The notes under the pieces: generated by a model
Databases searched by the model: none
What the model saw: the letters and a program-made list of their open reading frames with translations, nothing else
Told to the model about the DNA's origin: nothing
Source of the DNA: an uncultured Thermoplasmata archaeon
GTDB lineage: Archaea > Thermoplasmatota > Thermoplasmata > Halarchaeoplasmatales > Halarchaeoplasmataceae
Length of the DNA stretch: 64,000 nt
Assembly: GCA_964394465.1 (NCBI GenBank)
Contig: CAYMXS010000006.1
Location: 5,836-69,835 of the forward strand
Reading direction: 5' to 3'
In this document: positions 1 through 64,000 of the stretch, piece after piece
How the letters are laid out: the number at the start of each line of letters is the position of its first letter
Position numbering within the stretch: position 1 is the stretch's first letter
Position numbers and translations under genes: made by a program

Positions 1-168
1 TACCAAACTATTCTCCAAACTGCTGATATTTCCCTATATATCTATCAGAGTCGCCCGCTTCTACATCTTCGATTTCGGGATAGTGCCCCTATCGATCTTT
101 CTGTTCCCGCTGTTGGGGATCGTCTGGGCCTTTTCCATATCCTGGATCATATTTAGGGGGATGAAAAC

Positions 169-1020
169 ATGATCAAAAATAACCGAGTCCTGGCTCTGCT
201 GATCACGGCCCTGTTCATCCTTTCAAGCGTCAGTACGGCCGAAGCCCAAATGTTCGGACAGGACACCGACCACCGAAAAAACTGGGACGAGGAATTTGCA
301 AGAAAACACATGCCAGATATGGCGTACAACGAGACTCTTTACGGTCAATTGATTTACATGCAGGACTCCCGTTACATCGATACCTCCTTGTACAAGATGG
401 ATAAAATAAAAGTCGACCCTGGTGAACGAAGAAAGATAAGCTTCAGTCTCGAATACGATATCGAGATGATAAAGGATCTAAACCAATCCAAATTCACGGG
501 AGGCGGGATCACTCCGACTCCACTGCGGTTCAGATTTATCGTGTGGAACATGAACTGGGATGTGAATTACGCCAAAAAACGTTATAACCAAAGGTACAAC
601 GAGATTGGAAAAACGATAAATCTAAAGTCTGTGGGAGAAAATGTTGAAAGAGCGGTCAGATACGGGCACACCTGGTTCACAAACCTCCCGGAAAAGACAA
701 AGTCCGTGTACGAGCTGGACGCTCCGACCATCTTGCTGGATTCAGAGAATAGAGTGAAGAATTCCTCTCTTTCATTTTCCATAAAACAGGCCGGTGACTG
801 GGCGATAGGGTTGATGGTCAAGCCAGTTGAGGGCAATTACTGGATGACGTCGGATTGGGGCTTGAGCGTTGAGGTTACTGAACCTTCCAATAAACTACGA
901 AAGTCGCTGTTCATATTATTCCCGGCGGTGACCATTCTTTTAATACTGGAAGGTACATTATCGATAGTGCGCAGGAAAAACACTCTAGAGAAGATATTGA
1001 GGAAGATAAAGGTGAGATAA
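169..1020 (+). CDS. hypothetical secreted protein, C-terminally membrane-anchored
   Basis: N-terminal signal peptide (LALLITALFILSSVSTAEA). C-terminal hydrophobic helix followed by a basic tail (RRKNTLEKILRKIKVR). SD-like GGGGGATGA upstream. No recognisable family. Confidence 0.55.
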   Translation: MIKNNRVLALLITALFILSSVSTAEAQMFGQDTDHRKNWDEEFARKHMPDMAYNETLYGQLIYMQDSRYIDTSLYKMDKIKVDPGERRKISFSLEYDIEMIKDLNQSKFTGGGITPTPLRFRFIVWNMNWDVNYAKKRYNQRYNEIGKTINLKSVGENVERAVRYGHTWFTNLPEKTKSVYELDAPTILLDSENRVKNSSLSFSIKQAGDWAIGLMVKPVEGNYWMTSDWGLSVEVTEPSNKLRKSLFILFPAVTILLILEGTLSIVRRKNTLEKILRKIKVR

Positions 1021-1076
1021 AACATAAGTTGTAATATACTCTCTTACAGTAGCATGGAAAGGGAAGTAGAGTCATC

Positions 1077-1099
1077 TTTGTTTTTGCTGGGTTGTTTTT
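1077..1099 (+). terminator. oligo-T tracts downstream of the 169..1020 gene (archaeal-type terminator candidate)
   Basis: tttgttttt and ttgttttt runs about 57-79 nt after the stop codon. Confidence 0.3.
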
Positions 1100-1204
1100 A
1101 GTGTGTAGATTTCTTTATTTCCCCAGCTTAGTAAAAAGGTGAAGATTAAAATAACCCAAACCTTATAATCTTAAGAAGATGGGGCCCCAGGGAGGTGAGA
1201 AACC

Positions 1205-1264
1205 ATGGAATGGAAAGCCATGAATCTCTTGGCCCGGGGCCCTAATCTTAAAATCCCACTTTAG
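1205..1264 (+). CDS. 19-aa micro-ORF (MEWKAMNLLARGPNLKIPL) preceded by a perfect GGAGGTGA Shine-Dalgarno
   Basis: GGAGGTGA at 1191-1198 lies 6 nt before the ATG. The ORF overlaps GC-rich palindromes (GGGGCCCC, CCCGGGGCCC). Coding status is uncertain. Confidence 0.25.
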   Translation: MEWKAMNLLARGPNLKIPL

Positions 1265-1392
1265 CATATTTATACCTTTTTAAACTATCCAATTCTGAAA
1301 TCGATTTGAAAATAATCTTTCATTTCTGATCACAATTTTAGTGTGGATAAGGTTAATTATTAGCAATCTGTATTCATTCTAAAAGAAGGTCC

Positions 1393-1429
1393 ATTCTACC
1401 TCTTTTTCTGGATCGCAAAGAGGTAGAAT
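1393..1429. promoter_or_regulatory. perfect 13-bp stem hairpin (attctacctcttt / aaagaggtagaat, 11-nt loop)
   Basis: Seen directly in the sequence. It lies 4 nt upstream of the ATG at 1434. On the minus strand it is followed by a T-rich run, so it may act as a terminator for the convergent 720-aa gene. Confidence 0.4.
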
Positions 1430-1433
1430 AGAA

Positions 1434-1808
1434 ATGGAAAAAGATAAGATACTGGATGGAATAGAGCACGACCTGGAAGAACTGCCTGGTCGCTTAAAAC
1501 GTTTGAGAGAGGATATCGACTTGAACAGGCTGCCGCTGGAACAGAGGATCAGGCATCCGGCCCTTGAAGACATGGAACTACAGGACCTGTGGAAGGCGGT
1601 AAGATCCAACGGTCAGACGGTCCGACCTCACTTACTCTCTTCTTCCTCCTCTTTAGTTCTCTTTGATCTGCGGTGTATGAACAGAGATATCACCACTAAA
1701 GCAAGTACCGCTACTATCCCTATGATGATCAAAGCAGAACCGTCTTCATCCCCTTCAGAGGGCGTACCTGTTACCGTTGGACACTCACTGATATCTGAAC
1801 TTTTATAA
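1434..1808 (+). CDS. possible small protein; only the first ~65 aa look protein-like
   Basis: The N-terminal half (MEKDKILDGIEHDLEELPGRLKRLREDIDLNRLPLEQRIRHPALEDMELQDLWKAV) is charged and helical-looking. The rest is antisense to the TM helix and basic tail of the 1628..3790 gene and is low complexity. Confidence 0.2.
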   Translation: MEKDKILDGIEHDLEELPGRLKRLREDIDLNRLPLEQRIRHPALEDMELQDLWKAVRSNGQTVRPHLLSSSSSLVLFDLRCMNRDITTKASTATIPMMIKAEPSSSPSEGVPVTVGHSLISELL

Positions 1809-3790
1809 TCGTTGTAAGAAACGACCGTGTACAGATACTTGTTACCGTTCTCCACCGAAGTATCATTGTAGAAGTGGGTGGATGCGTTAACATCCCCTAT
1901 CAAGGTTCTTCTTTCAGAGGAGCTTTCTCGGTAGATTTTATACCCTGTTATGTTCTCTCCGACTTCTTTTTCCGGCTCTTCCCAAGTGAGGTTCACGTAG
2001 CCATCCCCCGCTTTCGAGTTCAAAGCAGTTGGAGGCGGCGGGATGATCGGAAAAGAGACTGTTATGTTCCTACTTGGATCGCCCTCTCCTATTGCGTTCA
2101 CTGCGGTGACGTGGTAGTGATAAGTTTGGTCTTCCGAGACCAAAGTATCGTTGTAGTACGTTTTAGAGGCGTTGATTTCATCCAGCAGGGCCTTAGTTTC
2201 GCTATCACTCCCTCTATAGATCCTGTAATCGGTGATAGAAGAGCCGCCTTTGTAAACTGGCTCGCTCCAGTTCAGCTTTACAAAGCCTTTTCCCGCCGAT
2301 GTTTTCACATCTACAGGTTTTGACGGGGCTGTCTTGCTAGGGACTGCGAATAGATCTTTACTGGGTTCACTCTCGCCGATATCGTTTACCGCTGTCAGGT
2401 GATAGTGATACGTTTTTCCGTTCTCGACTTCTTCATCAACGAAGTGAGTTTTCGAACTGTCGATCTCTTTCAGTAGTGTTTTGTTGTTCCTTGAGGTGCC
2501 TCTATATATCCTGTACTTATCGGCCGTAGAGGTCTCCGGCGCTGACCAATTCAGACTGACCTTTCGGTACAACCCCTCACATTTTATGTCTCTAGGAGTG
2601 AAGGGCGGGCCGCCTATGGCGTATAGATTCTGATCAAGAGACCTTGCATAAACTGTTCCATCTGGACCGATAGCTGGAGTAGTAAATACAAAGCCAAGAG
2701 ATATATTCCACTTTTTTGTGCCGTTTGGATTTACAGCATAAAGGTTTCCATCCCAATACTTTGGATTCACACTGCCGCCGAATCCCATACCCACATACAC
2801 TGTTCCCTCCAAACCGATGACGGGAGAAGAACCGCCTGTACCTCCCAATGGGAGTACCCATTTTAGAGTTCCATTCGGGTTCAATTTGTAAAGATATCCC
2901 TCGTCGGTGCTAAGATAAATACTTCCATCTTTAGCTATTGCTGGAGAGGTAGTTATTCCTCCTCTTTCAACTTTGTAGGACCACTTTTTAGTTCCATTAG
3001 GATTGAAAGCTGAAATATTTTTATTCCCCACTAGGTATATGATCCCGTTATCCCCCACGGTAGGTTCTCCAGTATCATATGGGACACTAATTGTCCATCG
3101 TTTTGACCCCTCAGGAGTGACCGAATAGAAGGATCCGTTATCACTCGTGAAGTATATATTGTTCTCTAACCCGATTGCAGGGGGGGAGGAAATAGTCCCA
3201 TCTATTTTAATATTCCATTTTTCTAATCCGTTGGGATTTAGAGCGTAGAGATTATTATTAAAGGAACCAAAGTAGATAGTCTCGTCATCCGCGATGACGA
3301 GTGATGATAGTCCCTTTTCAGTGGAGAAATTCCATTTGGGCGTACCATCAGGATTGAGGGCATACAAGTTTCCTCCGCTGCTACCCACGTATATCGTACC
3401 ATTACTGCCGATAGCTGGACCACAAGACAAATCCTCGTTGGTGGAGAATTTCCATCTGAGCGTGCCGTTAGGATTGACAGCAGACAAATTCTTCCTACTC
3501 CCGTGCACATATATCGTTCCATCGCTACCTATAGCTGGATTGGGAATGAAGAAACCATCAGTAGAGTAGTTCCACTTAACCGTACCATCGATACGACTGG
3601 TGTTGTAAGGACTTCTCCCCGTATGTCTTGCATCGCCCTGGAACATGGGCCAGGGTATGTCTTCTTGATCTGATGTTTTGGGTCCTACAGTGGATTCATT
3701 TTTTACAGAGGTGTTACCATCCAATATAGTTGCGAGATTGGCGAACAGGAGAAGGCATATCAAGATCAAACTCAGTTTTCTATTTATCAT
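1628..3790 (-). CDS. secreted PQQ-like beta-propeller repeat protein with 3 fibronectin-III-like domains and C-terminal TM anchor
   Basis: Signal peptide. About 8 repeats of the type AIGSDGTIYVGS..NLYALNPDGT.KW (PQQ/BamB-like propeller blades). Three repeats of P....L....G.V.L.W..P...G...I..Y.IYRG (FN3-like). C-terminal TM plus RRSKRTKEEEEESK tail. Many N-x-S/T sequons. Confidence 0.8.
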   Translation of the reverse strand: MINRKLSLILICLLLFANLATILDGNTSVKNESTVGPKTSDQEDIPWPMFQGDARHTGRSPYNTSRIDGTVKWNYSTDGFFIPNPAIGSDGTIYVHGSRKNLSAVNPNGTLRWKFSTNEDLSCGPAIGSNGTIYVGSSGGNLYALNPDGTPKWNFSTEKGLSSLVIADDETIYFGSFNNNLYALNPNGLEKWNIKIDGTISSPPAIGLENNIYFTSDNGSFYSVTPEGSKRWTISVPYDTGEPTVGDNGIIYLVGNKNISAFNPNGTKKWSYKVERGGITTSPAIAKDGSIYLSTDEGYLYKLNPNGTLKWVLPLGGTGGSSPVIGLEGTVYVGMGFGGSVNPKYWDGNLYAVNPNGTKKWNISLGFVFTTPAIGPDGTVYARSLDQNLYAIGGPPFTPRDIKCEGLYRKVSLNWSAPETSTADKYRIYRGTSRNNKTLLKEIDSSKTHFVDEEVENGKTYHYHLTAVNDIGESEPSKDLFAVPSKTAPSKPVDVKTSAGKGFVKLNWSEPVYKGGSSITDYRIYRGSDSETKALLDEINASKTYYNDTLVSEDQTYHYHVTAVNAIGEGDPSRNITVSFPIIPPPPTALNSKAGDGYVNLTWEEPEKEVGENITGYKIYRESSSERRTLIGDVNASTHFYNDTSVENGNKYLYTVVSYNDYKSSDISECPTVTGTPSEGDEDGSALIIIGIVAVLALVVISLFIHRRSKRTKEEEEESK

Positions 3791-6700
3791 GGATATCAGT
3801 CTCCTTTTTCTTCAGTTTTTTGAGTTCTTCTTTTGCTCGTTTTTTACTTTCTTTTCGTTTCTTTTTCTTATCTTTATCCTTCTTTGGATTAACCGTACCT
3901 AAAATCAGGATGATCGCTCCAAGGCTCAGTATCGCAGTCAGGGCGTAAACCCAGACAGAGGATGCACTAGGATGGGTACCTTTGTCTTTATCATCATCTT
4001 CTACGTACACCTCAAAACTGGAGCTGCCGGTATTTCCCGCCTCGTCTTTTACCACCAGTTTGACGGTGTGATCCCCACCGCTTGTAAACCGATAGGTCGA
4101 TTTATTCCCCTCTATCTTTTCTCCATCTACATACCATATATACTGGGTTATGCCAATATTGTCAGATGACGATGTACCGTTTAGTAGAACTTCTTCACCT
4201 TTTTCCACTATGATATCCGTTCCCGCTCTGGCGATAGGGGCTTGCACATCCACAATTTCTTTACTGGATTTCTCACTTTTGGCCCAGTTAGAGGACGTAT
4301 CGACCGCAGATATCTTGTAGTAAAGTTCCCGTGCCCTAAAAGGTATGGATATGTCGGTCTCATAAGTCTTTTCATCCATAGGTTTCAAAGATCTGTTCAG
4401 CCTCCCTGAGACGTCCGTCCAGTATATCACATAGGCACGTTCTATATCGATATTATCTTCGATACCGACATTGAGATTGTAAAGTTCTCCTGTGCCGGGT
4501 GGTGATAATTCATCGGCTGAGAATGTAGGTGCATCGTTATCGATAACGTCGATTTCGATCGATTCAGATACTGTCCAGTAACCCGAGGTGTCCCGAGCTG
4601 AAACAGTATATTTCAACCGGGTTGCGTTGTATGGTACGTTTATATTTACCCTATAGTGGCCTTCGCCAACGTTTTTCAAACTCTTGTTCACATGATCTGT
4701 TACATCGGTCCAGTAATCCACATAAACATGTTCTATACCCTCGTTGTCACTCACGGTGGCGTTCAGAGTGTAGAAATCCCCTGTGGTGGGGTTTCCAGTC
4801 CTGTTAATCGAGATCCTTGGAGGGTTGATATCTCTTATCGCTGTAGAGAAAGGTCCTAGACTCGCCTCGTTGTAGGATACATCCAGTGCTAAGATCTTAT
4901 AGTGTATGTCTTCTTCGTCTTTTGGAACCTTTATTTTGAGCTCGTAATTGCTGTTTCTTACTGTATCCATGGTCCTGTTGTACTTTTTCTCGGGATCAGT
5001 CCAGTGAATGATCCGTACATCTCTGACCTCTATGTTATCAGTTACTTTAACGTCGAACGTGAAGTTCCTTCCCGCAACCGCCGAGTCGGGAGTGTTATCG
5101 GTTATCTGGGGCGGTTCGCCTTCTCTGTAGGGCTCTAATAAAGGCAGGTGGTCCATATCACTCGTTTGCGAGATCAGGTAAGGTGTATCGGCGAAGCCGT
5201 CGCTCCCCTCTTTGTTCTGTTTCGGGCCCGACCTTTTATCCATGTCTACATGGTCGGACCAGTAGTTACCTCCGGATGGATAAGTAGCGTTCCAGTGGTT
5301 GTTTCCTCCAGCCCGTACTTGTTCATCGTTATCGATGAAGTTGTTATGATATATTCTGTTATCTCTAGATGACGAGAGATGGATGCCTAGATGATTTTTC
5401 ATCACGTCGTTACCGGTGAAGACGTTATCCCTGCAGTGGTAGCCCTTTATGCCGACCTGGCTGTTATTGGAGATAACGTTATCGGCGATCGTATTATTTT
5501 GTGAATAGCCCATCAATATCCCGTTATCTTTTCCGCTGATATTTTGGTTTTCCACTGTTATGTTGCTGCAGTCTGCCAGTATAACTTCACCCGCATTTGG
5601 AGGCACATCTCCCCCGTTCTGATCTTTTAGATAATATATCGGTTTACCATATACAGTATTGGAACTAGTGATAGTATGGGAGTCCCAATGGGATTTATAG
5701 AAACCACCTTCTATATTTATGCTGCAATCTGGAAAAGTATTATTCTTCAACGTGGTGTTTACTGTATGTCGCAACTCTAGTCCTTCCTCGCTGCCCAAAA
5801 TAGAGTTACCTATGAGCCTGTTTCCACCAGATGCTAAAAGCGATATACCTAATGGATTATCAATCAATTCGTTATCGACGATCAAGTTGTCTTCTGGGCC
5901 TTCTCTAAAATAAATGCCCGTGTCTTTATTGCGCAAAAAAGTATTATTAGAGATTGTGTTGCCATCAGAATATTGGTGGATGGTGAGCCCTTTGTAATTC
6001 TGTTTTAGTTGATTACCAGCGATCCTATTATCGTGAGGGTAATAGGCTGCAGGGGCGAACGGCGACGACTCGATTTTGACCCCATGAAAGTTTCCAGTTA
6101 TTTTGTTATCGACTATAGTATTGTTGTAACTTTCACGTTTAAATAGGATACCTTCGCCAAGGCCTTCGGTCTCGTTAGTAGCACTCAGGGAATTATTATA
6201 GACTCTGATATTAGTCGAGTCCCTGATTATCATCCCGATAAAGTTATCGACCATCGTGTTATTGGAAAGATTTCCATTTTTAGAGTCGTAGAGATAGATC
6301 CCAGATTCGTCATGACCTGTGGCGTTCGATAGATGACAATATCTTATGGAAAAGTGATCGGTGACGTTTCCGATGTATATACAGAACCCGCTTTCTCTTC
6401 CATCTATCTTATAGTCCTCTATGATCCAGGGAGCTTCTTCACTGCCGTTCCCTTCCCACCCTTCCTGTTCAGCGGTCTTCGCGAAATCCACGTTATTATC
6501 TATCCGGATAGGTTCGTGGGTCTGGTAGTCATCTGCTGTTATTTTTTCTCTGAGGCCCATTTGGTTATCTTCTAAGTGGGGAGAAAATTTGAAACCATCG
6601 ATGTCATTACCGGTTTTAGTTGAAAAAAGATTTTGGTTCGTATCTTGAACATGAAAATCTAGACCACCAGAATGATTGCTATTAAAATCTTTCTCTTTCA

Positions 6701-6914
6701 GAGATAAATTCGAGCAATGGTTATGCATTATATCTCTATCAAGGCTGTCTGACTTCGGATTAATAGTTTCCTTGTATTTACTATCGCCGTTTTTATCTAA
6801 TTCTCCATCACAATCATATTCAGAATCACATCTCTCTAAGTTGAGTAATCCAAACGCTCCATTAAATATCAATAGAGTGACGATCAGTCCTGCAAATACC
6901 GATTGAGCTTTCAT
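3780..6914 (-). CDS. secreted right-handed parallel beta-helix (PbH1) repeat protein with Ig-like and PKD domains and C-terminal TM anchor
   Basis: Multiple PbH1-type repeats (e.g. NNTIADNVISNNSQVGIKGYHCRDNVFTGNDVMKNHLGIHLSSSRDNRIYHNNFIDN). Four Ig-like repeats (VSDNEGIEHVYVDYW). A PKD-like domain (ARAGTDIIVEKGEEVLLNGTSSSDN..YIWYVDGE). TM plus Lys-rich tail. Overlaps the next gene by 11 nt. Confidence 0.8.
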   Translation of the reverse strand: MKAQSVFAGLIVTLLIFNGAFGLLNLERCDSEYDCDGELDKNGDSKYKETINPKSDSLDRDIMHNHCSNLSLKEKDFNSNHSGGLDFHVQDTNQNLFSTKTGNDIDGFKFSPHLEDNQMGLREKITADDYQTHEPIRIDNNVDFAKTAEQEGWEGNGSEEAPWIIEDYKIDGRESGFCIYIGNVTDHFSIRYCHLSNATGHDESGIYLYDSKNGNLSNNTMVDNFIGMIIRDSTNIRVYNNSLSATNETEGLGEGILFKRESYNNTIVDNKITGNFHGVKIESSPFAPAAYYPHDNRIAGNQLKQNYKGLTIHQYSDGNTISNNTFLRNKDTGIYFREGPEDNLIVDNELIDNPLGISLLASGGNRLIGNSILGSEEGLELRHTVNTTLKNNTFPDCSINIEGGFYKSHWDSHTITSSNTVYGKPIYYLKDQNGGDVPPNAGEVILADCSNITVENQNISGKDNGILMGYSQNNTIADNVISNNSQVGIKGYHCRDNVFTGNDVMKNHLGIHLSSSRDNRIYHNNFIDNDEQVRAGGNNHWNATYPSGGNYWSDHVDMDKRSGPKQNKEGSDGFADTPYLISQTSDMDHLPLLEPYREGEPPQITDNTPDSAVAGRNFTFDVKVTDNIEVRDVRIIHWTDPEKKYNRTMDTVRNSNYELKIKVPKDEEDIHYKILALDVSYNEASLGPFSTAIRDINPPRISINRTGNPTTGDFYTLNATVSDNEGIEHVYVDYWTDVTDHVNKSLKNVGEGHYRVNINVPYNATRLKYTVSARDTSGYWTVSESIEIDVIDNDAPTFSADELSPPGTGELYNLNVGIEDNIDIERAYVIYWTDVSGRLNRSLKPMDEKTYETDISIPFRARELYYKISAVDTSSNWAKSEKSSKEIVDVQAPIARAGTDIIVEKGEEVLLNGTSSSDNIGITQYIWYVDGEKIEGNKSTYRFTSGGDHTVKLVVKDEAGNTGSSSFEVYVEDDDKDKGTHPSASSVWVYALTAILSLGAIILILGTVNPKKDKDKKKKRKESKKRAKEELKKLKKKETDIHDK

Positions 6915-6974
6915 ATACTTATTTTCCCTCTTTTGAATATAAAAGATAGAAAAGAGTTTTTATAATTTTTGATT

Positions 6975-8699
6975 TTAGGGAGATATAGAATTAATGCTGC
7001 CATATTCCACATAAAACGTCACTGTATCTGTGTTGGTATTACCATCATAGTCATATGCCTTGACTGTTACGTCATACCAGAAACCTCCGACGAACGTATA
7101 TGTATAGCTTTCATCAGTTCCCATGTCTCGCCAGGTTCCATCGTCTATTTGTAATTCATAATGGTCTATGGAAGTATCACCGTCTCCTCCGTTCCATTTT
7201 ATTGTAATCTGCCCTTCATCATATGAATAGCCATCCTTAGGATAATATATGTTTACCCATGGGTCTTCAAGGTCTATCTCTAATCCACACCGAGTATCCT
7301 TTGGAACATCAGAACATGATATTGTATGAGCATTACCGTTCTCATTATAGCTATCGTACCATTCTATTTGGTATGATGAAATTGTACTCGGATCTGGATC
7401 AGGATCAGTTTCTAGTCCATTAATATAACTGGAAGCTTGTAATTGGTATGTTCCATCATCAGGCAGAGGTGTCGTCTGTGGTGATATGTCAACACACATA
7501 AAAGACGGGTAATTTTTACTTTCATCTTTGTAGAAAACATGGGAGTCAAGAACCCTTTCCCCACTATTAGTCTCTTCTACCGCCCAATAATCGTTTCTTG
7601 AATTTGGATCACTGAACTCCCATGTGGCCAGTCTCGAAGGCTCATCATTTCCATCGTAGGTTACATCGGTATACCGCCAATAACTCGTGTCGATCTCATT
7701 TAATGTATTGTAGGTCAGCCAATAGTATCCATTATCACCAATTGATCCTCCCCAACTGTTAACTACTTTAAATGCACCAGTGTCCCCGTCCTCTGATATG
7801 GCATCATCGTACCCAACAATAGTATTAGCGTGATCAACAGAATTGCTCGAATATTCATCACTTGAGATTACATTGTCATTATAACCAAGACCATCATCAT
7901 ATTCATCTGAGTCTATACTAAAGGGGATGGGGTGTTTATTGTCAATCCATGTTTTGAGTGTTTGGATATCTACTGAGGTGAGGCATTTTTTGCCGTTTAT
8001 TCTGTATGAAGGGGCTTCTCTCCACGCTGACTCATCACCCCAATCCGAATAATCACTGTCATCATAGGGCAATTCAGCTAAACTTGCCCCACCTAGCTCA
8101 TGAGCAATATGCATATTCCGATAAAAAGCTGAACCATCAGTTCCAAAGTTAACTTTATTAAATGTCCATGCTGGGCTCATACGGTATTGGGGGGAATCGG
8201 AAACGTCCCATCCACGAGCTCTTGCAATCTCATACGTAAGCGTATAGTAGGTAGTTGCCCATGCGGTACAAGACCCTTGAGTTCCTTGGTCTCCTACGGA
8301 AGGAAAATACATATCATCTGATAAATCAGCGGAGGAAGTTTGGACATATGGAGAAAAGTTAGAGGTGGACCAGCTATCCTCATTAACTTTTCCTTTTCCA
8401 TTGACCACTGTAAGGTTCCCAACCATTTCTTCATAAGTTCTATTTGTTGGTGGGGCTAATCCTGTTCCATGTCCATTCACAAGATGGTTATAGCTTTCTC
8501 CAGGTTTTCTCACTCCTCTTTCTTCTTTCCACTGTAACATTTCTTCTCGGGTCAGTTTATGTGTTTCATATTCATTTCCGTTCCCGTTGTTATTCAATTC
8601 TCTATCGGTCTGGGCATTTCCTTTACCCACAACCAATAGGGTACTACTCCCTATCAAAAGAAATATCGCGAGTATACATATATGCTTTTTCCATTTCAT
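6975..8699 (-). CDS. secreted papain-like cysteine peptidase (family C1) with C-terminal beta-rich domains
   Basis: Signal peptide. Papain-family catalytic motifs: Q-x5-C in DQGTQGSCTAW, His in HANTIVGYDD, Asn in NSWGGSIGDNGYYWLTY. Confidence 0.75.
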   Translation of the reverse strand: MKWKKHICILAIFLLIGSSTLLVVGKGNAQTDRELNNNGNGNEYETHKLTREEMLQWKEERGVRKPGESYNHLVNGHGTGLAPPTNRTYEEMVGNLTVVNGKGKVNEDSWSTSNFSPYVQTSSADLSDDMYFPSVGDQGTQGSCTAWATTYYTLTYEIARARGWDVSDSPQYRMSPAWTFNKVNFGTDGSAFYRNMHIAHELGGASLAELPYDDSDYSDWGDESAWREAPSYRINGKKCLTSVDIQTLKTWIDNKHPIPFSIDSDEYDDGLGYNDNVISSDEYSSNSVDHANTIVGYDDAISEDGDTGAFKVVNSWGGSIGDNGYYWLTYNTLNEIDTSYWRYTDVTYDGNDEPSRLATWEFSDPNSRNDYWAVEETNSGERVLDSHVFYKDESKNYPSFMCVDISPQTTPLPDDGTYQLQASSYINGLETDPDPDPSTISSYQIEWYDSYNENGNAHTISCSDVPKDTRCGLEIDLEDPWVNIYYPKDGYSYDEGQITIKWNGGDGDTSIDHYELQIDDGTWRDMGTDESYTYTFVGGFWYDVTVKAYDYDGNTNTDTVTFYVEYGSINSISP

Positions 8700-8732
8700 A
8701 GGTTTCTCACCTCAAGGGAGTTTAATGGGGAT

Positions 8733-8747
8733 GATATATATATATTA
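8733..8747 (-). promoter_or_regulatory. TATA-like element (atatatatatat) ~35 nt upstream of the peptidase start, with SD-like GAGGTGA at -9
   Basis: Reverse complement of 8701-8760 reads ...ctaatatatatatatcatccccattaaactcccttgaggtgagaaacctATG. Confidence 0.35.
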
Positions 8748-8884
8748 GGGTTGATACATTATTTCGGAGACTAAAGTAGGACTATCTAAAAAACTAGTGA
8801 TTTAGCAGTTTTAGAATTTTATACATATTTCATAAACTTATCAAGTGTGGGATGATAAATATTGAGATGGAATCTTAGCTAAAG

Positions 8885-9177
8885 CCCAAGTTTGACAGTT
8901 ATTTTACACATTACGCTAGAAAAAGTCAAGAAAATGTATTTGACAGGTGGTAAAAACAACAACTTTTTGGAGGTATATAACCTAAATATTCATTGATTTT
9001 TAGAGTTTTCTCCTTGATTTTGCCCTAATTTTACCGTTTTTCTGATGATCATAATCATGATAAACAAAATTTTACAGCAACTGTCAAATCAATTGCTTGA
9101 AAATACCTAAAAAAATGAAAAAACTAGAAAAAACGGATTAAAAACGGGATATGTATGGTTCAAGTGTCAAACTTGGG
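8885..9177. repeat. perfect 13-bp inverted repeat (cccaagtttgaca / tgtcaaacttggg) bounding a 293-bp AT-rich segment; MITE-like
   Basis: Direct inspection: 8885-8897 is the exact reverse complement of 9165-9177. It lies in a 630-bp non-coding gap. Confidence 0.4.
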
Positions 9178-9331
9178 ATCTAAATAGTATCCCTCTGTTT
9201 CTGTATCGATAGAAGTGAAGAAAACTGTTCAAGGAGAAACAGCTCTCTTCCATGTGGGACAACTATCAGCGAGGGTTAGACGAGGAATATGTCGATAACC
9301 TTTATAGTGCCCATAAAACGAAAAAAAGGTT

Positions 9332-10321
9332 TCAGTAGCCCCTTTCAATATCTACAGAGTTCACTTCTTCACCCACCTCTAATCTATTCAGTATATCAGC
9401 CAGGTCTTTAGCCCTCCTTTCTTCCCTTCCTTCAACATGAGAAGAGCGGTGCGGACTGAATATGACGTTATCGAACTCATCTAGATCGTAATTGGACGGG
9501 AACGTATCCTTTCTAGAATCCTTGTCGGGATATATCCACCAGGTGTCTAGAGCTACGCCTCCCAGCTTCCCGTTCTCTAAGGCGTTATACAAGGCCTCTT
9601 CATCTATCACCGGACCTCTGCCAACGTTGACTATATGGACGTCTTCTTTCATCATCTCGAATTCACTTTTATCGAGGTATCCCCTTGTTTCCTCCGTCTC
9701 TGGTAATGTAACTATGATGAAATCCGCCTCCGGTAATACATCTTTTAAGTCTTCGTTGGTACCCAAAAAATCTACCAGGTCGTTATCATCGTAGGTCCGT
9801 TTTATCGCGCTGATGTTCAGCCCGAAACATCTCGCTCTCTCAGCTATATTCTTACCTATATTACCGAAGCCCAGGATGAGTAAATTTTTGTCCATCAATG
9901 TCTGGCTCCACCAGTGTTCGTATCTGGGTGTCCAGTCACCCTCCTTTAACTTTTCATGTATGGGTATCAGTCTCTTCACGGAGGCTAGTAACAGTGCCAG
10001 GGCGTGTTCAGCCACGAACTCCGCGTTGAAATGAGAATTTATGACCTCGATCTCGGGAAAATCCTTGAAGAGTTTTTTGTCCTCTGAAGGTATCCCAGCG
10101 AAGGGTATGATGAAGTAGTCCAGGTCTTTCGCGTTCTCCAAGAACTCTCGGGGCATCCTAGCTCCTATAACTGCATCGAACTCATGAGCCCTTTGGATGA
10201 GCTCGTCTTTCTTATCCTTGGAGATCTCAACCAGGTCGATCTCATCCTTCAACTCCTCCTTCAGTATACCACTGGCCTCCTCTTTGAAGGGGTTCACGTG
10301 CAGCACTTTCATATTGATCAC
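9332..10321 (-). CDS. D-isomer-specific 2-hydroxyacid dehydrogenase family protein (NAD-binding)
   Basis: Rossmann motif GFGNIGKNIAERARCFGLNI. Catalytic-domain layout as in PGDH/glyoxylate reductase. 4-nt overlap with the downstream gene. Confidence 0.85.
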   Translation of the reverse strand: MINMKVLHVNPFKEEASGILKEELKDEIDLVEISKDKKDELIQRAHEFDAVIGARMPREFLENAKDLDYFIIPFAGIPSEDKKLFKDFPEIEVINSHFNAEFVAEHALALLLASVKRLIPIHEKLKEGDWTPRYEHWWSQTLMDKNLLILGFGNIGKNIAERARCFGLNISAIKRTYDDNDLVDFLGTNEDLKDVLPEADFIIVTLPETEETRGYLDKSEFEMMKEDVHIVNVGRGPVIDEEALYNALENGKLGGVALDTWWIYPDKDSRKDTFPSNYDLDEFDNVIFSPHRSSHVEGREERRAKDLADILNRLEVGEEVNSVDIERGY

Positions 10322-10827
10322 CTATCGCTTCGAGTCTTTTTACTTTTCGGGATCATTATCCTTTCTTCGTCCCGGCCAAAGACCCTATGATCGTCCAGAT
10401 GAAAAGACCGTGCGGCTAAAGCGCATAGGTAGGCGTCGTATTCATGCTCGTTCTGGTACCTTTCATCTTTATCTTGTTCCCTTAATTCTAAAGCCTTCTC
10501 CACCGCCCTTGGGTAGGTCTCTATTATCTTCACATCTAGATCTATCTTATTCTTTATCCCTTCAGCCCTCTCGATCAACCTTTCCATTCCGGGCGTATTC
10601 AAGGGCAAGATAGGACCTAACCCTTCCTCGATAAGTTCTCTTTCCGCGTCTCTGAAAGCTTCACTCGACTCGGTTAGAGGCGCATCTATGGCTACGACCT
10701 CTGCTCCGTCCGTCAGTTCTAAGATCTGCTTATCGGTATTCACGGTGTAAGTCTCAATACTATCATTCAATATGCATATGCCAGAAGGATTTTCTTCCTT
10801 CGCCGCCAGGTCTATACCAAGATACAT
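10318..10827 (-). CDS. DUF429-like predicted RNase-H-fold nuclease
   Basis: N-terminal MYLGIDLA...G and AIDAPL motifs typical of DUF429/COG2410. Confidence 0.5.
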   Translation of the reverse strand: MYLGIDLAAKEENPSGICILNDSIETYTVNTDKQILELTDGAEVVAIDAPLTESSEAFRDAERELIEEGLGPILPLNTPGMERLIERAEGIKNKIDLDVKIIETYPRAVEKALELREQDKDERYQNEHEYDAYLCALAARSFHLDDHRVFGRDEERIMIPKSKKTRSDR

Positions 10828-11405
10828 CGTGAGTCAAAACCGCTCAGGTGCTTAATAAAATAGATGGTGCAACTCCTCCAGATCCACTTTCACCCCTATC
10901 CCACACCGGTTAAACCACTTTTACTCACCCCCCTTGCCTTGACCCTTTTAAATAAGGACCTACTTTGTAATATCGTGATGCACATGAAAGAAGAAGACGC
11001 TCACTACAGCTGGAAAGAAGTATACAGAAGGTACGGGTGCGACACCCGTTATGAAGAGTAGTTGAAGAACTCAACCTCAAAGATCCTCCCAAAGGTGGAT
11101 TTTTCGGGCTTTCGGGGCTTGCGATAAGGTGGGTTGGGGTTCCTCTACCCCAACCTTTCATCCACCTGGAGAAAATATATTCCCCTGACTTGTTTTTATA
11201 CATTTATCAATACTCTCTTTTATCGATGAGCTCAACTATTATCTAATAAAAAAGAAAAGCAGGAAAAGTTTAATGTATAACCTCCTAATATGAGCACGAA
11301 TACAAAAGATCTCGGGTCATCTCCGAGATAGGTATCTGATAGATTATACCACAACATTTAATTAGATGAGTTTAAATTACCCGAGAAAAATTTTGAGGTG
11401 GTACG

Positions 11406-11678
11406 ATGAGCGTTGATGAAGAATTGGAGTCAATCTGTAACATGATGGACCAGATAAAGGAAGACGATTCAGTCCCCAGGAATATACGGAACGGAGCCGA
11501 AGAGTGTAAGGAGATGCTTTTAGAGTCAGATGATGAATTGGACGTAAGGATAGCATCATCTATCTTCAAGCTTGAAGACCTAGCTGACGATCCGAATCTA
11601 CCCCTGCACGGTAGAACGTTGATTTGGAACGTTATAAGTCAGCTGGAGTCCGTGAAGGAAGAAAATAACAACCATTAG
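11406..11678 (+). CDS. UPF0147 family small protein
   Basis: 90 aa. Contains SVPRNIRNGAEE and DPNLPLHGRTLIWNVISQLE, resembling the conserved UPF0147 core. SD GAGGTGG upstream. Confidence 0.6.
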   Translation: MSVDEELESICNMMDQIKEDDSVPRNIRNGAEECKEMLLESDDELDVRIASSIFKLEDLADDPNLPLHGRTLIWNVISQLESVKEENNNH

Positions 11679-11694
11679 TCCTTATTTTTTCTTT

Positions 11695-13212
11695 TCAGCC
11701 TTCCTCTTCAAGGTATTCTTCAAATCCTTTTTTTCCTTTCACTAGATCATCTAAAGTTTCTTTTAGCTGGGAAATGGGAACTCTGATCTGCTCAGAAGTA
11801 TCTATGTCTCTTATGGTCAAGGTGTCGTCTTCCATGGTGTCGTAATCCACTGTCAGGCAGTAAGATGTGCCTATCTCGTCGTTTCTGGCGTACCTTTTCC
11901 CTATGGAACCGCTCTTCTCCCACTTGGCTCTGAAGTCGTCCCTCAAGAGTTCGAATACCTCTCTCGATTTTTCAGGCAGTCCGTCCTTTCGGACCAATGG
12001 GAACACTGCGACCTGGAATGGGGCTATACTGTCTGGAAAATCCAGCCAGTCTCTATCGTTCGAATGGTAACCCGTTTCTAGTAAAGCCCAAACGTTCCTA
12101 TCCACGCCGAAACTCAGTTCCATAACGTGGGGTATCTTCCTGCCTTCATCCGTGGGTATGGACATCTTATCGCCGGATTCATCCTGATGTTTCCTGAGGT
12201 CGTAATCTCCCCTGTAATGGAGTCCTGTGATCTCCTTCCAGCCTCCGAGAGATTCCAGTTCAACCTCCAGATCGAAATGTATCTTGTTGTAGAACGCCTT
12301 CTCGTCGTCCCCAAGTTCTCTCAACCTGATCTTTTCCTGATCCAGATCCATCCTATGGATGTAGAAACTGTACATCTCCACCAGGTGGTACAGATAGAAT
12401 ATGGGTAGGTCGTTCAGTTCCCTATCCAGTTCGTCCACTTCTATCTTCCTTTCTTCATCCCAATCAGGCCTCTGGATGTTGACCTCCATCCCCTTCTTCT
12501 CTTTGTCCATCTCCTCGTAACGTTCCTGGAAGATCTCTTTGTGGATCTCTGGTAAGAAGAATATCTGCAGCTCGGCCTGCTCGAACTCCCTTAGGCGGTA
12601 AACACCCTGCCTGGGTGAGATCTCATTCCTGAAGACTCTGCCTACAGTTGCCAACCCAAGTGGCATCTTCTTTCGTAGGGCTCTGAACTCCCTCCTGAAG
12701 TTGATGTAGGTGCCCTGGGCCGTTTCAGGTCTGAGAAAACCGGAGTTCTTGCCCTTGGTCCCCAGTTGTACGGGGAACATCATGTTGAAGTCGACTGGAT
12801 CGGAGAACTCTCCGCCGCAGTTGGGGCAGGAAAGATCAAGTTCCATTATCTTATCTTTTATCTCTTCCTTGCCCATCCATTCTGCGTTCTCACCCGTCTC
12901 CCCCTCGATGAGATGGTCTCCCCTGTAGGATGTCCCGCACCGCTCGCACTCTATGAGTATATCGGAGAAATGATCGACATGGCCAGAGGCGTCCAAAACC
13001 CTGTGAGGCAGGATGTTAGGGGTGTATATCATGTGATAGTTCTCATCCAGGCTTAAAAAGTGGTCCTTCCATTCCTCCTCCCAGCTGTCCTTCAAAGCCG
13101 CGCCCAGATGACCGTAATCGTAGAAACCGGATTCTCCGCCGTAAATCTCTGAAGACTGCCAGATAAAGCCCCTCCTCTTACAGAGAGACTCAAGTTCTTC
13201 CTTTTCTACCAT
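11695..13212 (-). CDS. glyS: glycyl-tRNA synthetase (archaeal/eukaryal dimeric type)
   Basis: N-terminal RRGFIWQSSEIYGG.SGFYDYGHLG, class-II motifs and C-terminal anticodon-binding domain. 505 aa. Confidence 0.9.
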   Translation of the reverse strand: MVEKEELESLCKRRGFIWQSSEIYGGESGFYDYGHLGAALKDSWEEEWKDHFLSLDENYHMIYTPNILPHRVLDASGHVDHFSDILIECERCGTSYRGDHLIEGETGENAEWMGKEEIKDKIMELDLSCPNCGGEFSDPVDFNMMFPVQLGTKGKNSGFLRPETAQGTYINFRREFRALRKKMPLGLATVGRVFRNEISPRQGVYRLREFEQAELQIFFLPEIHKEIFQERYEEMDKEKKGMEVNIQRPDWDEERKIEVDELDRELNDLPIFYLYHLVEMYSFYIHRMDLDQEKIRLRELGDDEKAFYNKIHFDLEVELESLGGWKEITGLHYRGDYDLRKHQDESGDKMSIPTDEGRKIPHVMELSFGVDRNVWALLETGYHSNDRDWLDFPDSIAPFQVAVFPLVRKDGLPEKSREVFELLRDDFRAKWEKSGSIGKRYARNDEIGTSYCLTVDYDTMEDDTLTIRDIDTSEQIRVPISQLKETLDDLVKGKKGFEEYLEEEG

Positions 13213-13233
13213 CTTCTGACCTCTATATTGATT

Positions 13234-14088
13234 CTATAGAATAGCCTCGATCAGGTCTAACTCGTAGACCATGGCCTCTAGATTATCGAGTTCATCCACT
13301 ATCGGGAGTTGTCCGAAGTCGTTCCTCATCATCAAGCGGGCGGCCTCGGAAACCGAAGTCTTATCGTAGACGGAAAGTGGGTCCTCTATCATGACCTCTT
13401 TTACCGTCACTTTGGGCAGTTCGATCTTGGATTCCTCGTAATAAAGTTTCATCACGTTCTTGAGGCCCTGCCAAGACCACTTGTCTTCGTTCTCTTCCAG
13501 CCCCAATTCCGATATGGCTATGTCGGCGCTTATCTCTGTCAGGTTGAACAGGTCTCGATCAGTGATTATGCCCTCCAGGCGGGTCTCGTCATCCACGACC
13601 GGGAAGGCATAGATGCCGGTCAGCGACATCATCTGGACCGCCACCTGGATAGGTGTCCCATCGTATAGGGGGATACACTGTCTACGGACCACTTCTTCCA
13701 CTGGCTTGTCGATGTTTTTCTCCTCGATATAAGAGAGCATATCAGCCGTGGTCAGTATACCAACGCAGTCCTCGCCGTTGTTTCCACCCTTGACGGGAAG
13801 GTAGTGTATATTCTTCTCGATGAAAAGCCGGGCGGCCTCTTCCACGGAGTGGTCAACCGTTATGCTGGGCCAGTTCTTGTTGTAGAGAAGGACCAGTTGG
13901 TCTTCATTTGGATTATCGAAGAAATCCTTCCTGGTTATCATGCCCTTAAGCTTCTCATCTTTGACAACGGGCATACCCGTCAGTTTGTTCTTTACCATCT
14001 TGTGTAGGACGTCTCTCCTGTTGCCCGGTAGTTCCGCTACAACCGGGTCAGGGGTCATCAGGTCTTCAACTTTTTTTTCTTCGCTCAT
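13234..14088 (-). CDS. CBS-domain protein (four CBS repeats)
   Basis: Repeated CBS-like segments (e.g. TPDPVVAELPGNRRDVLHKMVKNKLTGMPVV). Confidence 0.75.
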   Translation of the reverse strand: MSEEKKVEDLMTPDPVVAELPGNRRDVLHKMVKNKLTGMPVVKDEKLKGMITRKDFFDNPNEDQLVLLYNKNWPSITVDHSVEEAARLFIEKNIHYLPVKGGNNGEDCVGILTTADMLSYIEEKNIDKPVEEVVRRQCIPLYDGTPIQVAVQMMSLTGIYAFPVVDDETRLEGIITDRDLFNLTEISADIAISELGLEENEDKWSWQGLKNVMKLYYEESKIELPKVTVKEVMIEDPLSVYDKTSVSEAARLMMRNDFGQLPIVDELDNLEAMVYELDLIEAIL

Positions 14089-14531
14089 CGTGTATCCTCC
14101 TCTTTTATACGAATGACCATGACGGGGCAGTTAGATTTTCTTATGACCTTGTCAGCGGTGCTACCCATGAATAAACGGGACAATCCAGTCCTGCTGTGGG
14201 TCCCCATGACTATCAGGTCATCTTCTTTGGATTCCTCAGCGATCACATCCGAGGGATGTCCCTGCTTGATCATCTTCTCTATCTCGATGCCCTCTTCTTT
14301 GGCCTCTTCCTCTATCCTGTCTAAGACCTTCTTGCCCTCTTTCTCCATGTAGGATTCCAAAGAGGTTATCAGATCATCAGGGGGTATCTGTGATATCGGA
14401 GCCGTATCGACAACAAATATGATCTTCATCCCCACGTCCAAGAGCTTGGCCATGGAGAATCCTTTTTTTATGACCACATTGTTCTCCTCTGAGCCGTCAG
14501 TCGGTACCAATATTCGATTGTATTCTTCCAT
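14085..14531 (-). CDS. universal stress protein (UspA family)
   Basis: ILVPTDGSE ... ATP-binding region VMGTHSRTGLSRLFMGSTADKVIRKSNCPVMVI. Confidence 0.8.
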   Translation of the reverse strand: MEEYNRILVPTDGSEENNVVIKKGFSMAKLLDVGMKIIFVVDTAPISQIPPDDLITSLESYMEKEGKKVLDRIEEEAKEEGIEIEKMIKQGHPSDVIAEESKEDDLIVMGTHSRTGLSRLFMGSTADKVIRKSNCPVMVIRIKEEDTR

Positions 14532-14535
14532 CTTA

Positions 14536-15597
14536 TCACTTCGGTTTTCTCACAGTCTGCAAAATATCATACACGTTGGTTTTTGTTACCACATTATATG
14601 CCGGGTTTCCCTCTCTATGTCTCAAGATCAGGTAGTCCGTGACTTCATCCTGCTCACCCTCTAAATCGGAAGAGAGATTTAAATATTTTCGTGGGTTCCA
14701 GGTCGCCATCATGAGTACTTCTTCCGCATCTATACCTCCGTTCATCCTGGCGACTCTATAGGCTGTTTCCATCTCCCTCAACATGTTCGGACTGCAGAGC
14801 ATCGCGTTGTCCGTCCCCAAACATAGGTCCACACCTGCATCCACCATCTTCGGAATATCCGGAAACTTTCTGAAATACAGGTTCGAACGGGGACAGAGCA
14901 CTATAGGAACATCTTTCTCAGCACATAGTTCTAGGTCCTCTTTAGTTGCCTCCAACATATGTACCAGATGATGTACAGAGAGGTCCAGAACATCAGCGAT
15001 GGGTTCTCTCTCAGCCTCCGAGCAATGGAGTGAAAAAGGTTTGCCCTTCTTCTTTGTCTCCTCAGATATCCTCTTGATCTGAGAATCGTCCCAATCCCGG
15101 TAGGAACTGAGACCGACACCGTCTGAGAGTGAAAGGATCTTGTTGAGTTCCCAGCTATCATATTTCTCCCCGGGGGGTCTAGACATGATACGCGGCCTGA
15201 TACCGGTTTCGGATTCGAACTCGGAAAGGGCCTCTTTCAATACATTCACCCCTTCTACTCCTCTCTCCCGGAAATCTATGAAATCGAATACTCCACTATT
15301 CACCATATCTGAGAAGTAGCCTTTCATCGCCTGTTTCTTCTTCTCGGCTTTCGTCTGGGAAAGAACTTCCTGCTTTACACCGCCGGGTCCAACTACTTTT
15401 TCTAAACTGCCCTCCGGGACCTCCTGAAAAACGGAGTCCCCCACGTGGGTATGAGCATTGAAAAGAGACGGTATGATTATCGCATCTTCTCCTCCATCTC
15501 CACCTTCTTCATACTCCACTATCTCCTGATACTCCACTCTTATCTCACCCTGAACGAAGCCTTCTTCAGTGAGGAAAGGGCCGCTGTAAGTCTTCAT
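14536..15597 (-). CDS. amidohydrolase-family metal-dependent hydrolase
   Basis: HxH metal-binding motif (NAHTHVGDS), later His/Asp ligands (HCSE..., LGTDNAML). TIM-barrel amidohydrolase pattern. Confidence 0.65.
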   Translation of the reverse strand: MKTYSGPFLTEEGFVQGEIRVEYQEIVEYEEGGDGGEDAIIIPSLFNAHTHVGDSVFQEVPEGSLEKVVGPGGVKQEVLSQTKAEKKKQAMKGYFSDMVNSGVFDFIDFRERGVEGVNVLKEALSEFESETGIRPRIMSRPPGEKYDSWELNKILSLSDGVGLSSYRDWDDSQIKRISEETKKKGKPFSLHCSEAEREPIADVLDLSVHHLVHMLEATKEDLELCAEKDVPIVLCPRSNLYFRKFPDIPKMVDAGVDLCLGTDNAMLCSPNMLREMETAYRVARMNGGIDAEEVLMMATWNPRKYLNLSSDLEGEQDEVTDYLILRHREGNPAYNVVTKTNVYDILQTVRKPK

Positions 15598-15668
15598 AGA
15601 ATCTCAAATCCCATTAAAGAGTAAATAAGTTTCCCTCCCATCCGATAGGCAATTATTACTTATCATAA

Positions 15669-16694
15669 CTATAATAGATTACCACCTTTATCCCAAACGT
15701 ACACTTCGCCGTCATCGGTCTCCGCCACGACTATATCTTCACCCTCTACTTCACCCACGGCAACGCCCCCTACCTGCCCTTTAGGTTCTTTACCTACCCA
15801 CAGGAGATCACCGGATTCATCCCACACATAAACTCTACCGTCAGCGGAGCCGGCCACTACGACTTCATGGTCGCCCAGTTTTCCCAGGGTTACACCGTTG
15901 ACCTCCTTTATTGGTTCCGTACCTCTCCAGATGAGTCTGCCGAAGACGTCCCACATATAGACGCTCTTGTCAGAGGAAGCTCCTACCACGGCTTCGTAGC
16001 CCGCTATGGTACCGACATCTACTCCATTGACCGCGTCCTTGGGCTCATCCGCCGACCAGAGCAGATTGCCCATCTCGTCCCAGACGTAGACATGGGCATC
16101 GGCAGAACCTCCGACCACTACATTAACGCCGCCCAGCCTTCCTATAGCAACTCCTATTACAGCAAGGGTCGGCTCGTCAGCCCTCCACAACAGCCGGCCG
16201 TCCTTCGCCCAGACGAAAACTTCAAGACCGGCTCCGACCACGACCTCCGTGTCACCTAGAACTCCGATGGCCACGCCGTTGATCCTAGTGGTAGGTTCCT
16301 CAGCGGACCAGAGCAGGTTCCCCATATCGTCCCACACGTAAACTTTTTCTTCGTGGGAACCCGAGGCTATGACGTTCTTTCCACCAAGCTTCCCCACAGC
16401 GACCCCACCCATACCACCGTGAGGGAGGCTCTCTTTCCATAGGAATTCACCCTGTCCCAGTGCTCTCAAGATGACGGGGACCATATCGACTCTATTGGAG
16501 AGACGCTCATAAACGACCTTTGCGTTCTCTCTGATCTTCTTTTTGTCGTTCCCCAGAGCCCCGATTACCGGGGGTATCACATCCTGTGGGTTTTGCACCC
16601 CAGCCTCCGTCAGTTTATCTACAGCTTCATCCCTCTTTGATCTCCAAAAACTACCCAATTGATCGATCAGCGCCTCGATTTCTTCGGATTCCAT
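15669..16694 (-). CDS. cytoplasmic HEAT-like plus PQQ-like beta-propeller repeat protein
   Basis: Seven ~40-aa repeats of V.GVA.G.LGG..VVVGGS.D..VYVWD..GNLLW. N-terminal PBS/HEAT-like helices. No signal peptide. Confidence 0.6.
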   Translation of the reverse strand: MESEEIEALIDQLGSFWRSKRDEAVDKLTEAGVQNPQDVIPPVIGALGNDKKKIRENAKVVYERLSNRVDMVPVILRALGQGEFLWKESLPHGGMGGVAVGKLGGKNVIASGSHEEKVYVWDDMGNLLWSAEEPTTRINGVAIGVLGDTEVVVGAGLEVFVWAKDGRLLWRADEPTLAVIGVAIGRLGGVNVVVGGSADAHVYVWDEMGNLLWSADEPKDAVNGVDVGTIAGYEAVVGASSDKSVYMWDVFGRLIWRGTEPIKEVNGVTLGKLGDHEVVVAGSADGRVYVWDESGDLLWVGKEPKGQVGGVAVGEVEGEDIVVAETDDGEVYVWDKGGNLL

Positions 16695-16826
16695 CGTAGT
16701 AGTATCTGGTTTCTATAAAAAAAATTTTTCTTTAATTAGACCATCTCCGCACCTTTTCGAATGTCTAGTAGATACATCTCAACCTAAATCAAAAGACATA
16801 TATCTTTCTTTCTAATATAAAGGACG

Positions 16827-17843
16827 ATGAAAAGATTGGTATCTATATTGACCTGCGTGATGATATCTATATCAGTGATCGGTGTGGCCGCAGGAGACTC
16901 TGGAGTGATCAATCCCAGGTCCAAGATCAGCGAACCAGACCAGAAAGCTGTAATCGGATGGAACGGGACCCATGAAAAACTGATCTTGAGCACTAATTTC
17001 ACTCATGAAGCAGACGAAAAGATACAGGCAGTCAGAGTCATACCGTTCCCTTCTCTGCCCTACGTGAAGCAAAGCCATGAAAAGATTTTTGAGAAGGTGG
17101 ACGAGATAGTAAAAGACCTGACGGAAACGACTAAAATAGAAAGGTTTAACACTCAAGGTTTTCAAGGAACTAACGGGGTAAAAATCGAGTGGAAAGCTGA
17201 CATAGCTAGTCACAATCTTACTGCCTATAGAGTCAATTCCCCTAAAGAGTTTAGTGAGATCGTGAGAGAGAAATTCGAATCTATTCTATCTAAATCGTGG
17301 GAGATGGAGAACCCGATAGAAGAGGTCATAGATAATTACCTAGAAAGGGAACTGCAGTATTTTGTTATAGATATGGTAGATCTTGGTGATTCAGGGGGTC
17401 TAGCTGAGCCTCTCCTCTACGGATTCCAAACGGAAAGCCTGTACTATCCACTCCTTATCAGCAGTCTATCGGAAAGAGTTGATAGGATTGATTTAGCGAT
17501 CTTTTCCAAAAAACTGATAGATCCTGCAGGGTTCAAAGATTCCCATTTAAACATCGAATGCTATACCTGGCTCAGCAAGAGGCAAGTCAGGGACGTGTCT
17601 AAAGATATCTCAGAGATGTTCGATACAGGAATATTTGAAAGGGACAAAATCGCCTTTTCGTACTTCAGTAATGAGAAATACGATGAGGTGAGATACAGAG
17701 ATATAGTCACTTCCTCATATAAGGAAAATCCCAGAAGATTGAATGGACTCTCGGTCATAGCTTTATCGGTATTCCTCTGTTCTTCTTCCATCTTGGCCTG
17801 GTTCGATTTGAAATACAACAGCAGGGAAAAAGATGAAAGTTGA
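16827..17843 (+). CDS. hypothetical secreted protein with C-terminal TM anchor
   Basis: Signal peptide MKRLVSILTCVMISISVIGVAAG. C-terminal hydrophobic segment plus charged tail. 11-nt overlap with the next gene. Confidence 0.5.
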   Translation: MKRLVSILTCVMISISVIGVAAGDSGVINPRSKISEPDQKAVIGWNGTHEKLILSTNFTHEADEKIQAVRVIPFPSLPYVKQSHEKIFEKVDEIVKDLTETTKIERFNTQGFQGTNGVKIEWKADIASHNLTAYRVNSPKEFSEIVREKFESILSKSWEMENPIEEVIDNYLERELQYFVIDMVDLGDSGGLAEPLLYGFQTESLYYPLLISSLSERVDRIDLAIFSKKLIDPAGFKDSHLNIECYTWLSKRQVRDVSKDISEMFDTGIFERDKIAFSYFSNEKYDEVRYRDIVTSSYKENPRRLNGLSVIALSVFLCSSSILAWFDLKYNSREKDES

Positions 17844-18450
17844 GGGAAACATAAAAAAGTTCAAAGGTAGATTTCATAGATTCCATCTGCTCCCTATAGA
17901 ATTTTTCATAGTCCCTATATTCTTTTTTCTCCTCTTGAACGAATTTTTTAATTCCTTTTATAGCCATATCAATTTGATCTTTTTCTTCTCTTTTCTTTTT
18001 TTATTCAGTTTCATCAAAATACTCCTGTTTAGCGGTTTTAAGAATTTCTCCCTTCTAGAACATTATGAAAATTCGGGAATGTTGATCTATGCCGGTATAG
18101 CCACATCGATAGCCTTCTGTGTGCCTCTTTTTCTATCCCCAGTTTTATTTTTCAGTATAGATTATGGGTTCTCTATATATTTTTCTAGAGTTCATATGGT
18201 CACGGGCACTTCGATATGGGCACTATCATACGTCCTGCTCGGTTATTTGATCTACAAAACAAAATTAGAGAAAAAAGGGGTGTTATCAGTTGGTATGTTC
18301 GTTTACGGCCCTCTACTCGTCACCCTTGCATTTGGACGGTTCATCAGCATCTGTCTTCTTCTTCCTATAGTGAGTTTGATCTCCCTCCTGATGGTAATCA
18401 TCTCCATAGGTTGGGTCAACGAGAACTTTATCGAAGTGCCTATGAGTTAA
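17833..18450 (+). CDS. polytopic membrane protein (hypothetical)
   Basis: About 6 predicted TM helices. Overlaps the upstream gene. Confidence 0.45.
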   Translation: MKVEGNIKKFKGRFHRFHLLPIEFFIVPIFFFLLLNEFFNSFYSHINLIFFFSFLFLFSFIKILLFSGFKNFSLLEHYENSGMLIYAGIATSIAFCVPLFLSPVLFFSIDYGFSIYFSRVHMVTGTSIWALSYVLLGYLIYKTKLEKKGVLSVGMFVYGPLLVTLAFGRFISICLLLPIVSLISLLMVIISIGWVNENFIEVPMS

Positions 18451-18461
18451 AGTGAACAGAG

Positions 18462-19391
18462 TCATCGCTGAGACTCAGCCCTCTCAACAACACCTACCAC
18501 TTTTGTGATGGTTGTAGACCCAGTTAGATGATCTATAGTTATCCTGAGTTCTATCCTTTCTTGGTCCACACCAGCAGGTAGATACACGCCATCGAGTTCT
18601 AAACTTGCTTCGCCTGTACCATTAGTTATGATCGTGTTGTTTAGCCCGGCGCCTTCGATCTTCACGTCTAGATTGGCGATCGGCTCACCATCTTCATCGT
18701 AGACCCTGACAGTGAGTTCGGGTATAAGACTGGGTGTGACGGTCCCATTCGGCTCACCCTCATCACAGATTATCTTACCTGGCGGGTCTAACTCGGTCTC
18801 CACTTCCTCGACATGCGGTACTGGTAGGAGGGAACCTCTTATGTACCAACGGTCCTCTATCCTGTAAAGAACGCAGGTCTCGACATCATTTATCTGACCC
18901 CACCTCTCCCATTCAGCGGTGATATTCACCTTGGCTACATAGTAATCTTCTATATCCACTCCGAAGAAATCCTCGTATCCTCTGTTCGCCTTCTCTATCT
19001 CGGACTGGTTGTAAGAGCCCATCATCTCCTCTCTATATACTATCTCCCAGACCTCATAGCTTGATACCTTTACTGAGCTATTCTCGTACTCCTTCACCCT
19101 GTTCTGTTTCCATTCCTTAACCGCTTCTTTCTGGGTCTGGTTGAGATCTGACTTGAAAGGGGGATAGACCACGTCAAGGACGAGCGTTCCGTTCTTCTCG
19201 TTCACCCCTTCAACGAAGGTCCCTATGGTCTCCTCTGGAGTATTTTTCGGCTCCGGCTCTTTCATAACAGAATAGGCTATTATAGACGAGATGAGTAATA
19301 CAGATAAAACTGCAAAAACGACCGCTACTTTCAAGGGGTCCCGTTCAGCTGAACGGATCGACTCATCCTCTTCGTTGTCTTCATTTGCCAT
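18462..19391 (-). CDS. hypothetical N-terminally anchored membrane protein
   Basis: Acidic N-terminus, one TM helix (VAVVFAVLSVLLISSIIAYSV), then a large extracytoplasmic domain. TATA-like ctatataat ~45 nt upstream. Confidence 0.5.
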   Translation of the reverse strand: MANEDNEEDESIRSAERDPLKVAVVFAVLSVLLISSIIAYSVMKEPEPKNTPEETIGTFVEGVNEKNGTLVLDVVYPPFKSDLNQTQKEAVKEWKQNRVKEYENSSVKVSSYEVWEIVYREEMMGSYNQSEIEKANRGYEDFFGVDIEDYYVAKVNITAEWERWGQINDVETCVLYRIEDRWYIRGSLLPVPHVEEVETELDPPGKIICDEGEPNGTVTPSLIPELTVRVYDEDGEPIANLDVKIEGAGLNNTIITNGTGEASLELDGVYLPAGVDQERIELRITIDHLTGSTTITKVVGVVERAESQR

Positions 19392-19465
19392 ACTGGTTCC
19401 TCTGATTGACTATTGATTGTATCATCTAAATTATATAGTTTTGGTTATGGAACAAGTTCAAGTAT

Positions 19466-19476
19466 TGAAAAATAGA
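19466..19476 (-). terminator. T5 tract immediately after the tRNA 3' end
   Basis: Minus-strand sequence after the discriminator base reads tctatttttc. Confidence 0.35.
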
Positions 19477-19582
19477 CGCCGAGAGAGGGATTTGAACCCT
19501 CGAGGTGCAAGGCACCACGAGATTTACGGTCCCCTGAAGGGGAACTCCAATCTCGCGCCGTACCAGGCTAGGCTATCTCGGC
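19477..19582 (-). tRNA. tRNA-Ser (anticodon GGA) with a 21-nt intron at the canonical 37/38 position
   Basis: Manual fold of the minus strand. Acceptor stem GCCGAGA/TCTCGGC, discriminator G. D-arm GCC-TAGCCTGGTAC-GGC. Anticodon stem CGAGA/TCTCG with loop TTGGAG. Intron TTCCCCTTCAGGGGACCGTAA, with its own CCCC/GGGG hairpin. Long variable arm TGGTGCCTTGCACCTC. T-arm GAGGG-TTCAAAT-CCCTC. No encoded CCA. Confidence 0.75.
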
Positions 19583-19661
19583 ACTATAAGGCAAATTAAA
19601 CAATGGTATAGCTTTAGTATTGGAAACTCCTATTTATAGTTAAAGCACCAGTTAGAAAAAT

Positions 19662-20609
19662 TCACCATCTTTTTGGATAATCACCGGTTGGATGGAATAC
19701 TCTCTCAGTACGGATGACCAAGCCCTCTTCCATATCCATGATCTCTTCCGCATCCTTTATTGCTTCACCAACGGCTAGACCCTCCATCTTCGGAGAAAAA
19801 ATACTCACTTTATCACCCAGGTCAAAGTCATCCATCTCCAGTATGCCGGGAACGGCGATGTCCGCACCATTGAGTATGGAAGCGGAACAGGTGTCCTTCA
19901 CTTTCACACCTGGAAATCTTTTCATCACGTCTTCGTAGGGTCGGAGTATATCTTTGAGATGGTCAGTTTCCCCATCCTGGTAATACTCCATGGCATCCTT
20001 CAGGTCCTGAAGAGTACAACTCTCATCTTCCTTGAAACCGCCGGCCTCGGTGCGCCTCAACTCCATCATATGACCGCCGGTCCCCATGGTCTTCCCGAGG
20101 TCTTTACACAACGTCCTGATATAGGTGCCGGACTCACATCTCACCCTAAGAAGGTACTCTTTCTTTGTCCTATGGCAATCTAGAAGTTCCAACTCGTATA
20201 TCTTCCGGGAGCGTCTTCTTCTCTTCACGCCGGAACGGACCGGAGGGGTCTGATATATCTCACCTTTGAATTCCTCTAGTATCTCAAGAAGATAGTCATC
20301 ATCTATAGTTCCGTGGAACTTCATTGCCGCTACGTACTCCTTTGGCTCCCTGTGAAGGTAGTCTATCAGTCTTACGGAAAGACCTATCCCCATGGGTAGA
20401 ACGCCCGTGGCGTTGGGGTCCAAGGTACCGCTGTGCCCCGCTTTTCGGTCAAACATCCTCTGTACCCAGGAGGATACCTGGTGACTGGTTGGACCAGCCG
20501 GTTTGTCTAGAACAAAGACGGATCTAGGTATAAGTTCTTCTAATTCCCTTCTGTTGGGATGATCACCCCATTTTGAAACTGTATTATTCTTCCCCTTCAC
20601 GTACCTCAT
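19662..20609 (-). CDS. cbf5: tRNA/rRNA pseudouridine synthase Cbf5 (TruB family, with PUA domain)
   Basis: VLDKPAGPTSHQV and GTLDP motifs. C-terminal PUA domain. Position after cmk is as in other archaea. Confidence 0.9.
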   Translation of the reverse strand: MRYVKGKNNTVSKWGDHPNRRELEELIPRSVFVLDKPAGPTSHQVSSWVQRMFDRKAGHSGTLDPNATGVLPMGIGLSVRLIDYLHREPKEYVAAMKFHGTIDDDYLLEILEEFKGEIYQTPPVRSGVKRRRRSRKIYELELLDCHRTKKEYLLRVRCESGTYIRTLCKDLGKTMGTGGHMMELRRTEAGGFKEDESCTLQDLKDAMEYYQDGETDHLKDILRPYEDVMKRFPGVKVKDTCSASILNGADIAVPGILEMDDFDLGDKVSIFSPKMEGLAVGEAIKDAEEIMDMEEGLVIRTERVFHPTGDYPKRW

Positions 20610-21174
20610 CGACTGCCCCCTTCTCTATCCTTTCCACTATCTCCTCTGGACTATGCTCATGAGAATCTATGACCAGGTCGTAAAACGAAGTGTCGAAGAT
20701 GTCTATATCATAGTAATCGCGATAGCGCTTCTCCTCGCTCTTCTCCCTGCGTTTTACCCTTTGTTCCAACTCGGGAAGGTCTTCTTCTTTCACATCTTCT
20801 CTCTCAGCTATCCTTCTGACCCTTACCTCCAAAGGAGCGCGCAACCAGACCTTGTAGGCTTCCTTTTCAGAGTCATGCATCAGATGTCCGGTCAAGCGTC
20901 CTTCCAGTATCTTTCCGGGCTCTGCAGAGCGGATCATCCTCCTATCCAGTTCTTTATCTATCTTCTCATCTTTCTCGGCTAGGATACTAAAATCCTCCAG
21001 AGAGAGATCGCGTTCTTTGGCCATATCTCTGAAGATCTCACCCGAAGATATTATCTCCATCCCCGTACTTTCAGCCAGCCTGTTGGCCGCAGTGGATGTA
21101 CCGCTCCCGGGCAGACCGCTTATGGTGATTATTATCCTGTCGAACGTATCTTCTACAGAGATGTATAACGACAC
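20584..21174 (-). CDS. cmk: archaeal cytidylate kinase
   Basis: IIITISGLPGSGTSTAANRLAE P-loop and archaeal Cmk-like layout. Sits between DUF106 and cbf5. Confidence 0.8.
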   Translation of the reverse strand: MSLYISVEDTFDRIIITISGLPGSGTSTAANRLAESTGMEIISSGEIFRDMAKERDLSLEDFSILAEKDEKIDKELDRRMIRSAEPGKILEGRLTGHLMHDSEKEAYKVWLRAPLEVRVRRIAEREDVKEEDLPELEQRVKRREKSEEKRYRDYYDIDIFDTSFYDLVIDSHEHSPEEIVERIEKGAVDEVREGEE

Positions 21175-21189
21175 TCCTTGGGATTTTAT

Positions 21190-21903
21190 CTATACACTTT
21201 CCTCATCTTCCAAGCGTTTCCTGAAATCGTATATCTTGAGCAGTACCAGGAACACCTGACCTAGTGGTACGGAGATGAGCATATAAACACCTATCCACTG
21301 GAAGAAGGGGAAAAAACAGGCATCTATTATAGAATCCTGTAGATTCGCGTTCAGTGCCCAAGGCGTCGAATAAATCGTATTGGGCAGGCCCTGGATGAAC
21401 GTCCATATCCAGCCGAATATGGATATGATGACCACCATCGTGACCACCATCGACTTGAGCTGAGGTTTCATCATATTCATAGACTTCTTAGATATCTCAG
21501 GCTGCATCTCCTCCATCTTCTTGACCTTTGTGGTCTTGTTGGCCCGTTTAGCCTCCATCAGCTCGGATCGGAACTTATTGCTCACTTCTTGGTTCTCAGC
21601 CATCTCCACCCAATCCATGAATATATCCCTCACAGCGGTGGAGAACGCTATCATCATGGTACCGGCCAGTATAAGCGTCAGGATCGGATAATTCCCGTTG
21701 AAGCCGATGGCTGGATAAAGTACAGAGCCCAGAGCCCTACCTATCTGGAAACGTAGATCTGGGTTGAAGAGGACCATGAGCAAAATGACACCTAGAAATA
21801 TGTAGCCAAATCTCCTCATATCAAAGAGGGGCTTACCTCCCTGCCTACTAGGCGCCTCCTCTTTTTCTTCTGCTTCCTTTACCTCTTCTGATTCTTCTGA
21901 CAA
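21190..21903 (-). CDS. DUF106 family membrane protein (archaeal EMC3/Oxa1-like)
   Basis: Three TM helices with a central charged coiled-coil. Conserved synteny immediately downstream of secY. Confidence 0.65.
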   Translation of the reverse strand: MSEESEEVKEAEEKEEAPSRQGGKPLFDMRRFGYIFLGVILLMVLFNPDLRFQIGRALGSVLYPAIGFNGNYPILTLILAGTMMIAFSTAVRDIFMDWVEMAENQEVSNKFRSELMEAKRANKTTKVKKMEEMQPEISKKSMNMMKPQLKSMVVTMVVIISIFGWIWTFIQGLPNTIYSTPWALNANLQDSIIDACFFPFFQWIGVYMLISVPLGQVFLVLLKIYDFRKRLEDEESV

Positions 21904-21918
21904 TTCATCACCAATGTT

Positions 21919-23505
21919 CTATTGATTACCGAAGAAGTCCCTCAATACGGGGTGCATCTCCATCATCTGTTCTTTGCCCATCTGCTCGTACAACTGAGTG
22001 AGAATAGATACGGCCAGGAAAAGACTCGTACCGCTGGTGTTACCGACGGTACCCAACATATTTGCGACTGCAGCCAAGGCCCCTATAAAGAAGCCGCTGA
22101 AGTTGGTTATAGTAGGTATATACCTTTCCAAAACCTTTCTCAGAACCCGAGGGTCCCTCCTGAAACCAGGTATCTGCATACCACTGTCTTGGATCTGGTC
22201 AGCCACGGATTCCGCGTCCATGTTCGTGGTCTGGATCCAGAAGTTCGCGAACAGGACGGCAAAGACCACCATGAAGGTGAAATGACATATCACATGGGCA
22301 GCGACCTGCACCTTGCTGTGAGTGAGGACAACTTGACCTGCCTGATTGGTGACCTCCCGCATACCCGAGTACTTATCAGATATCAACGGTAGAAGCCAGT
22401 CCTGAAGCCCGTTGATCCTCGAGATATACCAGGCTCCTCCACCGATAGGTTGAGTTGACCTGGGCTGGTACATACCTATCCACCATTTATGTCCAACTAA
22501 TGGGAAGTTCTGGAAGGTTGGATTGTTGTAGAACAACATGGCGAAGAGATTTATGTTAGCTAGAAGTGCGGAAACGAGGATGACCGGCAGTACAGATGAG
22601 TAAACAAGTTTCAGGGGATACCTACCTCTTGCCCCTCTGGCCCTACCGTGTGATAACGGCAGTTCCACCCGTGATCCCTGAACATACGCAACTATCACGA
22701 ATATAATTATAGTCGATACTAGAGCTATTATAGGATTAGGGTTCTGCAGTAGCAGGGTCTCCAGCCTTCCTGAAGCTAGCTGCTGTGCGGAGTTATGCTG
22801 GATGAGATATATCGTTTTAGGAACGGTCCCCACGGGGATAGGCGACTGAGGCTGATTGGGATTGGTCTCCCAGTTGAACGTCCCGGTGAAAATCCCCTGA
22901 GAAACGCCGGCGACGATGAAAAGACTGATACCGCTGCCGATACCCCATTTGGATATCACTTCATCCATCAAGAAGATCAGATAAGAGCCAAAAGCTATCT
23001 GAGCAACTATCAGAGCCTGAGCTATCTGCTTCCCGTATCCAGATACGTAGCCTCCCATGGTACTAACGAAGGCGTCTGCCGGCTGCAGATAGCCGAATAC
23101 CTGTGGGACGGCCTGCACGAATATCATCACGATGACGAGGAATTTTTGTGTGTTCTGATATACAGCTTTGTCCTCTGGATCCTTCATGTCCAGGTCTATG
23201 ATCTCCGAGCCCTGGAAGAGCTGCATCATTATAGAAGCGTTCACGATAGGGGATATCCCCAGATGGACGATAGAGCCCGATTTCCCTGCAAAAATCGCCC
23301 TGAACTGGGCGAAGAGATCCATGGACTCACCCATGCTCAACCCGTAGACGGAAACGTTCGTCAGGGCAAAATAAACCACCAATACCAAGATGAGCCACAG
23401 CATCTTACGTTTGAAATGCACGTGACCCTCTGGCTGCTTGACAGAAGGCATCCGCCCGGTTATGGGCTTGAGTTTGTAAAGAAGGCTCTTATCCTCGTCT
23501 GCCAT
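21919..23505 (-). CDS. secY: preprotein translocase subunit SecY
   Basis: 10-TM SecY/Sec61alpha topology and conserved segments. Follows uL15 as in all archaea. Confidence 0.95.
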   Translation of the reverse strand: MADEDKSLLYKLKPITGRMPSVKQPEGHVHFKRKMLWLILVLVVYFALTNVSVYGLSMGESMDLFAQFRAIFAGKSGSIVHLGISPIVNASIMMQLFQGSEIIDLDMKDPEDKAVYQNTQKFLVIVMIFVQAVPQVFGYLQPADAFVSTMGGYVSGYGKQIAQALIVAQIAFGSYLIFLMDEVISKWGIGSGISLFIVAGVSQGIFTGTFNWETNPNQPQSPIPVGTVPKTIYLIQHNSAQQLASGRLETLLLQNPNPIIALVSTIIIFVIVAYVQGSRVELPLSHGRARGARGRYPLKLVYSSVLPVILVSALLANINLFAMLFYNNPTFQNFPLVGHKWWIGMYQPRSTQPIGGGAWYISRINGLQDWLLPLISDKYSGMREVTNQAGQVVLTHSKVQVAAHVICHFTFMVVFAVLFANFWIQTTNMDAESVADQIQDSGMQIPGFRRDPRVLRKVLERYIPTITNFSGFFIGALAAVANMLGTVGNTSGTSLFLAVSILTQLYEQMGKEQMMEMHPVLRDFFGNQ

Positions 23506-23524
23506 CTGGGCTTCACTTCCTGTT

Positions 23525-23956
23525 TTAGTCTGTCTTCAACTCTCCTCCAGCCTCTTCTATCTTCTCGGCTGCCCTATCACTGGAGGAGGGTACTTTGATC
23601 CTCATCTCGTATCTAGGAGAACCTCTACTTAAAAGTTTATCATAACCAGCTTCTTCAAGGTTGATCTTGTAGACATCGTCTTCCTTCTTTGCATATCCGT
23701 CTTCCATCAGCTGGTCCAACATCTCTTCGACCTGATAGATGTTTATAGCCTCTTTCTCCTCTACAAGGGATTGGGGTCGGGTGAATCCTTTGGGGCCGAA
23801 GTAATCAGGGTCGTGCTTGGCTAAGGACTTCCATTTATGCTTGTCTAAACCGGCTTTTCCTCGGCCACCGCGTTCTCCAGCACCTCGGCCGTTTTTGACA
23901 CCTCGGCCGTGAGACCTAGATCCTCTATTTTTCTTTCTCTTCGTTTTCTTCCCCAT
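23525..23956 (-). CDS. rpl15: 50S ribosomal protein uL15
   Basis: Gly/Arg-rich N-terminus (GRGVKNGRGAGERGGRGKAG). Position before secY. Confidence 0.9.
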   Translation of the reverse strand: MGKKTKRKKNRGSRSHGRGVKNGRGAGERGGRGKAGLDKHKWKSLAKHDPDYFGPKGFTRPQSLVEEKEAINIYQVEEMLDQLMEDGYAKKEDDVYKINLEEAGYDKLLSRGSPRYEMRIKVPSSSDRAAEKIEEAGGELKTD

Positions 23957-23961
23957 GATTA

Positions 23962-24447
23962 TCAGTCTCCTGAGCTGTATTCCGGTCCTAACATCTTGAC
24001 TAGGAGGTCGTTGATAGCCTGACCTCGGTAGCCTAAAGAGCCACCGCTGTTATAAGGTTTTTTGACGGAACGATAGCCTCCCCGTGGCGGATGAAGTCTG
24101 AAAAGGTTATCAAGATCCGGTATAGAATCCATACTTGACTCACCCTTTGCAACAGCACCGGCGAAGTCCATCACAGATTCATACTGGGTTTCATCTTCCA
24201 CTCTTTTCTTGACGCTCTTCTTGTCCAAGCCGGACCTCAGAAGGATCAAACGTCCAAGGGACATCTTCTCTATCTCACCCCAGGTGACCATGTCCTTTAC
24301 CTTGTTGAGCATGCCTTCATAGTGGTCCTCTTCAGGTACTATAGTACAGTGGTTTACCTTCCTAAGTCGAAGCATATCTAGGGTATCAAGGACCTTCTTC
24401 GATTTGTTCTTTGAGCCTCTCAATCTCAGTACTGCGTAACTCATCAT
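23962..24447 (-). CDS. rpl30: 50S ribosomal protein uL30
   Basis: [11 protein letters not shown]...TL..L.L...N archaeal L30 pattern. Position. Confidence 0.85.
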
Positions 24448-25130
24448 GTACCAGCCTCCTTGGCTTCTTGTTGATCTTCTTGCTCTTCATGTATACCCTG
24501 AATTATGCCGAGCTCCTGGGCCTGATCCTTCCGAACGGTCATCTCGGATGTTTTCTTCAGAGCGTTGAATATGGCCTGGGCGTAATTTACCGTCGTACGG
24601 GTTGTACCCTTAGAGAAGGCCCACATATCTTGGATACCGGCCCTCTCCAACACGGATTTGGCAGTATCACCTACGGCTAGACCGACCCCTCTCGGAGCGG
24701 GCTTTAGGATCACTTTTACTGATCCACTTTTTCCAGTCACCTCGAATGGTATCGTATGAGGGTTACCACAGCCGCATTCCCAGGACCCGCAGCCTCTTCT
24801 GATCCTTATCATATTGAGTTTTGCGGAATCCATACATTTTCTTATAGTTGCTCCCACTTCGTTTCCTTTTGCGGTCCCGACGCCTACGTAACCGTCTCTA
24901 TTCCCTATGACAGTAGTGACCGTAAACCTGACTCTTCTCCCGGCATCGGTCATCCGCTGGACCATGTTGACATCCAGAACATCGTCATCCATCTCGGCAA
25001 ATAGCGCATCGACTATCTCAGGCTCTTTTATAGGCAGCCTGGTAGCTAAGGCTTCCTTCATACTGGTTACTTCTCCGCGTTTTACCATCCTGCCCAAGCG
25101 GGTCTTAGGTTCCCAAACGTTATTCATCAA
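24444..25130 (-). CDS. rps5: 30S ribosomal protein uS5
   Basis: Conserved VGDGNGRVG-like ([19 protein letters not shown]) and GIAAG-like segments. Operon position. Confidence 0.9.
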
Positions 25131-25636
25131 TATTCCTCCAATTTAGATTTGACTTCTTCAAATTCTTCCACTGTTTCCTCGTCGATATGTTCTCCCCTCA
25201 GTCTCTCCTCAGGGGGTAGTACCTCCGGGTCATGTGGAACTTCGATACCTGCATCGACGATGCCTGAAAGAGCGGAGAATATCCTGCCGCCCTTCTCAGG
25301 GTGGTTCAGGCCTATGTCGAGAACGGCCTCATCTATACCCTTCTCTCTAGCTTTCTTAGCTGCCAAGTAGCCGACAAGATAAGAACTGGGTATGTTCAAG
25401 CCGTACTGTTCCCATCCAAAATCCTCCAGATGTTTACTCGTAGCTACTGCTTCCACCCTATCGCCTTCTGGATCGTAGCGGATGAACTGGACCTGTATGT
25501 TCTTGTTAGATAGTCTTACAACGGCTCTGACCTTCCTTGATTTTAGAAGGCGAAGTCTCTGTCTGTAATCAGTCTTACCTTCCTGCCTTCTCTTCAAAGG
25601 CATCCTGTGTGTAGGCCCTTCACCCATCTTGACCAC
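25127..25636 (-). CDS. rpl18: 50S ribosomal protein uL18
   Basis: [19 protein letters not shown] motif typical of archaeal L18. Confidence 0.9.
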
Positions 25637-26111
25637 GCTCCATCAATTCGTAACTGTCTTCAAGGTGCCCTTCCATCTTCAGATGAAGTATCATGTCTGA
25701 GCGGTCCTCGAAGGTACCGCCCTTGGCCTTCTTATAAAACTTTCTATACGTTGACCTGTCGATGTATTCCTCGTCCCTCAGGTGGCGCAACTCGTCCCGG
25801 ATCACTCTTATCCTCTTTTTCCAATCTTCCTTGGAATCGTGTCTAGCGTTCTTCTTGCCTTTTCTCTTACCGTGTCCTTTCTGTCTTCCTTTCTTCTTCT
25901 GTTCCTGTCTATCTCTGGTTCTTCCTCGGGAGTTGCCCTTCTCTCCCTTCTTCTGGATGACACCACGATTGATCAACTTCTCTACCTCCTCTCGAGTTAT
26001 GGCCTCTATGACCTCGTCGAGCATGGTGTCATCTATCCAAACTCTGTTCTCACCGCACTTGAGTATGTCAGCGGCTAACCTTTTTTGATATTTAACATCC
26101 ATGACTACCAC
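25620..26111 (-). CDS. rpl19e: 50S ribosomal protein eL19
   Basis: KRLAADILKCGENRVWID start typical of L19e. Confidence 0.9.
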   Translation of the reverse strand: MVVMDVKYQKRLAADILKCGENRVWIDDTMLDEVIEAITREEVEKLINRGVIQKKGEKGNSRGRTRDRQEQKKKGRQKGHGKRKGKKNARHDSKEDWKKRIRVIRDELRHLRDEEYIDRSTYRKFYKKAKGGTFEDRSDMILHLKMEGHLEDSYELMERGQDG

Positions 26112-26116
26112 CTGAT

Positions 26117-26548
26117 CTAAGATGATCTGTTGAGTACTCTAATATCCATTTCATCAGCTTTCTCCTCTATTTTAATCCTTTTACGCATCCCGACACCGTG
26201 AGCGATACGAGCCGCCTCGGTATCTGGGTCGATATCTTCAAGTTCATCAGTGTTATGTACCAATACCTCTTCGAAACCAGAAGGATGTAGACCCCTTACT
26301 TTCTTGGGAGACCGATATCCTTCGGAAACCACGTTTGGTCTGTATTTTATATTTTGCCTAGCTTTGGAGTGGGTACCTCTAGCGTTCCTCCAAGTGTTCC
26401 TGTCCAATTTTTTATAGCGGAACCACTCCTGTCTTGCGAAAGCCGGCCTGCTCTTCTTTATCTGCTCTCTTTTCTCTAACAGTTTCTCAGTTTCCTCGTC
26501 AAGGTCAGGTTTCTTCTTGACTTCATATTCTTCATCTTCTTCTGCCAT
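26117..26548 (-). CDS. rpl32e: 50S ribosomal protein eL32
   Basis: QEWFRYKKL..WR..RG..SK.R conserved L32e core. Confidence 0.85.
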   Translation of the reverse strand: MAEEDEEYEVKKKPDLDEETEKLLEKREQIKKSRPAFARQEWFRYKKLDRNTWRNARGTHSKARQNIKYRPNVVSEGYRSPKKVRGLHPSGFEEVLVHNTDELEDIDPDTEAARIAHGVGMRKRIKIEEKADEMDIRVLNRSS

Positions 26549-26565
26549 GATCGAACACCTCTTGA

Positions 26566-27126
26566 TTATACCAGTGGTTTACCTGCCTTCTCGATTATGT
26601 AGATGCCGTCCTGGAATACCCTGGGATCGGCACCTTTTATCTTGGTCGAAGACTCTACGTTGGCTGCCGTCTGGGCCACTTCCTCTCTGTTTGGGCCTCT
26701 CAGTATCAATATATCGTCGTCTATCTCCGCCTTTGTATCCCCCAGCAGCGGGGCTTTTCTCGGCTCAGATTCTCCTACGAAGTTCTCGCAGACTATCTCA
26801 TCTTCTTCTACTCTAACTTTCATCGGAAAATGTGAGTAGATGATCTTCAGCTTGTAGACGAAATCTTCTTGAACACCTTGGACCATGTTGTTCAGATGTG
26901 ACCTGTAGGTCCCTATAAGCGCCTTCTCCTCTTTGGAGGGAGAGTCCACACTCAGTATGATCTCGTCCTCCTTTATATCGATATCTATCTTTGGATTTCC
27001 GAAAGTCTTCGAGGCCTCACCGTTCTCTCCATAAAAGGTGACCTCATCGCCTTCTCTTTCAACCCTTATGGACTCGGGTATCTCAATCCTTTCTTCCAAT
27101 CTAGCTGCAACTGGCATTTTGACCAC
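26566..27126 (-). CDS. rpl6: 50S ribosomal protein uL6
   Basis: Two-domain L6 pattern. Position between eL32 and uS8. Confidence 0.85.
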   Translation of the reverse strand: MVKMPVAARLEERIEIPESIRVEREGDEVTFYGENGEASKTFGNPKIDIDIKEDEIILSVDSPSKEEKALIGTYRSHLNNMVQGVQEDFVYKLKIIYSHFPMKVRVEEDEIVCENFVGESEPRKAPLLGDTKAEIDDDILILRGPNREEVAQTAANVESSTKIKGADPRVFQDGIYIIEKAGKPLV

Positions 27127-27128
27127 TC

Positions 27129-27518
27129 TCAGTAAACATAAGCTAACAGTTTTCCTCCGATCCTCTTTTCCTTCGCTTCTGAGTGTGAGATGACACCGTG
27201 ATTGGTCGTGAGTATCAAGACACCGAAGGCCTGAGCCGGTAGGTATCTAGACTCGTAGCCGTCTATATCGGAGACTTGAACTGACCAACGGGGCTTGATG
27301 ACCTTACACTTATTGATATTTCCATTCAACAATACATTGTATTTGTCTCCACGGCCATCTTCCACATACTCGAACCTCTCTAGATAACCGTTGCTCTGCA
27401 TAACCTTCAATACCCTGCCGATCAACTTAGATGCAGGTTTTACCTGGCATTCCAACTTACCGCTTTGTTCTGCGTTGTTTATGGTTGACAAAGCGTCATT
27501 CAACGGGTCGTACTTCAT
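27129..27518 (-). CDS. rps8: 30S ribosomal protein uS8
   Basis: MKYDPLNDALSTINNAEQ...GVISHSEA. Start moved to the internal Met, which is preceded by GAGGTG and avoids overlap with the uS14 stop. Confidence 0.85.
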   Translation of the reverse strand: MKYDPLNDALSTINNAEQSGKLECQVKPASKLIGRVLKVMQSNGYLERFEYVEDGRGDKYNVLLNGNINKCKVIKPRWSVQVSDIDGYESRYLPAQAFGVLILTTNHGVISHSEAKEKRIGGKLLAYVY

Positions 27519-27529
27519 AGACTTACACC

Positions 27530-27694
27530 TCACGAATATTTTTCAAATCCTAACTCTTCGGCCACTTCTCTAAAGCACTGCCTGCAGATATGGAGACCGT
27601 ATCTACGGATGATACCTCTCTTACGGCCGCATCGTCTGCATCCTTCTTTTCTTCCGAAGTCCTTATCCGGTTTCAATCCCTCTTCATCTGACAT
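27530..27694 (-). CDS. rps14: 30S ribosomal protein uS14 (type Z, zinc-binding), 54 aa; missing from the ORF track
   Basis: Manual translation of the minus strand: [54 protein letters not shown]. Two CxxC pairs. Sits exactly between uL5 and uS8. Confidence 0.85.
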
Positions 27695-28216
27695 CTAATA
27701 CACCTCCACGTCGAAGCTCTCTTCGACGAACTCTATGCTTTCGTCCTTGGAGAGCTGGTGGCTCTTTGGTAACTCCTTTGGTTTCTTCTTACGCTTCTTT
27801 ATCCTGTAGCCTTTCCTGGCCATCTCGACGGATATATCCATCCCGAATATGCCTATCTCTGGATCATAACTGACCCCTTCGAAGTCGGTGTAATCCTCTA
27901 TCCCGAAGGAGAAGTTCCCTCTCTCATCGAAGCATGTTTCAGGGATAGAATCTTCTCTGACCCAGAAGGCCCGGTTCAAGAAATCATAGGCCCTTTCTCC
28001 TCTCAGTGTAACTTTACAGCCGACTGGTTGCCCTTCTCGAATACCGAAGTCCGCGTTGGTTGTATCTGCAGTGGTCTCTATGGGTTCCTGATTCGTCAGC
28101 ATCTCTAATACGTCGAAGGCCTTTCTCAATTTTTCTCCGCCCTGACCTACACCTATGTTGACCACACATTTGACCAGTCGAGGCTCCTTCATCTCGTTAT
28201 CGTAGTCCATACTCAT
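27695..28216 (-). CDS. rpl5: 50S ribosomal protein uL5
   Basis: Conserved L5 core (NIGVGQGGEKL..A..VL..LTNQ.P). Position. Confidence 0.9.
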   Translation of the reverse strand: MSMDYDNEMKEPRLVKCVVNIGVGQGGEKLRKAFDVLEMLTNQEPIETTADTTNADFGIREGQPVGCKVTLRGERAYDFLNRAFWVREDSIPETCFDERGNFSFGIEDYTDFEGVSYDPEIGIFGMDISVEMARKGYRIKKRKKKPKELPKSHQLSKDESIEFVEESFDVEVY

Positions 28217-28929
28217 ACTATCCCCACCTCAGGGATCTTTATCTCCGGCGTGTCCTCGCCGATGGGGAACACGTAATCTTCCACAGTAGACACACCAGAA
28301 TCGAAATGTACGAGGTTATCCTGTGGACCTTTCATTATCTCGTATTTCTCTATCTTCCCTATCTCCCCGATGTGCTTGCCGCCGGTTATCAGGGCCATAT
28401 ACCCCTTCCTGAATTGTATGACGTCTAGCACTTTCTGTGAAGGCAACTGGATCTTGAGGACGTTCTTGGTTCTGAATTTATTGGCGTCGTCCAGGACTAT
28501 ATTCCTCCCGTCATGGAGATTGTACTGGGTCTTACCACCTTTGAGCGAGACCTTGTCCACTATCTTACAGAGCTTCCAACCACTTTGGTCCTCCTCGATT
28601 GGGCCCAACCTGATCTGGCCCTTCTGATCGAACAGTACCCTGTAATGCTCCTTTAAAGACGGTATGGATACGACGTTCATCAGTCCCAGAGGCTGCTTAC
28701 CGTCAGTTGCAACGGTCCCATCGACCTTCACCTTCCTTTCACCGAGCAGTATCTTCGCTTCTCTCGCACTCTCAGCGTACTCCAATATGTCTCTAACAAC
28801 GACTAACAAAGGTACGCTTCTATCCTCTGGATATGGGCCAGGATTCGATTTCGGGGCCCAGTAATGGTCCTTTGTGGGGATTCCCCACTTCTCCGAAGGT
28901 ATCTGATATCTATTATTATGTCTCGTCAT
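28213..28929 (-). CDS. rps4e: 30S ribosomal protein eS4
   Basis: S4e N-terminal domain (HYWAPKSNPGPY...), KOW-like C-terminus. 4-nt overlaps with neighbours. Confidence 0.9.
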   Translation of the reverse strand: MTRHNNRYQIPSEKWGIPTKDHYWAPKSNPGPYPEDRSVPLLVVVRDILEYAESAREAKILLGERKVKVDGTVATDGKQPLGLMNVVSIPSLKEHYRVLFDQKGQIRLGPIEEDQSGWKLCKIVDKVSLKGGKTQYNLHDGRNIVLDDANKFRTKNVLKIQLPSQKVLDVIQFRKGYMALITGGKHIGEIGKIEKYEIMKGPQDNLVHFDSGVSTVEDYVFPIGEDTPEIKIPEVGIV

Positions 28930-29309
28930 TCGTTACCCTCCTCTGATATATTTTCGATCTTCTTCTTTCTCCAAGGGTCTGAAAGATTTAGTTTCGTTAT
29001 CTTAAGATTAGAAGGATGGATCCCAAAGGGCTCCTTTGATTCGTCCGCCTTCTGTACGGTCACATCTTCGATGTACACCTTTTCGTGTCTACTATCCACT
29101 TGAGCTACATCATCGATATGACCTTTAAAACCGCCTCTCATGACCTCTACTTCATCTCCCTCTCTGACCGGCAAACTTCTCGTGCCGTATTTCTCTCTCA
29201 GATCCTCTGCCAAGGTAGAGGACATGATCTTCCTCTTTTTATGATGAGAGGCGTTCTTTTGCCTTTTCCTCTGTTTTTCGGGTTTCTCGCTGGATGCCAT
29301 GTTTTTCAC
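28926..29309 (-). CDS. rpl24: 50S ribosomal protein uL24
   Basis: KOW motif (VREGDEVEVMRGGFKGHIDDV). Position. Confidence 0.85.
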   Translation of the reverse strand: MKNMASSEKPEKQRKRQKNASHHKKRKIMSSTLAEDLREKYGTRSLPVREGDEVEVMRGGFKGHIDDVAQVDSRHEKVYIEDVTVQKADESKEPFGIHPSNLKITKLNLSDPWRKKKIENISEEGNE

Positions 29310-29311
29310 CT

Positions 29312-29710
29312 CTACATTATCATTGCCGCCGTGGCGCCGACCCGGGGCCAGCGTTCAGCCGCTTCTCTAGCGACCGGGCCTTTTATCTCCGAGCCCTTGG
29401 TATCGCCGTCCTCATGAGTAAGCACGACAGCATTATCTTCAAACTCAACCATCACGCCGTCAGCTCTTCTAAAGGGCCTTTTCTGTCTAACTATAACCGC
29501 TCTTGTCAGGTCTCTCTTCATCTCAGGGGTTCCTTTCGTCACTGAAACCACTATCTGGTCGCCGATACCAGCCTTTGGATATCTTCGATGAACGCCGTGG
29601 TAGTTCACTACTGAAACGATCCTGACCTGTTTTGCGCCTGTATTATCTATACATTTCAGCTTGCTGCCGACCGAGAGTCCTTTTGTCTGGGTACCCGCGA
29701 CCCCTTTCAT
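29312..29710 (-). CDS. rpl14: 50S ribosomal protein uL14
   Basis: CIDNTGAKQV...GDQIVVSV classic L14. Confidence 0.9.
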   Translation of the reverse strand: MKGVAGTQTKGLSVGSKLKCIDNTGAKQVRIVSVVNYHGVHRRYPKAGIGDQIVVSVTKGTPEMKRDLTRAVIVRQKRPFRRADGVMVEFEDNAVVLTHEDGDTKGSEIKGPVAREAAERWPRVGATAAMIM

Positions 29711-30045
29711 CTCTCTTCACCTCTTTCTATGATGACAAAGGATACGCTCTTGCTCAGCGGCCTGCATTTCATTATCTTGACCTCATCCCCTTCATCTACA
29801 TCTATGCAACCGGGGATATGGCTCGGATAATGGCTCCTCTTCTTCTCGTAACGTTCAAATTTTGGAACATAATTGAAGTAATCCTTTCTAACAACCGCAG
29901 ACCCGTCCATCTTAACAGATTCGACCACTCCGCGGAGGACCTGTCCCCTCACCGAGAGTTCTCCGTGGAACGGACAGTTCTTATCCTCACAGGTCGTATC
30001 TGGTGGGTTCACTTCTACTCCGATATCTCGCGCTTCTTCTGCCAT
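29707..30045 (-). CDS. rps17: 30S ribosomal protein uS17
   Basis: C-x2-C-PFHG zinc-knuckle-like N-terminus and OB-fold S17 pattern. Confidence 0.85.
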   Translation of the reverse strand: MAEEARDIGVEVNPPDTTCEDKNCPFHGELSVRGQVLRGVVESVKMDGSAVVRKDYFNYVPKFERYEKKRSHYPSHIPGCIDVDEGDEVKIMKCRPLSKSVSFVIIERGEER

Positions 30046-30052
30046 AGTTTCA

Positions 30053-30319
30053 TCAACCTAACCTTTTGATTCTATCCTCTGGACGATATGAAAGTTCGTT
30101 TCCATCTATGACTGCCTCTTTACCCTCGAACTCGACCTTGAACTCGTTCTTCTCTTTGGGTATTGTCTTTTCCTCACCTGAATTCGTATCTACAACAAAT
30201 GTATTCTTCGTTTCATCCACGACTTTACCTTCTATGGCCATGTAGCCTGAGTGATTCGAATCGATCACTTCAAGGTGTTTACCGATATACTCCATGGTGT
30301 ATACACTGTCTTTTTCCAT
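30053..30319 (-). CDS. rnp1: RNase P protein component 1 (Rpp29/Pop4 homolog)
   Basis: 88 aa with conserved VVDETKNTFVV...K segment of archaeal Rpp29. Canonical position between uL29/SUI1 and uS17. Confidence 0.75.
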   Translation of the reverse strand: MEKDSVYTMEYIGKHLEVIDSNHSGYMAIEGKVVDETKNTFVVDTNSGEEKTIPKEKNEFKVEFEGKEAVIDGNELSYRPEDRIKRLG

Positions 30320-30323
30320 GATA

Positions 30324-30626
30324 TCATCTCGTCTCTACAGGGAAACCCTTCTCTTCAAGGTATTTTTTAACCTTCTCGATATGACTACCCTGAAGTTCGA
30401 TTCGACCGTTCTTAGTGGTTCCACCGGCCGCACATTTGGTCTTCAGCTCCGTGGCCAGCTCGTCGATATCTATGTCACTGGTGTCTATACCTTCTACTAT
30501 AGTAACTTTCTTACCGTACCTTCTAGAGTCAGTGTAGAGTTCGACCTCCTGTTGCTCTCTGGCTATGTCTTCGCAGATGCAGAGTTCTTTAGGCAGCCCA
30601 CAAGTTGGACAAACTTCTTCCGACAT
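30324..30626 (-). CDS. translation initiation factor aSUI1 (eIF1 homolog) with N-terminal zinc ribbon
   Basis: [13 protein letters not shown] followed by SUI1 fold segment (KKVTIVEGI...[11 protein letters not shown]...IELQG). Confidence 0.85.
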
Positions 30627-30847
30627 TACTCTCCTCCTTTTGAGTTCTTATCTTCCATTTCGTTCATGATCGTGAGAATCCTAGCGATATTACTCTTGAT
30701 GGCCCTGATCCTCCCTGGGCTCTCAGGTGCACCGCCCATGGCAGCAACCCCCTTCTCGTGCAGCAGTTCGTCTCTCAGTTCCTCCAGTTTGTCTTTTCTC
30801 TCTTCAGGCTCCATATCCCTTATCTCATCCGGTTTCAACTGTGGCAT
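30626..30847 (-). CDS. rpl29: 50S ribosomal protein uL29
   Basis: Helical 73-aa protein (LR..EL..L..EL..LR). Position. Confidence 0.8.
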
Positions 30848-30848
30848 C

Positions 30849-31688
30849 TCAATTCACCTCTTCATCGTCTGTTTCTTCTTCCTCTGTTTCTTCACTTTCA
30901 GCTTCTTCAGTTTCTTCGGTTTCATTCTCTTCGGATTCATCTGTTCCTGCACTCTCTTCTTCAGTTTCTTTCTCTTCATCTTCTTCTAGCTCTTCCGCTT
31001 CCTCGGTTTCTTCCTCGGCTTCTTCTTCGGCTTCCTCTTCCCCCTCTTCGGGTTCTTCTACTTGCTCTTCTTCCTCCTCTTCTGCCTCGGTTACGGGTGA
31101 TTTTATCTCTATCTCATCGGGCAGTGTGGCGTTGGGATCCATGATCTGGACCGTGACTCCGATGACACCTAGCTTGACCTTAGCTGCGGCGAAGCCTTCC
31201 TTCATCCATTTCTTCCTCTCCTCCCCGCAGTACTTGATATGTCCTTCTTTGAACTTCTCGACACGGTGTCTCGGACCAGTTAACTTTCCTGAAAGGATGA
31301 TCTGGCATCCTCTCGCCCCAGAATCCATTATCTTTCTGACCGTGGAGTGGCCGGCTCTTCTGAAGTACCAACCTCTCTCCAGCGAAGAAGCTAGCTTCTC
31401 AGCCATTATCTGGGCGTTGAGTTCCGGTACATTAACCTCTTGAACCTCTATCTGTGGATTATCAAAATCAAACTTCTCCTTGACCTCGTCTGTGAGTTGC
31501 CTAATATTCTTACCCTTACGACCTATGACCAAGGCGGGTCTTTCTGCATAAAGAGTGATCCTGGTTCCCATCGGCGTCCTAGATATATCTGCTCCACCGA
31601 AGCCTGCTCTATCGGTTGCTTCCTGAAGGAACTCCTTCAAGAGGACGCGTTCCATCTTCTGTGATACGAATTTCCTTTCCCTAGCCAA
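30849..31688 (-). CDS. rps3: 30S ribosomal protein uS3 with ~75-aa poly-acidic (Glu-rich) C-terminal extension
   Basis: KH domain (ITLYAERPALVIGRKGKNIRQL) and S3 C-domain. The tail is EAEEEEEEQVEEPEEGEEE...TDDEEVN. Confidence 0.9.
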   Translation of the reverse strand: MARERKFVSQKMERVLLKEFLQEATDRAGFGGADISRTPMGTRITLYAERPALVIGRKGKNIRQLTDEVKEKFDFDNPQIEVQEVNVPELNAQIMAEKLASSLERGWYFRRAGHSTVRKIMDSGARGCQIILSGKLTGPRHRVEKFKEGHIKYCGEERKKWMKEGFAAAKVKLGVIGVTVQIMDPNATLPDEIEIKSPVTEAEEEEEEQVEEPEEGEEEAEEEAEEETEEAEELEEDEEKETEEESAGTDESEENETEETEEAESEETEEEETDDEEVN

Positions 31689-31690
31689 TG

Positions 31691-32137
31691 TTATTCCTCC
31701 ATTTCTTTCAATATAATCTCAATGTTCGTAGTCTTCCTATCGAACGGCGAACTCCTACCGTATGCCCGTGGTCTAAAGCCTTCAATAGGGCTGCCCTCTG
31801 AAGCTGATATTGCTATGATCTTCATCTCATCAGATTCCAGACCCTTACTCTCAGCATTAGCTTGACATTCCTCTATAAGGGATCTGATCTTCTCCGCAGC
31901 CTTCTTAGGATAGCCGCCGGAGCCAACACCTTTATTGTGCGATACACCCTTGTTGTGCTTTCTATAGGGCACCGCTCTTTTACCCTCTATAACTTCAGTC
32001 AGTATATTCTTAGCTGTCTCAGTATCCTTGCCCCTCAGCAGATTGCAGATCTCGACCGATTTCTTCGGTGACATCTGAAGTTCCTTACCGAAGGCCTTGG
32101 CGGTTGTCTCAGGGTCTGGATCCATTGTATATCCCAT
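31691..32137 (-). CDS. rpl22: 50S ribosomal protein uL22
   Basis: L22 core (SPKKSVEICNLLRGK...A...L). Position. Confidence 0.85.
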   Translation of the reverse strand: MGYTMDPDPETTAKAFGKELQMSPKKSVEICNLLRGKDTETAKNILTEVIEGKRAVPYRKHNKGVSHNKGVGSGGYPKKAAEKIRSLIEECQANAESKGLESDEMKIIAISASEGSPIEGFRPRAYGRSSPFDRKTTNIEIILKEMEE

Positions 32138-32148
32138 TTCTTTTCACC

Positions 32149-32556
32149 TCACTTGAGTGGTATGTACTTGGACGATCTGGTCGCGCCGATACCCGGACCG
32201 GAATGTTCCACAGACTTCCGGGTAAGGGCGAATTCCCCCAGGTAGTGTCCGATCATCTCCGGTTCTATCGTTACCGTTTCAAATTCCTCCCCGTTGTGGA
32301 TAGCGATCTTTTCCCCCACGAACTCGGGAAGTATTATCATCTCTCTCCGATGAGTCCTATAGACTGGTTTGTCCGTCTTCTCTAGCTTCTCCAGGAATCT
32401 CTTTTCCTCTTCGTTCAAGCCCCTCTCCAGGCTCCTCCTAGCCCTGGCGGGTAGCACTCTCTTCAGCTCGTCTAGTGACATCGATTTTAACTCATCAAGG
32501 GTGTGACCACGATAGGTGAATTCACGCTTGTCACGTTTCTTCATCTTGTCGACCAT
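32149..32556 (-). CDS. rps19: 30S ribosomal protein uS19
   Basis: Conserved S19 C-terminal segment ([12 protein letters not shown]...H..PG.GATRSS). Confidence 0.9.
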
Positions 32557-32558
32557 AT

Positions 32559-33281
32559 CTATTTACCTCCTTCTTTGGATTCTTTATCTTTCTTCTTGGA
32601 TGATAAACGTCCAACCTTCCTACCGGCCGGAGTGTTTGAACCAACCGTCGAGGGCACACCGACATGCTGATGGTCTCCTCCTCCATGAGGATGGTCAACA
32701 GCGTTCATGGCTATACCACGGACCTTCTTGGGCCTCTTAGCTCTGCTCTGGAATGTGTGCACTCTCTTCCCTATCTTCGTGAACGGCTTGTCCGTATGAC
32801 CTCCACCAGCTACTACTCCGATGGTCGCTCTACACCTATTGTCAACCTCTTTGACCTCATCAGAGGGCAATCTAAGATTTGTAAAATCTCTCTCTTGTGA
32901 TACTACGATGGCGTATGTCCCGGCGGCTTTGACCAGTTTTCCTCCGTCTAAAGGTTCAATCTCTATATTGTAAACGTAGGTACCAACGGGTATATGCCCT
33001 AGTGGAAGAACATTACCTTTCTCAACACTAGCCTCAGGTCCTATCTCTATCTTTCCACCTTCCCAGAGTCCGTGATTCGCTAAAAGAAAATTGGTCTCCC
33101 CGTTCTCAAACTCGACTTCAGCTAGAGGGGCTGTCCGACCAGGGGCATGATGGAGTTCTACGACCGTACCCGTTGTCTCCTGAGTTTTAGGATAACCTGG
33201 TTGAGCTAGATGCCTATGACTTGGTGATTGATACGTTGATGAGCCCTTTCCTCTTCTTTGAGCTATGATCCTTCTTCCCAT
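32559..33281 (-). CDS. rpl2: 50S ribosomal protein uL2
   Basis: L2 signatures ([20 protein letters not shown]). Confidence 0.95.
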
Positions 33282-33290
33282 TATACCACC

Positions 33291-33569
33291 TTAGAACACT
33301 CCTATTCTCATTCCGATCTCTTCGGCAGAGTACTCGTCCGTGAATTTTACTATGGCTCTCTTGCCGTTCTTATCTATCCGGGTGTTAACTTTCTCGGCCT
33401 CTGCTTCGAACAGTTCACTCACGGCTTCCTTTATCTGAGTTTTGTTAGCGTCCATATCAACTATGAACTCCAACTTGTTCTCGTCTTCCATCTCCATCAT
33501 GGTCTTCTCGCTCACATAAGGATGCAGTATTATCTTGTGGGGTGAATCATACTCCGTCATGTGTTCCAC
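33291..33569 (-). CDS. rpl23: 50S ribosomal protein uL23
   Basis: KIILHPYVSEKTM...KFIVD..ANKTQIKEAVE. Confidence 0.85.
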   Translation of the reverse strand: MEHMTEYDSPHKIILHPYVSEKTMMEMEDENKLEFIVDMDANKTQIKEAVSELFEAEAEKVNTRIDKNGKRAIVKFTDEYSAEEIGMRIGVF

Positions 33570-34324
33570 CTCTTCATCTGATTGAGGGCTTTAACACTGA
33601 ATATCGTCAAGCGTCCTAGATGACCACCTGGAGCTAGGTCTTCAACCGTAAGTGACTCGGGATGTTTTACCGTTACTCCTTCTAGATTCTCGAAGGCCCT
33701 TCTTCCTGTAGAGCCCTGTGGGAGCACGACCAAAACACTTACTGGAGTCCTGTACTTTCTGCCCCTGCTCTTTCCCTTACCGGCTCTTACGTTCTTGCCC
33801 TTCTCTGCACGCTCAACGTCCTCATAGATGCCTAAGGAGTCAAGAAGTTCTATCGCCTCCTTCGTCTTCTCTAGATCCTCGATGCCGCTTTCCACAACAA
33901 CGGGGTAAGTCAAGGAATCGTTATCTATCTCGTGTCCTCTTTTCTTCACGAGTTTTTCCGCCGAGAGGGCGGCGAGTGCCGAACGTCTCGCCTTGGTCAT
34001 CTCCTTCTTGTTTATCTTCTTTGAGTAGTCCTTCTCTGACTTCGGAGGATGTGCCTGCCTACCACCAACGGTTTGAGGAACGACCGCGGCATCGTTACCA
34101 TCTTTCAGACGTTGAACTCTAGCTCGTCCTTCCCCTCGTCCTCTTACTTCTGTAGAGTGTTCCATACCAGCTTTGGGCTTGGTTCCGTAACGCTGTCTCC
34201 TGTTGGCTTGTACGGCCTCTACGGCCCTTCTGATTATATCGGGGCGTATCTCCTCTTCGAACGCTTCAGGCAGTTCTACCTCGCCTTTCGAATCTCCTTC
34301 CAGATCAAATATATCTCTCTTCAT
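33557..34324 (-). CDS. rpl4: 50S ribosomal protein uL4
   Basis: L4 core with GRGEGRARVQRL. Confidence 0.9.
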   Translation of the reverse strand: MKRDIFDLEGDSKGEVELPEAFEEEIRPDIIRRAVEAVQANRRQRYGTKPKAGMEHSTEVRGRGEGRARVQRLKDGNDAAVVPQTVGGRQAHPPKSEKDYSKKINKKEMTKARRSALAALSAEKLVKKRGHEIDNDSLTYPVVVESGIEDLEKTKEAIELLDSLGIYEDVERAEKGKNVRAGKGKSRGRKYRTPVSVLVVLPQGSTGRRAFENLEGVTVKHPESLTVEDLAPGGHLGRLTIFSVKALNQMKRWNT

Positions 34325-34326
34325 CT

Positions 34327-35337
34327 CTAGGCCCCCTGATTAGATTCGGTTGATATATGTGTCAAGGTCGGTTCTTCGACCTCCTCTACCGTCGATCGTA
34401 TCGGGTCTCTCATGACTACCATCCTTTTGCTCGGGCCCGGTATGGAGCCGTGGAGCAGAACGTAATCGTTTTCAACCTCACCGTAATTTATGAAGCCCCC
34501 GTCTGGGGTTATCTCTTCTCCGTCGTCGCCCTCTTTTAGAACCCTTTTATTGAACTCCGTTCTCTGATGGAATCCTGTCTGACCAGCCTGAGGGACCGAG
34601 GGTCTGATATAACCAGGTACGAACACTCCAGTGGTACCGACGTTTCTGATCGACTTGCTGTTCTTATGACGTAGTAGTTTTACACCCCATCTCTTTACAT
34701 GACCCTGGAACCCCTTACCTTTCGTTATCCCGGAAACGTCGACCATGCTCCCAGGATTAGAGAACTCTTCAAAGGATGTTTCTTCCTTCTCCAACAGTTC
34801 CTCCCCCTTATCTATCCTCTCGGCGATCGTTCCACCACCTATCCTGAGTTCTATTATCTCGGGAGTCTTTGAATGAATACCAGAAACAAGTTGAGGTTGA
34901 GTATGGATTATGGTCCTTACCTCGTCGGCCAGATCTGTATCTATCCTCTCCCACATCTTATCCGTGTCCATGTTCTTCGGTATGGGCAGTTTCTTCTCTA
35001 GATTTTCATCAATCCTCGATGCCCAGACCTCGCCCATGGTCTGAAGTCCCCTATGGGTCTTCTCATAGAAGCGCAGCCCACAGACCCTTATATTCGGTAC
35101 TTCTACGACGGTTGCGGGCACCCTCACTTCCTGACCAGATGTAGTACTATTCTCTCTATAATCTATAACGAAGGCATGGGTCATGCCGGCCTTGTAGCCT
35201 GTAAAGCCCTGAATCTTCGGACCTTCGTCTATCTCTGGCCATGAACGAATCTTTGGCTTCATGCTTTCTGCGCGCTTGCGGGGCGAGAACCCCATCGATC
35301 CTCTTCGTGGATGATGCGTATCGACCATTAGTAACAC
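34327..35337 (-). CDS. rpl3: 50S ribosomal protein uL3
   Basis: HHPRRGSMGFSPRKRA archaeal L3 N-terminus and FTGYKAGMTH motif. First gene of the operon in this window. Confidence 0.95.
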   Translation of the reverse strand: MLLMVDTHHPRRGSMGFSPRKRAESMKPKIRSWPEIDEGPKIQGFTGYKAGMTHAFVIDYRENSTTSGQEVRVPATVVEVPNIRVCGLRFYEKTHRGLQTMGEVWASRIDENLEKKLPIPKNMDTDKMWERIDTDLADEVRTIIHTQPQLVSGIHSKTPEIIELRIGGGTIAERIDKGEELLEKEETSFEEFSNPGSMVDVSGITKGKGFQGHVKRWGVKLLRHKNSKSIRNVGTTGVFVPGYIRPSVPQAGQTGFHQRTEFNKRVLKEGDDGEEITPDGGFINYGEVENDYVLLHGSIPGPSKRMVVMRDPIRSTVEEVEEPTLTHISTESNQGA

Positions 35338-35350
35338 CTCAAATCTATTT

Positions 35351-35419
35351 AGAAGCGTGAAACTATAGATTAAACTCTATAGACTGAACTCCGCACTCAG
35401 ACGGAGAAGCCACGCTTCT
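35351..35419 (-). promoter_or_regulatory. nested stem-loop element in the putative 5' leader of the uL3 operon
   Basis: Outer stem agaagcgtg/cacgcttct (9 bp). Inner hairpins ctatag..ctatag and ctccg..cggag. Lies 14-82 nt upstream of the rpl3 start codon. Confidence 0.3.
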
Positions 35420-35607
35420 TATCCATTGACCGTGACGTGTATTCAGGCTTGACGCCCCACGTCTGGTCAATAGACCATTAGGTAATCCGGTATCTACCGG
35501 GGCCTATTATTTAAATGTAACGCCGAGGTCTCCTGGATTGCCGGAAAAGACCTTGCGTGCTAGCACAAGGAGAAATAATATTATCTACATTTTGAATCAT
35601 CCAGCAA

Positions 35608-36186
35608 ATGAAAGAAGCGATAAAAGTACTACGGGACCACGAGGACATAAAACTTTGCATGGAAGACACTAGGAACGAGATACTTTCCCTGCTTATGGTC
35701 AACGACATGTGCATACCAAAGATGGCAGAGGCCCTAGACAAGGACCACTCCACCATTTACAGGCACGTGAAGAAGCTGGAAGATGCGGGCCTGGTGGAGG
35801 TCTGCGATGAGGGTAAACATCATCACAAGCCCACCAGCATATATAGGCGGACAGCTGACATATTCCTGTTGGCCCCCGGCTATTCGGATTCTACAGGTTT
35901 CTCACTGCACGAGGACCTCAGAAAGGAGAGGATAGAGGAAAGTTTAGATCTCCTGGTCGAATCGGGGTGGATGGATGATATACCCCCTAACATGACGGAT
36001 ATCCTGACCGATTTCTTCTCGAGATTGGACGAAAGAGTAGCATCGGTGTTAGAAAAGAGTGGAGGAGAAACTGGGCTGGACCTGTACAAACTCCATATAA
36101 TAGAGATGATCCTTTTCCTAGGCGAACTAGAGCAGGAGACGGCGTTGAGTGAAAAGGGCAAGACGGCAGCTTCACGCTTGGTCTAG
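35608..36186 (+). CDS. winged-helix (ArsR-like) transcriptional regulator with C-terminal helical domain
   Basis: TRNEILSLLMVNDMCIPKMAEALDKDHSTIYRHVKKLEDAGLVEV HTH. Confidence 0.6.
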   Translation: MKEAIKVLRDHEDIKLCMEDTRNEILSLLMVNDMCIPKMAEALDKDHSTIYRHVKKLEDAGLVEVCDEGKHHHKPTSIYRRTADIFLLAPGYSDSTGFSLHEDLRKERIEESLDLLVESGWMDDIPPNMTDILTDFFSRLDERVASVLEKSGGETGLDLYKLHIIEMILFLGELEQETALSEKGKTAASRLV

Positions 36187-36278
36187 AGATACGGTAAAAC
36201 GGCGAAAATAATTAAAGGTAGGTTTGATATTGAGTCTATAAATTAAGTTATCATCCAAGTTTCTATGGTGAGATAAGC

Positions 36279-36869
36279 ATGAACGAAAGAAACCGAGATA
36301 GGGTAATGTATCAAAAAGAGCTCAAGAGTTACAACGAGATCTGGACTAATGCTAGACAGGAGATCAAAAACACGTTCAATCTGGTGGGAAACGGCAAGGC
36401 GGTGGTGATCGGAGACCAAAACACAAAACTCGAGCTGACCGAGGACCAACTGCTCTATAGGCCTCCATTGAGAAGCGTATTCGACATGCAGCAGAGTCTG
36501 GATATATCTAGAAGGATACTACAGAATGCGCGAAACGTGATCAAAAACTCACTGAGGGAACTCAAACTGATCTCGCTAAACTTGAAAACGATAGAGGAGC
36601 AGGGTAAGGCCGTCTACAGAGGCAAGATGGGCCAGTTTGCGAACCGTCTGGACTTCATAAAGGAGTTCATCGAGACACTCAGGGATGCAGAAGGAGCACT
36701 CGACGGGATCATAGACACATTGGACAACCCACCCCAGCAGGGGAACAGGAACCTTAAGAAAAACTTCGAGGTACTCAGGAGACTCGCCCAGATGGCCGAA
36801 GGAGTAAGCGATAGAAAGATAACCGAGGAGCCCATCGAGGTCGACATCCAGTACACTATAAACATATGA
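36279..36869 (+). CDS. hypothetical alpha-helical/coiled-coil protein
   Basis: ORF with charged helical composition. No recognisable family. Confidence 0.45.
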   Translation: MNERNRDRVMYQKELKSYNEIWTNARQEIKNTFNLVGNGKAVVIGDQNTKLELTEDQLLYRPPLRSVFDMQQSLDISRRILQNARNVIKNSLRELKLISLNLKTIEEQGKAVYRGKMGQFANRLDFIKEFIETLRDAEGALDGIIDTLDNPPQQGNRNLKKNFEVLRRLAQMAEGVSDRKITEEPIEVDIQYTINI

Positions 36870-36974
36870 ACTCATCCTAAGAAGATGGTCGATTCCCGGA
36901 AGGATTTCGCCACATGATATCAGTGTTAGTTTTAAATAGCATAACCTTTAGAAAGGAGCCGGTCTCCGAGTAAG

Positions 36975-38366
36975 ATGAAAGGCTCCAGCATCGAGGAAAG
37001 AAGGGAAGAGATCCTGAGCGGTCCTATAATAAAGACCATTCTGACTTTAGCCTGGCCAGTCGTGATATCTAGTTCTCTGCATACACTCTACAACCTCACG
37101 GACACCTTCTGGCTTGGCAAGGTGAGTGCGAACGCCTTGGCGGCTCCCGGGGCGGCCTGGCCCGTTATATTCTTGTTCCTCGCTATAGGTATGGGGTTGT
37201 CAACTGCGGGCGTTTCTCTGGTCTCCCAGCATACTGGAGCGGGAGGAGAAGACAAGGCAAACGAAGCGGCCGGGCAGGTCTTCGGGTTTGTCCTTTTGGT
37301 GGGACTAGCTTCCCTCTTTTTGGGCTTCTTCGGAAGCGAGTTCATCATGAAAAGGATCGTGGGTGTTCCGGGGGACGTACTGCCCTTATCGGTAGCTTAT
37401 ATGAAGATTGTCTCTCTGAGTTTTCCCTTCATATTCTCTTATATCGCCTTCCGTTTCCTTCTGAGGGGCACAGGAGACATGAAGACCCCCATGTACATAA
37501 GGGGCATCTCAGTGGTGCTCAACCTCATCCTGGACCCGGTATTGATATTCGGTCTTGGGTCATTACCTTTTCTGGGGGTCGTCGGAGCCGCTGTAGCTAC
37601 AGCGATCTCGAGGTCCGTAGCGTCCATCGTGGGTATCTATCTCCTCTTCAACGGAGAGGTGAACATAAAGCTGAACCTCCGCGCTCTCAAACCGAGATGG
37701 GTCTGGATAAAGAAGATCCTCGATATCGGAGCTCCTGCCACAATCGCTAGGGCCGGGAGCGCTTTGGGTTTTGTTTTTCTACTCGCTATAGTCTCCAGGT
37801 TTGGTGGCGTAGCCGTAGCTGCCTATTCAGTCGGCAGAAGGGTCACGCACCTCATTACGATAGGTATCTGGGGATTTGCTGGTGCGTCCATGACCATGGT
37901 GGGGCAGAACATCGGTGCTGAGCAGAAAGAAAGAGCGGAGACCATCGTCAAAAAGGCGATAGGCGTTTCACTCATGATTATGTTTGTAATAAGCGCTCTG
38001 ATGTTCTTCTTCCGTCAGCCCATAATGAGGGCTTTCACCCCCGATCCCGGGGTGATCAGCGAAGGGGCAAGGTTCCTGGCTATATTCTCTTTCTCGATAC
38101 CGTTCTTCGGAATATACAGGATATTCGATTCCACCTTCAGAGGAACTGGACATACGAAACCGGCCATGGCCCTCTCGCTCTTCAGGATATGGGGCCTTCG
38201 ATTACTCCTTGCGTATCTCTTCGCCTTCTCTGTCTTCGGGATCGGACTAAAACTGGGTCTCGGAGGCGTCTGGATCGGGATGGCGTGCAGCAACCTACTC
38301 GTGGCGTTCTTCTCTTTCCTGTATTTCTTGAGCGGCAGATGGAAGGAAAAAACGATAGAGGACTGA
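36975..38366 (+). CDS. MATE-family multidrug/oligosaccharide efflux transporter
   Basis: 12-TM, 463 aa. Duplicated 6-TM halves typical of MATE (PF01554-like). Confidence 0.8.
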   Translation: MKGSSIEERREEILSGPIIKTILTLAWPVVISSSLHTLYNLTDTFWLGKVSANALAAPGAAWPVIFLFLAIGMGLSTAGVSLVSQHTGAGGEDKANEAAGQVFGFVLLVGLASLFLGFFGSEFIMKRIVGVPGDVLPLSVAYMKIVSLSFPFIFSYIAFRFLLRGTGDMKTPMYIRGISVVLNLILDPVLIFGLGSLPFLGVVGAAVATAISRSVASIVGIYLLFNGEVNIKLNLRALKPRWVWIKKILDIGAPATIARAGSALGFVFLLAIVSRFGGVAVAAYSVGRRVTHLITIGIWGFAGASMTMVGQNIGAEQKERAETIVKKAIGVSLMIMFVISALMFFFRQPIMRAFTPDPGVISEGARFLAIFSFSIPFFGIYRIFDSTFRGTGHTKPAMALSLFRIWGLRLLLAYLFAFSVFGIGLKLGLGGVWIGMACSNLLVAFFSFLYFLSGRWKEKTIED

Positions 38367-38368
38367 GT

Positions 38369-38896
38369 TCATCTTCCCTTTTCTCTGTTGAGCCAGATAT
38401 AGATCAGATTAACTAGGAGTGCTGGAACCATGATATCTATAAACCCAAAACCCGGGAGCCCGGGAGTCGCCTGTTCTAACATGTATTCTAAAGAGACCTC
38501 ATCACCTGCTGGAGGAGTAGCCTCCCCCGCATCCGTGTTATCTATCACGAAGTAATACACTTCACCGCTGAGAACACCTTGATACCGGCAGTGATTGACA
38601 CCCTGCCTGCTGGCGTCGGATTTATATCCAAATTCCCTTCCTTTGAGGTAATTTTCGTAGGAGGTCTCAGTCATGATATATACATCAACTTCCTCACTAT
38701 CGGTAACATTGACCTCGTAAGTGACCTTCATCCCGTCTCCAGGCTTTAACTTGGTCTTGGACCATTCACCCTCTTTCAGTTCGATGCTCTTCTCCTTATT
38801 TTCAGTCAAACCGCTGAGGATGACCACGGTCGCGATCATAACCAGAAGTACGATCATGATCCCGATACCGATATAGATGTACTTGGTCTTGATCAT
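38369..38896 (-). CDS. hypothetical N-terminally anchored membrane protein
   Basis: Single TM helix (YIGIGIMIVLLVMIATVVILSGL) plus a beta-rich ectodomain. Confidence 0.45.
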   Translation of the reverse strand: MIKTKYIYIGIGIMIVLLVMIATVVILSGLTENKEKSIELKEGEWSKTKLKPGDGMKVTYEVNVTDSEEVDVYIMTETSYENYLKGREFGYKSDASRQGVNHCRYQGVLSGEVYYFVIDNTDAGEATPPAGDEVSLEYMLEQATPGLPGFGFIDIMVPALLVNLIYIWLNREKGR

Positions 38897-38965
38897 TGGT
38901 CCATCCGCCTCTACAAACTACAACTAACTATTGATGGTTGTATAATATAAAGCTTATTCTTTATC

Positions 38966-40591
38966 TCATATCTCGATGGGTTCTCCGTACCTTGGGATCT
39001 CGACTTCAATATCGCTTTCCTTCAGTTCTTCTTGAAAAGTTTCTGGACTCTCGGTGTGGACCGGTACCAACTTCTTAGGCTGCACCTTCTCTATCATCTC
39101 TATCAGCTCTGGACCGCTGGCGTGCCCTGATGCGTGGACCTGCAGAGGTTCGTTGTCGTTCTCTTCATTTATCTTGAAATGCCTCAGCCAATTGATCAGC
39201 CTTTCCTCTGTCAGTTCCATCTCCAGGTTGAACGGTTCACTCCTCGCTCTTATGTATATCGAACCTGGCATCTTCCCCATATCTAGAAGCTGATTGATGT
39301 TGTAGAAGTCCAAAAAGACCAAAAATCTCTCGGGATCTTGGGCTATCTCAGGCGCCTTTATCCCGTTTTCACAGTGAGTGAAGTCCTTTTTTTCGGACCA
39401 GTCGGTAAGATAACCTGCTTGATACTTCGCCCGGTTGTAATCCGCTCTGCTGTACATCATGCTGTCCTTCCTGGGAAGGAAGACCTTTACCTTTGGCTCA
39501 TCCTCTGGATCCGGGAAGTCGAAGTTATCCTCTTCAGACAAGCAGTTGGCGGTGTAGGCCGTCTTGGGCGATATGACAAAAATTCTGTCGGTCCTTTTGG
39601 CAGCCTTCAGCATCGTTCTGTATCTCGTCAGATCCTTCCAGGCGAAGCCCACGAAGACCGCGCCCTCGGACCCTTTCTTATTTATGTGCTTCACGGTCTC
39701 TTCCAGGACTTCCTCCTCGCTGTCCCTCTCCTCTTCGTCTATCCTGGTACCTTCACATATCAACAGGTCGATATCTCTTTCAGCAATATCCTCTACGAAG
39801 TTTGACGTGTAATCCGAAGATTCACCGTGGAAGCGCAGGTCTCCAGTGTACGCAATCTTTTCTTTATCCTGTGTCTCTATCAGGTATGCAGAAGCCCCCG
39901 GAACTGAGTGGTCAACCAGGTAGCATTTGACCCTTGATCGCCCGATGGTGGTGACTTCACCGTCCTTCAACGCATCGATTCCCCGCTTTTTATCTTCTTT
40001 ATCCAGCTTTAAAGCGCCAGGGGTGTAACTACGCTCTCCCAGTCTCCTAGGAGAACGTTTTTTTGCTGTGAAGGCCTCCCTGGCTATGCCCTGCAGCCCT
40101 ATATCATCGATGACTTCCATCAAATCCCTGGTGGTCTGAGACGTGTATATTGGTATATCTTCATCCAGTAAACCTATGTAGGCTGAATGGTCTAGATGTG
40201 CATGGGTGAGGAGAAGCGCAGTTACAGCCGGTCTTCCTTCCTTGGAGAGGTACTCATCGTAGCTCTTAAGGTCCGAAGGCCAGAGATGTTCGATATGGCT
40301 CTGATCATCGAACTCTTCTTTCGCAGCTTTAGGCTCTAGAAGGTCCTCTCTGTATATACCGTCTATCTTTGGAACCAGACCGAGACGAAGGTAGTCCTGA
40401 AGTATGCTGTTCGTCCTGGGCCTCAGGAACTCTTCGAAGTACTCGTTCTCCTGACCAAAACTCATGCCGAAATCGAGTATCAGCGTTTCGGTTCCTGAAG
40501 AGAGAAATATCTTGTTACCGCCTATCTCACCCAGTCCTCCATATATGGTTATCTGACTCATCTTGGGCCTCTTTTTGTTTATCGGTTCCAC
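38966..40591 (-). CDS. metallo-beta-lactamase-fold beta-CASP ribonuclease (RNase J / aCPSF-like)
   Basis: HxHxDH motif (LLLTHAHLDHSAYIGLL) plus downstream Asp/His motifs of the beta-CASP family. Confidence 0.7.
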   Translation of the reverse strand: MEPINKKRPKMSQITIYGGLGEIGGNKIFLSSGTETLILDFGMSFGQENEYFEEFLRPRTNSILQDYLRLGLVPKIDGIYREDLLEPKAAKEEFDDQSHIEHLWPSDLKSYDEYLSKEGRPAVTALLLTHAHLDHSAYIGLLDEDIPIYTSQTTRDLMEVIDDIGLQGIAREAFTAKKRSPRRLGERSYTPGALKLDKEDKKRGIDALKDGEVTTIGRSRVKCYLVDHSVPGASAYLIETQDKEKIAYTGDLRFHGESSDYTSNFVEDIAERDIDLLICEGTRIDEEERDSEEEVLEETVKHINKKGSEGAVFVGFAWKDLTRYRTMLKAAKRTDRIFVISPKTAYTANCLSEEDNFDFPDPEDEPKVKVFLPRKDSMMYSRADYNRAKYQAGYLTDWSEKKDFTHCENGIKAPEIAQDPERFLVFLDFYNINQLLDMGKMPGSIYIRARSEPFNLEMELTEERLINWLRHFKINEENDNEPLQVHASGHASGPELIEMIEKVQPKKLVPVHTESPETFQEELKESDIEVEIPRYGEPIEI

Positions 40592-40667
40592 ATATTTATT
40601 TTTGATGAGTCGGCTCTCTCAGTAAGCCATATAAGCAGGGAGGTGGATTGTTATGATGATATAAGGT

Positions 40668-41672
40668 ATGAACTCCAAGATAGTTATAGGTAAAGACGTG
40701 GATCTGCCCCTGACGGGCGCCCTCCCCTTCGGTATCATCGATAGAGGTACGGATCTTTTTCAGGTAAGGCCCGTCTCCGGATGCAATCTCCGCTGCCCGT
40801 TCTGTTCCGTCGACGAGGGGCCGTGCGGGAAGAAGAAGACAAGGTATGAAGTCGATCTGGATTACATGGTAGAATACGCTCAGGCATTGATCTCTCGAAA
40901 GAACTGCAGTGAGATAGAGATGCACATCGACGGATGCGGAGAACCGACACTTTATGACGATCTAAATTATCTTGTTGATATCCTGTCAGAGATGGATAAA
41001 GTGAAAACGGTCTCCATGCAGTCTAATGGAACTCTTTTAAAAGAAGAGGATATAGAGACGCTGGAGAGAGCTGGTTTAGACAGACTCAACCTGACCATGA
41101 ACGCTCTCGAGAGCGATCTCGCCGAGGAACTGGCCGGGACCCAGAACTACGATCTAGAACATGTGAAGGATATAGCGAAAAGGATCGGAGAGAGCAAGAT
41201 AGAACTGCTGGTCGCTCCGGTCTGGATCCCAGGGGTGAACGACCAGGAGATGGAGAAGATAATAGACTTCGTGAAAGAGGTGCAGGCTGAAAACAGGTTT
41301 CCAAGGTTGGGCATACAGAAGTACAGAGAGCACAAAAGGGGACGTAAGATAGAAGGCGTTTCACCGATGGATTGGAACCCCTTTTTTGAGGAACTGAAAG
41401 AGATGGAAGAGAGAAAAAAGGTGAAACTCCTTCTTCGGCCTGAGGATTTCGACATCAAGAGTTGTGATTTCGCCCTTCCAAAGGTGATGAAGAGGGGGGA
41501 GAAGGTGAACGTTAAGCTGGAAGGGGAAGGCTGGATGAATGATCAAAAGTTGGGCGTTGCAAGGAAAAGGACCGTTACCGTAGTGAACTCCGATGGGATG
41601 TCCATCGGGAACGATGTGAAGGTGGAGATCTTGAGGAACAAGCACAATCTCTACGTTGGTAGGCCGATCTAG
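40668..41672 (+). CDS. radical SAM domain protein
   Basis: CNLRCPFCSV CxxxCxxC cluster motif near the N-terminus. Confidence 0.75.
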   Translation: MNSKIVIGKDVDLPLTGALPFGIIDRGTDLFQVRPVSGCNLRCPFCSVDEGPCGKKKTRYEVDLDYMVEYAQALISRKNCSEIEMHIDGCGEPTLYDDLNYLVDILSEMDKVKTVSMQSNGTLLKEEDIETLERAGLDRLNLTMNALESDLAEELAGTQNYDLEHVKDIAKRIGESKIELLVAPVWIPGVNDQEMEKIIDFVKEVQAENRFPRLGIQKYREHKRGRKIEGVSPMDWNPFFEELKEMEERKKVKLLLRPEDFDIKSCDFALPKVMKRGEKVNVKLEGEGWMNDQKLGVARKRTVTVVNSDGMSIGNDVKVEILRNKHNLYVGRPI

Positions 41673-41751
41673 ATCTTTGCCAAGGACAAGAAAAGACTTT
41701 TATTCCAAAAATGCCTTTACAAAGCCAAATCAATAAGAGGATAGAGATAAG

Positions 41752-42567
41752 ATGATAGGAAGAGAGAACAAGAGAAAGGTCAACCTTTTAGGCGAAGCTG
41801 GTGTGGGCAAAACTTCTTTGATACTTCGTTTCGTTAAGAACGTCTTCGGAGAAGAATACCTGAAGACCATAGGAACAAATATCTACACGAAGAAGGTCCC
41901 TGTCACCGGCTCCGAGGTGAAGCTAGTTCTTCATGACATAATGGGGGATACGGATTTTGACACCGTGCGTGAGACCGCATTCCAAAAATCCACCGGTGCC
42001 ATAGCCGTGGCGGACTGCCTGAGAAAGGAGACATTGGATAGACTGGTTGAGGACTGGCTGCCCATGTATAAGGAGGCTTCTGTAGACAATGCCCCTGTCA
42101 TCCTTGCCGTAAATAAGGTGGATCTAGATGACCAGGAGATCACTGAAGAACTGGTAGCTAACGATTGGCAGGTCTATTTCGACAGCGTCTTCTACACCTC
42201 GGCCAAGACCGGCAAGAACGTGGAAGATATGTTCAACGAGCTGGGATTCAGAACCATATATAACAAGCCCTCCTTGGCCAGGAAGGGAGAGGATATGATA
42301 ACGATGGATAGAGTGATAGACGAACCAAGAGGATTGATGTCCGCCCTTCTTACTTACGCTTCCGTCAAGGGTGATATGCCCTATTCTACTAGAGAAGAGA
42401 TCTTCGAGAAGAGCGGGATCGACAAGTTTTCCCTAGACGAAGGTATATCGGAGAAAGAAGTATTGACTTTTGCCGATGGTCTTATAGAGTGGTATGAGGA
42501 GGACGGGGATCCAGATTCGGCTTCAGCCACTGAAAGCCTGGTCGAAAAATATGAAAAAGATTCTTAG
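41752..42567 (+). CDS. Ras-superfamily small GTPase with ~100-aa C-terminal extension (paralog 1)
   Basis: G1 GEAGVGKTS, switch-I Thr (KTIGT), G3 DIMGD (Asp where Gln is canonical), G4 NKVD, G5 TSAK. C-terminal extension shared with paralog 2. Confidence 0.8.
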   Translation: MIGRENKRKVNLLGEAGVGKTSLILRFVKNVFGEEYLKTIGTNIYTKKVPVTGSEVKLVLHDIMGDTDFDTVRETAFQKSTGAIAVADCLRKETLDRLVEDWLPMYKEASVDNAPVILAVNKVDLDDQEITEELVANDWQVYFDSVFYTSAKTGKNVEDMFNELGFRTIYNKPSLARKGEDMITMDRVIDEPRGLMSALLTYASVKGDMPYSTREEIFEKSGIDKFSLDEGISEKEVLTFADGLIEWYEEDGDPDSASATESLVEKYEKDS

Positions 42568-42588
42568 AGAACTCAGTGTCAAATCAAG

Positions 42589-43398
42589 ATGATAGGTAAC
42601 GAGAAGAGAAGAAAGGTGAACCTACTAGGTGAAACCAAAGTGGGCAAGACCGCCTTGGTACTCCGTTTCGTGGAAGACATATATGGAGAGGAATATCTGA
42701 AGACTATAGGCACGAACGTTTATACCAAGAAGGTCCCGGTCACGGGGTCGATGGTGAAGTTGGTCATACACGATATCATGGGTGATACCGACTTCGAGAC
42801 CGTTCGGGAGGTGGCCTTTCAGAAGTCCACTGGAGCCATTGCGGTAGTTGATCACAAGAGAGAAGAAACGTTGGACAGGCTGATCGAGGATTGGCTGCCC
42901 CTGTATAAAAAAGAAGCTGTGGACAACGCACCTATCATCTTGGCTATCAACAATCTAGAGGACGAGGATATAAGAGAAGAGGTAGTTAGTGACGAGGTGC
43001 TATTCTATTTCGATTCAGTATTCTATACATCTGCAAAAACGGGAAAAAACGTGCAGGATGTTTTCAGAGAACTCGGATTCAACTGCATCTATAACCAGCC
43101 CTCTATGATAAGGAAAGGGGAAGAATTCGTGGTCAAAGATAAAACACTAGAGACCCCAAAGAAGTTGTTATCCGCCCTCCTCACCTACGCCTCAGTCAAG
43201 GGGGACATGCCCTACTCGACCAGAGAAGAGATATTCGAAGAGAGCGGGATAGATAAATTCTCATTGGATGAAAAGATCTCGGAGGAGGAGGTTTTGTCAT
43301 TCGGTAATGGACTCATCCGATGGTATGAAAAAGATGGGGATGACGGATCCGCCTCCGCCACTAGTGATCTGATCGGAAAATATGAGAGAGAGTCCTAG
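42589..43398 (+). CDS. Ras-superfamily small GTPase paralog 2 with degenerate G4 motif
   Basis: G1 GETKVGKTA, G3 DIMGD, G5 TSAK, but G4 reads NNLE instead of NKxD. About 70% identical to paralog 1 including the C-terminal extension (LLTYASVKGDMPYSTREEIFE.SGIDKFSLDE). Confidence 0.75.
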   Translation: MIGNEKRRKVNLLGETKVGKTALVLRFVEDIYGEEYLKTIGTNVYTKKVPVTGSMVKLVIHDIMGDTDFETVREVAFQKSTGAIAVVDHKREETLDRLIEDWLPLYKKEAVDNAPIILAINNLEDEDIREEVVSDEVLFYFDSVFYTSAKTGKNVQDVFRELGFNCIYNQPSMIRKGEEFVVKDKTLETPKKLLSALLTYASVKGDMPYSTREEIFEESGIDKFSLDEKISEEEVLSFGNGLIRWYEKDGDDGSASATSDLIGKYERES

Positions 43399-43413
43399 AG
43401 GATTAGATACGAA

Positions 43414-46400
43414 CTAATCCTCTTCTTGGAATATCTGCTTCAGCTTCTCTCTTGCACCTCTGAGCTTCTCCATGTCTCCGTCCCAGTCCTCGAGTTCTTC
43501 TTCATACTCATCCTCAATATCCTCTATAGTTTCCTGTATGCTGCCGATCTCTTCGTCGGTCAGTTCTCCAGAGTATTTGACCGCTATGTACACGTACTCC
43601 CCTCTCTTGATCACTATCTTGTTGTCCTGGAACTCCAGTTTGTCTATGCTCCAGTCGTCTTCATCCTTGAATGAGTCCTTGATGAAGTTCTGTATGGCTG
43701 TCAGCATGCCCGCCATGACGTCCTCATCCATATCCGGCCTTAGCCTTCTCGTCTCATGGGCTATCAGCATGGCATCGTTCCCTATGAGGAATATCTCGTC
43801 GATGATGGCCTCTTCTTCCTCTTCACCGAGATATTGTGTATAGACGTAAGCGGCGGCTCCGGTTGACCCTATGATGATGAGGAATAAAAGCCAAAGGTAT
43901 CCATCTTGAGAGGATGAAGAAGCTGATCCTTTCGATTCGTCCACCCCAAAGGTCTGCTCTCCTGAACTGTTCCAGTTGTCAGATGAATCCTTTACGCAGA
44001 TGGTATAACTGTAGGTACCAGGATGGGAGTACGTCGAATTGTAGTACCATCTTTCTTCCGTCAACGATTTCATACTCTCATTGCGATGGGTTCCATCCGG
44101 ATAAATCAGATTGATCCAGACATCTTCTATCTCATGATTATCCCTGACCTCTGCCGTGATATTGACATGGTCTCCGGTTTCCTGTGGGTCGGGGGATACG
44201 AACATGTTCGATATGCCCGGTCTTATCGTATCTTCTATCCTGAAGTAGTGCCCACCGGAGGTGTTCCAGTTTGATGAAGCATCTCTCGCTAGGATCTCAT
44301 AACCATACATCCCGGTCTTGCTGTAAGTAGAATTGTAGTACCATAGTTCTCCCGGAGTAGAGTTCATACTGATATTTCGGCGGTCTCCTCCAGGTAGGTC
44401 TATGACCAGCCAGATCCCACTTATCTCTCCCTCATGAGTCACCTCGGCTGTAATATTCACATGTCCTCCGGTATCTTGAGGTTCTGGAAAAGCCACTACG
44501 CTCTGTATGTTCGGAGGCGTTTTTTCCTCAATCTCGAAGGAACGAGCGGTAGAACTGTTCCAGTTGTTCGACGGGTCTTTCGCTACGATCGTGAAACCAT
44601 GAATCCCAGAGGTGTTGTAAGTGGAGTTATAGTACCATATATCTCCTGACCCTGATTCCATACTCTTATTCTGGATATGTCCATCGGGACCGGTGATATT
44701 TACCAAGACATGGCTGACATGATCATCATCAGTTACAGCAGCGGTGATATTCACATGATCTCCTGGCTCTTGGGTTCCAGGCGTACTTACCACGTCTGAT
44801 ATCTCTGGAGCTTCGATATCTTCTATCTCAAAGGAATGGACGATAGTTGCATTCCAGTTATCCCCTGTATCTTTGGCGCAGATCGTATAATCATGTACAC
44901 CAAGCTCATCGTAGTGGGAGTTATAGTACCATCCATCATACGGTCCAGGTTCCATACTACTATTTTGTTCATCTCCTCCTGGAAAGACGATGTTTATCCA
45001 TACCGCTTCCAACTGATCGTTATCGGTTATATCGGCAGTTATATTGATGTGTCCTCCCTTCCCCTGCTTGTTTGGCAAGGCTGAAACGTTCGAGATCTCT
45101 GGTTCGATAGAGTCCTCGATCACGAAGGTATGGCCGCTTGAACTGTTCCAATTATTTACGGTATCGTCCGCCCAGATGGCATAACTGTACTCCCCCAGTT
45201 CGGTATAGGTGGAGTTATAGTACCATGAATTCTCCTGGGATGGGGCCATGGTTAGATTATAATGATCACCGTCGGGGTCGGTGATATTGATCCATACCTC
45301 GCCGACCCGATGGTTATCGGTCACGCTAGCGCTTATATTGACATATCCATTTAGCCCTTGAGTCTCAGGTGAGTTGACCACATCCGATATCACAGGGGCT
45401 TCGATATCCACTATGTCAAAAGACCGCACCTCAGTGGTGTTCACGTTACCAGATGTATCGTTCGCCCAGATGGTATATTCATAGGTCCCCGGTACGGTAT
45501 AAGTCGAATTATAGAACCACAGAGATACCATGTTTGATACCATACTCCTGTTCTGATGGGTACCGTCTGGCTTGGTTATGTTCACCCAGACCTCTCCGAC
45601 TTCATGATCGTCAGTTATGTTAGCGCTTATATTGACGTAACCTTCAGTTTCCTGAGGATCGGGCGAAACCATGACCTCATTTATCTCTGGAGCGGTACTA
45701 TCGACGACCAAAAAGTTATGACCACTCGAACTTGCTTGGTTACCCCAGGTATCGTTCGCCAGGACAGTAAAATCATATTTACCCAATTCGGAATAGGTAG
45801 AGTTGTAGTACCACATATTATATTGTGATTTTGTCATATTCTTTATGATATGTTCTCCGTCCGGATAGGTTATATTGACCCATACTTTTTTGAGCTCAGA
45901 AGTATCGGTGACCTTTGCAGTTATGTTTACGGTTCTTCCCACGTTCTGTTCCTGAGGTGTCACCTCTACATTGTTGATATCTGGCGGATCAGTTTCCATG
46001 ATGGTAAAATCATGGCCGCTGGAGGTGTTCCAGTTCTTAGAGGTATCATTCGCCCAGATGGTATAATCATAGGTCCCTAACTCGGTATAGGTCTCGTTAT
46101 AGTACCATCGATCACCGGGCCCCTTGTCCATACTCACGTTTTGATGATTACCGCCTGGGTAATAGATATCTACCTTTACTTTTTTGAGCTTATGGTTATC
46201 TGTTATATTGGCTGTGATATTGACATACTCCCCTATCACTTGTACATTCGGCACAGCCTTTACATCCGATATCTTGGGAGATATGGTATCATTTATCTCG
46301 AAGGTCTGACCTGTGGAGCGATTCCGGTTGTTAGATGTGTCATTCGCCCATATCCTATACTCATAACTCCCTGGCACATAGTAGGTAGAATTGTGATACC

Positions 46401-49400
46401 ATCCATCCTCCAACCCTGAGTTCATGCTCACATTTTGATAGGTCCCGTTAGGACCCGTTATATTGACCCAGACCTCGTCCAACTGATGGTTATCGGTTAT
46501 ATCAGCCGTTATATTGACATATCTCCCAGGTTCTTGAGGATCAGGTGAGGCACTGATGTTGTCTATCTCTGGTTCGAGGGTATCCTCTATCAAAAATGTC
46601 TCCTCCCGGGAGTGGTTCAGATTGCCAGCGGTGTCATTCGCGTAGATCACGTAGTGATAGGTACCTAAGACGGTATAATTGGATTCAAAATACCATTTAT
46701 CCCCTGTACCGGGATCCATACTCACATTTTGGTACATACTGTTCGGATGGGTGATGTTAAGCCAGACCTCGTCAACTTGAGCGTTATCGGTTATATCAGC
46801 CGTTATATTCACGGGCCCTCCGGTCTTCTGTTGATTAGGATCGGCTGAAACGTTCGATATCTTTGGGTCTATCGGGTCCACTATCTCGAAGGTATGGGCA
46901 CCTGTTGCGGTCGTATCCCAGTTATTAGATGTATCGTTCGCAGCGATGACGTAATAGTGGATGCCCACACTGTGATAGGTGGAGTTATAATACCATTGCC
47001 CACCCTGACCCTGGACCATACTATTATTTACATAACCACCACTAGGATAGGATATATTGACACAGACTTTCCCCAGGTTATAGTTATCTGATACATTTGC
47101 GGTGATATTCACATGTCCACCGGCCTGTATATAATCAGGAGAGGCCATAACATCCGATATCTGAGGCGGAGATAGATCCACTATCTCAAAATAGTGTACA
47201 TCTGAGATGTTCCAGTTGTTAGAATCGTCCTGAGCTAAAATCCTATAGGTGTAATTCCCCAAAAGAGTATAATTTGACTCGTGATACCATTCATCCCCTA
47301 TACCTGGGTCCATACTAACGTTCTCGAAAGTACTGTTCGGATAGGTGATGTTGACATAGACTTCATTCACATGAGCGTTATCAGTCACATTGGCTGTGAT
47401 ATTGACATATCTGTCCGTCTCCTGTGGGTCCGGCTTGGCATCCACATCTGTTATCTCAGGAGGTGCATCATCGTATATGGTGATGGTAACGTTCGCGGTA
47501 TCGGCCTTGCCGGCCCCGTCCTCTATCTTGTACGTGTAATTGTCCGTACATGAATAGTTAGTGTTAGGTTTATATTGTATCTCCCCTGTCGTATGATTGG
47601 TTGTGGCTATAGAACCATCAGATGGAGGGGTTATGATTGTTATAGACGTATAATTCAGATCGTCATTATCGTCAACATCGTTGATAGTAACATTCGTCCA
47701 CACATCGCCTCCCGCGGCACAGCTGTCCGAATCGTCTTTAGCCAAGGGCGCATCGTTTACTTCGTTAACGGTGATGTTTACCGTAGCTATATTAGATGTG
47801 ATGCCATCGGTGTCATCGACCGTATAATTGAAACTGTCCAAACCAGAATAGTTGGTGTCCGGCATATATCTTATCTCGCCAGTAGTACCATTTACCGATG
47901 TTGAGCCATGGGCTGGTCCGCTGGTTACCGTCACCGTGGAGGGATCAAGCGAGCCTTCCGAGGCAGTATCATTGGCAAGCACATCGCACAAAACTGCTGT
48001 ATCTTCGTCAGTTATATTTTGATCGTCATTGGCCGTCGGAGGGGCCTTTATGGTGAAATTTTTCTGGCTGGAACTGTTCCAGTTATCTGAGGTGTCATTC
48101 GCCCAGACAGTATAATTACAGGTGCCTAGGGAAGTGTATGTAGAATTGTAGTACCACAGATCATCTGTAGACCGGTTCATACTCACATTCTGATGACTGC
48201 TGTCAGGATAAGTGATGTTTACAGAGACTTTTTTTACTTCGTGAATGTCATTTACCTGTGCAGTTATATTCACCCATCCTCCAATCCCTTGGGGATCCGG
48301 TAAAGCTGATACGTTTGATACCTTCGGAGCGGTGGTATCTTCGATTTTAAAATTATGAATAGAAGTTTTCGCCCAGTTATCCGAGGTGTCGTTCGCCCAT
48401 ATAATATAATCATAAGTCCCCGTTGAAGTATAAGTTGAGTTGTAGTACCACAGACCACTCCCTCCCAGAGACATGCTTTCGTTTTGAGAAGTGCCATTTG
48501 GATGAGTGATATTGACCCATGCTTTGCCCACTTCATGATTATCTTCTACATCGGCACTGATATTGACATATCCTCCCGTTTCTTGAGTAGATGGACCCGT
48601 AACGTTATAGATGGTCGGTGCGATGGTGTCTTCTACATCATACCAATTACTGGAAGAACTATTCCAGTTGTTCGATGTATCGTTCGCCTCAATCGAATAG
48701 TATATACCCGTAGCGTTATTCCAGACAGAAATGTTTAGCCAGTAATTGGTTGAGGGCTTCATACTTTGGTTAAACCACTTGCCGTATCCGCCTGATGACT
48801 CCAATTTATATCTTAACCAGACCGTGTCAACTTCAGCATTATCCGTGACGTTAGCCGTGACGTTGAAAGATCCTCCGGTTGTTGGCGTTCTAGTGGTGGT
48901 ATCTTGAATCTCTGGCTTAGCTGTATCGTTCGTTTTAACGCTTATATCGTCAGCACGGAGAGAGCAATTTACCTGCTGAGAGCCTGAGGTGATGACGTCA
49001 ACATATAATTCCACGCTCACCTTATTGACTTTCCCCACTGGTGTATAATCCTTGTTCAGAGGGTGAAAATTATTCCAACCCGTGGACCCTTCTCCTAAAT
49101 CATCCCAGTAGGTAGATTTACTGTATATCTGCTTCCACCCAATAGTAGTATCGTTGACTGAGACTCTGGCAGTAGCTGTGATATTTTCTGCATCATACTC
49201 CGTAATATCATTTATTGTGCAATTGAAAGCTCCGTTCACGATGACTTCTTTTTTGATATCACCGATGCTTTGGGTCCAATTTCCCATTTGAGTGGCATCT
49301 GATTCTAAAGAAACCTCTACATATGTCTCGATACAGCCACTTCCATCACTGGTATTGGTGTGAGTGCTATCATAACGGTTACCATTTTCATCAGGTGATC

Positions 49401-49590
49401 CCTGACTATACTCTGATAAAGACCAGGATTCATATGAGCCATTGAATCCTCCATTCTCCACAAGCTCATACCTGACTGTATCCGCCTGTACCTCCTCTGT
49501 ACAGTTTATGCTAACGAGAGCGAAGAGTAACAGAACGGTCAATAGTATGGCTATCTTTCTTTTCATCGTCCTCAACAGTTTTATTTTCAC
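43414..49590 (-). CDS. giant (2058 aa) surface protein: signal peptide, N-terminal jelly-roll-like domain, ~15 tandem ~95-aa Ig-like repeats plus 2 cadherin-like modules, single TM, cytoplasmic Roadblock/LC7-like domain
   Basis: Repeat consensus P.I.NV...P..Q..GG.VNITA.VTDN..V..VWVNIT.P.G..QN.SM......WYYNSTY...GTY.Y.IWANDTS.NWN.S....F.I.D occurs 15 times. Cadherin-like segments carry NDAP. TM YLWLLFLIIIGSTGAAAYVYTQYL. The tail (IFLIGNDAMLIAHETR ... DVMAGMLTAIQNFIKDSF ... WSIDKLEFQDNKIVIKRGEYVYIAVKY) resembles MglB/Roadblock. Confidence 0.85.
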   Translation of the reverse strand: MKIKLLRTMKRKIAILLTVLLLFALVSINCTEEVQADTVRYELVENGGFNGSYESWSLSEYSQGSPDENGNRYDSTHTNTSDGSGCIETYVEVSLESDATQMGNWTQSIGDIKKEVIVNGAFNCTINDITEYDAENITATARVSVNDTTIGWKQIYSKSTYWDDLGEGSTGWNNFHPLNKDYTPVGKVNKVSVELYVDVITSGSQQVNCSLRADDISVKTNDTAKPEIQDTTTRTPTTGGSFNVTANVTDNAEVDTVWLRYKLESSGGYGKWFNQSMKPSTNYWLNISVWNNATGIYYSIEANDTSNNWNSSSSNWYDVEDTIAPTIYNVTGPSTQETGGYVNISADVEDNHEVGKAWVNITHPNGTSQNESMSLGGSGLWYYNSTYTSTGTYDYIIWANDTSDNWAKTSIHNFKIEDTTAPKVSNVSALPDPQGIGGWVNITAQVNDIHEVKKVSVNITYPDSSHQNVSMNRSTDDLWYYNSTYTSLGTCNYTVWANDTSDNWNSSSQKNFTIKAPPTANDDQNITDEDTAVLCDVLANDTASEGSLDPSTVTVTSGPAHGSTSVNGTTGEIRYMPDTNYSGLDSFNYTVDDTDGITSNIATVNITVNEVNDAPLAKDDSDSCAAGGDVWTNVTINDVDDNDDLNYTSITIITPPSDGSIATTNHTTGEIQYKPNTNYSCTDNYTYKIEDGAGKADTANVTITIYDDAPPEITDVDAKPDPQETDRYVNITANVTDNAHVNEVYVNITYPNSTFENVSMDPGIGDEWYHESNYTLLGNYTYRILAQDDSNNWNISDVHYFEIVDLSPPQISDVMASPDYIQAGGHVNITANVSDNYNLGKVCVNISYPSGGYVNNSMVQGQGGQWYYNSTYHSVGIHYYVIAANDTSNNWDTTATGAHTFEIVDPIDPKISNVSADPNQQKTGGPVNITADITDNAQVDEVWLNITHPNSMYQNVSMDPGTGDKWYFESNYTVLGTYHYVIYANDTAGNLNHSREETFLIEDTLEPEIDNISASPDPQEPGRYVNITADITDNHQLDEVWVNITGPNGTYQNVSMNSGLEDGWYHNSTYYVPGSYEYRIWANDTSNNRNRSTGQTFEINDTISPKISDVKAVPNVQVIGEYVNITANITDNHKLKKVKVDIYYPGGNHQNVSMDKGPGDRWYYNETYTELGTYDYTIWANDTSKNWNTSSGHDFTIMETDPPDINNVEVTPQEQNVGRTVNITAKVTDTSELKKVWVNITYPDGEHIIKNMTKSQYNMWYYNSTYSELGKYDFTVLANDTWGNQASSSGHNFLVVDSTAPEINEVMVSPDPQETEGYVNISANITDDHEVGEVWVNITKPDGTHQNRSMVSNMVSLWFYNSTYTVPGTYEYTIWANDTSGNVNTTEVRSFDIVDIEAPVISDVVNSPETQGLNGYVNISASVTDNHRVGEVWINITDPDGDHYNLTMAPSQENSWYYNSTYTELGEYSYAIWADDTVNNWNSSSGHTFVIEDSIEPEISNVSALPNKQGKGGHINITADITDNDQLEAVWINIVFPGGDEQNSSMEPGPYDGWYYNSHYDELGVHDYTICAKDTGDNWNATIVHSFEIEDIEAPEISDVVSTPGTQEPGDHVNITAAVTDDDHVSHVLVNITGPDGHIQNKSMESGSGDIWYYNSTYNTSGIHGFTIVAKDPSNNWNSSTARSFEIEEKTPPNIQSVVAFPEPQDTGGHVNITAEVTHEGEISGIWLVIDLPGGDRRNISMNSTPGELWYYNSTYSKTGMYGYEILARDASSNWNTSGGHYFRIEDTIRPGISNMFVSPDPQETGDHVNITAEVRDNHEIEDVWINLIYPDGTHRNESMKSLTEERWYYNSTYSHPGTYSYTICVKDSSDNWNSSGEQTFGVDESKGSASSSSQDGYLWLLFLIIIGSTGAAAYVYTQYLGEEEEEAIIDEIFLIGNDAMLIAHETRRLRPDMDEDVMAGMLTAIQNFIKDSFKDEDDWSIDKLEFQDNKIVIKRGEYVYIAVKYSGELTDEEIGSIQETIEDIEDEYEEELEDWDGDMEKLRGAREKLKQIFQEED

Positions 49591-49719
49591 TCGCCGTATT
49601 CAACTGAATATTTTTAATACTTTTGATTGGCTTTAAGTAACTTGATGAGAACCTCCGGTTGATTTACCATCGCAACCGTTTAGTATCAAAAGGTCAGATG
49701 GCCGTTCTACGAGTCAACG

Positions 49720-52329
49720 ATGACCATACAATTCGTAGACGAAGAAGAAGCTATTGAAGACCTGCCAGAAGAGTACGAGCCCTACGTCAAGGAGTGGTTC
49801 CACGATACCTTCGAGGAGCTGACGCCTCCTCAAAGATACTCCTTCGAGCTGATACATGAAAATCGTAACTCACTCATCTCGTCTCCGACGGGTTCTGGTA
49901 AAACGATGTCCGCTTTCCTTTCCATACTGAACGAGCTGTTCCTCCTTGGAGATAAAGGTGAACTGGAGGATGAGATCTACGTGGTCTATGTCTCTCCTTT
50001 AAGAGCGTTGGGCAACGACATACAGAGGAACCTGAAGGAACCCCTGGAGGGCATAAAGGAGGAAGCCGAAGATATGGACGTCGAAGTACCCGAGGTGAGG
50101 AGCGCCGTCAGGACCGGAGATACTCCCTCGAACGAAAGGCAGAAGATGCTGGATGAGCCCCCTCACATCTTGGTTACCACACCGGAAACGCTTGGTATAA
50201 TACTGAACGCCCCCAAGTTCAAGGAGAAGCTCAGGAGTACGAAGTACGTCATAGTGGACGAGATACACTCCCTGTGTGACAGCAAGAGAGGGACTCACCT
50301 TTCACTGTCTTTAGAAAGGCTGCAGGACCTGTGCGATGAAGAGTTCACAAGGATCGGTCTTTCAGCCACTCAAGCCCCCATAGAGGACATAGCGGAGTTC
50401 CTGGTCGGGTATGAAGACGGAGAGACGAGAAGATGTAATATCGTGGACGTTTCGGGAGCCAAGGAGATGGACCTCTCGGTCATCACTCCAGTTGAGGACC
50501 TGATACACACCTCTGGCGGAGTTATAAACAAGAAGATGTACGACAAAATACACCAGATGGTGAAGGAACATGTAACGACCCTGATCTTCACGAACACGAG
50601 GTCCGCAACGGAAAGGGTGGTCAACAACCTGAAGGGGAAGGACCCCGAGCTTTACAGGAACAACATAGGGGCACATCATTCATCGATGAGCAGAAAGAAA
50701 AGGTTAGAGGTCGAAGAATCGCTCAAGAACGGGGAACTGAAGGTCGTCGTGACTTCTACCTCTCTGGAGCTGGGGATTGACATAGGTTACATCGATCTTG
50801 TACTTCAATTATCGTCTCCTAAGGGCGTTTCTAGAGCGATCCAGAGGATAGGCCGTTCCGGTCACAAGCTGCACGAGATGGCCAAGGGAAGAGTCCTGGT
50901 CATGGAGAGAGGCGACGCCTTGGAATGCACCGAGATGATGAGGTGCGCAAAGAACAACGAACTGGATAGGGTGCGCATACCTGAAAACTGCCTGGATGTC
51001 CTGGCGCAGCACATAGTCGGGATGGGATGCAGGAAGAGATGGAACGTTGAAAAGGCCTTTGAAACGATAAAAAGGAGCTACAATTTTAGAGAACTAGATA
51101 GGAAGGACTACGAGAAGACCTTGAAGTACGTGGCGGGGGACTACGCCTCTCTGGAGGATCAAAAAGTCTATGGGAAGATATGGATAGACGAGGACGAGAA
51201 CGGTGAGAGGGTCTTCGGTCAGAGGGGGAAGATGACCAGAGTGATATACATGACGAATATAGGTACCATACCGGACGAGAGCGCCTTCAGAGTCCATACA
51301 AGAGACGGCGCTTTCGTGGGCACTCTGGACGAGGAGTTCATGGACCGCCTTACAAAGGGAGATATATTCGTCCACGGCGGCGATACCTACGAGTTCAAGT
51401 ACGCCAAGGGGATGAAAGTATATGTTGATCCAAGGCCCAAAAGGTCGCCGACCGTACCTTCCTGGTACTCCGAGATGCTGCCGCTCTCATTCGACCTGGG
51501 CAGGAAGATAGGCAGGTTCAATTCTAAGGTTGTCAAAAAGATAAAGGAGGGTGAAGACCCGGAGGAGTGGATAGAAGAGAACTATTTCGTGGACGATAAC
51601 ACCGTATCCTCTATCATCTCGTATATAGACGAACAGCATAGGTTCGCGGGCGAGGTACCAACTGACTCGAAACTGCTGGTAGAGAAGAACTGGGAGGAGG
51701 ACAAACTGAACATCATATTCCATACCATCTACGGCAGGAGGGTCAACGACGCTCTGTGCAGGATACTGGCGCACACTTTATCCAAGATGATGGACGAGAA
51801 CGTCGGCATGGTGGTGGACGACCACGGGTTCGTTCTTGCGGCCCCTAAAAAAGACGTGGATATAGACAAACTGATGGAAAGGCTTTTGAAGTCAGACCTC
51901 AGAGACGTCCTGAAGAAAGCGGTGAGAAAGACCGAGTTGATGAAGAGAAGGTTCAGGCACGTGGCCTCTCGCGCTTTGATGATCCTCAGGAACTACAAGG
52001 GAAACAAGAAGAGCGTGGGGCGGCAGCAGATGAAATCTCATTTCCTTCTGTCAGCCTGTGAAAAGATAGACAAGGATTTTCCCATAGTGAAGGAGACGTA
52101 CCGTGAGATAATCGAAGATTATATGGACATAGAGCACGCTTCCGAGATAGTGAGAGGCTTGGAGAGGGGAGACATAAGTTATAAAGTGGTTGACACCGAG
52201 GTGCCTTCACCCTTCGCTCACAACCTGGTGATCCAGAGTCAGAGCGACGTGATGAAACTCGAGGATAAAAAGAAGAGGTTGAGAAAGCTCCACGACAAGG
52301 TCATGGAGAGCATCGACGAGGGAGACTGA
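49720..52329 (+). CDS. lhr: Lhr-core superfamily-2 DNA helicase
   Basis: Motif I SSPTGSGKT, motif II DEIH, motif VI QRIGRSGH. 869 aa with winged-helix and Lhr-core C-terminal domains. Confidence 0.85.
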   Translation: MTIQFVDEEEAIEDLPEEYEPYVKEWFHDTFEELTPPQRYSFELIHENRNSLISSPTGSGKTMSAFLSILNELFLLGDKGELEDEIYVVYVSPLRALGNDIQRNLKEPLEGIKEEAEDMDVEVPEVRSAVRTGDTPSNERQKMLDEPPHILVTTPETLGIILNAPKFKEKLRSTKYVIVDEIHSLCDSKRGTHLSLSLERLQDLCDEEFTRIGLSATQAPIEDIAEFLVGYEDGETRRCNIVDVSGAKEMDLSVITPVEDLIHTSGGVINKKMYDKIHQMVKEHVTTLIFTNTRSATERVVNNLKGKDPELYRNNIGAHHSSMSRKKRLEVEESLKNGELKVVVTSTSLELGIDIGYIDLVLQLSSPKGVSRAIQRIGRSGHKLHEMAKGRVLVMERGDALECTEMMRCAKNNELDRVRIPENCLDVLAQHIVGMGCRKRWNVEKAFETIKRSYNFRELDRKDYEKTLKYVAGDYASLEDQKVYGKIWIDEDENGERVFGQRGKMTRVIYMTNIGTIPDESAFRVHTRDGAFVGTLDEEFMDRLTKGDIFVHGGDTYEFKYAKGMKVYVDPRPKRSPTVPSWYSEMLPLSFDLGRKIGRFNSKVVKKIKEGEDPEEWIEENYFVDDNTVSSIISYIDEQHRFAGEVPTDSKLLVEKNWEEDKLNIIFHTIYGRRVNDALCRILAHTLSKMMDENVGMVVDDHGFVLAAPKKDVDIDKLMERLLKSDLRDVLKKAVRKTELMKRRFRHVASRALMILRNYKGNKKSVGRQQMKSHFLLSACEKIDKDFPIVKETYREIIEDYMDIEHASEIVRGLERGDISYKVVDTEVPSPFAHNLVIQSQSDVMKLEDKKKRLRKLHDKVMESIDEGD

Positions 52330-53081
52330 TGAAGTTATACGATAGGTTCGAGATCATAGAGAACTATCCCGCCCTTTACATGAAAGAGAAAAACATGCTG
52401 GTCATAGCCGATCTTCACCTGGGTCTGGAATCCCTGATGGCGGACTCCGGCATGCTCATGCCCAAGGTCCAGCTCTCTCAGCTTAAAGAGGATCTGAATT
52501 CTATAGCCGGAGAAAGAGATATAGAGAAGCTGGTGGTCTGCGGAGATATAAAGCACGAGTTTTCCGAAGCGTCGTACGGGGAAAAGAAGGAAGTCAGAGA
52601 ACTGATCCGCTTTCTGGAGGAGTTCGTTAGAGAAATATACCTGGTCAAGGGCAACCATGACAATTTTCTCATCTACGCGGTGGAGGAGTACGAACACGTC
52701 CAGTTAAAAGACTGCTTCGTCTTCGACGATGTATGCTTTGCACACGGCCACGAGATACTGGACAGGATGAACGGCCTGGACATAGAATACCTGGTGATCG
52801 GTCATGAACATCCTGCCTTGACTCTGAGGGACGATGTGGGAGTTAGGGAGAAACTGCAGTGTTTCCTGTACGGCGAGATGAAGAACGACGCCAAGCTGGT
52901 GGTCTTACCGGCATTTTCCGAACTGGCGGAGGGTTCACAGGTGAACCAGATAGAAGAAGAGGACCTGCTCTCCCCTGTACTCAAAGAGATGATAGATATA
53001 GAAGAGATGAAAGCCGTGGGTATAGACAGGGAAGCCGGCCTGTTCGAATTTCCAAGGCTTGAAGAGATCAAGCACGTTTGA
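52329..53081 (+). CDS. calcineurin-like metallophosphoesterase (MPE), partner of Lhr
   Basis: Motifs ADLHLG, GDIKH, GNHDN, GHEH. 1-nt overlap with the lhr stop (ctgATGaag). Confidence 0.8.
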   Translation: MKLYDRFEIIENYPALYMKEKNMLVIADLHLGLESLMADSGMLMPKVQLSQLKEDLNSIAGERDIEKLVVCGDIKHEFSEASYGEKKEVRELIRFLEEFVREIYLVKGNHDNFLIYAVEEYEHVQLKDCFVFDDVCFAHGHEILDRMNGLDIEYLVIGHEHPALTLRDDVGVREKLQCFLYGEMKNDAKLVVLPAFSELAEGSQVNQIEEEDLLSPVLKEMIDIEEMKAVGIDREAGLFEFPRLEEIKHV

Positions 53082-53153
53082 AGTTATTTAGAAAGCGAAA
53101 TATTTTTGTAACTTCTATACAATAAATGTATGTTTAGAGGTGGAGTTGGCTAG

Positions 53154-56100
53154 ATGACGGTGAGTCAAAAAGTGATGGCTATCGGACTAGCGGCTGTTTT
53201 CCTTATCGGTTCACTGTCAGGAGCAGGTAAGTATCTTAGAACGCAAGAAGCAGAATGTGTGGATAAGGTCGATATAGATGTCACAACCAGCAGAGATACA
53301 GCCATCCAGAAAGTAGCGGATGGGGAGAAGGATATACTCCTCCAGAGTTTAGGGATGAAAAATTATGCTGATGTATCCGACGATCTCAAAGACAAATTGG
53401 GGTTATGGACTGGTAGTGGAGAATATTATAACTTGCTACTCAACCCAGCGCACGAACCAGATGCATCTACGCCGGACGGTGAAAGCTGGAAATACGTCTG
53501 TCAGGACGATGAAGACGGCAATAAAATGTTCAATCCCTTCGCAGTTAAAAAATTCCGTTACGCCATGAACTTTCTGGTAAACAGGAAGAAAATAGGTAGT
53601 GATATTTTTGAAGGCTATGCGGAACCACGTTATTTTCCTGTAAAAACCGGAACTGGACCTTATGAAGACTATTTCGAAGCGATAAAAGAGGAACACGGGA
53701 TAACCAGCACGGGTAACCTCCAAAAAGCGAAAGAAATGATCTATAACGTCTTGGAAAAAGCGAATGATGACATGGTTGAAGGAGATATAAGGTCTCCAAA
53801 AGACCATCACGGGGACTACTGGCAGTACAAGCCTCCGGGGAAGGCATGGAAAAATATGACAGTTCAAGGAGTCTTTGGGAATGATTTCACAGAAAAAAAG
53901 ATGGAACAATACGTTGAAAATCTGTTAGAAGATGAAATAGGAATAAAGGTGATACCCAATCCGTTTGACACAACGATGGGACCTCCTAATGTATACTCCG
54001 GAGAATATGACGATCCCCTTGATGATTATGGGTGGAGCTATTATATAGAGGGATGGCATCCCTATGGAAATACCTACTATCCAGGTGGTAGGGCTGTCGA
54101 GAGATACTGCCCTTCTCCATCCTATGGAGCCATGCCTAATCTTGTAGAAGGAGAAACACATTACCAATATGAGAACGAAACGTTGGTCAGGCTGGGAAAG
54201 TCCCTCTATAACGGCAAGATAAACACAGTCGACGAGTACTGGAACAAGCTAACCAGACTCGTGGAAGCTGGGTTGGACGAGTCGATCAGAGTCTTCCTTA
54301 GTACTGAGAAGGAATATTATGTGTACAACGATGACAAAGTAATGGGTGCGGCAACGGACGTAGTTACTGGCTGGTCTGACGTGTTCGGGCCGAGAACGAT
54401 CCGGACAAACGATGGAAACCTATCGGCAACGGTCTTTGATATCGATCTTTCCGAGTACCGTTGGAACTATATTGGTGGTTCTGAAGAGGGATTCAGTGAC
54501 CGTATCCGAAAGATGGTTCGTGGAGTCGCTGGAGCTACTCATCCTCAAACAGGAAAACCAATGGGAGTACGAGAAAGTTGGACCGTAACAAAGGATTACA
54601 CATGGGAAGAGGACGGAAATCTGACAAAGAAAATAGAGGTCCCATCTAGCGCCGTGGTCTATAAAGCGAACCAAACTGATAAACGATGGGAGCAAGTCGG
54701 CACAGGTAAGAAATCCGCGGTGAAAGTCACTTATGACGTGGATCTGGGCAGATGGCACGACGGCCATGAGATGACCGTTCGGGATATCATGGCTTATTAC
54801 GCTTTCAGTAAGGACATGTGCTACGACCTCGGCGAAGAAGGGGATTATTATAACCAGCTATATGCTTGGCAACGAAAGGCATTCTACGATGATATCGTCG
54901 CTACCAGATGGAACCAGGAAGAAAATACATTTACGATCTGGGGAGACTATACCTTCCCGGCAAAAAGTAAGATAGGTGAGTATTTCACCGTATGGCCCAT
55001 CCAACCGTATCAAATATACGAGGCGACAGAGCAGCTGGTCATAGAGAGCGACCTTGTACCCGAGGGAAGCGAGCCCTATGCTTGGGATAATTATGGCGAA
55101 GGTAACTTGGTCCACTACCTGAGCGAGTCGCAGGGGTCGGACATAAAAACCGTCCTCCAGAACATGAAATCGGCGGATTGGATGCCTCCGTACTTGAAAA
55201 AGGAGAACAATGCACCGATCAATATCTCCCAGGCAGAATTCGAGAGTCAAATAGACGATATAATCGGGTTCTATGATGAATACCACCATCTCTACGATTC
55301 GAACGGTCCATTCAAGATCACCGATTACAACTCGACTACGCACGAGATGAGCATGAAAAGAGCCAGTGGATATCCATATCCTATGGATCACTGGGAGGAG
55401 AAGTTGTCCATAGAGAAGTTCACTTTCTCTACAGATATACAGACATCCGATGAGATAGTAAGAGGAGATGATCTAACAGTCGAGGTCGGGGCTTTGATAG
55501 ATGCCGACTATCCAATAGACGAGGATAGAGACTTGCCCCCGGGTACTGAAGCAAACATCACCCTGAGCAACATGGTGACGAGTGAGAAGGCGAAAAGAGT
55601 GACCGAGCCAACGATAGGAAACCGGTCTATCTCTACAGTGATCGAGACGGAAGACATGGTCCCGGGAACGTATCGATTGACTATAGAGGCAAAGACACCT
55701 GGCGGTTGGACCCGAAGTATCGAGAAAACTGTAAAGCTCTTAGAACCAGATAAATTTCTGGTTAAAAGTCTCACCGTCGATGGAGATAATGAACAGACAC
55801 AGGTAAACCAATTCGTCAATACTACGATCAAAACTAGAGTGCTAAATACATATAAGAGTGATCAAACAGCGAAGTTGGAAGTCGACGGTTCTACGATAAA
55901 AGAAAAGACAGTGAAAGCCGGAGAGACCGAGAACTTTTCTGCTACATATCGTTTCACCACCACGGGCGAGCATACCGTAAAGGTAGGTAACAGGTCCGTT
56001 GTCGTATCAGTGGTCAAAGGAGGTCTCGATATCACCGGTCTCCACCTTGAAAACGAGAAGATAGAGAAAGGTAGATCGGTATCCATCTCGGCGAACATCG

Positions 56101-56408
56101 AAAACGGTCGGTCTTCGCCAGTGAAAGTGAAGGTGCTGATAAAGGATGAGACCGGAGAAGTCGTAGACAGCAAGCTCTTTACGGTCGATGCGGGAGATAC
56201 TACCAGTATATCCTGGAGCAGAACTTTCAAAGAGGAAGGCGAATACACGGTCGAGCTAGGTGATCAATCACAGAGTCTAGAAGTCAAAGAGGATATTGAT
56301 AGGGAAGAAGAGCCGGACGAAGATTGGATGCTGATGCTCGGCTTGACCGCGGTGATGGGTGTTATCATCGCCATCGTGTTTTCGTGGGTATATAGAGAAG
56401 AAAGATAG
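53154..56408 (+). CDS. membrane-anchored family-5 solute-binding-protein-like domain fused to CARDB/Ig-like domains
   Basis: N-terminal TM/signal. FRYAMNFLVNRKKIGSDIFEGYAEP matches the Opp/Dpp-type SBP signature region. C-terminal CARDB-like repeats (ITGLHLENEKIEKGRSVSISANIENGRSSPVKVKV). TM plus REER tail. Confidence 0.6.
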   Translation: MTVSQKVMAIGLAAVFLIGSLSGAGKYLRTQEAECVDKVDIDVTTSRDTAIQKVADGEKDILLQSLGMKNYADVSDDLKDKLGLWTGSGEYYNLLLNPAHEPDASTPDGESWKYVCQDDEDGNKMFNPFAVKKFRYAMNFLVNRKKIGSDIFEGYAEPRYFPVKTGTGPYEDYFEAIKEEHGITSTGNLQKAKEMIYNVLEKANDDMVEGDIRSPKDHHGDYWQYKPPGKAWKNMTVQGVFGNDFTEKKMEQYVENLLEDEIGIKVIPNPFDTTMGPPNVYSGEYDDPLDDYGWSYYIEGWHPYGNTYYPGGRAVERYCPSPSYGAMPNLVEGETHYQYENETLVRLGKSLYNGKINTVDEYWNKLTRLVEAGLDESIRVFLSTEKEYYVYNDDKVMGAATDVVTGWSDVFGPRTIRTNDGNLSATVFDIDLSEYRWNYIGGSEEGFSDRIRKMVRGVAGATHPQTGKPMGVRESWTVTKDYTWEEDGNLTKKIEVPSSAVVYKANQTDKRWEQVGTGKKSAVKVTYDVDLGRWHDGHEMTVRDIMAYYAFSKDMCYDLGEEGDYYNQLYAWQRKAFYDDIVATRWNQEENTFTIWGDYTFPAKSKIGEYFTVWPIQPYQIYEATEQLVIESDLVPEGSEPYAWDNYGEGNLVHYLSESQGSDIKTVLQNMKSADWMPPYLKKENNAPINISQAEFESQIDDIIGFYDEYHHLYDSNGPFKITDYNSTTHEMSMKRASGYPYPMDHWEEKLSIEKFTFSTDIQTSDEIVRGDDLTVEVGALIDADYPIDEDRDLPPGTEANITLSNMVTSEKAKRVTEPTIGNRSISTVIETEDMVPGTYRLTIEAKTPGGWTRSIEKTVKLLEPDKFLVKSLTVDGDNEQTQVNQFVNTTIKTRVLNTYKSDQTAKLEVDGSTIKEKTVKAGETENFSATYRFTTTGEHTVKVGNRSVVVSVVKGGLDITGLHLENEKIEKGRSVSISANIENGRSSPVKVKVLIKDETGEVVDSKLFTVDAGDTTSISWSRTFKEEGEYTVELGDQSQSLEVKEDIDREEEPDEDWMLMLGLTAVMGVIIAIVFSWVYREER

Positions 56409-56621
56409 AGGATTTGAGAGGGTTGAAACTATGATGAAAAATTGTCAGCTCTGGTGGTTATCGCACTGCTGGTCTTAAGCGGGTTGATGATAGGCGTAGG
56501 TATATCTTATGGAACTCAAGAAGGAAGATGCCAGGAGAAGAGCGAAGCGAATTCCACGAAAAAGTTGGGAGTGCGCGCTTCTTATTTAAAATATAAATAC
56601 TATTGGTAACAATACATTACC

Positions 56622-57302
56622 ATGGTAACGAAAAATAACCGAGATGAAGGCATGAACATCTCTTTATCCATCCCTATCTCCGAACCAAAACTGTTCCGAC
56701 ACGAGACAACCGATAGGATACTCCACATCCTCTCGGATAATCCCTACACGGAATACACGCTCCGAGGGCTCGCTCGACTCACTGGATTCAGCCATCCAGC
56801 GATAAAAAAAGCGGTGGATGTACTGGAAAAGAACGATCTCGTAAAGGTAGAAGCGGAGGGGAACAGCAAAAATGTTTCTATCAACCGTTCACGGCTGACT
56901 AAGCCCGATGATAGGGTCCTGCAGATACCTCAAAAAGAATTCCATGAACCGGTGAAGAAGGCAGTCGATCGATTGAAAAAAGAGCTGGTCGATATACTAG
57001 GAATCCTCTGCTTCGGCAGCGTAGCTAGAGGTCAGGCCGATCGCCAGAGCGATATCGATCTATGGGTTTTGGTTCGATCCGACAAAGGAACGAACCAGAG
57101 AAAGGCGAATGAAATAGCCAAGGATCTAGGCAAAACAAGGTTCGACGGAGACAGGTACGAATTTCAGATCTTAGTCGAGTCCTCACGCTCCGCAGCGGGC
57201 TACGACGAGAGACTTCAGAAGGTCCTCTCATCCAGCATAACCCTATACGAGACAGAGACACTCCAGCGCTTTAAACAGGAGGTGGATTTCGATGACAGAT
57301 GA
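56622..57302 (+). CDS. winged-helix plus minimal nucleotidyltransferase (MNT) fusion protein
   Basis: wHTH in the first ~90 aa. NTase motif GSVARGQADRQSDIDLWVLV (hG[GS]...DhD). Confidence 0.7.
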   Translation: MVTKNNRDEGMNISLSIPISEPKLFRHETTDRILHILSDNPYTEYTLRGLARLTGFSHPAIKKAVDVLEKNDLVKVEAEGNSKNVSINRSRLTKPDDRVLQIPQKEFHEPVKKAVDRLKKELVDILGILCFGSVARGQADRQSDIDLWVLVRSDKGTNQRKANEIAKDLGKTRFDGDRYEFQILVESSRSAAGYDERLQKVLSSSITLYETETLQRFKQEVDFDDR

Positions 57303-57798
57303 CCCAAAAGCTGTGAACGAGGCATTACAAGAAAACGAAGAGGCCTTCTCTCACTACTATCAAGACTCGCAACTCGAAGAGGGATTAGATCCACATGACC
57401 AAATTAAAACACAACACCATAAAGCATGTCGATTGATAGAGGCGTGTCATACCCTTAGGAAAAACGACGGATACTATACCAGTGTCATGGAGATGTCTTT
57501 TGCGGCTATAGAACGCTCGTTGGAATGGTACGTGCTCGCTCAATCTAATGATGAAGTCAGCGACTTTCAAACGCATAGATATGCTTATGATAGAGCGGCG
57601 GAACTGGGATTGTTTTCTCAATCTCTCTGCGATGACCTGTTTCAATCATACAAAAATAATCGCTCAGCAGCATATTACAGAGATACGGTAGCTACGAAAG
57701 AACAGGCCGATAAACTCTTCCACTTAGCAAAAACTCTTCACGAGTTTATATCTAATCACTTACAGACTTCTCATGAGTGTATCTGTAGGTCCGGATGA
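57292..57798 (+). CDS. all-alpha HEPN-like partner of the MNT (putative)
   Basis: 11-nt overlap with the MNT gene. Helical 168-aa protein with NNRSAAYYRD region, but no clean Rx4-6H motif. Confidence 0.35.
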   Translation: MTDDPKAVNEALQENEEAFSHYYQDSQLEEGLDPHDQIKTQHHKACRLIEACHTLRKNDGYYTSVMEMSFAAIERSLEWYVLAQSNDEVSDFQTHRYAYDRAAELGLFSQSLCDDLFQSYKNNRSAAYYRDTVATKEQADKLFHLAKTLHEFISNHLQTSHECICRSG

Positions 57799-57856
57799 TC
57801 TTCACCGTGAAAACTTCGTCCAGTGACCGAGCCTATTGAAAAGAAGAGATAGATGT

Positions 57857-58180
57857 CTAGAACCATCCTGCCTTAGCCATCGCCTCTTTGGCTATCTTGC
57901 CGCTCGGGCCGTCGCCTCTAGCTACCGTCACGCCGACGTCTTCTCCGACTACCTGAGATATCTCCGCTACGTCTTCGTGAGTGAAGCCGGGGCACAACAG
58001 GATGGACTGCACGCCCTCTTCCTCCACATGATCCTTACACACTTCCAAGGCCTCTTCCTGATCGCTGACCAGGCACGTATATAACTTGTACTTCTCCGTC
58101 TCTATCACGTTCCTATGTTCTTCCGGATCGGCATCCGGCGTGTGAGCCACGAATAAAGATCTGAACTTCATATCTATCAC
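57857..58180 (-). CDS. hypothetical small protein (alpha/beta)
   Basis: 107-aa ORF co-directional with, and 4 nt from, the flavin reductase gene. Confidence 0.4.
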   Translation of the reverse strand: MIDMKFRSLFVAHTPDADPEEHRNVIETEKYKLYTCLVSDQEEALEVCKDHVEEEGVQSILLCPGFTHEDVAEISQVVGEDVGVTVARGDGPSGKIAKEAMAKAGWF

Positions 58181-58183
58181 GTT

Positions 58184-58792
58184 TCAATCTCGCTTTATCT
58201 TTTCTATCTCTTTCCCGACTGAGAACTCCTCGCCCTTTACATGGCAGACCGAGCCCAGTTCCTCTAGATTCAAACGGTCGTTTTCAACGGCTTTCTCGTC
58301 CGCCGAGATATGCACGACCTTTCCGACGAGCAGAAGATGATCCTCTCCAGAATACTCGTCCCAGTACTCGCACTCCATGTTCACCGGGGCCTCGTCCACG
58401 CAGGGCGGTTTCACCTTCTTGGACTCCCTCTCGTTGAGACCTACCTGCTCGAATTCGCTCCTATCTCTAGGAAGAGATATCTCGGTTTCGATACCCCTCT
58501 TCATCCATTTCTCCGTCAGAGGCGCCACAACGAACTCTTTTGTTTCCCTAGCGTTCAAAAGAGTGTCCTTCTTTTTTCCAACGGATATCGCTATCAACGG
58601 TGGCTCGAAAGAAACGGGCGTTACGAAACTGTAGGGGGCTAGATTTGCATCTCCTTCCTCATCTATAGTCGAAACACAGACCGTAGGTCTGGGCGCTATA
58701 AAACCGTAATAATCCTTAGGTGATATGCTCTTCGTGGGCATGGTGTTCTCCTCCCTTGTTAAGAGGTTCACTCCGTACTTATCTCTTTTCAT
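58184..58792 (-). CDS. flavin reductase-like FMN-binding split-barrel protein
   Basis: [37 protein letters not shown] conserved flavin-reductase core. Confidence 0.75.
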
Positions 58793-58795
58793 ATC

Positions 58796-59338
58796 TCACT
58801 CGGAAGCACTCCACACCCCAGTGTTCTGCTCCCGAGCTTCAATCTCATAGTCCATGTAATCGGATTCGCGTTCGAAATCACCTTTTTCATACACCCTGGC
58901 CCAGCCGTGCTTGATCAGCTCCGCTCCCAGGTCCGTGCCGTTGCCTAACTCTATGTAAGCCAGAGTGCGGCCGTAGTAGCCCTCCTTCCCGGCCTCTTCA
59001 TCGTAAACTAACGTTACCTCGTTCCCTATCCATCTCTTCGTAAAATTGGTCGCCCGATGACCGCATCGCCTCAGCCACTCCTCGCTGTATATGCCCTCCC
59101 ATTCTGAAGGTGCTACTTCGACATGGACCTCCGGCGTGTCTATCCCCAAGATGCGGACCTCTTTTATCTCGCCGTCGTCCTTTTCAACTTCTATCGTGTC
59201 TCCGTCCGTGACCTCGTGTACTTTCACCTTCTCGTCACTGTATTTGTCGTCACCCATCGGAAGATCGGTGCATCCCGAGTGGAAGAGAGTGAGCACGAGC
59301 AGCACGGATACCAGAAACACGAGGGTCTTCTTGCGCAA
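58796..59338 (-). CDS. thermonuclease (staphylococcal nuclease/SNase-like), secreted/lipoprotein-like
   Basis: Signal peptide with Cys (LFHSGCTD). SNase motifs VTDGDTIEV and RILGIDTPE. Confidence 0.8.
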   Translation of the reverse strand: MRKKTLVFLVSVLLVLTLFHSGCTDLPMGDDKYSDEKVKVHEVTDGDTIEVEKDDGEIKEVRILGIDTPEVHVEVAPSEWEGIYSEEWLRRCGHRATNFTKRWIGNEVTLVYDEEAGKEGYYGRTLAYIELGNGTDLGAELIKHGWARVYEKGDFERESDYMDYEIEAREQNTGVWSASE

Positions 59339-59445
59339 CTAGATGCCTCCTGACGCCACTACAATAAAGGCATACAATCTAAATCTATCGGTCATGGAGG
59401 CAAAGCAAGGCGTAAATAAGTAAAGGAAGATGTCTATTCGAAAAC

Positions 59446-60024
59446 ATGAAAAATATAGCGGAGTACCTCTTCGAGGTCGGCGAGTTGAAAAAGGTAAAGA
59501 GGTCTGGATGGTGGTATGCCGGTGTGAAGGACCCGGAGAGCGTGGCGGATCATTCCTTCAGAGCAGCCATAATAGGTTACGTTCTAGCCAGTTTGGAGAA
59601 CGCCGATGAAGAGAGGACGGCCTGCCTCTGTCTATTCCACGATGTGCCGGAGGCCAGGATGTTGGATCTGAACAAGATAGCCCAGAGGTATATATCTACA
59701 GAAAAAGAGGAGGAAGAGATCTCTAGGGACCAAGTAAAGGACCTCCCAGAAGAGTTATCTAGTGACCTTAGAGGATTTTTAGAGGAATTCAACGGAGGAG
59801 ATTCAAAAGAGGGAGAACTTGCTAGGGACGCTGACCTTTTGGAATGCCTTCTCCAGGCTAAAGAGTACAAGAGGAACGGACATGAATTAGCAGAAGAATG
59901 GATAAAGAACTGCTACGATTCTTTAGAGAGCCAAGGCGGGATAGAACTGGCGGAACGATGTATGGAGATGGAACCCGAGGAATGGTGGGAAGGCCTGAAG
60001 GAAGAGATAATGAAAGAGGAGTGA
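59446..60024 (+). CDS. HD-domain phosphohydrolase (YfbR-like 5'-deoxynucleotidase family)
   Basis: H...HD metal motifs (ADHSFRAAIIGYVLA ... LFHDVPE). Confidence 0.75.
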   Translation: MKNIAEYLFEVGELKKVKRSGWWYAGVKDPESVADHSFRAAIIGYVLASLENADEERTACLCLFHDVPEARMLDLNKIAQRYISTEKEEEEISRDQVKDLPEELSSDLRGFLEEFNGGDSKEGELARDADLLECLLQAKEYKRNGHELAEEWIKNCYDSLESQGGIELAERCMEMEPEEWWEGLKEEIMKEE

Positions 60025-60076
60025 TAATATCTCTACGGTTCTGGGAATTCACGACGGGCACGACGCCGGAGCTGCT

Positions 60077-61669
60077 TTGATAGACGACGAAAAGATCATA
60101 GCGGTCAACGAGGAACGGTTGAGCAGGGAGAAATACCATCGGGGCTTTCCAGAACGTTCGATAAAAAAAGTTTTAGAACTCTTCGATGGAAAACCAGAAG
60201 ATATCGATAGAGTCGCAGTTGCGGGCATCTACAGGAAGAAGAAAAGACTGCTCAAGATGAAGAACGGTATCGAAAGGATGATCGGTAATCCACAGAAGAT
60301 GATCAACGTGGAGCATCACCTTGCTCATGCGGCCGGCGCATACTACACCGGCGGATGGGATAGGACCACCGTTCTGACCATCGACGCAGCGGGAGACGGT
60401 CTTTCCTCTACGGTTTATAGTGGAGAAGATGGGAGATTGAAGAAGATAGCCCAGTCATCATATCTGGATTCCTTAGGAGATTTCTACGCGTCCATAACCG
60501 ATATGCTTGGATTCGTTCCCATGAGGCACGAGGGGAAGATCATGGCCCTGGGAGCGATGGATGGAGTAAAAAAATATGATTTCTCAAACTGCTTGAGTGT
60601 GAACGGGATGAGCTTTGAGAACCGGACGGAGGTGACGGGCTCTGAATGTACAAGAGAGCTGGCGGAAAAAACAGATTTTCCTCTCAACCGAAAAGATGAG
60701 TGCGCCAACGTTCTGAGGAAGGGAAAGATGGAGCACGAACTGTCGAGAAAAGCGGTGGACATAGCCAGTTCGGCCCAATCACACCTTGAAAAATCCCTTA
60801 ACGAGCTGTGTAGGAACCTGCAGAGTAGCGGGTATCTGGACGAGGCGTCAAAACAAAGGATAGCCTATTCCGGAGGCGTGGCCCAGAACGTTAAAGGCAA
60901 CGCGGTCTTGAAAGAGAATTTCGATGAGTGCTGGGTATCTCCACACATGGGGGACGGTGGTCTAGCACTTGGAGCCGCCCTTTATGTAAATTCTGAGTTA
61001 AACAGTGAAAGGATCATGTGGGACTGGAAGGGAGACGTGAAAAACGTCTATCTCGGCCCAAGGTACGAGACTGAAAACCTGTTGAGTGATATAGAGGCTC
61101 GGAAAGAACTGAAGATCGAAGAGCCGAAAAACATAGAAAAGAGGATAGCGGAGGAACTATCTAGAGGGAACACGGTCTGCCTGTTCCAGGGAAAGATGGA
61201 GTACGGTCCCAGAGCATTAGGCAACCGTTCGATCCTGGCCGATCCTTCAAAAGAAGAGATGAAAGAACATCTGAACAACGCCCTCGGAAGGGAGCCGTTC
61301 CAACCATTCTCTCCGACCATCTTGGAGGGTTACAAAAAGAAATATCTTAAAGATCCAACGACCAACAAGTTCATGACCATGAGCTACGAAACGACGGAAA
61401 TAGCAAAAAAGGATATGCCAGCAACGGTACACGTGGACGGAACGACGAGGGCTCAGATAATAGATAAGACAGATAACGAGCTGTTCTACGAGATCATAAA
61501 AGAATTCGAAAAGAAGACCGGTATCGGAGCGGTGCTGAACACCAGCTTCAACCTGCACGGAGAGCCGATCGTGTGCGGGCCGGAAGAGGCCGTAGAGACC
61601 TTCGAAAAGACCGGACTGGATATATTAGTCCTGGAAGACCTTATACTGAGACCTCTAAGTTCTCGATGA
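60077..61669 (+). CDS. carbamoyltransferase (NodU/CmcH/TobZ family, ASKHA/Kae1-like fold)
   Basis: N-terminal IIAVNEERLSREKYHRGFP and C-terminal carbamoyltransferase domain. 530 aa. Confidence 0.75.
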   Translation: MIDDEKIIAVNEERLSREKYHRGFPERSIKKVLELFDGKPEDIDRVAVAGIYRKKKRLLKMKNGIERMIGNPQKMINVEHHLAHAAGAYYTGGWDRTTVLTIDAAGDGLSSTVYSGEDGRLKKIAQSSYLDSLGDFYASITDMLGFVPMRHEGKIMALGAMDGVKKYDFSNCLSVNGMSFENRTEVTGSECTRELAEKTDFPLNRKDECANVLRKGKMEHELSRKAVDIASSAQSHLEKSLNELCRNLQSSGYLDEASKQRIAYSGGVAQNVKGNAVLKENFDECWVSPHMGDGGLALGAALYVNSELNSERIMWDWKGDVKNVYLGPRYETENLLSDIEARKELKIEEPKNIEKRIAEELSRGNTVCLFQGKMEYGPRALGNRSILADPSKEEMKEHLNNALGREPFQPFSPTILEGYKKKYLKDPTTNKFMTMSYETTEIAKKDMPATVHVDGTTRAQIIDKTDNELFYEIIKEFEKKTGIGAVLNTSFNLHGEPIVCGPEEAVETFEKTGLDILVLEDLILRPLSSR

Positions 61670-62159
61670 AGGCGTCAGTACGACCCCTGAGCTCGTTCAA
61701 AAAGGTCTCCTTATCTTCCGGGGCGATGTATATCTTTCCACCGTAGATGGTACCTGGATCCGAGACGATCAGAAGACCGTCTCGCTCCCCTGCGAACATC
61801 GCATAGAACTTTCCAAGGTCGCTGTTCGAATACCTCCCGCCGACGAAGGAGATACCGAACCTTCTGATCGACAAGACGGGCAGGTGGTATGAACGTATCT
61901 TTTCTATATCGTTGTACGGTAATTCCTTTTTTCCGAAGGGCCACTTGCAGACCAAGGAATCCTCTGTCAAGATGTACTCAATCCGGTATGGTACGACCAA
62001 CAGGGACAGAGGTATCAAACCGACAAGGGCTATGATAAAAGAAGGCGCAAACTCCCTCTCCATCAGATATGATATCAGACCTAGAACTACGAGGAAGGCG
62101 CCCAGACCTCCGTAGAGTCCCCTTGTAGACCAGGTCACCTCAGGTCTGAAAGTCTTCAT
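61641..62159 (-). CDS. membrane protein with bacterial-type PH-like domain (hypothetical)
   Basis: Two N-terminal TM helices followed by a ~100-aa beta-rich domain. 29-nt convergent overlap with the carbamoyltransferase gene. Confidence 0.4.
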   Translation of the reverse strand: MKTFRPEVTWSTRGLYGGLGAFLVVLGLISYLMEREFAPSFIIALVGLIPLSLLVVPYRIEYILTEDSLVCKWPFGKKELPYNDIEKIRSYHLPVLSIRRFGISFVGGRYSNSDLGKFYAMFAGERDGLLIVSDPGTIYGGKIYIAPEDKETFLNELRGRTDAFIENLEVSV

Positions 62160-62210
62160 GGTTATAGATGTGATTAGATTTATTTTTAGTTTAGGGCTAA
62201 AAAACCTGAA

Positions 62211-62969
62211 CTAAGGTAGAAAACCTATCTCTATCACTCCAAGGAAGTACAAAAGAGCCAAGATCACGGGCTGGTGAAGAAGATATATCTTCAGTGAGTT
62301 ACGGCCCAAGAAGGTCATCACTTCTATCGGCTTTTTATCTGAAAGTTCAGGCACGTCGATTCTTCTTTTTCCTTCTGGATATAGCTCTTTTCCCAGATAC
62401 AGACCGACCAAGACGACGGCGAACCAAGGCAGTAATGGAAAGTAATCCACGCTCGAAAAACTGCTTGAAGTCAAGCCGAGCCAGAGCAGGATGTTTGTCT
62501 CCACCGTCATACTTCCCACCCACAGGCCAAGAGGGACAACTAAAAGAGCTATCAGCAGATTCACCTTCCTGTATCTCAGAAGTGGAAAGGCCAGTATTAT
62601 AGATACACCTATGAAATGAAGGATGCCGAAGAGAATATGATCACCAGGTATGACTAGATAGGTCACACCCGTTATTATCAGGCCATAGAAAAATATCTTC
62701 AGACCCCTTTTAATATACTTGAACGCCAGCTCTTTCTGGGAAAGGTCTGCCGACTTGGAATAGCTGAGCGTTAGTGAAAGACCGACCAGAAAGATGAAGG
62801 TCAGAGCGGTGAACCTACCCAGGATAAGAAGTTTCAGGGAGTAAACGTCGACACCGTAATCCCCGAAATAATACAGGTCGTAAAAGAAATGGAACAATAT
62901 CATCGTTATGACCGCGATGCCCCTAGCCACGTCGACTTCCCAGTACCTCTCCGGCTCCTCTTCATTCAT
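62211..62969 (-). CDS. DUF1624 (heparan-alpha-glucosaminide N-acetyltransferase-like) polytopic membrane protein
   Basis: RYWEVDVARGIAVITMILFH N-terminal signature. Multiple TM helices. Confidence 0.55.
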   Translation of the reverse strand: MNEEEPERYWEVDVARGIAVITMILFHFFYDLYYFGDYGVDVYSLKLLILGRFTALTFIFLVGLSLTLSYSKSADLSQKELAFKYIKRGLKIFFYGLIITGVTYLVIPGDHILFGILHFIGVSIILAFPLLRYRKVNLLIALLVVPLGLWVGSMTVETNILLWLGLTSSSFSSVDYFPLLPWFAVVLVGLYLGKELYPEGKRRIDVPELSDKKPIEVMTFLGRNSLKIYLLHQPVILALLYFLGVIEIGFLP

Positions 62970-63077
62970 CCGTTCTTGAAGAGTCCGAAAGAGGATAAAA
63001 ATCTTCCTACCTGTAAGAACAGATAGACCAAAAAGGAGGGAAAACTACATATAAGAGTATTCGAATATTCGAATACG

Positions 63078-63407
63078 ATGAGCCGAGAAGACGATGAGAT
63101 ACTGCGGTTACAGGCCGACCTGTGCAAGATGTTGGCGCATCCCCTCAGACTGAAGATACTGGAGGAACTGTGCGAAGGTGAGAAGAACGTCTCACAGTTA
63201 CTGTCCAAGGTGGACGCGCGTCAGCCCACGGTATCGCAGCACCTGAGAGAGTTAAAAAAAGCGGAACTGGTCAAGACGAGAAAGGATGGCGCCAAGGTCT
63301 TCTACCGCCTGGCTCATCCCGAGATAATGGACGCTTGCCAGATCATAAGAGATGTGCTGATCAAAAGGTACGATGAAGATAAAAAGATCCTAGAAGGAGG
63401 TAGATAA
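63078..63407 (+). CDS. ArsR/SmtB-family transcriptional regulator
   Basis: LKILEELCEGEKNVSQLLSKVDARQPTVSQHLRELKKAELV HTH. Confidence 0.8.
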   Translation: MSREDDEILRLQADLCKMLAHPLRLKILEELCEGEKNVSQLLSKVDARQPTVSQHLRELKKAELVKTRKDGAKVFYRLAHPEIMDACQIIRDVLIKRYDEDKKILEGGR

Positions 63408-63408
63408 T

Positions 63409-63810
63409 ATGAATGTGGAAGATGAAGAAGTAGAGAAGCTTAAGAAGGAGAAGATGAAGCAGATGATGAGTGGAGAGACACAAGAAGAGATCTCAGAGCC
63501 GATAAAGCTCAGCGACCGTAACTTTCAGGAGAAGGTGAAGGAACACGAGGTTATGGTCGTAGATGCATGGGCGCCCTGGTGCGGCCCCTGCAAGATGATG
63601 GAGCCCGTTATAGAGGAATTAGCTGAGAAGTTCGCCGGCCAGATAGTCTTCGGGAAGCTGAACGTCGACAACAATCAGCGGACGGCTAGTCAGTTCGGTA
63701 TATCCGGTATTCCAACTCTGTTGGTCTTCAAGAACGGCGAGGTAGCCGACAAGATGGTCGGCGCTTCATCGAAAGCCCAGCTGGAGCAGAAACTGCAGAG
63801 GTTCTTATAG
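63409..63810 (+). CDS. trxA: thioredoxin
   Basis: WCGPC active site. GGAGGT SD upstream. Confidence 0.9.
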   Translation: MNVEDEEVEKLKKEKMKQMMSGETQEEISEPIKLSDRNFQEKVKEHEVMVVDAWAPWCGPCKMMEPVIEELAEKFAGQIVFGKLNVDNNQRTASQFGISGIPTLLVFKNGEVADKMVGASSKAQLEQKLQRFL

Positions 63811-63858
63811 AAAGGGGTAAAAGCATAAATCACACCCCTAGTGTGGAGAGACGATAAC

Positions 63859-64000
63859 ATGACTCACGACGTTTTGGTCATAGGGACTGGCCCCGCGGGT
63901 TACACCGCCGCTATCTACACCGCAAGATATCGTTTGGACACTATACAGATAGGCGAGATGCCCGGCGGCCTCTTATCGGAGTCTCCGGACGTATGCAACT
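63859..64000 (+). CDS. trxB: thioredoxin-disulfide reductase (N-terminal fragment; continues past window end)
   Basis: VLVIGTGPAGYTAAIYTAR FAD-binding GxGxxG start. Truncated by the window edge. Confidence 0.7.
   Translation, partial: MTHDVLVIGTGPAGYTAAIYTARYRLDTIQIGEMPGGLLSESPDVCN

Follow-up and report, generated by a model that had tools for sequence, protein, structure and literature searches.

Tandem Rab-like GTPases with a G3 carboxylate beside a giant surface protein with a predicted longin tail in a halophilic Thermoplasmatota archaeon

Eukaryotic membrane traffic rests on longin and roadblock platforms that are paired with Rab, Arf or Rag GTPases. The prokaryotic roots of this pairing have mostly been discussed for Asgard archaea. 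A 64-kb stretch of DNA from a Thermoplasmata archaeon (hereafter, the window) raises two questions about such a pairing: (i) what do two adjacent small GTPase genes with unusual nucleotide-binding motifs encode; and (ii) does the giant surface protein encoded next to them have a part in their function? No tRNA genes were found within the window. The features of the GTPase pair are as follows.

41698..41704, + strand: TTTTATT, a TATA-box-like element about 50 nt 5' of the paralog 1 start codon (sequence reading only)
41752..42567, + strand: paralog 1, Rab-like small GTPase, 271 aa (ORF; Pfam Ras E 1.6e-29)
41791-41814, + strand: paralog 1 G1, GEAGVGKT
41857-41880, + strand: paralog 1 switch I, YLKTIGTN
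41935-41949, + strand: paralog 1 G3, DIMGD, with Asp66 at the Gln position (Rab21/Rab35 alignment)
42112-42123, + strand: paralog 1 G4, NKVD
42196-42207, + strand: paralog 1 G5, TSAK
42247..42564, + strand: paralog 1 C-terminal extension, residues 166-271 (linker and helical bundle)
42589..43398, + strand: paralog 2, Rab-like GTPase, 269 aa (ORF; Pfam Ras E 1.4e-23)
42628-42651, + strand: paralog 2 G1, GETKVGKT
42694-42717, + strand: paralog 2 switch I
42772-42786, + strand: paralog 2 G3, DIMGD
42949-42960, + strand: paralog 2 degenerate G4, NNLE, with a 2-aa deletion (motif coordinates and paralog alignment)
43027-43038, + strand: paralog 2 G5, TSAK
43078-43395, + strand: paralog 2 C-terminal extension

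A Rab-like GTPase family without the G3 glutamine

We found both ORFs as the original prediction had described them, as tandem paralogous small GTPases; they are 71% identical (193/271 residues, E 1e-148). The gap between them is only 21 nt, which makes their co-transcription likely as the sequence reads. Pfam Ras matched residues 9-164 with 103 and 83.7 bits for paralogs 1 and 2, respectively (cut-off 21.6), and TIGR00231 scored 74 and 56.7 bits (cut-off 42.5). By these curated profile cut-offs, both paralogs are Ras superfamily small GTPases. G1 (GxxxxGK[ST]), the switch-I Thr (T39), the DxxG of G3 and the SAK of G5 are intact in both, including the G1 and TSAK motifs that had been expected to be retained, and the corresponding columns are invariant across the family.

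The assignment of the G3 motif depends on its register. A phmmer alignment of paralog 1 with Rab21 and Rab35 is gap-free from G1 through G3, which rules out a shifted register. HDIMGDTDF lies over WDTAGQERF in this alignment, and Asp66 therefore occupies the position of the catalytic Gln; further along, NKVD lies over NKID and TSAK over TSAK. The predicted change of the catalytic Gln to Asp in both paralogs is upheld by this register, and the predicted difference in G4, NKVD in paralog 1 versus NNLE in paralog 2, was borne out by alignment as well.

The missing Gln is a consensus trait of the whole GTPase family and not peculiar to the window pair. Both paralogs lack a Gln after DxxG, the family consensus at this position is Glu or Asp, and about 110 protein clusters, almost exclusively from hypersaline or soda-lake Thermoplasmatota, have DIMG[E/D] as their G3. 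This tally was taken from a regex motif table in which G3 is mis-registered in three sequences (P0060, P0086 and P0105). In the open-access papers and preprints searched, we found no description of the family, its C-terminal domain or its TM-longin partners, and these DIMG[E/D] Rab-like GTPases of halophilic Thermoplasmatota are an uncharacterised family.

The textbook GTPase without a G3 Gln is Rap, which has Thr61 instead and relies on the Asn thumb that RapGAP provides. The original prediction had argued along these lines that loss of the Gln makes hydrolysis depend on a residue supplied by a GAP. This does not follow for the window family, in which the replacement is a carboxylate, whereas in Rap it is a Thr. 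Because Asp and Glu are carboxylates and Ras Q61E was reported to have raised intrinsic GTPase activity (PMC2987813), GAP dependence is, by analogy, not implied.

Beyond the G domain, both paralogs carry an extension of ~105 aa that is conserved family-wide. The structural model places a low-confidence linker of ~25 residues before a small helical bundle of ~80 residues, and identity between the paralogs is 70-80% in this C-terminal domain. Nothing in Pfam matched past residue ~165 of the paralogs, with no match for the extension at E<=1, and neither a match among PDB sequences nor a consistent fold match was obtained. An exhaustive hmmsearch of 1.84 billion representatives recovered the extension in the window GTPase family alone; the other matches were fragments and three tandem-repeat artefacts (P0181, P0187 and P0188), and we rejected its occurrence in other architectures on these grounds. 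Homology to the C-terminal regions (~110 aa) of other long Thermoplasmatota GTPases (L068, L008, L054 and others) was likewise rejected at the sensitivity of hhalign, which returned a probability of 0.3%. Although a Roc profile matched the G domain (E 1.5e-19), a match to any COR family was absent and the extension is only ~105 aa long, unlike a ROCO protein. The claim of a conserved extension of ~100 aa with no known relative has thus held up: it is present in both paralogs and throughout the family, and these searches found no relative outside it.

The degenerate G4 motif of paralog 2

In a column-based count, the Lys and Asp of G4 are 100% conserved in about 110 full-length family members, with paralog 2 as the sole exception. 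Its residues 121-124 read NNLE, and the loop is also 2 residues shorter. We asked what kind of gene carries this change. Between the paralogs, synonymous sites are saturated (pS 0.81) and pN is 0.17. We found an identical paralog 2 protein encoded by 7 contigs of several assemblies, and paralog 2 is therefore no assembly error. Synonymous saturation, the low pN and an ORF that is intact across several assemblies led us to reject a recent duplicate, a gene-conversion product and a decaying pseudogene; by these sequence measures, paralog 2 is an old duplicate under purifying selection. A strong rate acceleration was rejected too, as Tajima tests were significant with only 3/8 outgroups, and such acceleration as there is appears modest and outgroup-dependent.

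The original prediction had offered two roles for paralog 2, a pseudo-GTPase or a GTPase of altered nucleotide specificity. A true pseudo-GTPase would be free of nucleotide and serve as a scaffold, dimerising with paralog 1 by way of the C-terminal domain that the two share, and the lost guanine-specificity motif, the shortened G4 loop and the close similarity of the two C-terminal domains all fit such a role. However, proteins that have lost nucleotide binding have usually lost GxxxxGKT, the switch-I Thr, DxxG and SAK too. Paralog 2 keeps all of these, including the P-loop Lys and Ser/Thr and the G3 Asp whose loss defines a pseudo-GTPase; only G4 is degenerate, and the protein deviates at only six columns that are >=85% conserved. 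We therefore consider a pseudo-GTPase very unlikely. With only G4 broken and purifying selection in force, altered or weakened base recognition is the likelier of the two predicted roles and the part of the prediction that we favour.

A plainer explanation is that paralog 2 is a tolerated, partly redundant duplicate, fast-exchanging and mostly GTP-loaded, with no special pairing and no new base specificity. Substitutions of K117 and D119 in Ras mainly raise nucleotide off-rates, which is what this explanation would call for, and all other motifs of paralog 2 are intact. It also accords with the occurrence of tandem duplicates in three lineages, the other two of which keep NKxD in both copies. 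Against it stand the identity of paralog 2 in several assemblies and the invariance of the G4 Lys and Asp in the about 110 other members while purifying selection continues. Loss of these otherwise invariant residues under purifying selection suggests that the function of paralog 2 has changed rather than become neutral, and we regard a merely redundant duplicate as rather doubtful.

Altered base recognition has a possible parallel in the ATP-preferring YchF/Ola1 proteins, in which NxxE replaces NKxD (PMC8779481), a pattern that the NNLE of paralog 2 matches. The likeness is one of motif pattern only, as the YchF family belongs to another GTPase branch (Obg-related, TRAFAC), whereas paralog 2 is Rab-like and has no TGS domain. 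The family thus holds natural variants of both the catalytic Gln (Glu or Asp) and NKxD (NNLE) for studies of GTPase mechanism.

A predicted longin tail and its linkage to the GTPases

The gene downstream of the pair lies on the opposite strand, and its product combines arrayed Ig-like/cadherin-like repeats with a single TM helix and a tail in the cytoplasm. Its features are as follows.

43397..43423, no strand assigned: perfect 10-nt inverted repeat AGAGGATTAG / CTAATCCTCT with a 7-nt loop, across the gap between the convergent stop codons
43414..49590, - strand: giant type-I surface protein, 2058 aa (ORF; Pfam DUF4625, Big_9, Cadherin_4/5, Big_7)
43420..43809, - strand: cytoplasmic domain of predicted longin fold, residues ~1928-2057 (AF2 model)
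43474-43488, - strand: W-x-G-D motif of the tail
43732-43752, - strand: conserved TRRLRPD loop of the tail
43828..43899, - strand: single TM helix YLWLLFLIIIGSTGAAAYVYTQYL, residues 1898-1921 (sequence reading)
49483-49590, - strand: N-terminal hydrophobic signal-like segment

The inverted repeat could be a bidirectional terminator hairpin. The AF2 model of the tail has a pLDDT of 83 (E2-10, E15-20, H29-46, E57-60, E63-69, E73-80, H85-107, H113-128). Its topology is that of a longin domain (b1-b2-a1-b3-b4-b5-a2-a3), lacking a helix at the N-terminus and having an additional one at the C-terminus, and the model is closer to solved longin domains than to other folds. Searches of Pfam and NCBIfam with the tail gave no match and hence no sequence-profile link to curated longin families, a profile search of PDB sequences gave chance helical matches only, and the PADLOC anti-phage defence models matched neither the tail nor either paralog. 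From the model, we predict that the tail is a longin domain. A word-based homologue search with the tail alone found 1 match, and it took a five-sequence alignment to reach 60. A hydrophobic segment always precedes the homologous tail domains.

We took a census of 49 distinct loci with a GTPase bearing the C-terminal extension of the window family. A longin-domain protein lies <=150 bp away at 13/49 loci and <=5 kb away at 18/49, and no such protein was encoded in the 266 kb of flanking sequence that lay beyond 5 kb. The loci in the clade of the window (L011-L017 and L020; 63-68% identity) share one arrangement: the gene for a large protein converges on the GTPase gene, and 10-24 bp lie between the latter and the end of the C-terminal longin domain. 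We tested the radical-SAM, RNase-J-like, MATE and Lhr genes for conserved synteny and found none; no other window neighbour is syntenic. Distant Ras-like GTPases also adjoin proteins with tail-type domains in Thermoplasmata, in Methanomassiliicoccales-related MAGs and in one Helarchaeota MAG. At one locus (L068), six tandem GTPases follow a 2292-aa FG-GAP/Ig/TM/longin protein. When metagenomic loci with the tail domain were taken as the starting point, a Ras-like GTPase was found <=300 bp away at 9/79. Tandem GTPase pairs stand beside a longin gene in three lineages, and in each the two copies are each other's closest relatives. This recurrence is indirect support for the possible regulatory pair of paralogs 1 and 2 that the original prediction had suggested.

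The linkage is not universal, and the adjacency might have no functional meaning, with the GTPases acting elsewhere, for example in the cytoskeleton, at the ribosome or in cell division. A longin neighbour is missing at about 60% of family loci, although short contigs are frequent and there are several paralogs per genome. Among these are the locus of the closest relative of paralog 1 (L001, 80% identity), with no longin within 10 kb, and the second GTPase pair of the same genome as the window (L007), around which 8 kb are likewise free of longin domains. Most tail-domain proteins have no adjacent GTPase either, and the domain may therefore have other partners. However, a chance neighbourhood is hard to reconcile with the contrast between the 13 close pairs and the empty background, with a layout that is unchanged across 57-68% identity, with recurrence of the linkage in distant GTPase families and other phyla, or with the lack of any other conserved neighbour. 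We consider a meaningless adjacency most improbable. The idea that the tail of the giant protein is relevant to the GTPases, raised in the original prediction, is strongly supported by its predicted fold and by this recurring pairing.

A functional pairing could instead serve biogenesis: the longin tail would resemble SRX, the SR-beta-binding domain of SR-alpha, and the GTPase would direct how the giant protein is targeted, secreted, placed or turned over. Two classes of partner argue against this. In one, a tail-type domain is embedded in a cytoplasmic STAND AAA_16-TPR ATPase, which needs no membrane targeting; the other comprises small 2TM-plus-longin proteins, which have almost no ectodomain and are also common. 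We regard a role in biogenesis as unlikely.

On balance, we lean towards a reading in which Rab-like GTPases with a G3 carboxylate and a private helical domain work with the longin-tailed giant protein next door, paralog 1 as a guanine switch and paralog 2 as a changed partner. In the physical interaction that we infer, the longin tail, anchored in the membrane and probably dimeric, would recruit one or both soluble GTPases to the membrane and control their nucleotide state. Events at the extracellular repeats would thereby be coupled to the cytoplasmic switch, or signalling might run in the reverse direction. The C-terminal helical domain may be an output or oligomerisation module. Paralog 1 would act as a normal guanine-nucleotide switch. 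Paralog 2 is predicted to have kept phosphate and Mg binding and to bind guanine weakly or accept another base, and on the same longin platform it could be a partner that differs in its kinetics or is loaded constitutively. A more far-reaching version, which we hold only tentatively, is a receptor-coupled small-GTPase module in non-Asgard archaea. Adhesin- or integrin-like giants (Ig, cadherin-like, FG-GAP) would use a cytoplasmic longin domain as exchange factor, GAP or docking site, and the GTPase pair would have diversified into a guanine switch and an NxxE-type partner on a dimeric longin.

Comparison with known systems

A study of 2016 noted divergent single Rab-like genes in Thermoplasmatales and Aciduliprofundum and reported that archaeal Rab-like proteins have neither a C-terminal extension nor a membrane-association signal (Surkont & Pereira-Leal, PMC4915359). 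The best PDB sequence matches are Rab21, Rab35 and Rab1 (E ~1e-20), and a Thorarchaeota Rab (7ezb) is also listed. The window family has in common with Rabs and archaeal Rab-like proteins G1, a TIG-type switch I, DxxG, NKxD and SAK. In contrast to Rabs, which have the catalytic Gln, full RabF motifs and prenylation, it has Asp or Glu, partial RabF motifs and no prenylation motif: switch I reads TIGTN, not IGVDF, and switch II reads DIMGD, not DTAGQE. The C-termini of the pair (...EKYEKDS and ...GKYERES) have no Cys, as in other archaeal Rab-like proteins, and a folded helical domain of ~80 aa takes the place of the Rab hypervariable tail. The family is thus not Rab proper, and the NCBI label 'Rab family GTPase' on its relatives reflects similarity only.

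Group 1 Rup GTPases (Wuichet & Sogaard-Andersen 2014) likewise have no G3 Gln; a membrane-associated protein is encoded with them, and they were proposed to act in transmembrane signalling. They are bacterial, however, and their neighbours are a coiled-coil protein, an OmpA-domain protein and GGDEF/EAL or histidine-kinase outputs, with no longin reported. MglA/MglB and the actinobacterial conservon (CvnA-D) resemble the window locus in that a prokaryotic small GTPase gene lies beside a regulator of the roadblock/longin superfamily, and a membrane sensor is a further component of the conservon (PMC4316618). The pair does not belong with MglA/MglB: its best matches are Rabs, its partner is a longin-like domain on a TM protein, and no separate roadblock gene was recognised beside it.

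Eukaryotic Rab, Arf, Rag and SR-beta GTPases have GEF, GAP and receptor platforms that are built from the longin fold. The tail model has the same predicted fold and topology as these platforms (Mon1-Ccz1, the TRAPP core, DENN, FLCN-FNIP, NPRL2/3, SRX of SR-alpha) and the Asgard longins (8yqg), and like them it is paired, here genetically, with a Ras-superfamily GTPase. Unlike them, it is attached, behind a TM helix, to a giant extracellular protein, or else lies inside a STAND ATPase. Longin/roadblock dimers are established GTPase platforms, but in the Asgard archaeon MK-D1 the GTPase genes generally lie outside operons with longin or roadblock genes, and gene order does not reveal which Asgard GTPases and longins are cognate (PMC10933270). 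In the Thermoplasmatota loci studied here, a Rab-like GTPase gene lies directly beside the gene for a predicted longin domain tethered by a TM helix, which gives predicted one-to-one GTPase-longin pairs that are directly expressible. It also gives a concrete hypothesis of how prenylation-free archaeal GTPases reach membranes; if true, the TM-anchored longin would tie to the membrane those archaeal Rab-like proteins that otherwise seem to have no means of attachment. On this evidence, the coupling of longin domains to GTPases may have an earlier origin or a wider spread among archaea than an Asgard-centred view implies.

Tandem GTPase genes with altered G3 and G4 motifs

The original prediction described tandem small GTPases with non-canonical motifs, and this pair is real and more than a chance arrangement. 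The two open reading frames lie 21 nt apart on the same strand:

41752-42567, + strand: paralog 1, 271 aa
42589-43398, + strand: paralog 2, 269 aa

Full-length identity between the two proteins is 71% (193/271, E 1e-148). Residues ~9-164 of both match the Pfam Ras profile (E 1.6e-29 for paralog 1 and 1.4e-23 for paralog 2) as well as Roc and Arf, and both proteins match the TIGR00231 small-GTP domain; beyond residue ~165, none of the Pfam or NCBIfam profiles matches. The best matches among PDB sequences (phmmer) were Rab21, Rab35, Rab1, Sec4 and a Thorarchaeota Rab, with E ~1e-20 to 1e-18. Alignment to Rab21 and Rab35 has zero gaps from G1 through G3 and pairs WDTAGQERF with HDIMGDTDF, which places Asp66 at the position of the catalytic Gln, the substitution proposed for both paralogs; further on, NKVD pairs with NKID and TSAK with TSAK. 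A shifted motif register, with the canonical Gln elsewhere, is ruled out by this gap-free alignment. The predicted difference in G4 was likewise confirmed: paralog 1 has NKVD, whereas paralog 2 has NNLE in a loop shortened by a two-residue deletion. G1 and G5 (TSAK) are intact in both proteins, as had been claimed, with paralog 2 retaining the P-loop, switch-I Thr, DxxG and SAK.

A homologue search returned 191 proteins, ~115 of which represent full-length clusters of 255-300 aa. Nearly all homologues with a named source belong to MAGs of 'Candidatus Thermoplasmatota', Thermoplasmata, Natronoplasma or Saliniplasma. In the species-representative genomes scanned there were several paralogs per genome, and full-length members were confined to hypersaline/soda-lake MAGs (Great Salt Lake and soda-lake sediment bins, and the genera Natronoplasma, Halarchaeoplasma, Haladaptatiplasma and Saliniplasma), apart from an Aenigmatarchaeota bin and a single bin with a bacterial label. 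G1 GxxxVGKT, switch I YLKTIGTN and G5 TSAK are family-wide. Because G3 is DIMGE or DIMGD throughout, and just two of the listed sequences have Gln, lack of the Gln is a trait of the whole family and not peculiar to this pair. Among more distant Thermoplasmatota GTPases, G3 reads DIMGE in some and DI[LM]GQ in others, which we take to mean that the carboxylate probably arose inside a group with Gln at this position.

Outside paralog 2, a column count of ~110 full-length members shows 100% conservation of the Lys and Asp of G4. Paralog 2 deviates at six columns that are at least 85% conserved (K7R, S22A, F32Y, T90K, G4 Lys and G4 Asp). An assembly error is ruled out, as the exact paralog 2 protein occurs on seven contigs, drawn from several assemblies and from one sequencing run, with identical neighbours. 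In a neighbour-joining tree, paralog 1 and its 80%-identical relatives form a clade, and paralog 2, on a somewhat longer branch, is the sister lineage of that clade. Tajima relative-rate tests gave an excess of unique changes in paralog 2 (e.g. 35 vs 12), significant with 3/8 outgroups only. Between the paralogs, pS is 0.81 (saturated) and pN 0.17, which marks the duplication as old and shows purifying selection on both copies. Two other tandem pairs, at loci L017 (78% identity) and L020 (81%), keep NKxD in both copies, and each pair clusters with itself, indicating either independent duplications or concerted evolution.

Further arrangements of GTPase genes were observed at the compared loci:

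L007, 7079-8849 (GCA_905333475.1, the window's genome): second tandem pair of family GTPases, 272 and 282 aa
L008, 8842-9675, - strand; L043, 1397-2239, - strand; L044; L046; L038: DIMGE member paired with a Gln-type GTPase
L002, 3270-7408; L003; L004, 1-5766: conserved operon of a deeper branch

The L007 pair adjoins an HSP20/DnaK/DnaJ/GrpE cluster. DIMGE members repeatedly stand tail-to-tail, their stop codons overlapping, with a different GTPase of ~280 aa; this partner retains the catalytic Gln (DLIGQQG) and ends in a C-terminal region of its own. The operon comprises, in order, a DnaA-like ATPase-DUF835 fusion, a GTPase, a protein of ~150 aa ending in a zinc ribbon (CxxC...CxxC) and another GTPase; L004 has a third GTPase, and at L009 a DUF835 lies 2 kb from the GTPase.

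A family-specific C-terminal extension

Both paralogs were said to share a conserved C-terminal extension of unknown fold, and this description holds. In the AF2 model of the ~105-aa region (32-sequence alignment, mean pLDDT 77), a disordered linker leads into five to six helices. We found no Pfam family, no meaningful match among PDB sequences and no Foldseek match of the model in the PDB (best E 1.7), and comparing profiles revealed no match to the C-terminal regions that other long archaeal GTPases carry. When 1.84 billion representatives were searched exhaustively with the extension profile, the 12 proteins recovered were all members of this GTPase family, its fragments or tandem-repeat artefacts. 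With no common known domain or outside relative recovered by these remote-homology searches, the extension is, as modelled, a narrowly spread helical domain specific to this GTPase family, and it may act as an output or oligomerisation module. One database protein, P0181 (844 aa), consists of 14 near-identical 59-aa tandem repeats and reached E 7e-27 against the extension profile through summed partial matches; it is likely an assembly or repeat artefact, able to mislead profile searches.

Linkage to a predicted longin domain

The most informative feature adjoins the GTPase pair, just outside it. The neighbouring features are:

43397-43423: inverted repeat, perfect 10 nt with a 7-nt loop, between and overlapping the convergent stops of paralog 2 and the giant gene
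43414-49590, - strand: giant protein, 2058 aa, convergent with paralog 2
49720-53081, divergent from the giant gene: Lhr-type large helicase and metallophosphoesterase
53154-56408: second large probable surface protein, 1084 aa

The N-terminus of the giant protein is hydrophobic; Ig-like and cadherin-like repeats (DUF4625, Big_9, Cadherin_4/5) come next, and a single TM helix leads to a cytoplasmic tail of ~135 aa that matches nothing in Pfam or NCBIfam. An AF2 model of the tail, from an alignment of the window tail with homologues from a profile search, has the topology b-b-a-b-b-b-a-a (pLDDT 83), on which we predict that it is a longin domain anchored at the cytoplasmic face of the membrane. 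Every homologous domain is either preceded by one or two hydrophobic segments or embedded in an AAA_16 ATPase; a TRRLRPD loop is conserved in the tail and missing from the ATPase-embedded variants. The inverted repeat could be a shared terminator hairpin.

The helicase carries DEAD, Helicase_C, WH_Lhr and DEAD_assoc domains, and its stop is overlapped by the start of the calcineurin-like metallophosphoesterase. The 1084-aa protein combines an SBP_bac_5 solute-binding domain with CARDB/Ig-like domains at its C-terminus, and the tail-domain HMM detected no longin-like tail in it.

We scanned six-frame ORFs of all fetched loci with HMMs for the GTPase, extension and tail domain. A tail-domain protein lies within 150 bp of the GTPase at 13/49 distinct family loci and within 5 kb at 18/49; the 266 kb of flanking sequence beyond 5 kb contains none. 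The window's clade (L011-L017, L020) shares one geometry, a convergent large longin-ended protein 10-24 bp after the GTPase, and no other synteny was found around the window GTPases. Two kinds of partner occur in deeper branches. One is a co-directional giant protein (L005, L028, L037, L041); the other, a second and cytoplasmic partner class, is a STAND-type AAA_16-TPR ATPase in which the domain is inserted after Walker A. No longin-domain neighbour was found within 10 kb at L001, the locus of the closest relative of paralog 1, or within 8 kb at L007.

L022, 4061-7330, - strand; L023, 10780-13920 and 13944-16091, + strand; L002, 3-2411, - strand: STAND-type AAA_16 ATPases with a longin-like domain
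L068, 3-12848 (CP070751.1, Thermoplasmata archaeon bin33 chromosome): GTPase array

These ATPases have long TPR arrays and directly adjoin family GTPases. Distant short Ras-like GTPases also adjoin tail-domain proteins in other Thermoplasmata, Methanomassiliicoccales-related and 'Methanobacteriota' MAGs, two bacterial bins and one Helarchaeota MAG. At L068, a 2292-aa FG-GAP/Ig/TM protein with a C-terminal longin-like domain precedes six tandem ~285-300-aa Ras-like GTPases, whose G3 alternates between DI[LQ]GLR and DILGQ and whose ~110-aa C-terminal region is different. In the reverse direction, a GTPase lies within 300 bp at 9 of the 79 metagenomic loci with the tail domain, so the domain family is wider than its GTPase linkage. 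Its commonest metagenomic form (P0121-P0173) is an unannotated protein of ~195 aa, widespread in soil/sediment Thermoplasmata, in which two TM helices at the N-terminus precede the longin-like domain.

Proposed mechanism and comparison with known systems

Longin and roadblock dimers are small-GTPase-binding platforms with GEF or GAP action (PMC10933270). We propose that the longin tail would tether and regulate one or both GTPases at the membrane and couple a cytoplasmic switch to the extracellular repeats, with the conserved TRRLRPD loop as a candidate nucleotide contact. The original interpretation of the pair is right in part. It held that loss of the Gln makes hydrolysis GAP-dependent; this need not follow, since the G3 Asp/Glu may itself serve as an intrinsic catalytic or Mg-binding carboxylate, and intrinsic GTPase activity is raised in Ras Q61E (PMC2987813). 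In YchF/Ola1, NxxE replaces NKxD and is thought to explain a preference for ATP (PMC8779481). Base recognition by paralog 2 may be weakened or changed, and paralog 2 may act alongside paralog 1.

Our search of open-access papers and preprints found no earlier description of this GTPase family or longin module. Single divergent Rab-like genes were noted earlier in Thermoplasmatales and Aciduliprofundum, and the absence of a C-terminal extension or membrane-association signal from archaeal Rab-like proteins was stressed (PMC4915359). In one Asgard archaeon, longin and roadblock genes generally do not share operons with GTPase genes (PMC10933270). Both paralogs are Ras-superfamily members most like Rabs, but they lack the prenylation Cys and catalytic Gln of Rabs and have incomplete RabF motifs. 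The GTPase-longin system resembles MglA/MglB, the conservon, Asgard GTPase-longin fusions and group 1 Rup systems, which are also Gln-less with a membrane partner. Unlike in all four, the longin domain here is fused to a receptor-like TM protein and the GTPase has a private C-terminal domain. We rate the system as a variant of a known theme, a small GTPase with a longin/roadblock regulator.

Follow-up and report, generated by a model that had tools for sequence, protein, structure and literature searches.

What could a giant archaeal surface protein do with a folded domain on the inner side of the membrane, and do the two Rab-like GTPase genes beside its own bear on the answer? The question comes from one locus in a 64,000-nucleotide stretch of DNA from an uncultured Thermoplasmata archaeon, analysed as a whole (the window). 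The initial annotation had read positions 43414-43910 as a transmembrane (TM) helix followed by a cytoplasmic Roadblock/LC7-like domain. Its coordinates are right, and the peptide that it quoted is the C-terminus of the open reading frame 43414..49590, whose stop codon occupies 43414-43416 on the minus strand (Table 1). A plus-strand reading of 43414-43910 was ruled out, its translation being full of stops. An alternative start, ATG 49566, yields 2050 aa, as in the public record P0002, which is 100% identical to the giant protein across the tail; GCA_905333475.1 carries the same gene call.

Hydropathy revealed only two hydrophobic segments in the giant protein. It has the features of a type-I single-pass protein: an N-terminal signal, one TM helix, a predicted extracellular N-terminal part and a cytoplasmic C-terminal part (hydropathy, sequons). 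The ectodomain contains 15 tandem Ig-like repeats of 98 aa each with a VNITA motif, resembling Pfam DUF4625 / GlgE_dom_N_S; three repeats are followed by two Big_9/cadherin-like domains (about 47461..48045) and then by 12 more repeats. All 117 NxS/T N-glycosylation sequons lie before the TM helix, with 0 in the tail of about 137 aa that follows it. This tail is acidic, with 44 D+E against 15 K+R.

Table 1 Features of the giant surface-protein gene and the adjacent GTPase genes (positions in the window)
Feature	Position	Strand	Basis or detail
Rab-like small GTPase G1, 271 aa	41752..42567	+	Pfam Ras 1.6e-29
Paralogous Rab-like GTPase G2, 269 aa	42589..43398	+	
Giant type-I membrane protein gene	43414..49590	-	2058 aa from GTG 49590
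Signal-peptide-like hydrophobic segment, N-terminal (MKRKIAILLTVLLLFALVSINC...)	49498..49554	-	hydropathy scan
Ectodomain of giant protein	43900..49479	-	Pfam/NCBIfam profiles, sequon count
Single TM helix YLWLLFLIIIGSTGAAAYVYTQYL, aa 1898-1921	43828..43899	-	hydropathy
Predicted longin-like cytoplasmic domain, aa 1927-2055	43426..43812	-	AF2 model, Foldseek
b1 (model element E9-17)	43780-43806	-	AF2 model
b2 (E22-27)	43750-43767	-	AF2 model
Conserved loop TRRLRPDMDED	43720-43752	-	
a1 (H36-53)	43672-43725	-	AF2 model
b3 (E63-67)	43630-43644	-	AF2 model
b4 (E70-76)	43603-43623	-	AF2 model
b5 (E80-87)	43570-43593	-	AF2 model
a2 (H92-114)	43489-43557	-	AF2 model
WDGD motif	43474-43485	-	
a3 (H120-135)	43426-43473	-	AF2 model

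The annotation had also held that other surface proteins of the window end in a TM helix and a short tail, which makes the giant protein's tail distinctive. We found three such proteins, with tails of about 15 aa (1628..3790, minus strand), about 40 aa and K-rich (3780..6914, minus strand) and 7 aa (53154..56408, plus strand), and against these the giant protein does stand apart.

The tail belongs to a large family. A word-indexed homolog search returned one match, and exhaustive HMMER was used instead; counted as 50%-identity clusters, it gave 3252 cluster representatives at E<=1e-3, 1146 of them reaching E<=1e-10. By these counts the tail is not a chance or low-complexity feature. Most members consist of an ectodomain, a TM helix and then the domain about 8 residues past the membrane. 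The TM helix was at the equivalent position in 117/151 family representatives, with a median of 8 aa to the first strand, b1, and in 81% of these 117 the domain ended <=30 aa from the C-terminus. Across the family, the flank of the TM helix towards the domain had a net charge of +0.50 vs -0.97 for the opposite flank (p=7e-8), although the window's own tail begins EEEEE rather than with basic residues. Sequon density per 100 aa was 2.47 in ectodomains vs 0 in the domain (p=4e-18). The domain is also found within TM-less AAA_16/TPR STAND NTPases, where it interrupts the stretch from Walker A to Walker B. Homologs of the tail are thus not solely extracellular: the TM helix follows the positive-inside pattern, the domain is free of sequons, and copies sit in cytoplasmic STAND NTPases. 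From charge, sequons and these NTPase copies, the tail domain faces the cytoplasm.

Next to the giant gene lie the genes for G1 and G2. The GTPase domain of G1 covers aa 1-170 (motifs GEAGVGKT, DIMGD, NKVD and SAK); it leads through a disordered linker into a four-helix C-terminal domain at aa 192-270 in an AF2 model built on an alignment of database homologs. Its best PDB sequence matches were Rab21/Rab35/Rab1/Sec4, and Foldseek matched it to Rab8/Rab4/Ypt7, with Ypt7 of the Mon1-Ccz1 longin-GEF complex among the top matches. A Rag-like reading, in which the C-terminal extension of G1 would be a Roadblock domain, was ruled out by the four-helix bundle of the model. G2 is 72% identical to G1 and has lost the NKxD motif (N--NLE). 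Some homologs of the pair are labelled 'Rab family GTPase [Thermoplasmata archaeon]' by NCBI. G2 is convergent with the giant gene, their stop codons 15 nt apart; because of this arrangement, G1/G2 are not co-transcribed with it. A 10-bp inverted repeat across both stop codons (43397-43423) was like those in shuffled sequences (z=-1.68). That G1/G2 abut the giant gene had escaped the annotation, and it is the strongest argument for the functional idea put forward there.

Is this adjacency particular to one locus? A search for related loci, seeded with 12 closer sequences, led to 80 GTDB loci, all of them in Thermoplasmatota. A GTPase gene lay <=1.5 kb from the domain gene in 21/80, and 24/30 of the Ras-like ORFs at these loci fell within that distance. 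Their density per 100 kb was 12.7 near domain genes vs 1.39 farther off, an enrichment of about 9-fold (binomial p=3e-8, a value that overstates independence, many linked loci being orthologous). The GTPase gene may be upstream, downstream, divergent or convergent. Looking outward from the GTPases, we found at two loci, L084 and L085, a 194-aa gene encoding two TM helices and the domain directly upstream of a long-class GTPase; this 194-aa protein with its GTPase of about 270 aa is a recurrent minimal two-gene module of anchor, domain and GTPase. Among the 151 closest representatives, a Rosetta-stone search for fusions of the domain to Ras found none. Genes for DUF835, a KaiC-like signalling domain that has become inactive (PMC5847659), lie close to domain genes at 7 loci, and in P0122 DUF835 is fused to the domain. 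Every recurrent association of the domain besides that with the GTPases is likewise with a P-loop or P-loop-derived protein. V4R (Bet3/TRAPPC3-related)-DUF835 proteins were seen in the same gene neighbourhoods. Neighbours encoding DUF92, a HAD hydrolase, ABC-2 and DUF885 were rejected as functional partners, since they look like lineage synteny.

By analogy with known platforms, the tail probably serves small GTPases as a docking or regulatory platform anchored in the membrane. A different reading takes the domain for a scaffold or oligomerisation module in the cytoplasm that works without a GTPase; it would gather or position surface proteins, or link them to other partners such as DUF835/iKaiC proteins or STAND NTPases, GTPase adjacency reflecting only a subset of its uses. 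No GTPase was in view at 59/80 loci (about 74%), and genomes hold several domain genes, so most copies are without a dedicated neighbouring GTPase. Some proteins carry 2-3 tandem copies in one chain, and in 4-TM forms two copies are 3 aa apart, which suggests self-association; the DUF835 associations fit as well, and some eukaryotic longins (SNAREs, adaptor sigma/zeta) are not GTPase regulators (PMC10933270). Against this reading stand the enrichment of Ras-like genes beside domain genes in many gene orders, the recurrence of the minimal module and the restriction of the remaining associations to P-loop or P-loop-derived proteins, and we regard it as rather unlikely.

What kind of platform the tail might be depends on its fold. 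AF2 gave five concordant models (pLDDT 88.6, pTM 0.83), in agreement with the annotation's picture of one TM helix and, behind it, a folded alpha/beta domain in the cytoplasm. In the model the elements run b-b-a-b-b-b-a-a, with no N-terminal helix. Among the 50 matches listed by Foldseek against the PDB, all were longin or Roadblock proteins. For this predicted query, longins (AP1/AP2 sigma, COPI zeta) aligned over their full length, with TMq 0.51-0.59 across 134-152 columns. Roadblock proteins (1y4o, 3l7h, 2zl1, 1veu, 1j3w, 3t12 and 9jq8; E 5e-4 to 2e-3) aligned over the core only, with TMq 0.38-0.47 across about 82-100 columns of about 138 residues; they included LC7, LAMTOR2/MP1, Thermus MglB (1j3w), the Rag CTD and Asgard Roadblock, and their solved structures superpose on the five-stranded antiparallel sheet and central helix of the tail model. 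The longin order is b-b-a-b-b-b-a-a, lacking an N-terminal helix and having a second C-terminal helix, whereas the Roadblock/LC7 order is a-b-b-a-b-b-b, with an N-terminal helix that packs on the sheet (PMC10933270 Fig. 7). Because of its modelled element order and the missing N-terminal helix, we assign the tail to the longin arrangement; in the model its topology is longin-type, not Roadblock.

The proposal of a Roadblock/LC7-like domain with an MglB-like beta-alpha-beta-beta pattern therefore holds in part. Structure prediction returned the expected Roadblock/longin sandwich, and MglB 1j3w was matched; the order specific to Roadblock was absent, and the better, full-length matches were longins. 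The separate 'acidic coiled tail' described earlier dissolves in the model into the domain's own helices a2 and a3, joined by the WDGD motif, whose W is the family's sole invariant motif.

Could the tail nevertheless belong in the strict sense to the Roadblock/LC7 (MglB) family and work as a classical GAP of the MglB type? The adjacent GTPase genes and the Foldseek matches to MglB (1j3w, 3t12), LC7, LAMTOR and Asgard Roadblock would agree with this. However, the defining N-terminal helix is missing, and the 8 aa between TM helix and b1 leave no room for it; two C-terminal helices are present, in longin fashion, and the Roadblock matches cover just the core. At the sequence level, Robl_LC7 gave no match to the tail at E<=10, nor did it match the 42 family members at E<=0.01, and hhalign gave the family profile a probability of 0.4% against LAMTOR2. 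These points make a classical MglB-type GAP improbable. The same profile scored 1% against AP2 sigma2 (both query sequences were exact PDB matches). The tail had no match among Pfam, NCBIfam or PDB sequences, no Pfam/NCBIfam model matched it or 41 relatives, and sequence-profile searches of the PDB with the family gave no match. Literature searches found no description of the family, nor of a longin fold as a tail right after the TM helix of a type-I protein.

Conservation within the domain peaks in b1, b2, the TRRLKPDxD loop, a1 and the WDGD loop, and residues H25, D35, G68, G77, W116 and G118 are invariant or nearly so. Longin and Roadblock domains turn their single-helix face towards GTPases, as in the MglA-MglB and TRAPP-Ypt1 complexes. 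That the tail is an acidic, partly coiled-coil or disordered extension with no specific fold, on which AF2 was over-confident, is hardly credible: its 44 D+E in 138 residues and its lack of a match to any known family would suit such an extension, but thousands of homologs keep to one hydrophobic pattern and share residues that are the same, or nearly so, throughout, and the concordant, high-scoring models gave a coherent fold-search result.

Returning to the GTPase platform, the gene, topology, family size, predicted fold, conservation and linkage to genes for GTPases and other P-loop proteins were all established by computation here; physical binding, an effect as GAP, GEF or scaffold, and the direction of signalling are inferred. 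The last 137 residues would fold into a compact domain that lies in the cytoplasm, directly against the membrane's inner face. There the tail may bind a Ras-superfamily GTPase, as do MglB, the Roadblock proteins of Ragulator and the longin subunits of Rab GEFs, its candidate partners being the adjacent G1 and G2. It would recruit the GTPase to the membrane, regulate its nucleotide state, or both. A GTPase switch would thus be coupled to a large glycosylated adhesin-like ectodomain, either outside-in, for signalling, or inside-out, to control the placement of surface proteins.

How does this arrangement compare with known systems? The tail model shares its element order with longins (AP/COPI sigma/zeta; Bet5/Trs23 of TRAPP, Mon1-Ccz1 and DENN Rab GEFs; SRalpha SRX-SRbeta). 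The pairing of longins with Rabs in eukaryotic GEFs is established (PMC10933270) and is matched here by a Rab-like GTPase as genomic partner. In contrast, eukaryotic and Asgard longins have no detectable sequence similarity to the tail family; longin SNAREs run from longin to SNARE motif to TM helix, the reverse of the order seen here; and longin trafficking proteins are Asgard or eukaryotic, whereas the tail-domain loci examined are from Thermoplasmatota. The MglB/MglA system of Myxococcus and Thermus has in common with the tail the core of five-stranded sheet and central helix, as well as a small GTPase gene alongside. MglB, though, is soluble, has the N-terminal helix and matches Pfam Robl_LC7, while the tail is TM-anchored, lacks the helix and has no such match; the partner of MglB is MglA-like, and the tail's candidate partners are Rab-like. 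Ragulator (LAMTOR1-5)-RagA/C likewise offers a membrane-tethered Roadblock-superfold platform, and the window, too, has two paralogous GTPases side by side. Rag GTPases end in Roadblock domains and G1 in a four-helix bundle; Ragulator is anchored by lipidated LAMTOR1, the tail by the TM helix of its own polypeptide.

In the Streptomyces conservon, CvnA is a membrane histidine kinase, CvnB a Roadblock protein and CvnD a GTPase, alongside CvnC (PMC4316618). It resembles the giant-gene locus in that a prokaryotic membrane sensor is linked in the genome with a Roadblock-superfold protein and with a small GTPase. The conservon keeps sensor, Roadblock protein and GTPase separate and uses a histidine kinase, whereas here a sensor-like ectodomain and the platform form one chain, with no kinase. 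Single divergent Rab-like sequences, of the same lineage and kind as G1/G2, were noted in Thermoplasmatales and Aciduliprofundum by Surkont & Pereira-Leal 2016 (PMC4915359), where we found no partner protein described for them.

Longin and Roadblock platforms that pair with Ras-superfamily GTPases have a central role in eukaryotic membrane traffic and in bacterial polarity. To our knowledge, discussion of such platforms in archaea has dealt almost solely with Asgard lineages. The present analysis adds a very large family missing from Pfam and NCBIfam, comprising thousands of 50%-identity clusters. It places the predicted fold hard against the membrane, as the cytoplasmic tail of single-pass surface proteins, and it finds repeated linkage of tail-domain genes to Rab-like GTPase genes in Thermoplasmatota. 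Predicted fold and gene neighbourhoods together suggest a receptor-to-GTPase link in non-Asgard archaea. A broader idea, which we put forward tentatively and with more doubt than conviction, is that Thermoplasmatota own a widespread TM signalling system in which a longin-like domain wires receptor- or adhesin-like surface proteins directly to Rab-like GTPases, and that the components from which eukaryotic Rab-GEF platforms are built (longin, Bet3-like, Rab-like) may cooperate outside the Asgard-eukaryote lineage, as a prokaryotic pathway from receptor to small GTPase. Should the link prove physical, the orphan Rab-like GTPases of Thermoplasmatota would gain a function, and receptor-to-small-GTPase coupling would gain a prokaryotic model that is simple and open to testing. 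Such a link would also bear on the question whether the longin-Rab partnership is older than the Asgard-eukaryote lineage or was passed on by transfer.

The giant gene lies on the minus strand; 43414-43910, the interval assigned to the tail by the initial annotation, is indeed its 3′ end, and the plus-strand frame across it holds many stops. The protein has 2058 aa with a GTG start, or 2050 aa with the ATG at 49566, the version recorded in MAG GCA_905333475.1. A signal-like hydrophobic segment at the N-terminus is followed by an ectodomain in which two Big_9/cadherin-like domains interrupt a tandem series of 15 Ig-like repeats of 98 aa (Pfam DUF4625/GlgE_dom_N_S-like); repeat spacing is exactly 98-100 aa, with a VNITA motif in each. 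NxS/T sequons number 117 in the ectodomain (5.7 per 100 aa, the top density among the window proteins checked) and zero in the 137-aa C-terminal tail, which has 44 acidic versus 15 basic residues. The peptide quoted for this tail was exact, and it is distinctive as claimed: three other surface proteins in the window have only 7 to ~40 residues after their TM helix. Elsewhere in the window, a 106-nt tRNA match (Rfam, 45 bits) has no ARAGORN counterpart anywhere in the window; its length suggests an intron-containing archaeal tRNA.

Features of the window and of related loci (L numbers), with their positions
Feature	Locus	Position	Strand	Remark
G1, Ras-family GTPase gene	window	41752..42567	+	
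G2, Ras-family GTPase gene	window	42589..43398	+	
Giant gene (ORF)	window	43414..49590	-	
TM helix YLWLLFLIIIGSTGAAAYVYTQYL	window	43828..43899	-	single; aa 1898-1921
Ectodomain	window	43900-49479	-	very regular repeat array
Tail elements (AlphaFold2)	window			b1 9-17, b2 22-27, a1 36-53, b3 63-67, b4 70-76, b5 80-87, a2 92-114, a3 120-135
Inverted repeat	window	43397-43423		
tRNA	window	19477-19582	-	
Four-TM protein, two domain copies	L043	7080-8810	+	also P0012, P0032, P0041, P0067, P0096
Soluble 2171-aa protein	L055	2958-9473	+	three domain copies, CARDB, DUF5915
STAND-type NTPase (AAA_16 + TPR) with inserted domain	L052	7722-10670	+	also L073, L075, L076
STAND-type NTPase, same type	L079	1443-4145	+	
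STAND-type NTPase, same type	L048	1952-5005	-	
GTPase directly downstream of small 2TM-domain gene, same strand	L050, L057, L062, L065, L067, L074			also L036
Four consecutive genes, each ending in the domain, then long-class GTPase gene	L036	3-6419		485+, 317, 200, 724 aa
GTPase(s) directly upstream of gene for ~1400-1950-aa protein	L024, L037, L046, L053, L054, L059, L063, L064, L068, L069			
GTPase divergent from domain gene	L020, L029, L079			
GTPase convergent with domain gene	L017, window			
Long Rab-like GTPase, short GTPase, V4R-DUF835 operon	L086	8001-10334		
Long Rab-like GTPase, short GTPase, V4R-DUF835 operon	L087	8001-10329		
DUF835 near domain gene	L001	4551-5117		
DUF835 near domain gene	L002	9361-9873		
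DUF835 near domain gene	L012	8999-9496		
DUF835 near domain gene	L022	1432-1923		
DUF835 near domain gene	L020	204-1118	-	
DUF835 near domain gene	L029	2054-2977	-	
DUF835 near domain gene	L060	3379-8796	+	class-I tRNA-synthetase-like protein extended by HHH, TPR, DUF835

The tail matched nothing in Pfam, NCBIfam or the PDB sequences, and a word-indexed protein search returned a single relative. An exhaustive HMMER search, run over 1.84 billion cluster representatives, gave 3252 proteins at E<=1e-3; of these, 1146 also passed E<=1e-10, and 39 passed E<=1e-30. None of 42 aligned family members had a meaningful match among Pfam models, and the family profile matched no PDB sequence. A literature search found no description of the family, which may carry an arCOG or InterPro label. 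In GTDB species genomes, at least 571 matches were confirmed, and the 80 best of these were all from Thermoplasmatota (Methanomassiliicoccales, other Thermoplasmata and DHVE2/Aciduliprofundum).

In 117 of the best 151 proteins, a hydrophobic helix ends a median of 8 residues before strand b1; in 81% of these 117, no more than 30 residues separate the end of the domain from the C-terminus. The region upstream ranges from 0 to >2500 residues, and we therefore take variable ectodomain, TM helix and domain as the standard layout. Minority layouts are small proteins of ~190-230 aa that combine the domain with a two-helix membrane hairpin, proteins with four TM helices and a pair of domain copies 3-19 residues apart, soluble ~2000-aa proteins with two or three copies, and a TM-domain-DUF835 fusion in one chain (P0122). 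In STAND NTPases, the domain sits as an insert between Walker A (GEAGIGKS/T) and Walker B (LLLVLEDIHWAD), and TPR repeats come next. The close-set copies of the four-TM proteins suggest a (pseudo)dimeric functional unit, as in Roadblock/longin pairs.

A signal peptide followed by one TM helix places the tail in the cytoplasm. Family-wide, the 12 residues flanking the TM helix carry a charge of +0.50 on the domain side vs -0.97 on the other (Wilcoxon p=7e-8), and sequon density per 100 aa is 2.47 in ectodomains vs 0 (median) in the domain (p=4e-18). Some proteins lacking a TM helix contain the domain too, embedded in cytoplasmic NTPases. The data speak clearly against homologs of the tail being extracellular only. 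The window tail is atypical for the family in beginning with EEEEE rather than basic residues.

An AlphaFold2 model of the tail, built with a 42-sequence alignment, reached a pLDDT of 88.6 and a pTM of 0.83 (all five models >=84.5). Among the 50 matches listed, Foldseek against the PDB returned longin and Roadblock superfold proteins only. The longin matches were AP1/AP2 sigma and COPI zeta (E from 1.2e-4, TMq 0.43-0.59, up to 152 columns); the Roadblock matches were dynein LC7, LAMTOR2/MP1, Thermus and Myxococcus MglB, MglC, Rag C-terminal domains and Asgard Roadblock proteins (E 5e-4 to 2e-3, typically 82-100 aligned columns). The domain thus very probably adopts the longin/Roadblock superfold. 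Tran et al. define variants of this superfold (PMC10933270, Fig. 7): LC7-type proteins lack a C-terminal helix, and longins lack the N-terminal helix and have a second C-terminal helix in its place. By this definition, the predicted order of elements is the longin arrangement. The gap between membrane and b1 leaves no room for an N-terminal helix, and a2 and a3 are joined by a WDGD loop whose W116 is the sole invariant residue of the family; conservation is concentrated in b1, b2, the b2-a1 loop (TRRLKPDxD), a1 and the WDGD loop.

The Roadblock/LC7-like tail of the initial annotation is thus upheld for the predicted superfold and not for the arrangement. True Roadblock/LC7 membership has two defining marks, a profile match and an N-terminal helix, and the tail shows neither; the reading that it works like MglB survives this. 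The residues set apart as an acidic coiled tail are a2 and a3 of the predicted fold, and a non-folded acidic tail is in practice excluded by family conservation and the AlphaFold2 model.

Directly beside the giant gene's 3′ end lie G1 and G2, two paralogous GTPase genes (72% identical) that are convergent with it, the stop codons being 15 nt apart. Across these stop codons runs a perfect inverted repeat of 10 bp (loop of 7 nt); its folding energy was like that of shuffles (dG -15 kcal/mol, z=-1.68). Both GTPases are Rab-like by sequence and predicted fold: the best PDB sequence matches were Rab21, Rab35, Rab1, Sec4/Ypt1 and a Thorarchaeota Rab (E ~1e-19), the fold matches Rab8, Rab4, Rab10, Sec4 and Ypt7 from its Mon1-Ccz1 complex, and some homologs carry the NCBI label 'Rab family GTPase [Thermoplasmata archaeon]'. 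Each has a ~100-aa C-terminal extension, predicted by AlphaFold2 as a disordered linker and a four-helix domain, not as a Rag-type Roadblock domain. Both lack the switch-II glutamine, with DIMGD where nearly all related GTPases have DxxGQ. In G2, the guanine-specificity motif NKxD is lost too (N--NLE), and this protein may be G1's degenerate or pseudo-GTPase partner.

Gene linkage of the domain to such GTPases is strong. Across 80 related loci (902 kb) we counted 30 Ras-like ORFs. Of these, 24 (from 21 loci) are no more than 1.5 kb away from a domain-bearing gene, and for 21 ORFs the distance is at most 600 nt. Their density per 100 kb was 12.7 beside domain genes vs 1.39 farther off (binomial p=3e-8, which overstates independence because many linked loci are orthologous). 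Gene order varies among loci, and adjacency kept through such rearrangements argues for selection and against inherited synteny. In a reciprocal look-up, four long-class GTPases served as starting points. One syntenic pair (L084, L085) has a 194-aa 2TM-domain gene directly upstream of the GTPase (family profile E ~1e-42); the other (L086, L087) has the long GTPase, a short GTPase with a weak Gtr1_RagA match and a V4R-DUF835 gene in a row.

DUF835, which Galperin et al. (PMC5847659) place among the output domains of archaeal response regulators as an inactivated KaiC-like one, is encoded no more than ~1 kb from domain genes in 7 of the 80 loci. In two of these (L020, L029), a GTPase-DUF835 pair is divergent from the domain gene, the GTPase carrying a ~40-aa insertion. 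The synthetase-like gene of L060 lies just downstream of a gene for a zinc-ribbon and longin-like-domain protein, and at L079 a TPR-GTPase fusion gene adjoins, divergently, the STAND NTPase gene. Lineage-synteny-like cases aside, all recurrent associations of the domain are with P-loop or P-loop-derived proteins. They fit a view of long standing, in which members of the Roadblock superfamily regulate NTPases (Koonin and Aravind 2000, as cited in PMC4316618).

Given a cytoplasmic domain close to the membrane, its predicted longin/Roadblock superfold and its gene linkage to Rab-like GTPases, we consider it reasonably likely that the domain is a platform for a GTPase. The tandem copies within one chain point to a probable dimer, and the domain would offer its single-helix face for docking; the GTPase would be held at the membrane and/or altered in its nucleotide state, linking its switch to the adhesin-like ectodomain. 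Candidate modes are GAP, GEF or pure scaffold; a GAP is hinted at by the conserved TRRLKP arginines and by the lack of the catalytic glutamine in G1/G2. Less likely, in our view, is a role in scaffolding or oligomerisation that does not involve a GTPase. In its favour, about three quarters of loci have no adjacent GTPase, and not all longin domains are GTPase regulators; against it stands the clustering of Ras-like ORFs beside domain genes.

The closest known systems to such a GTPase platform are the longin platforms of Rab GEFs and adaptor sigma/zeta subunits, MglB-MglA, Ragulator-Rag and SRX-SRbeta; the actinobacterial conservon is a prokaryotic precedent for a membrane sensor, a Roadblock-fold protein and a small GTPase (PMC4316618). 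The present family differs in lacking sequence similarity to catalogued families, in its fusion to single-pass surface proteins as their cytoplasmic tail, in its putative Rab-like partners and in its lineage, Thermoplasmatota, for which the accessible text of PMC4915359 describes isolated Rab-like sequences only and no partner. V4R is a prokaryotic relative of TRAPPC3/Bet3 (PMC10933270), and its operons with GTPases at L086 and L087 indicate that Bet3-like, Rab-like and longin-like parts are all present in these archaea. The minimal two-gene module, a 2TM-domain gene beside a GTPase gene, has no ectodomain; this suggests that the core role is to recruit the GTPase to the membrane or to regulate it, and ectodomains would be added as input or output modules.
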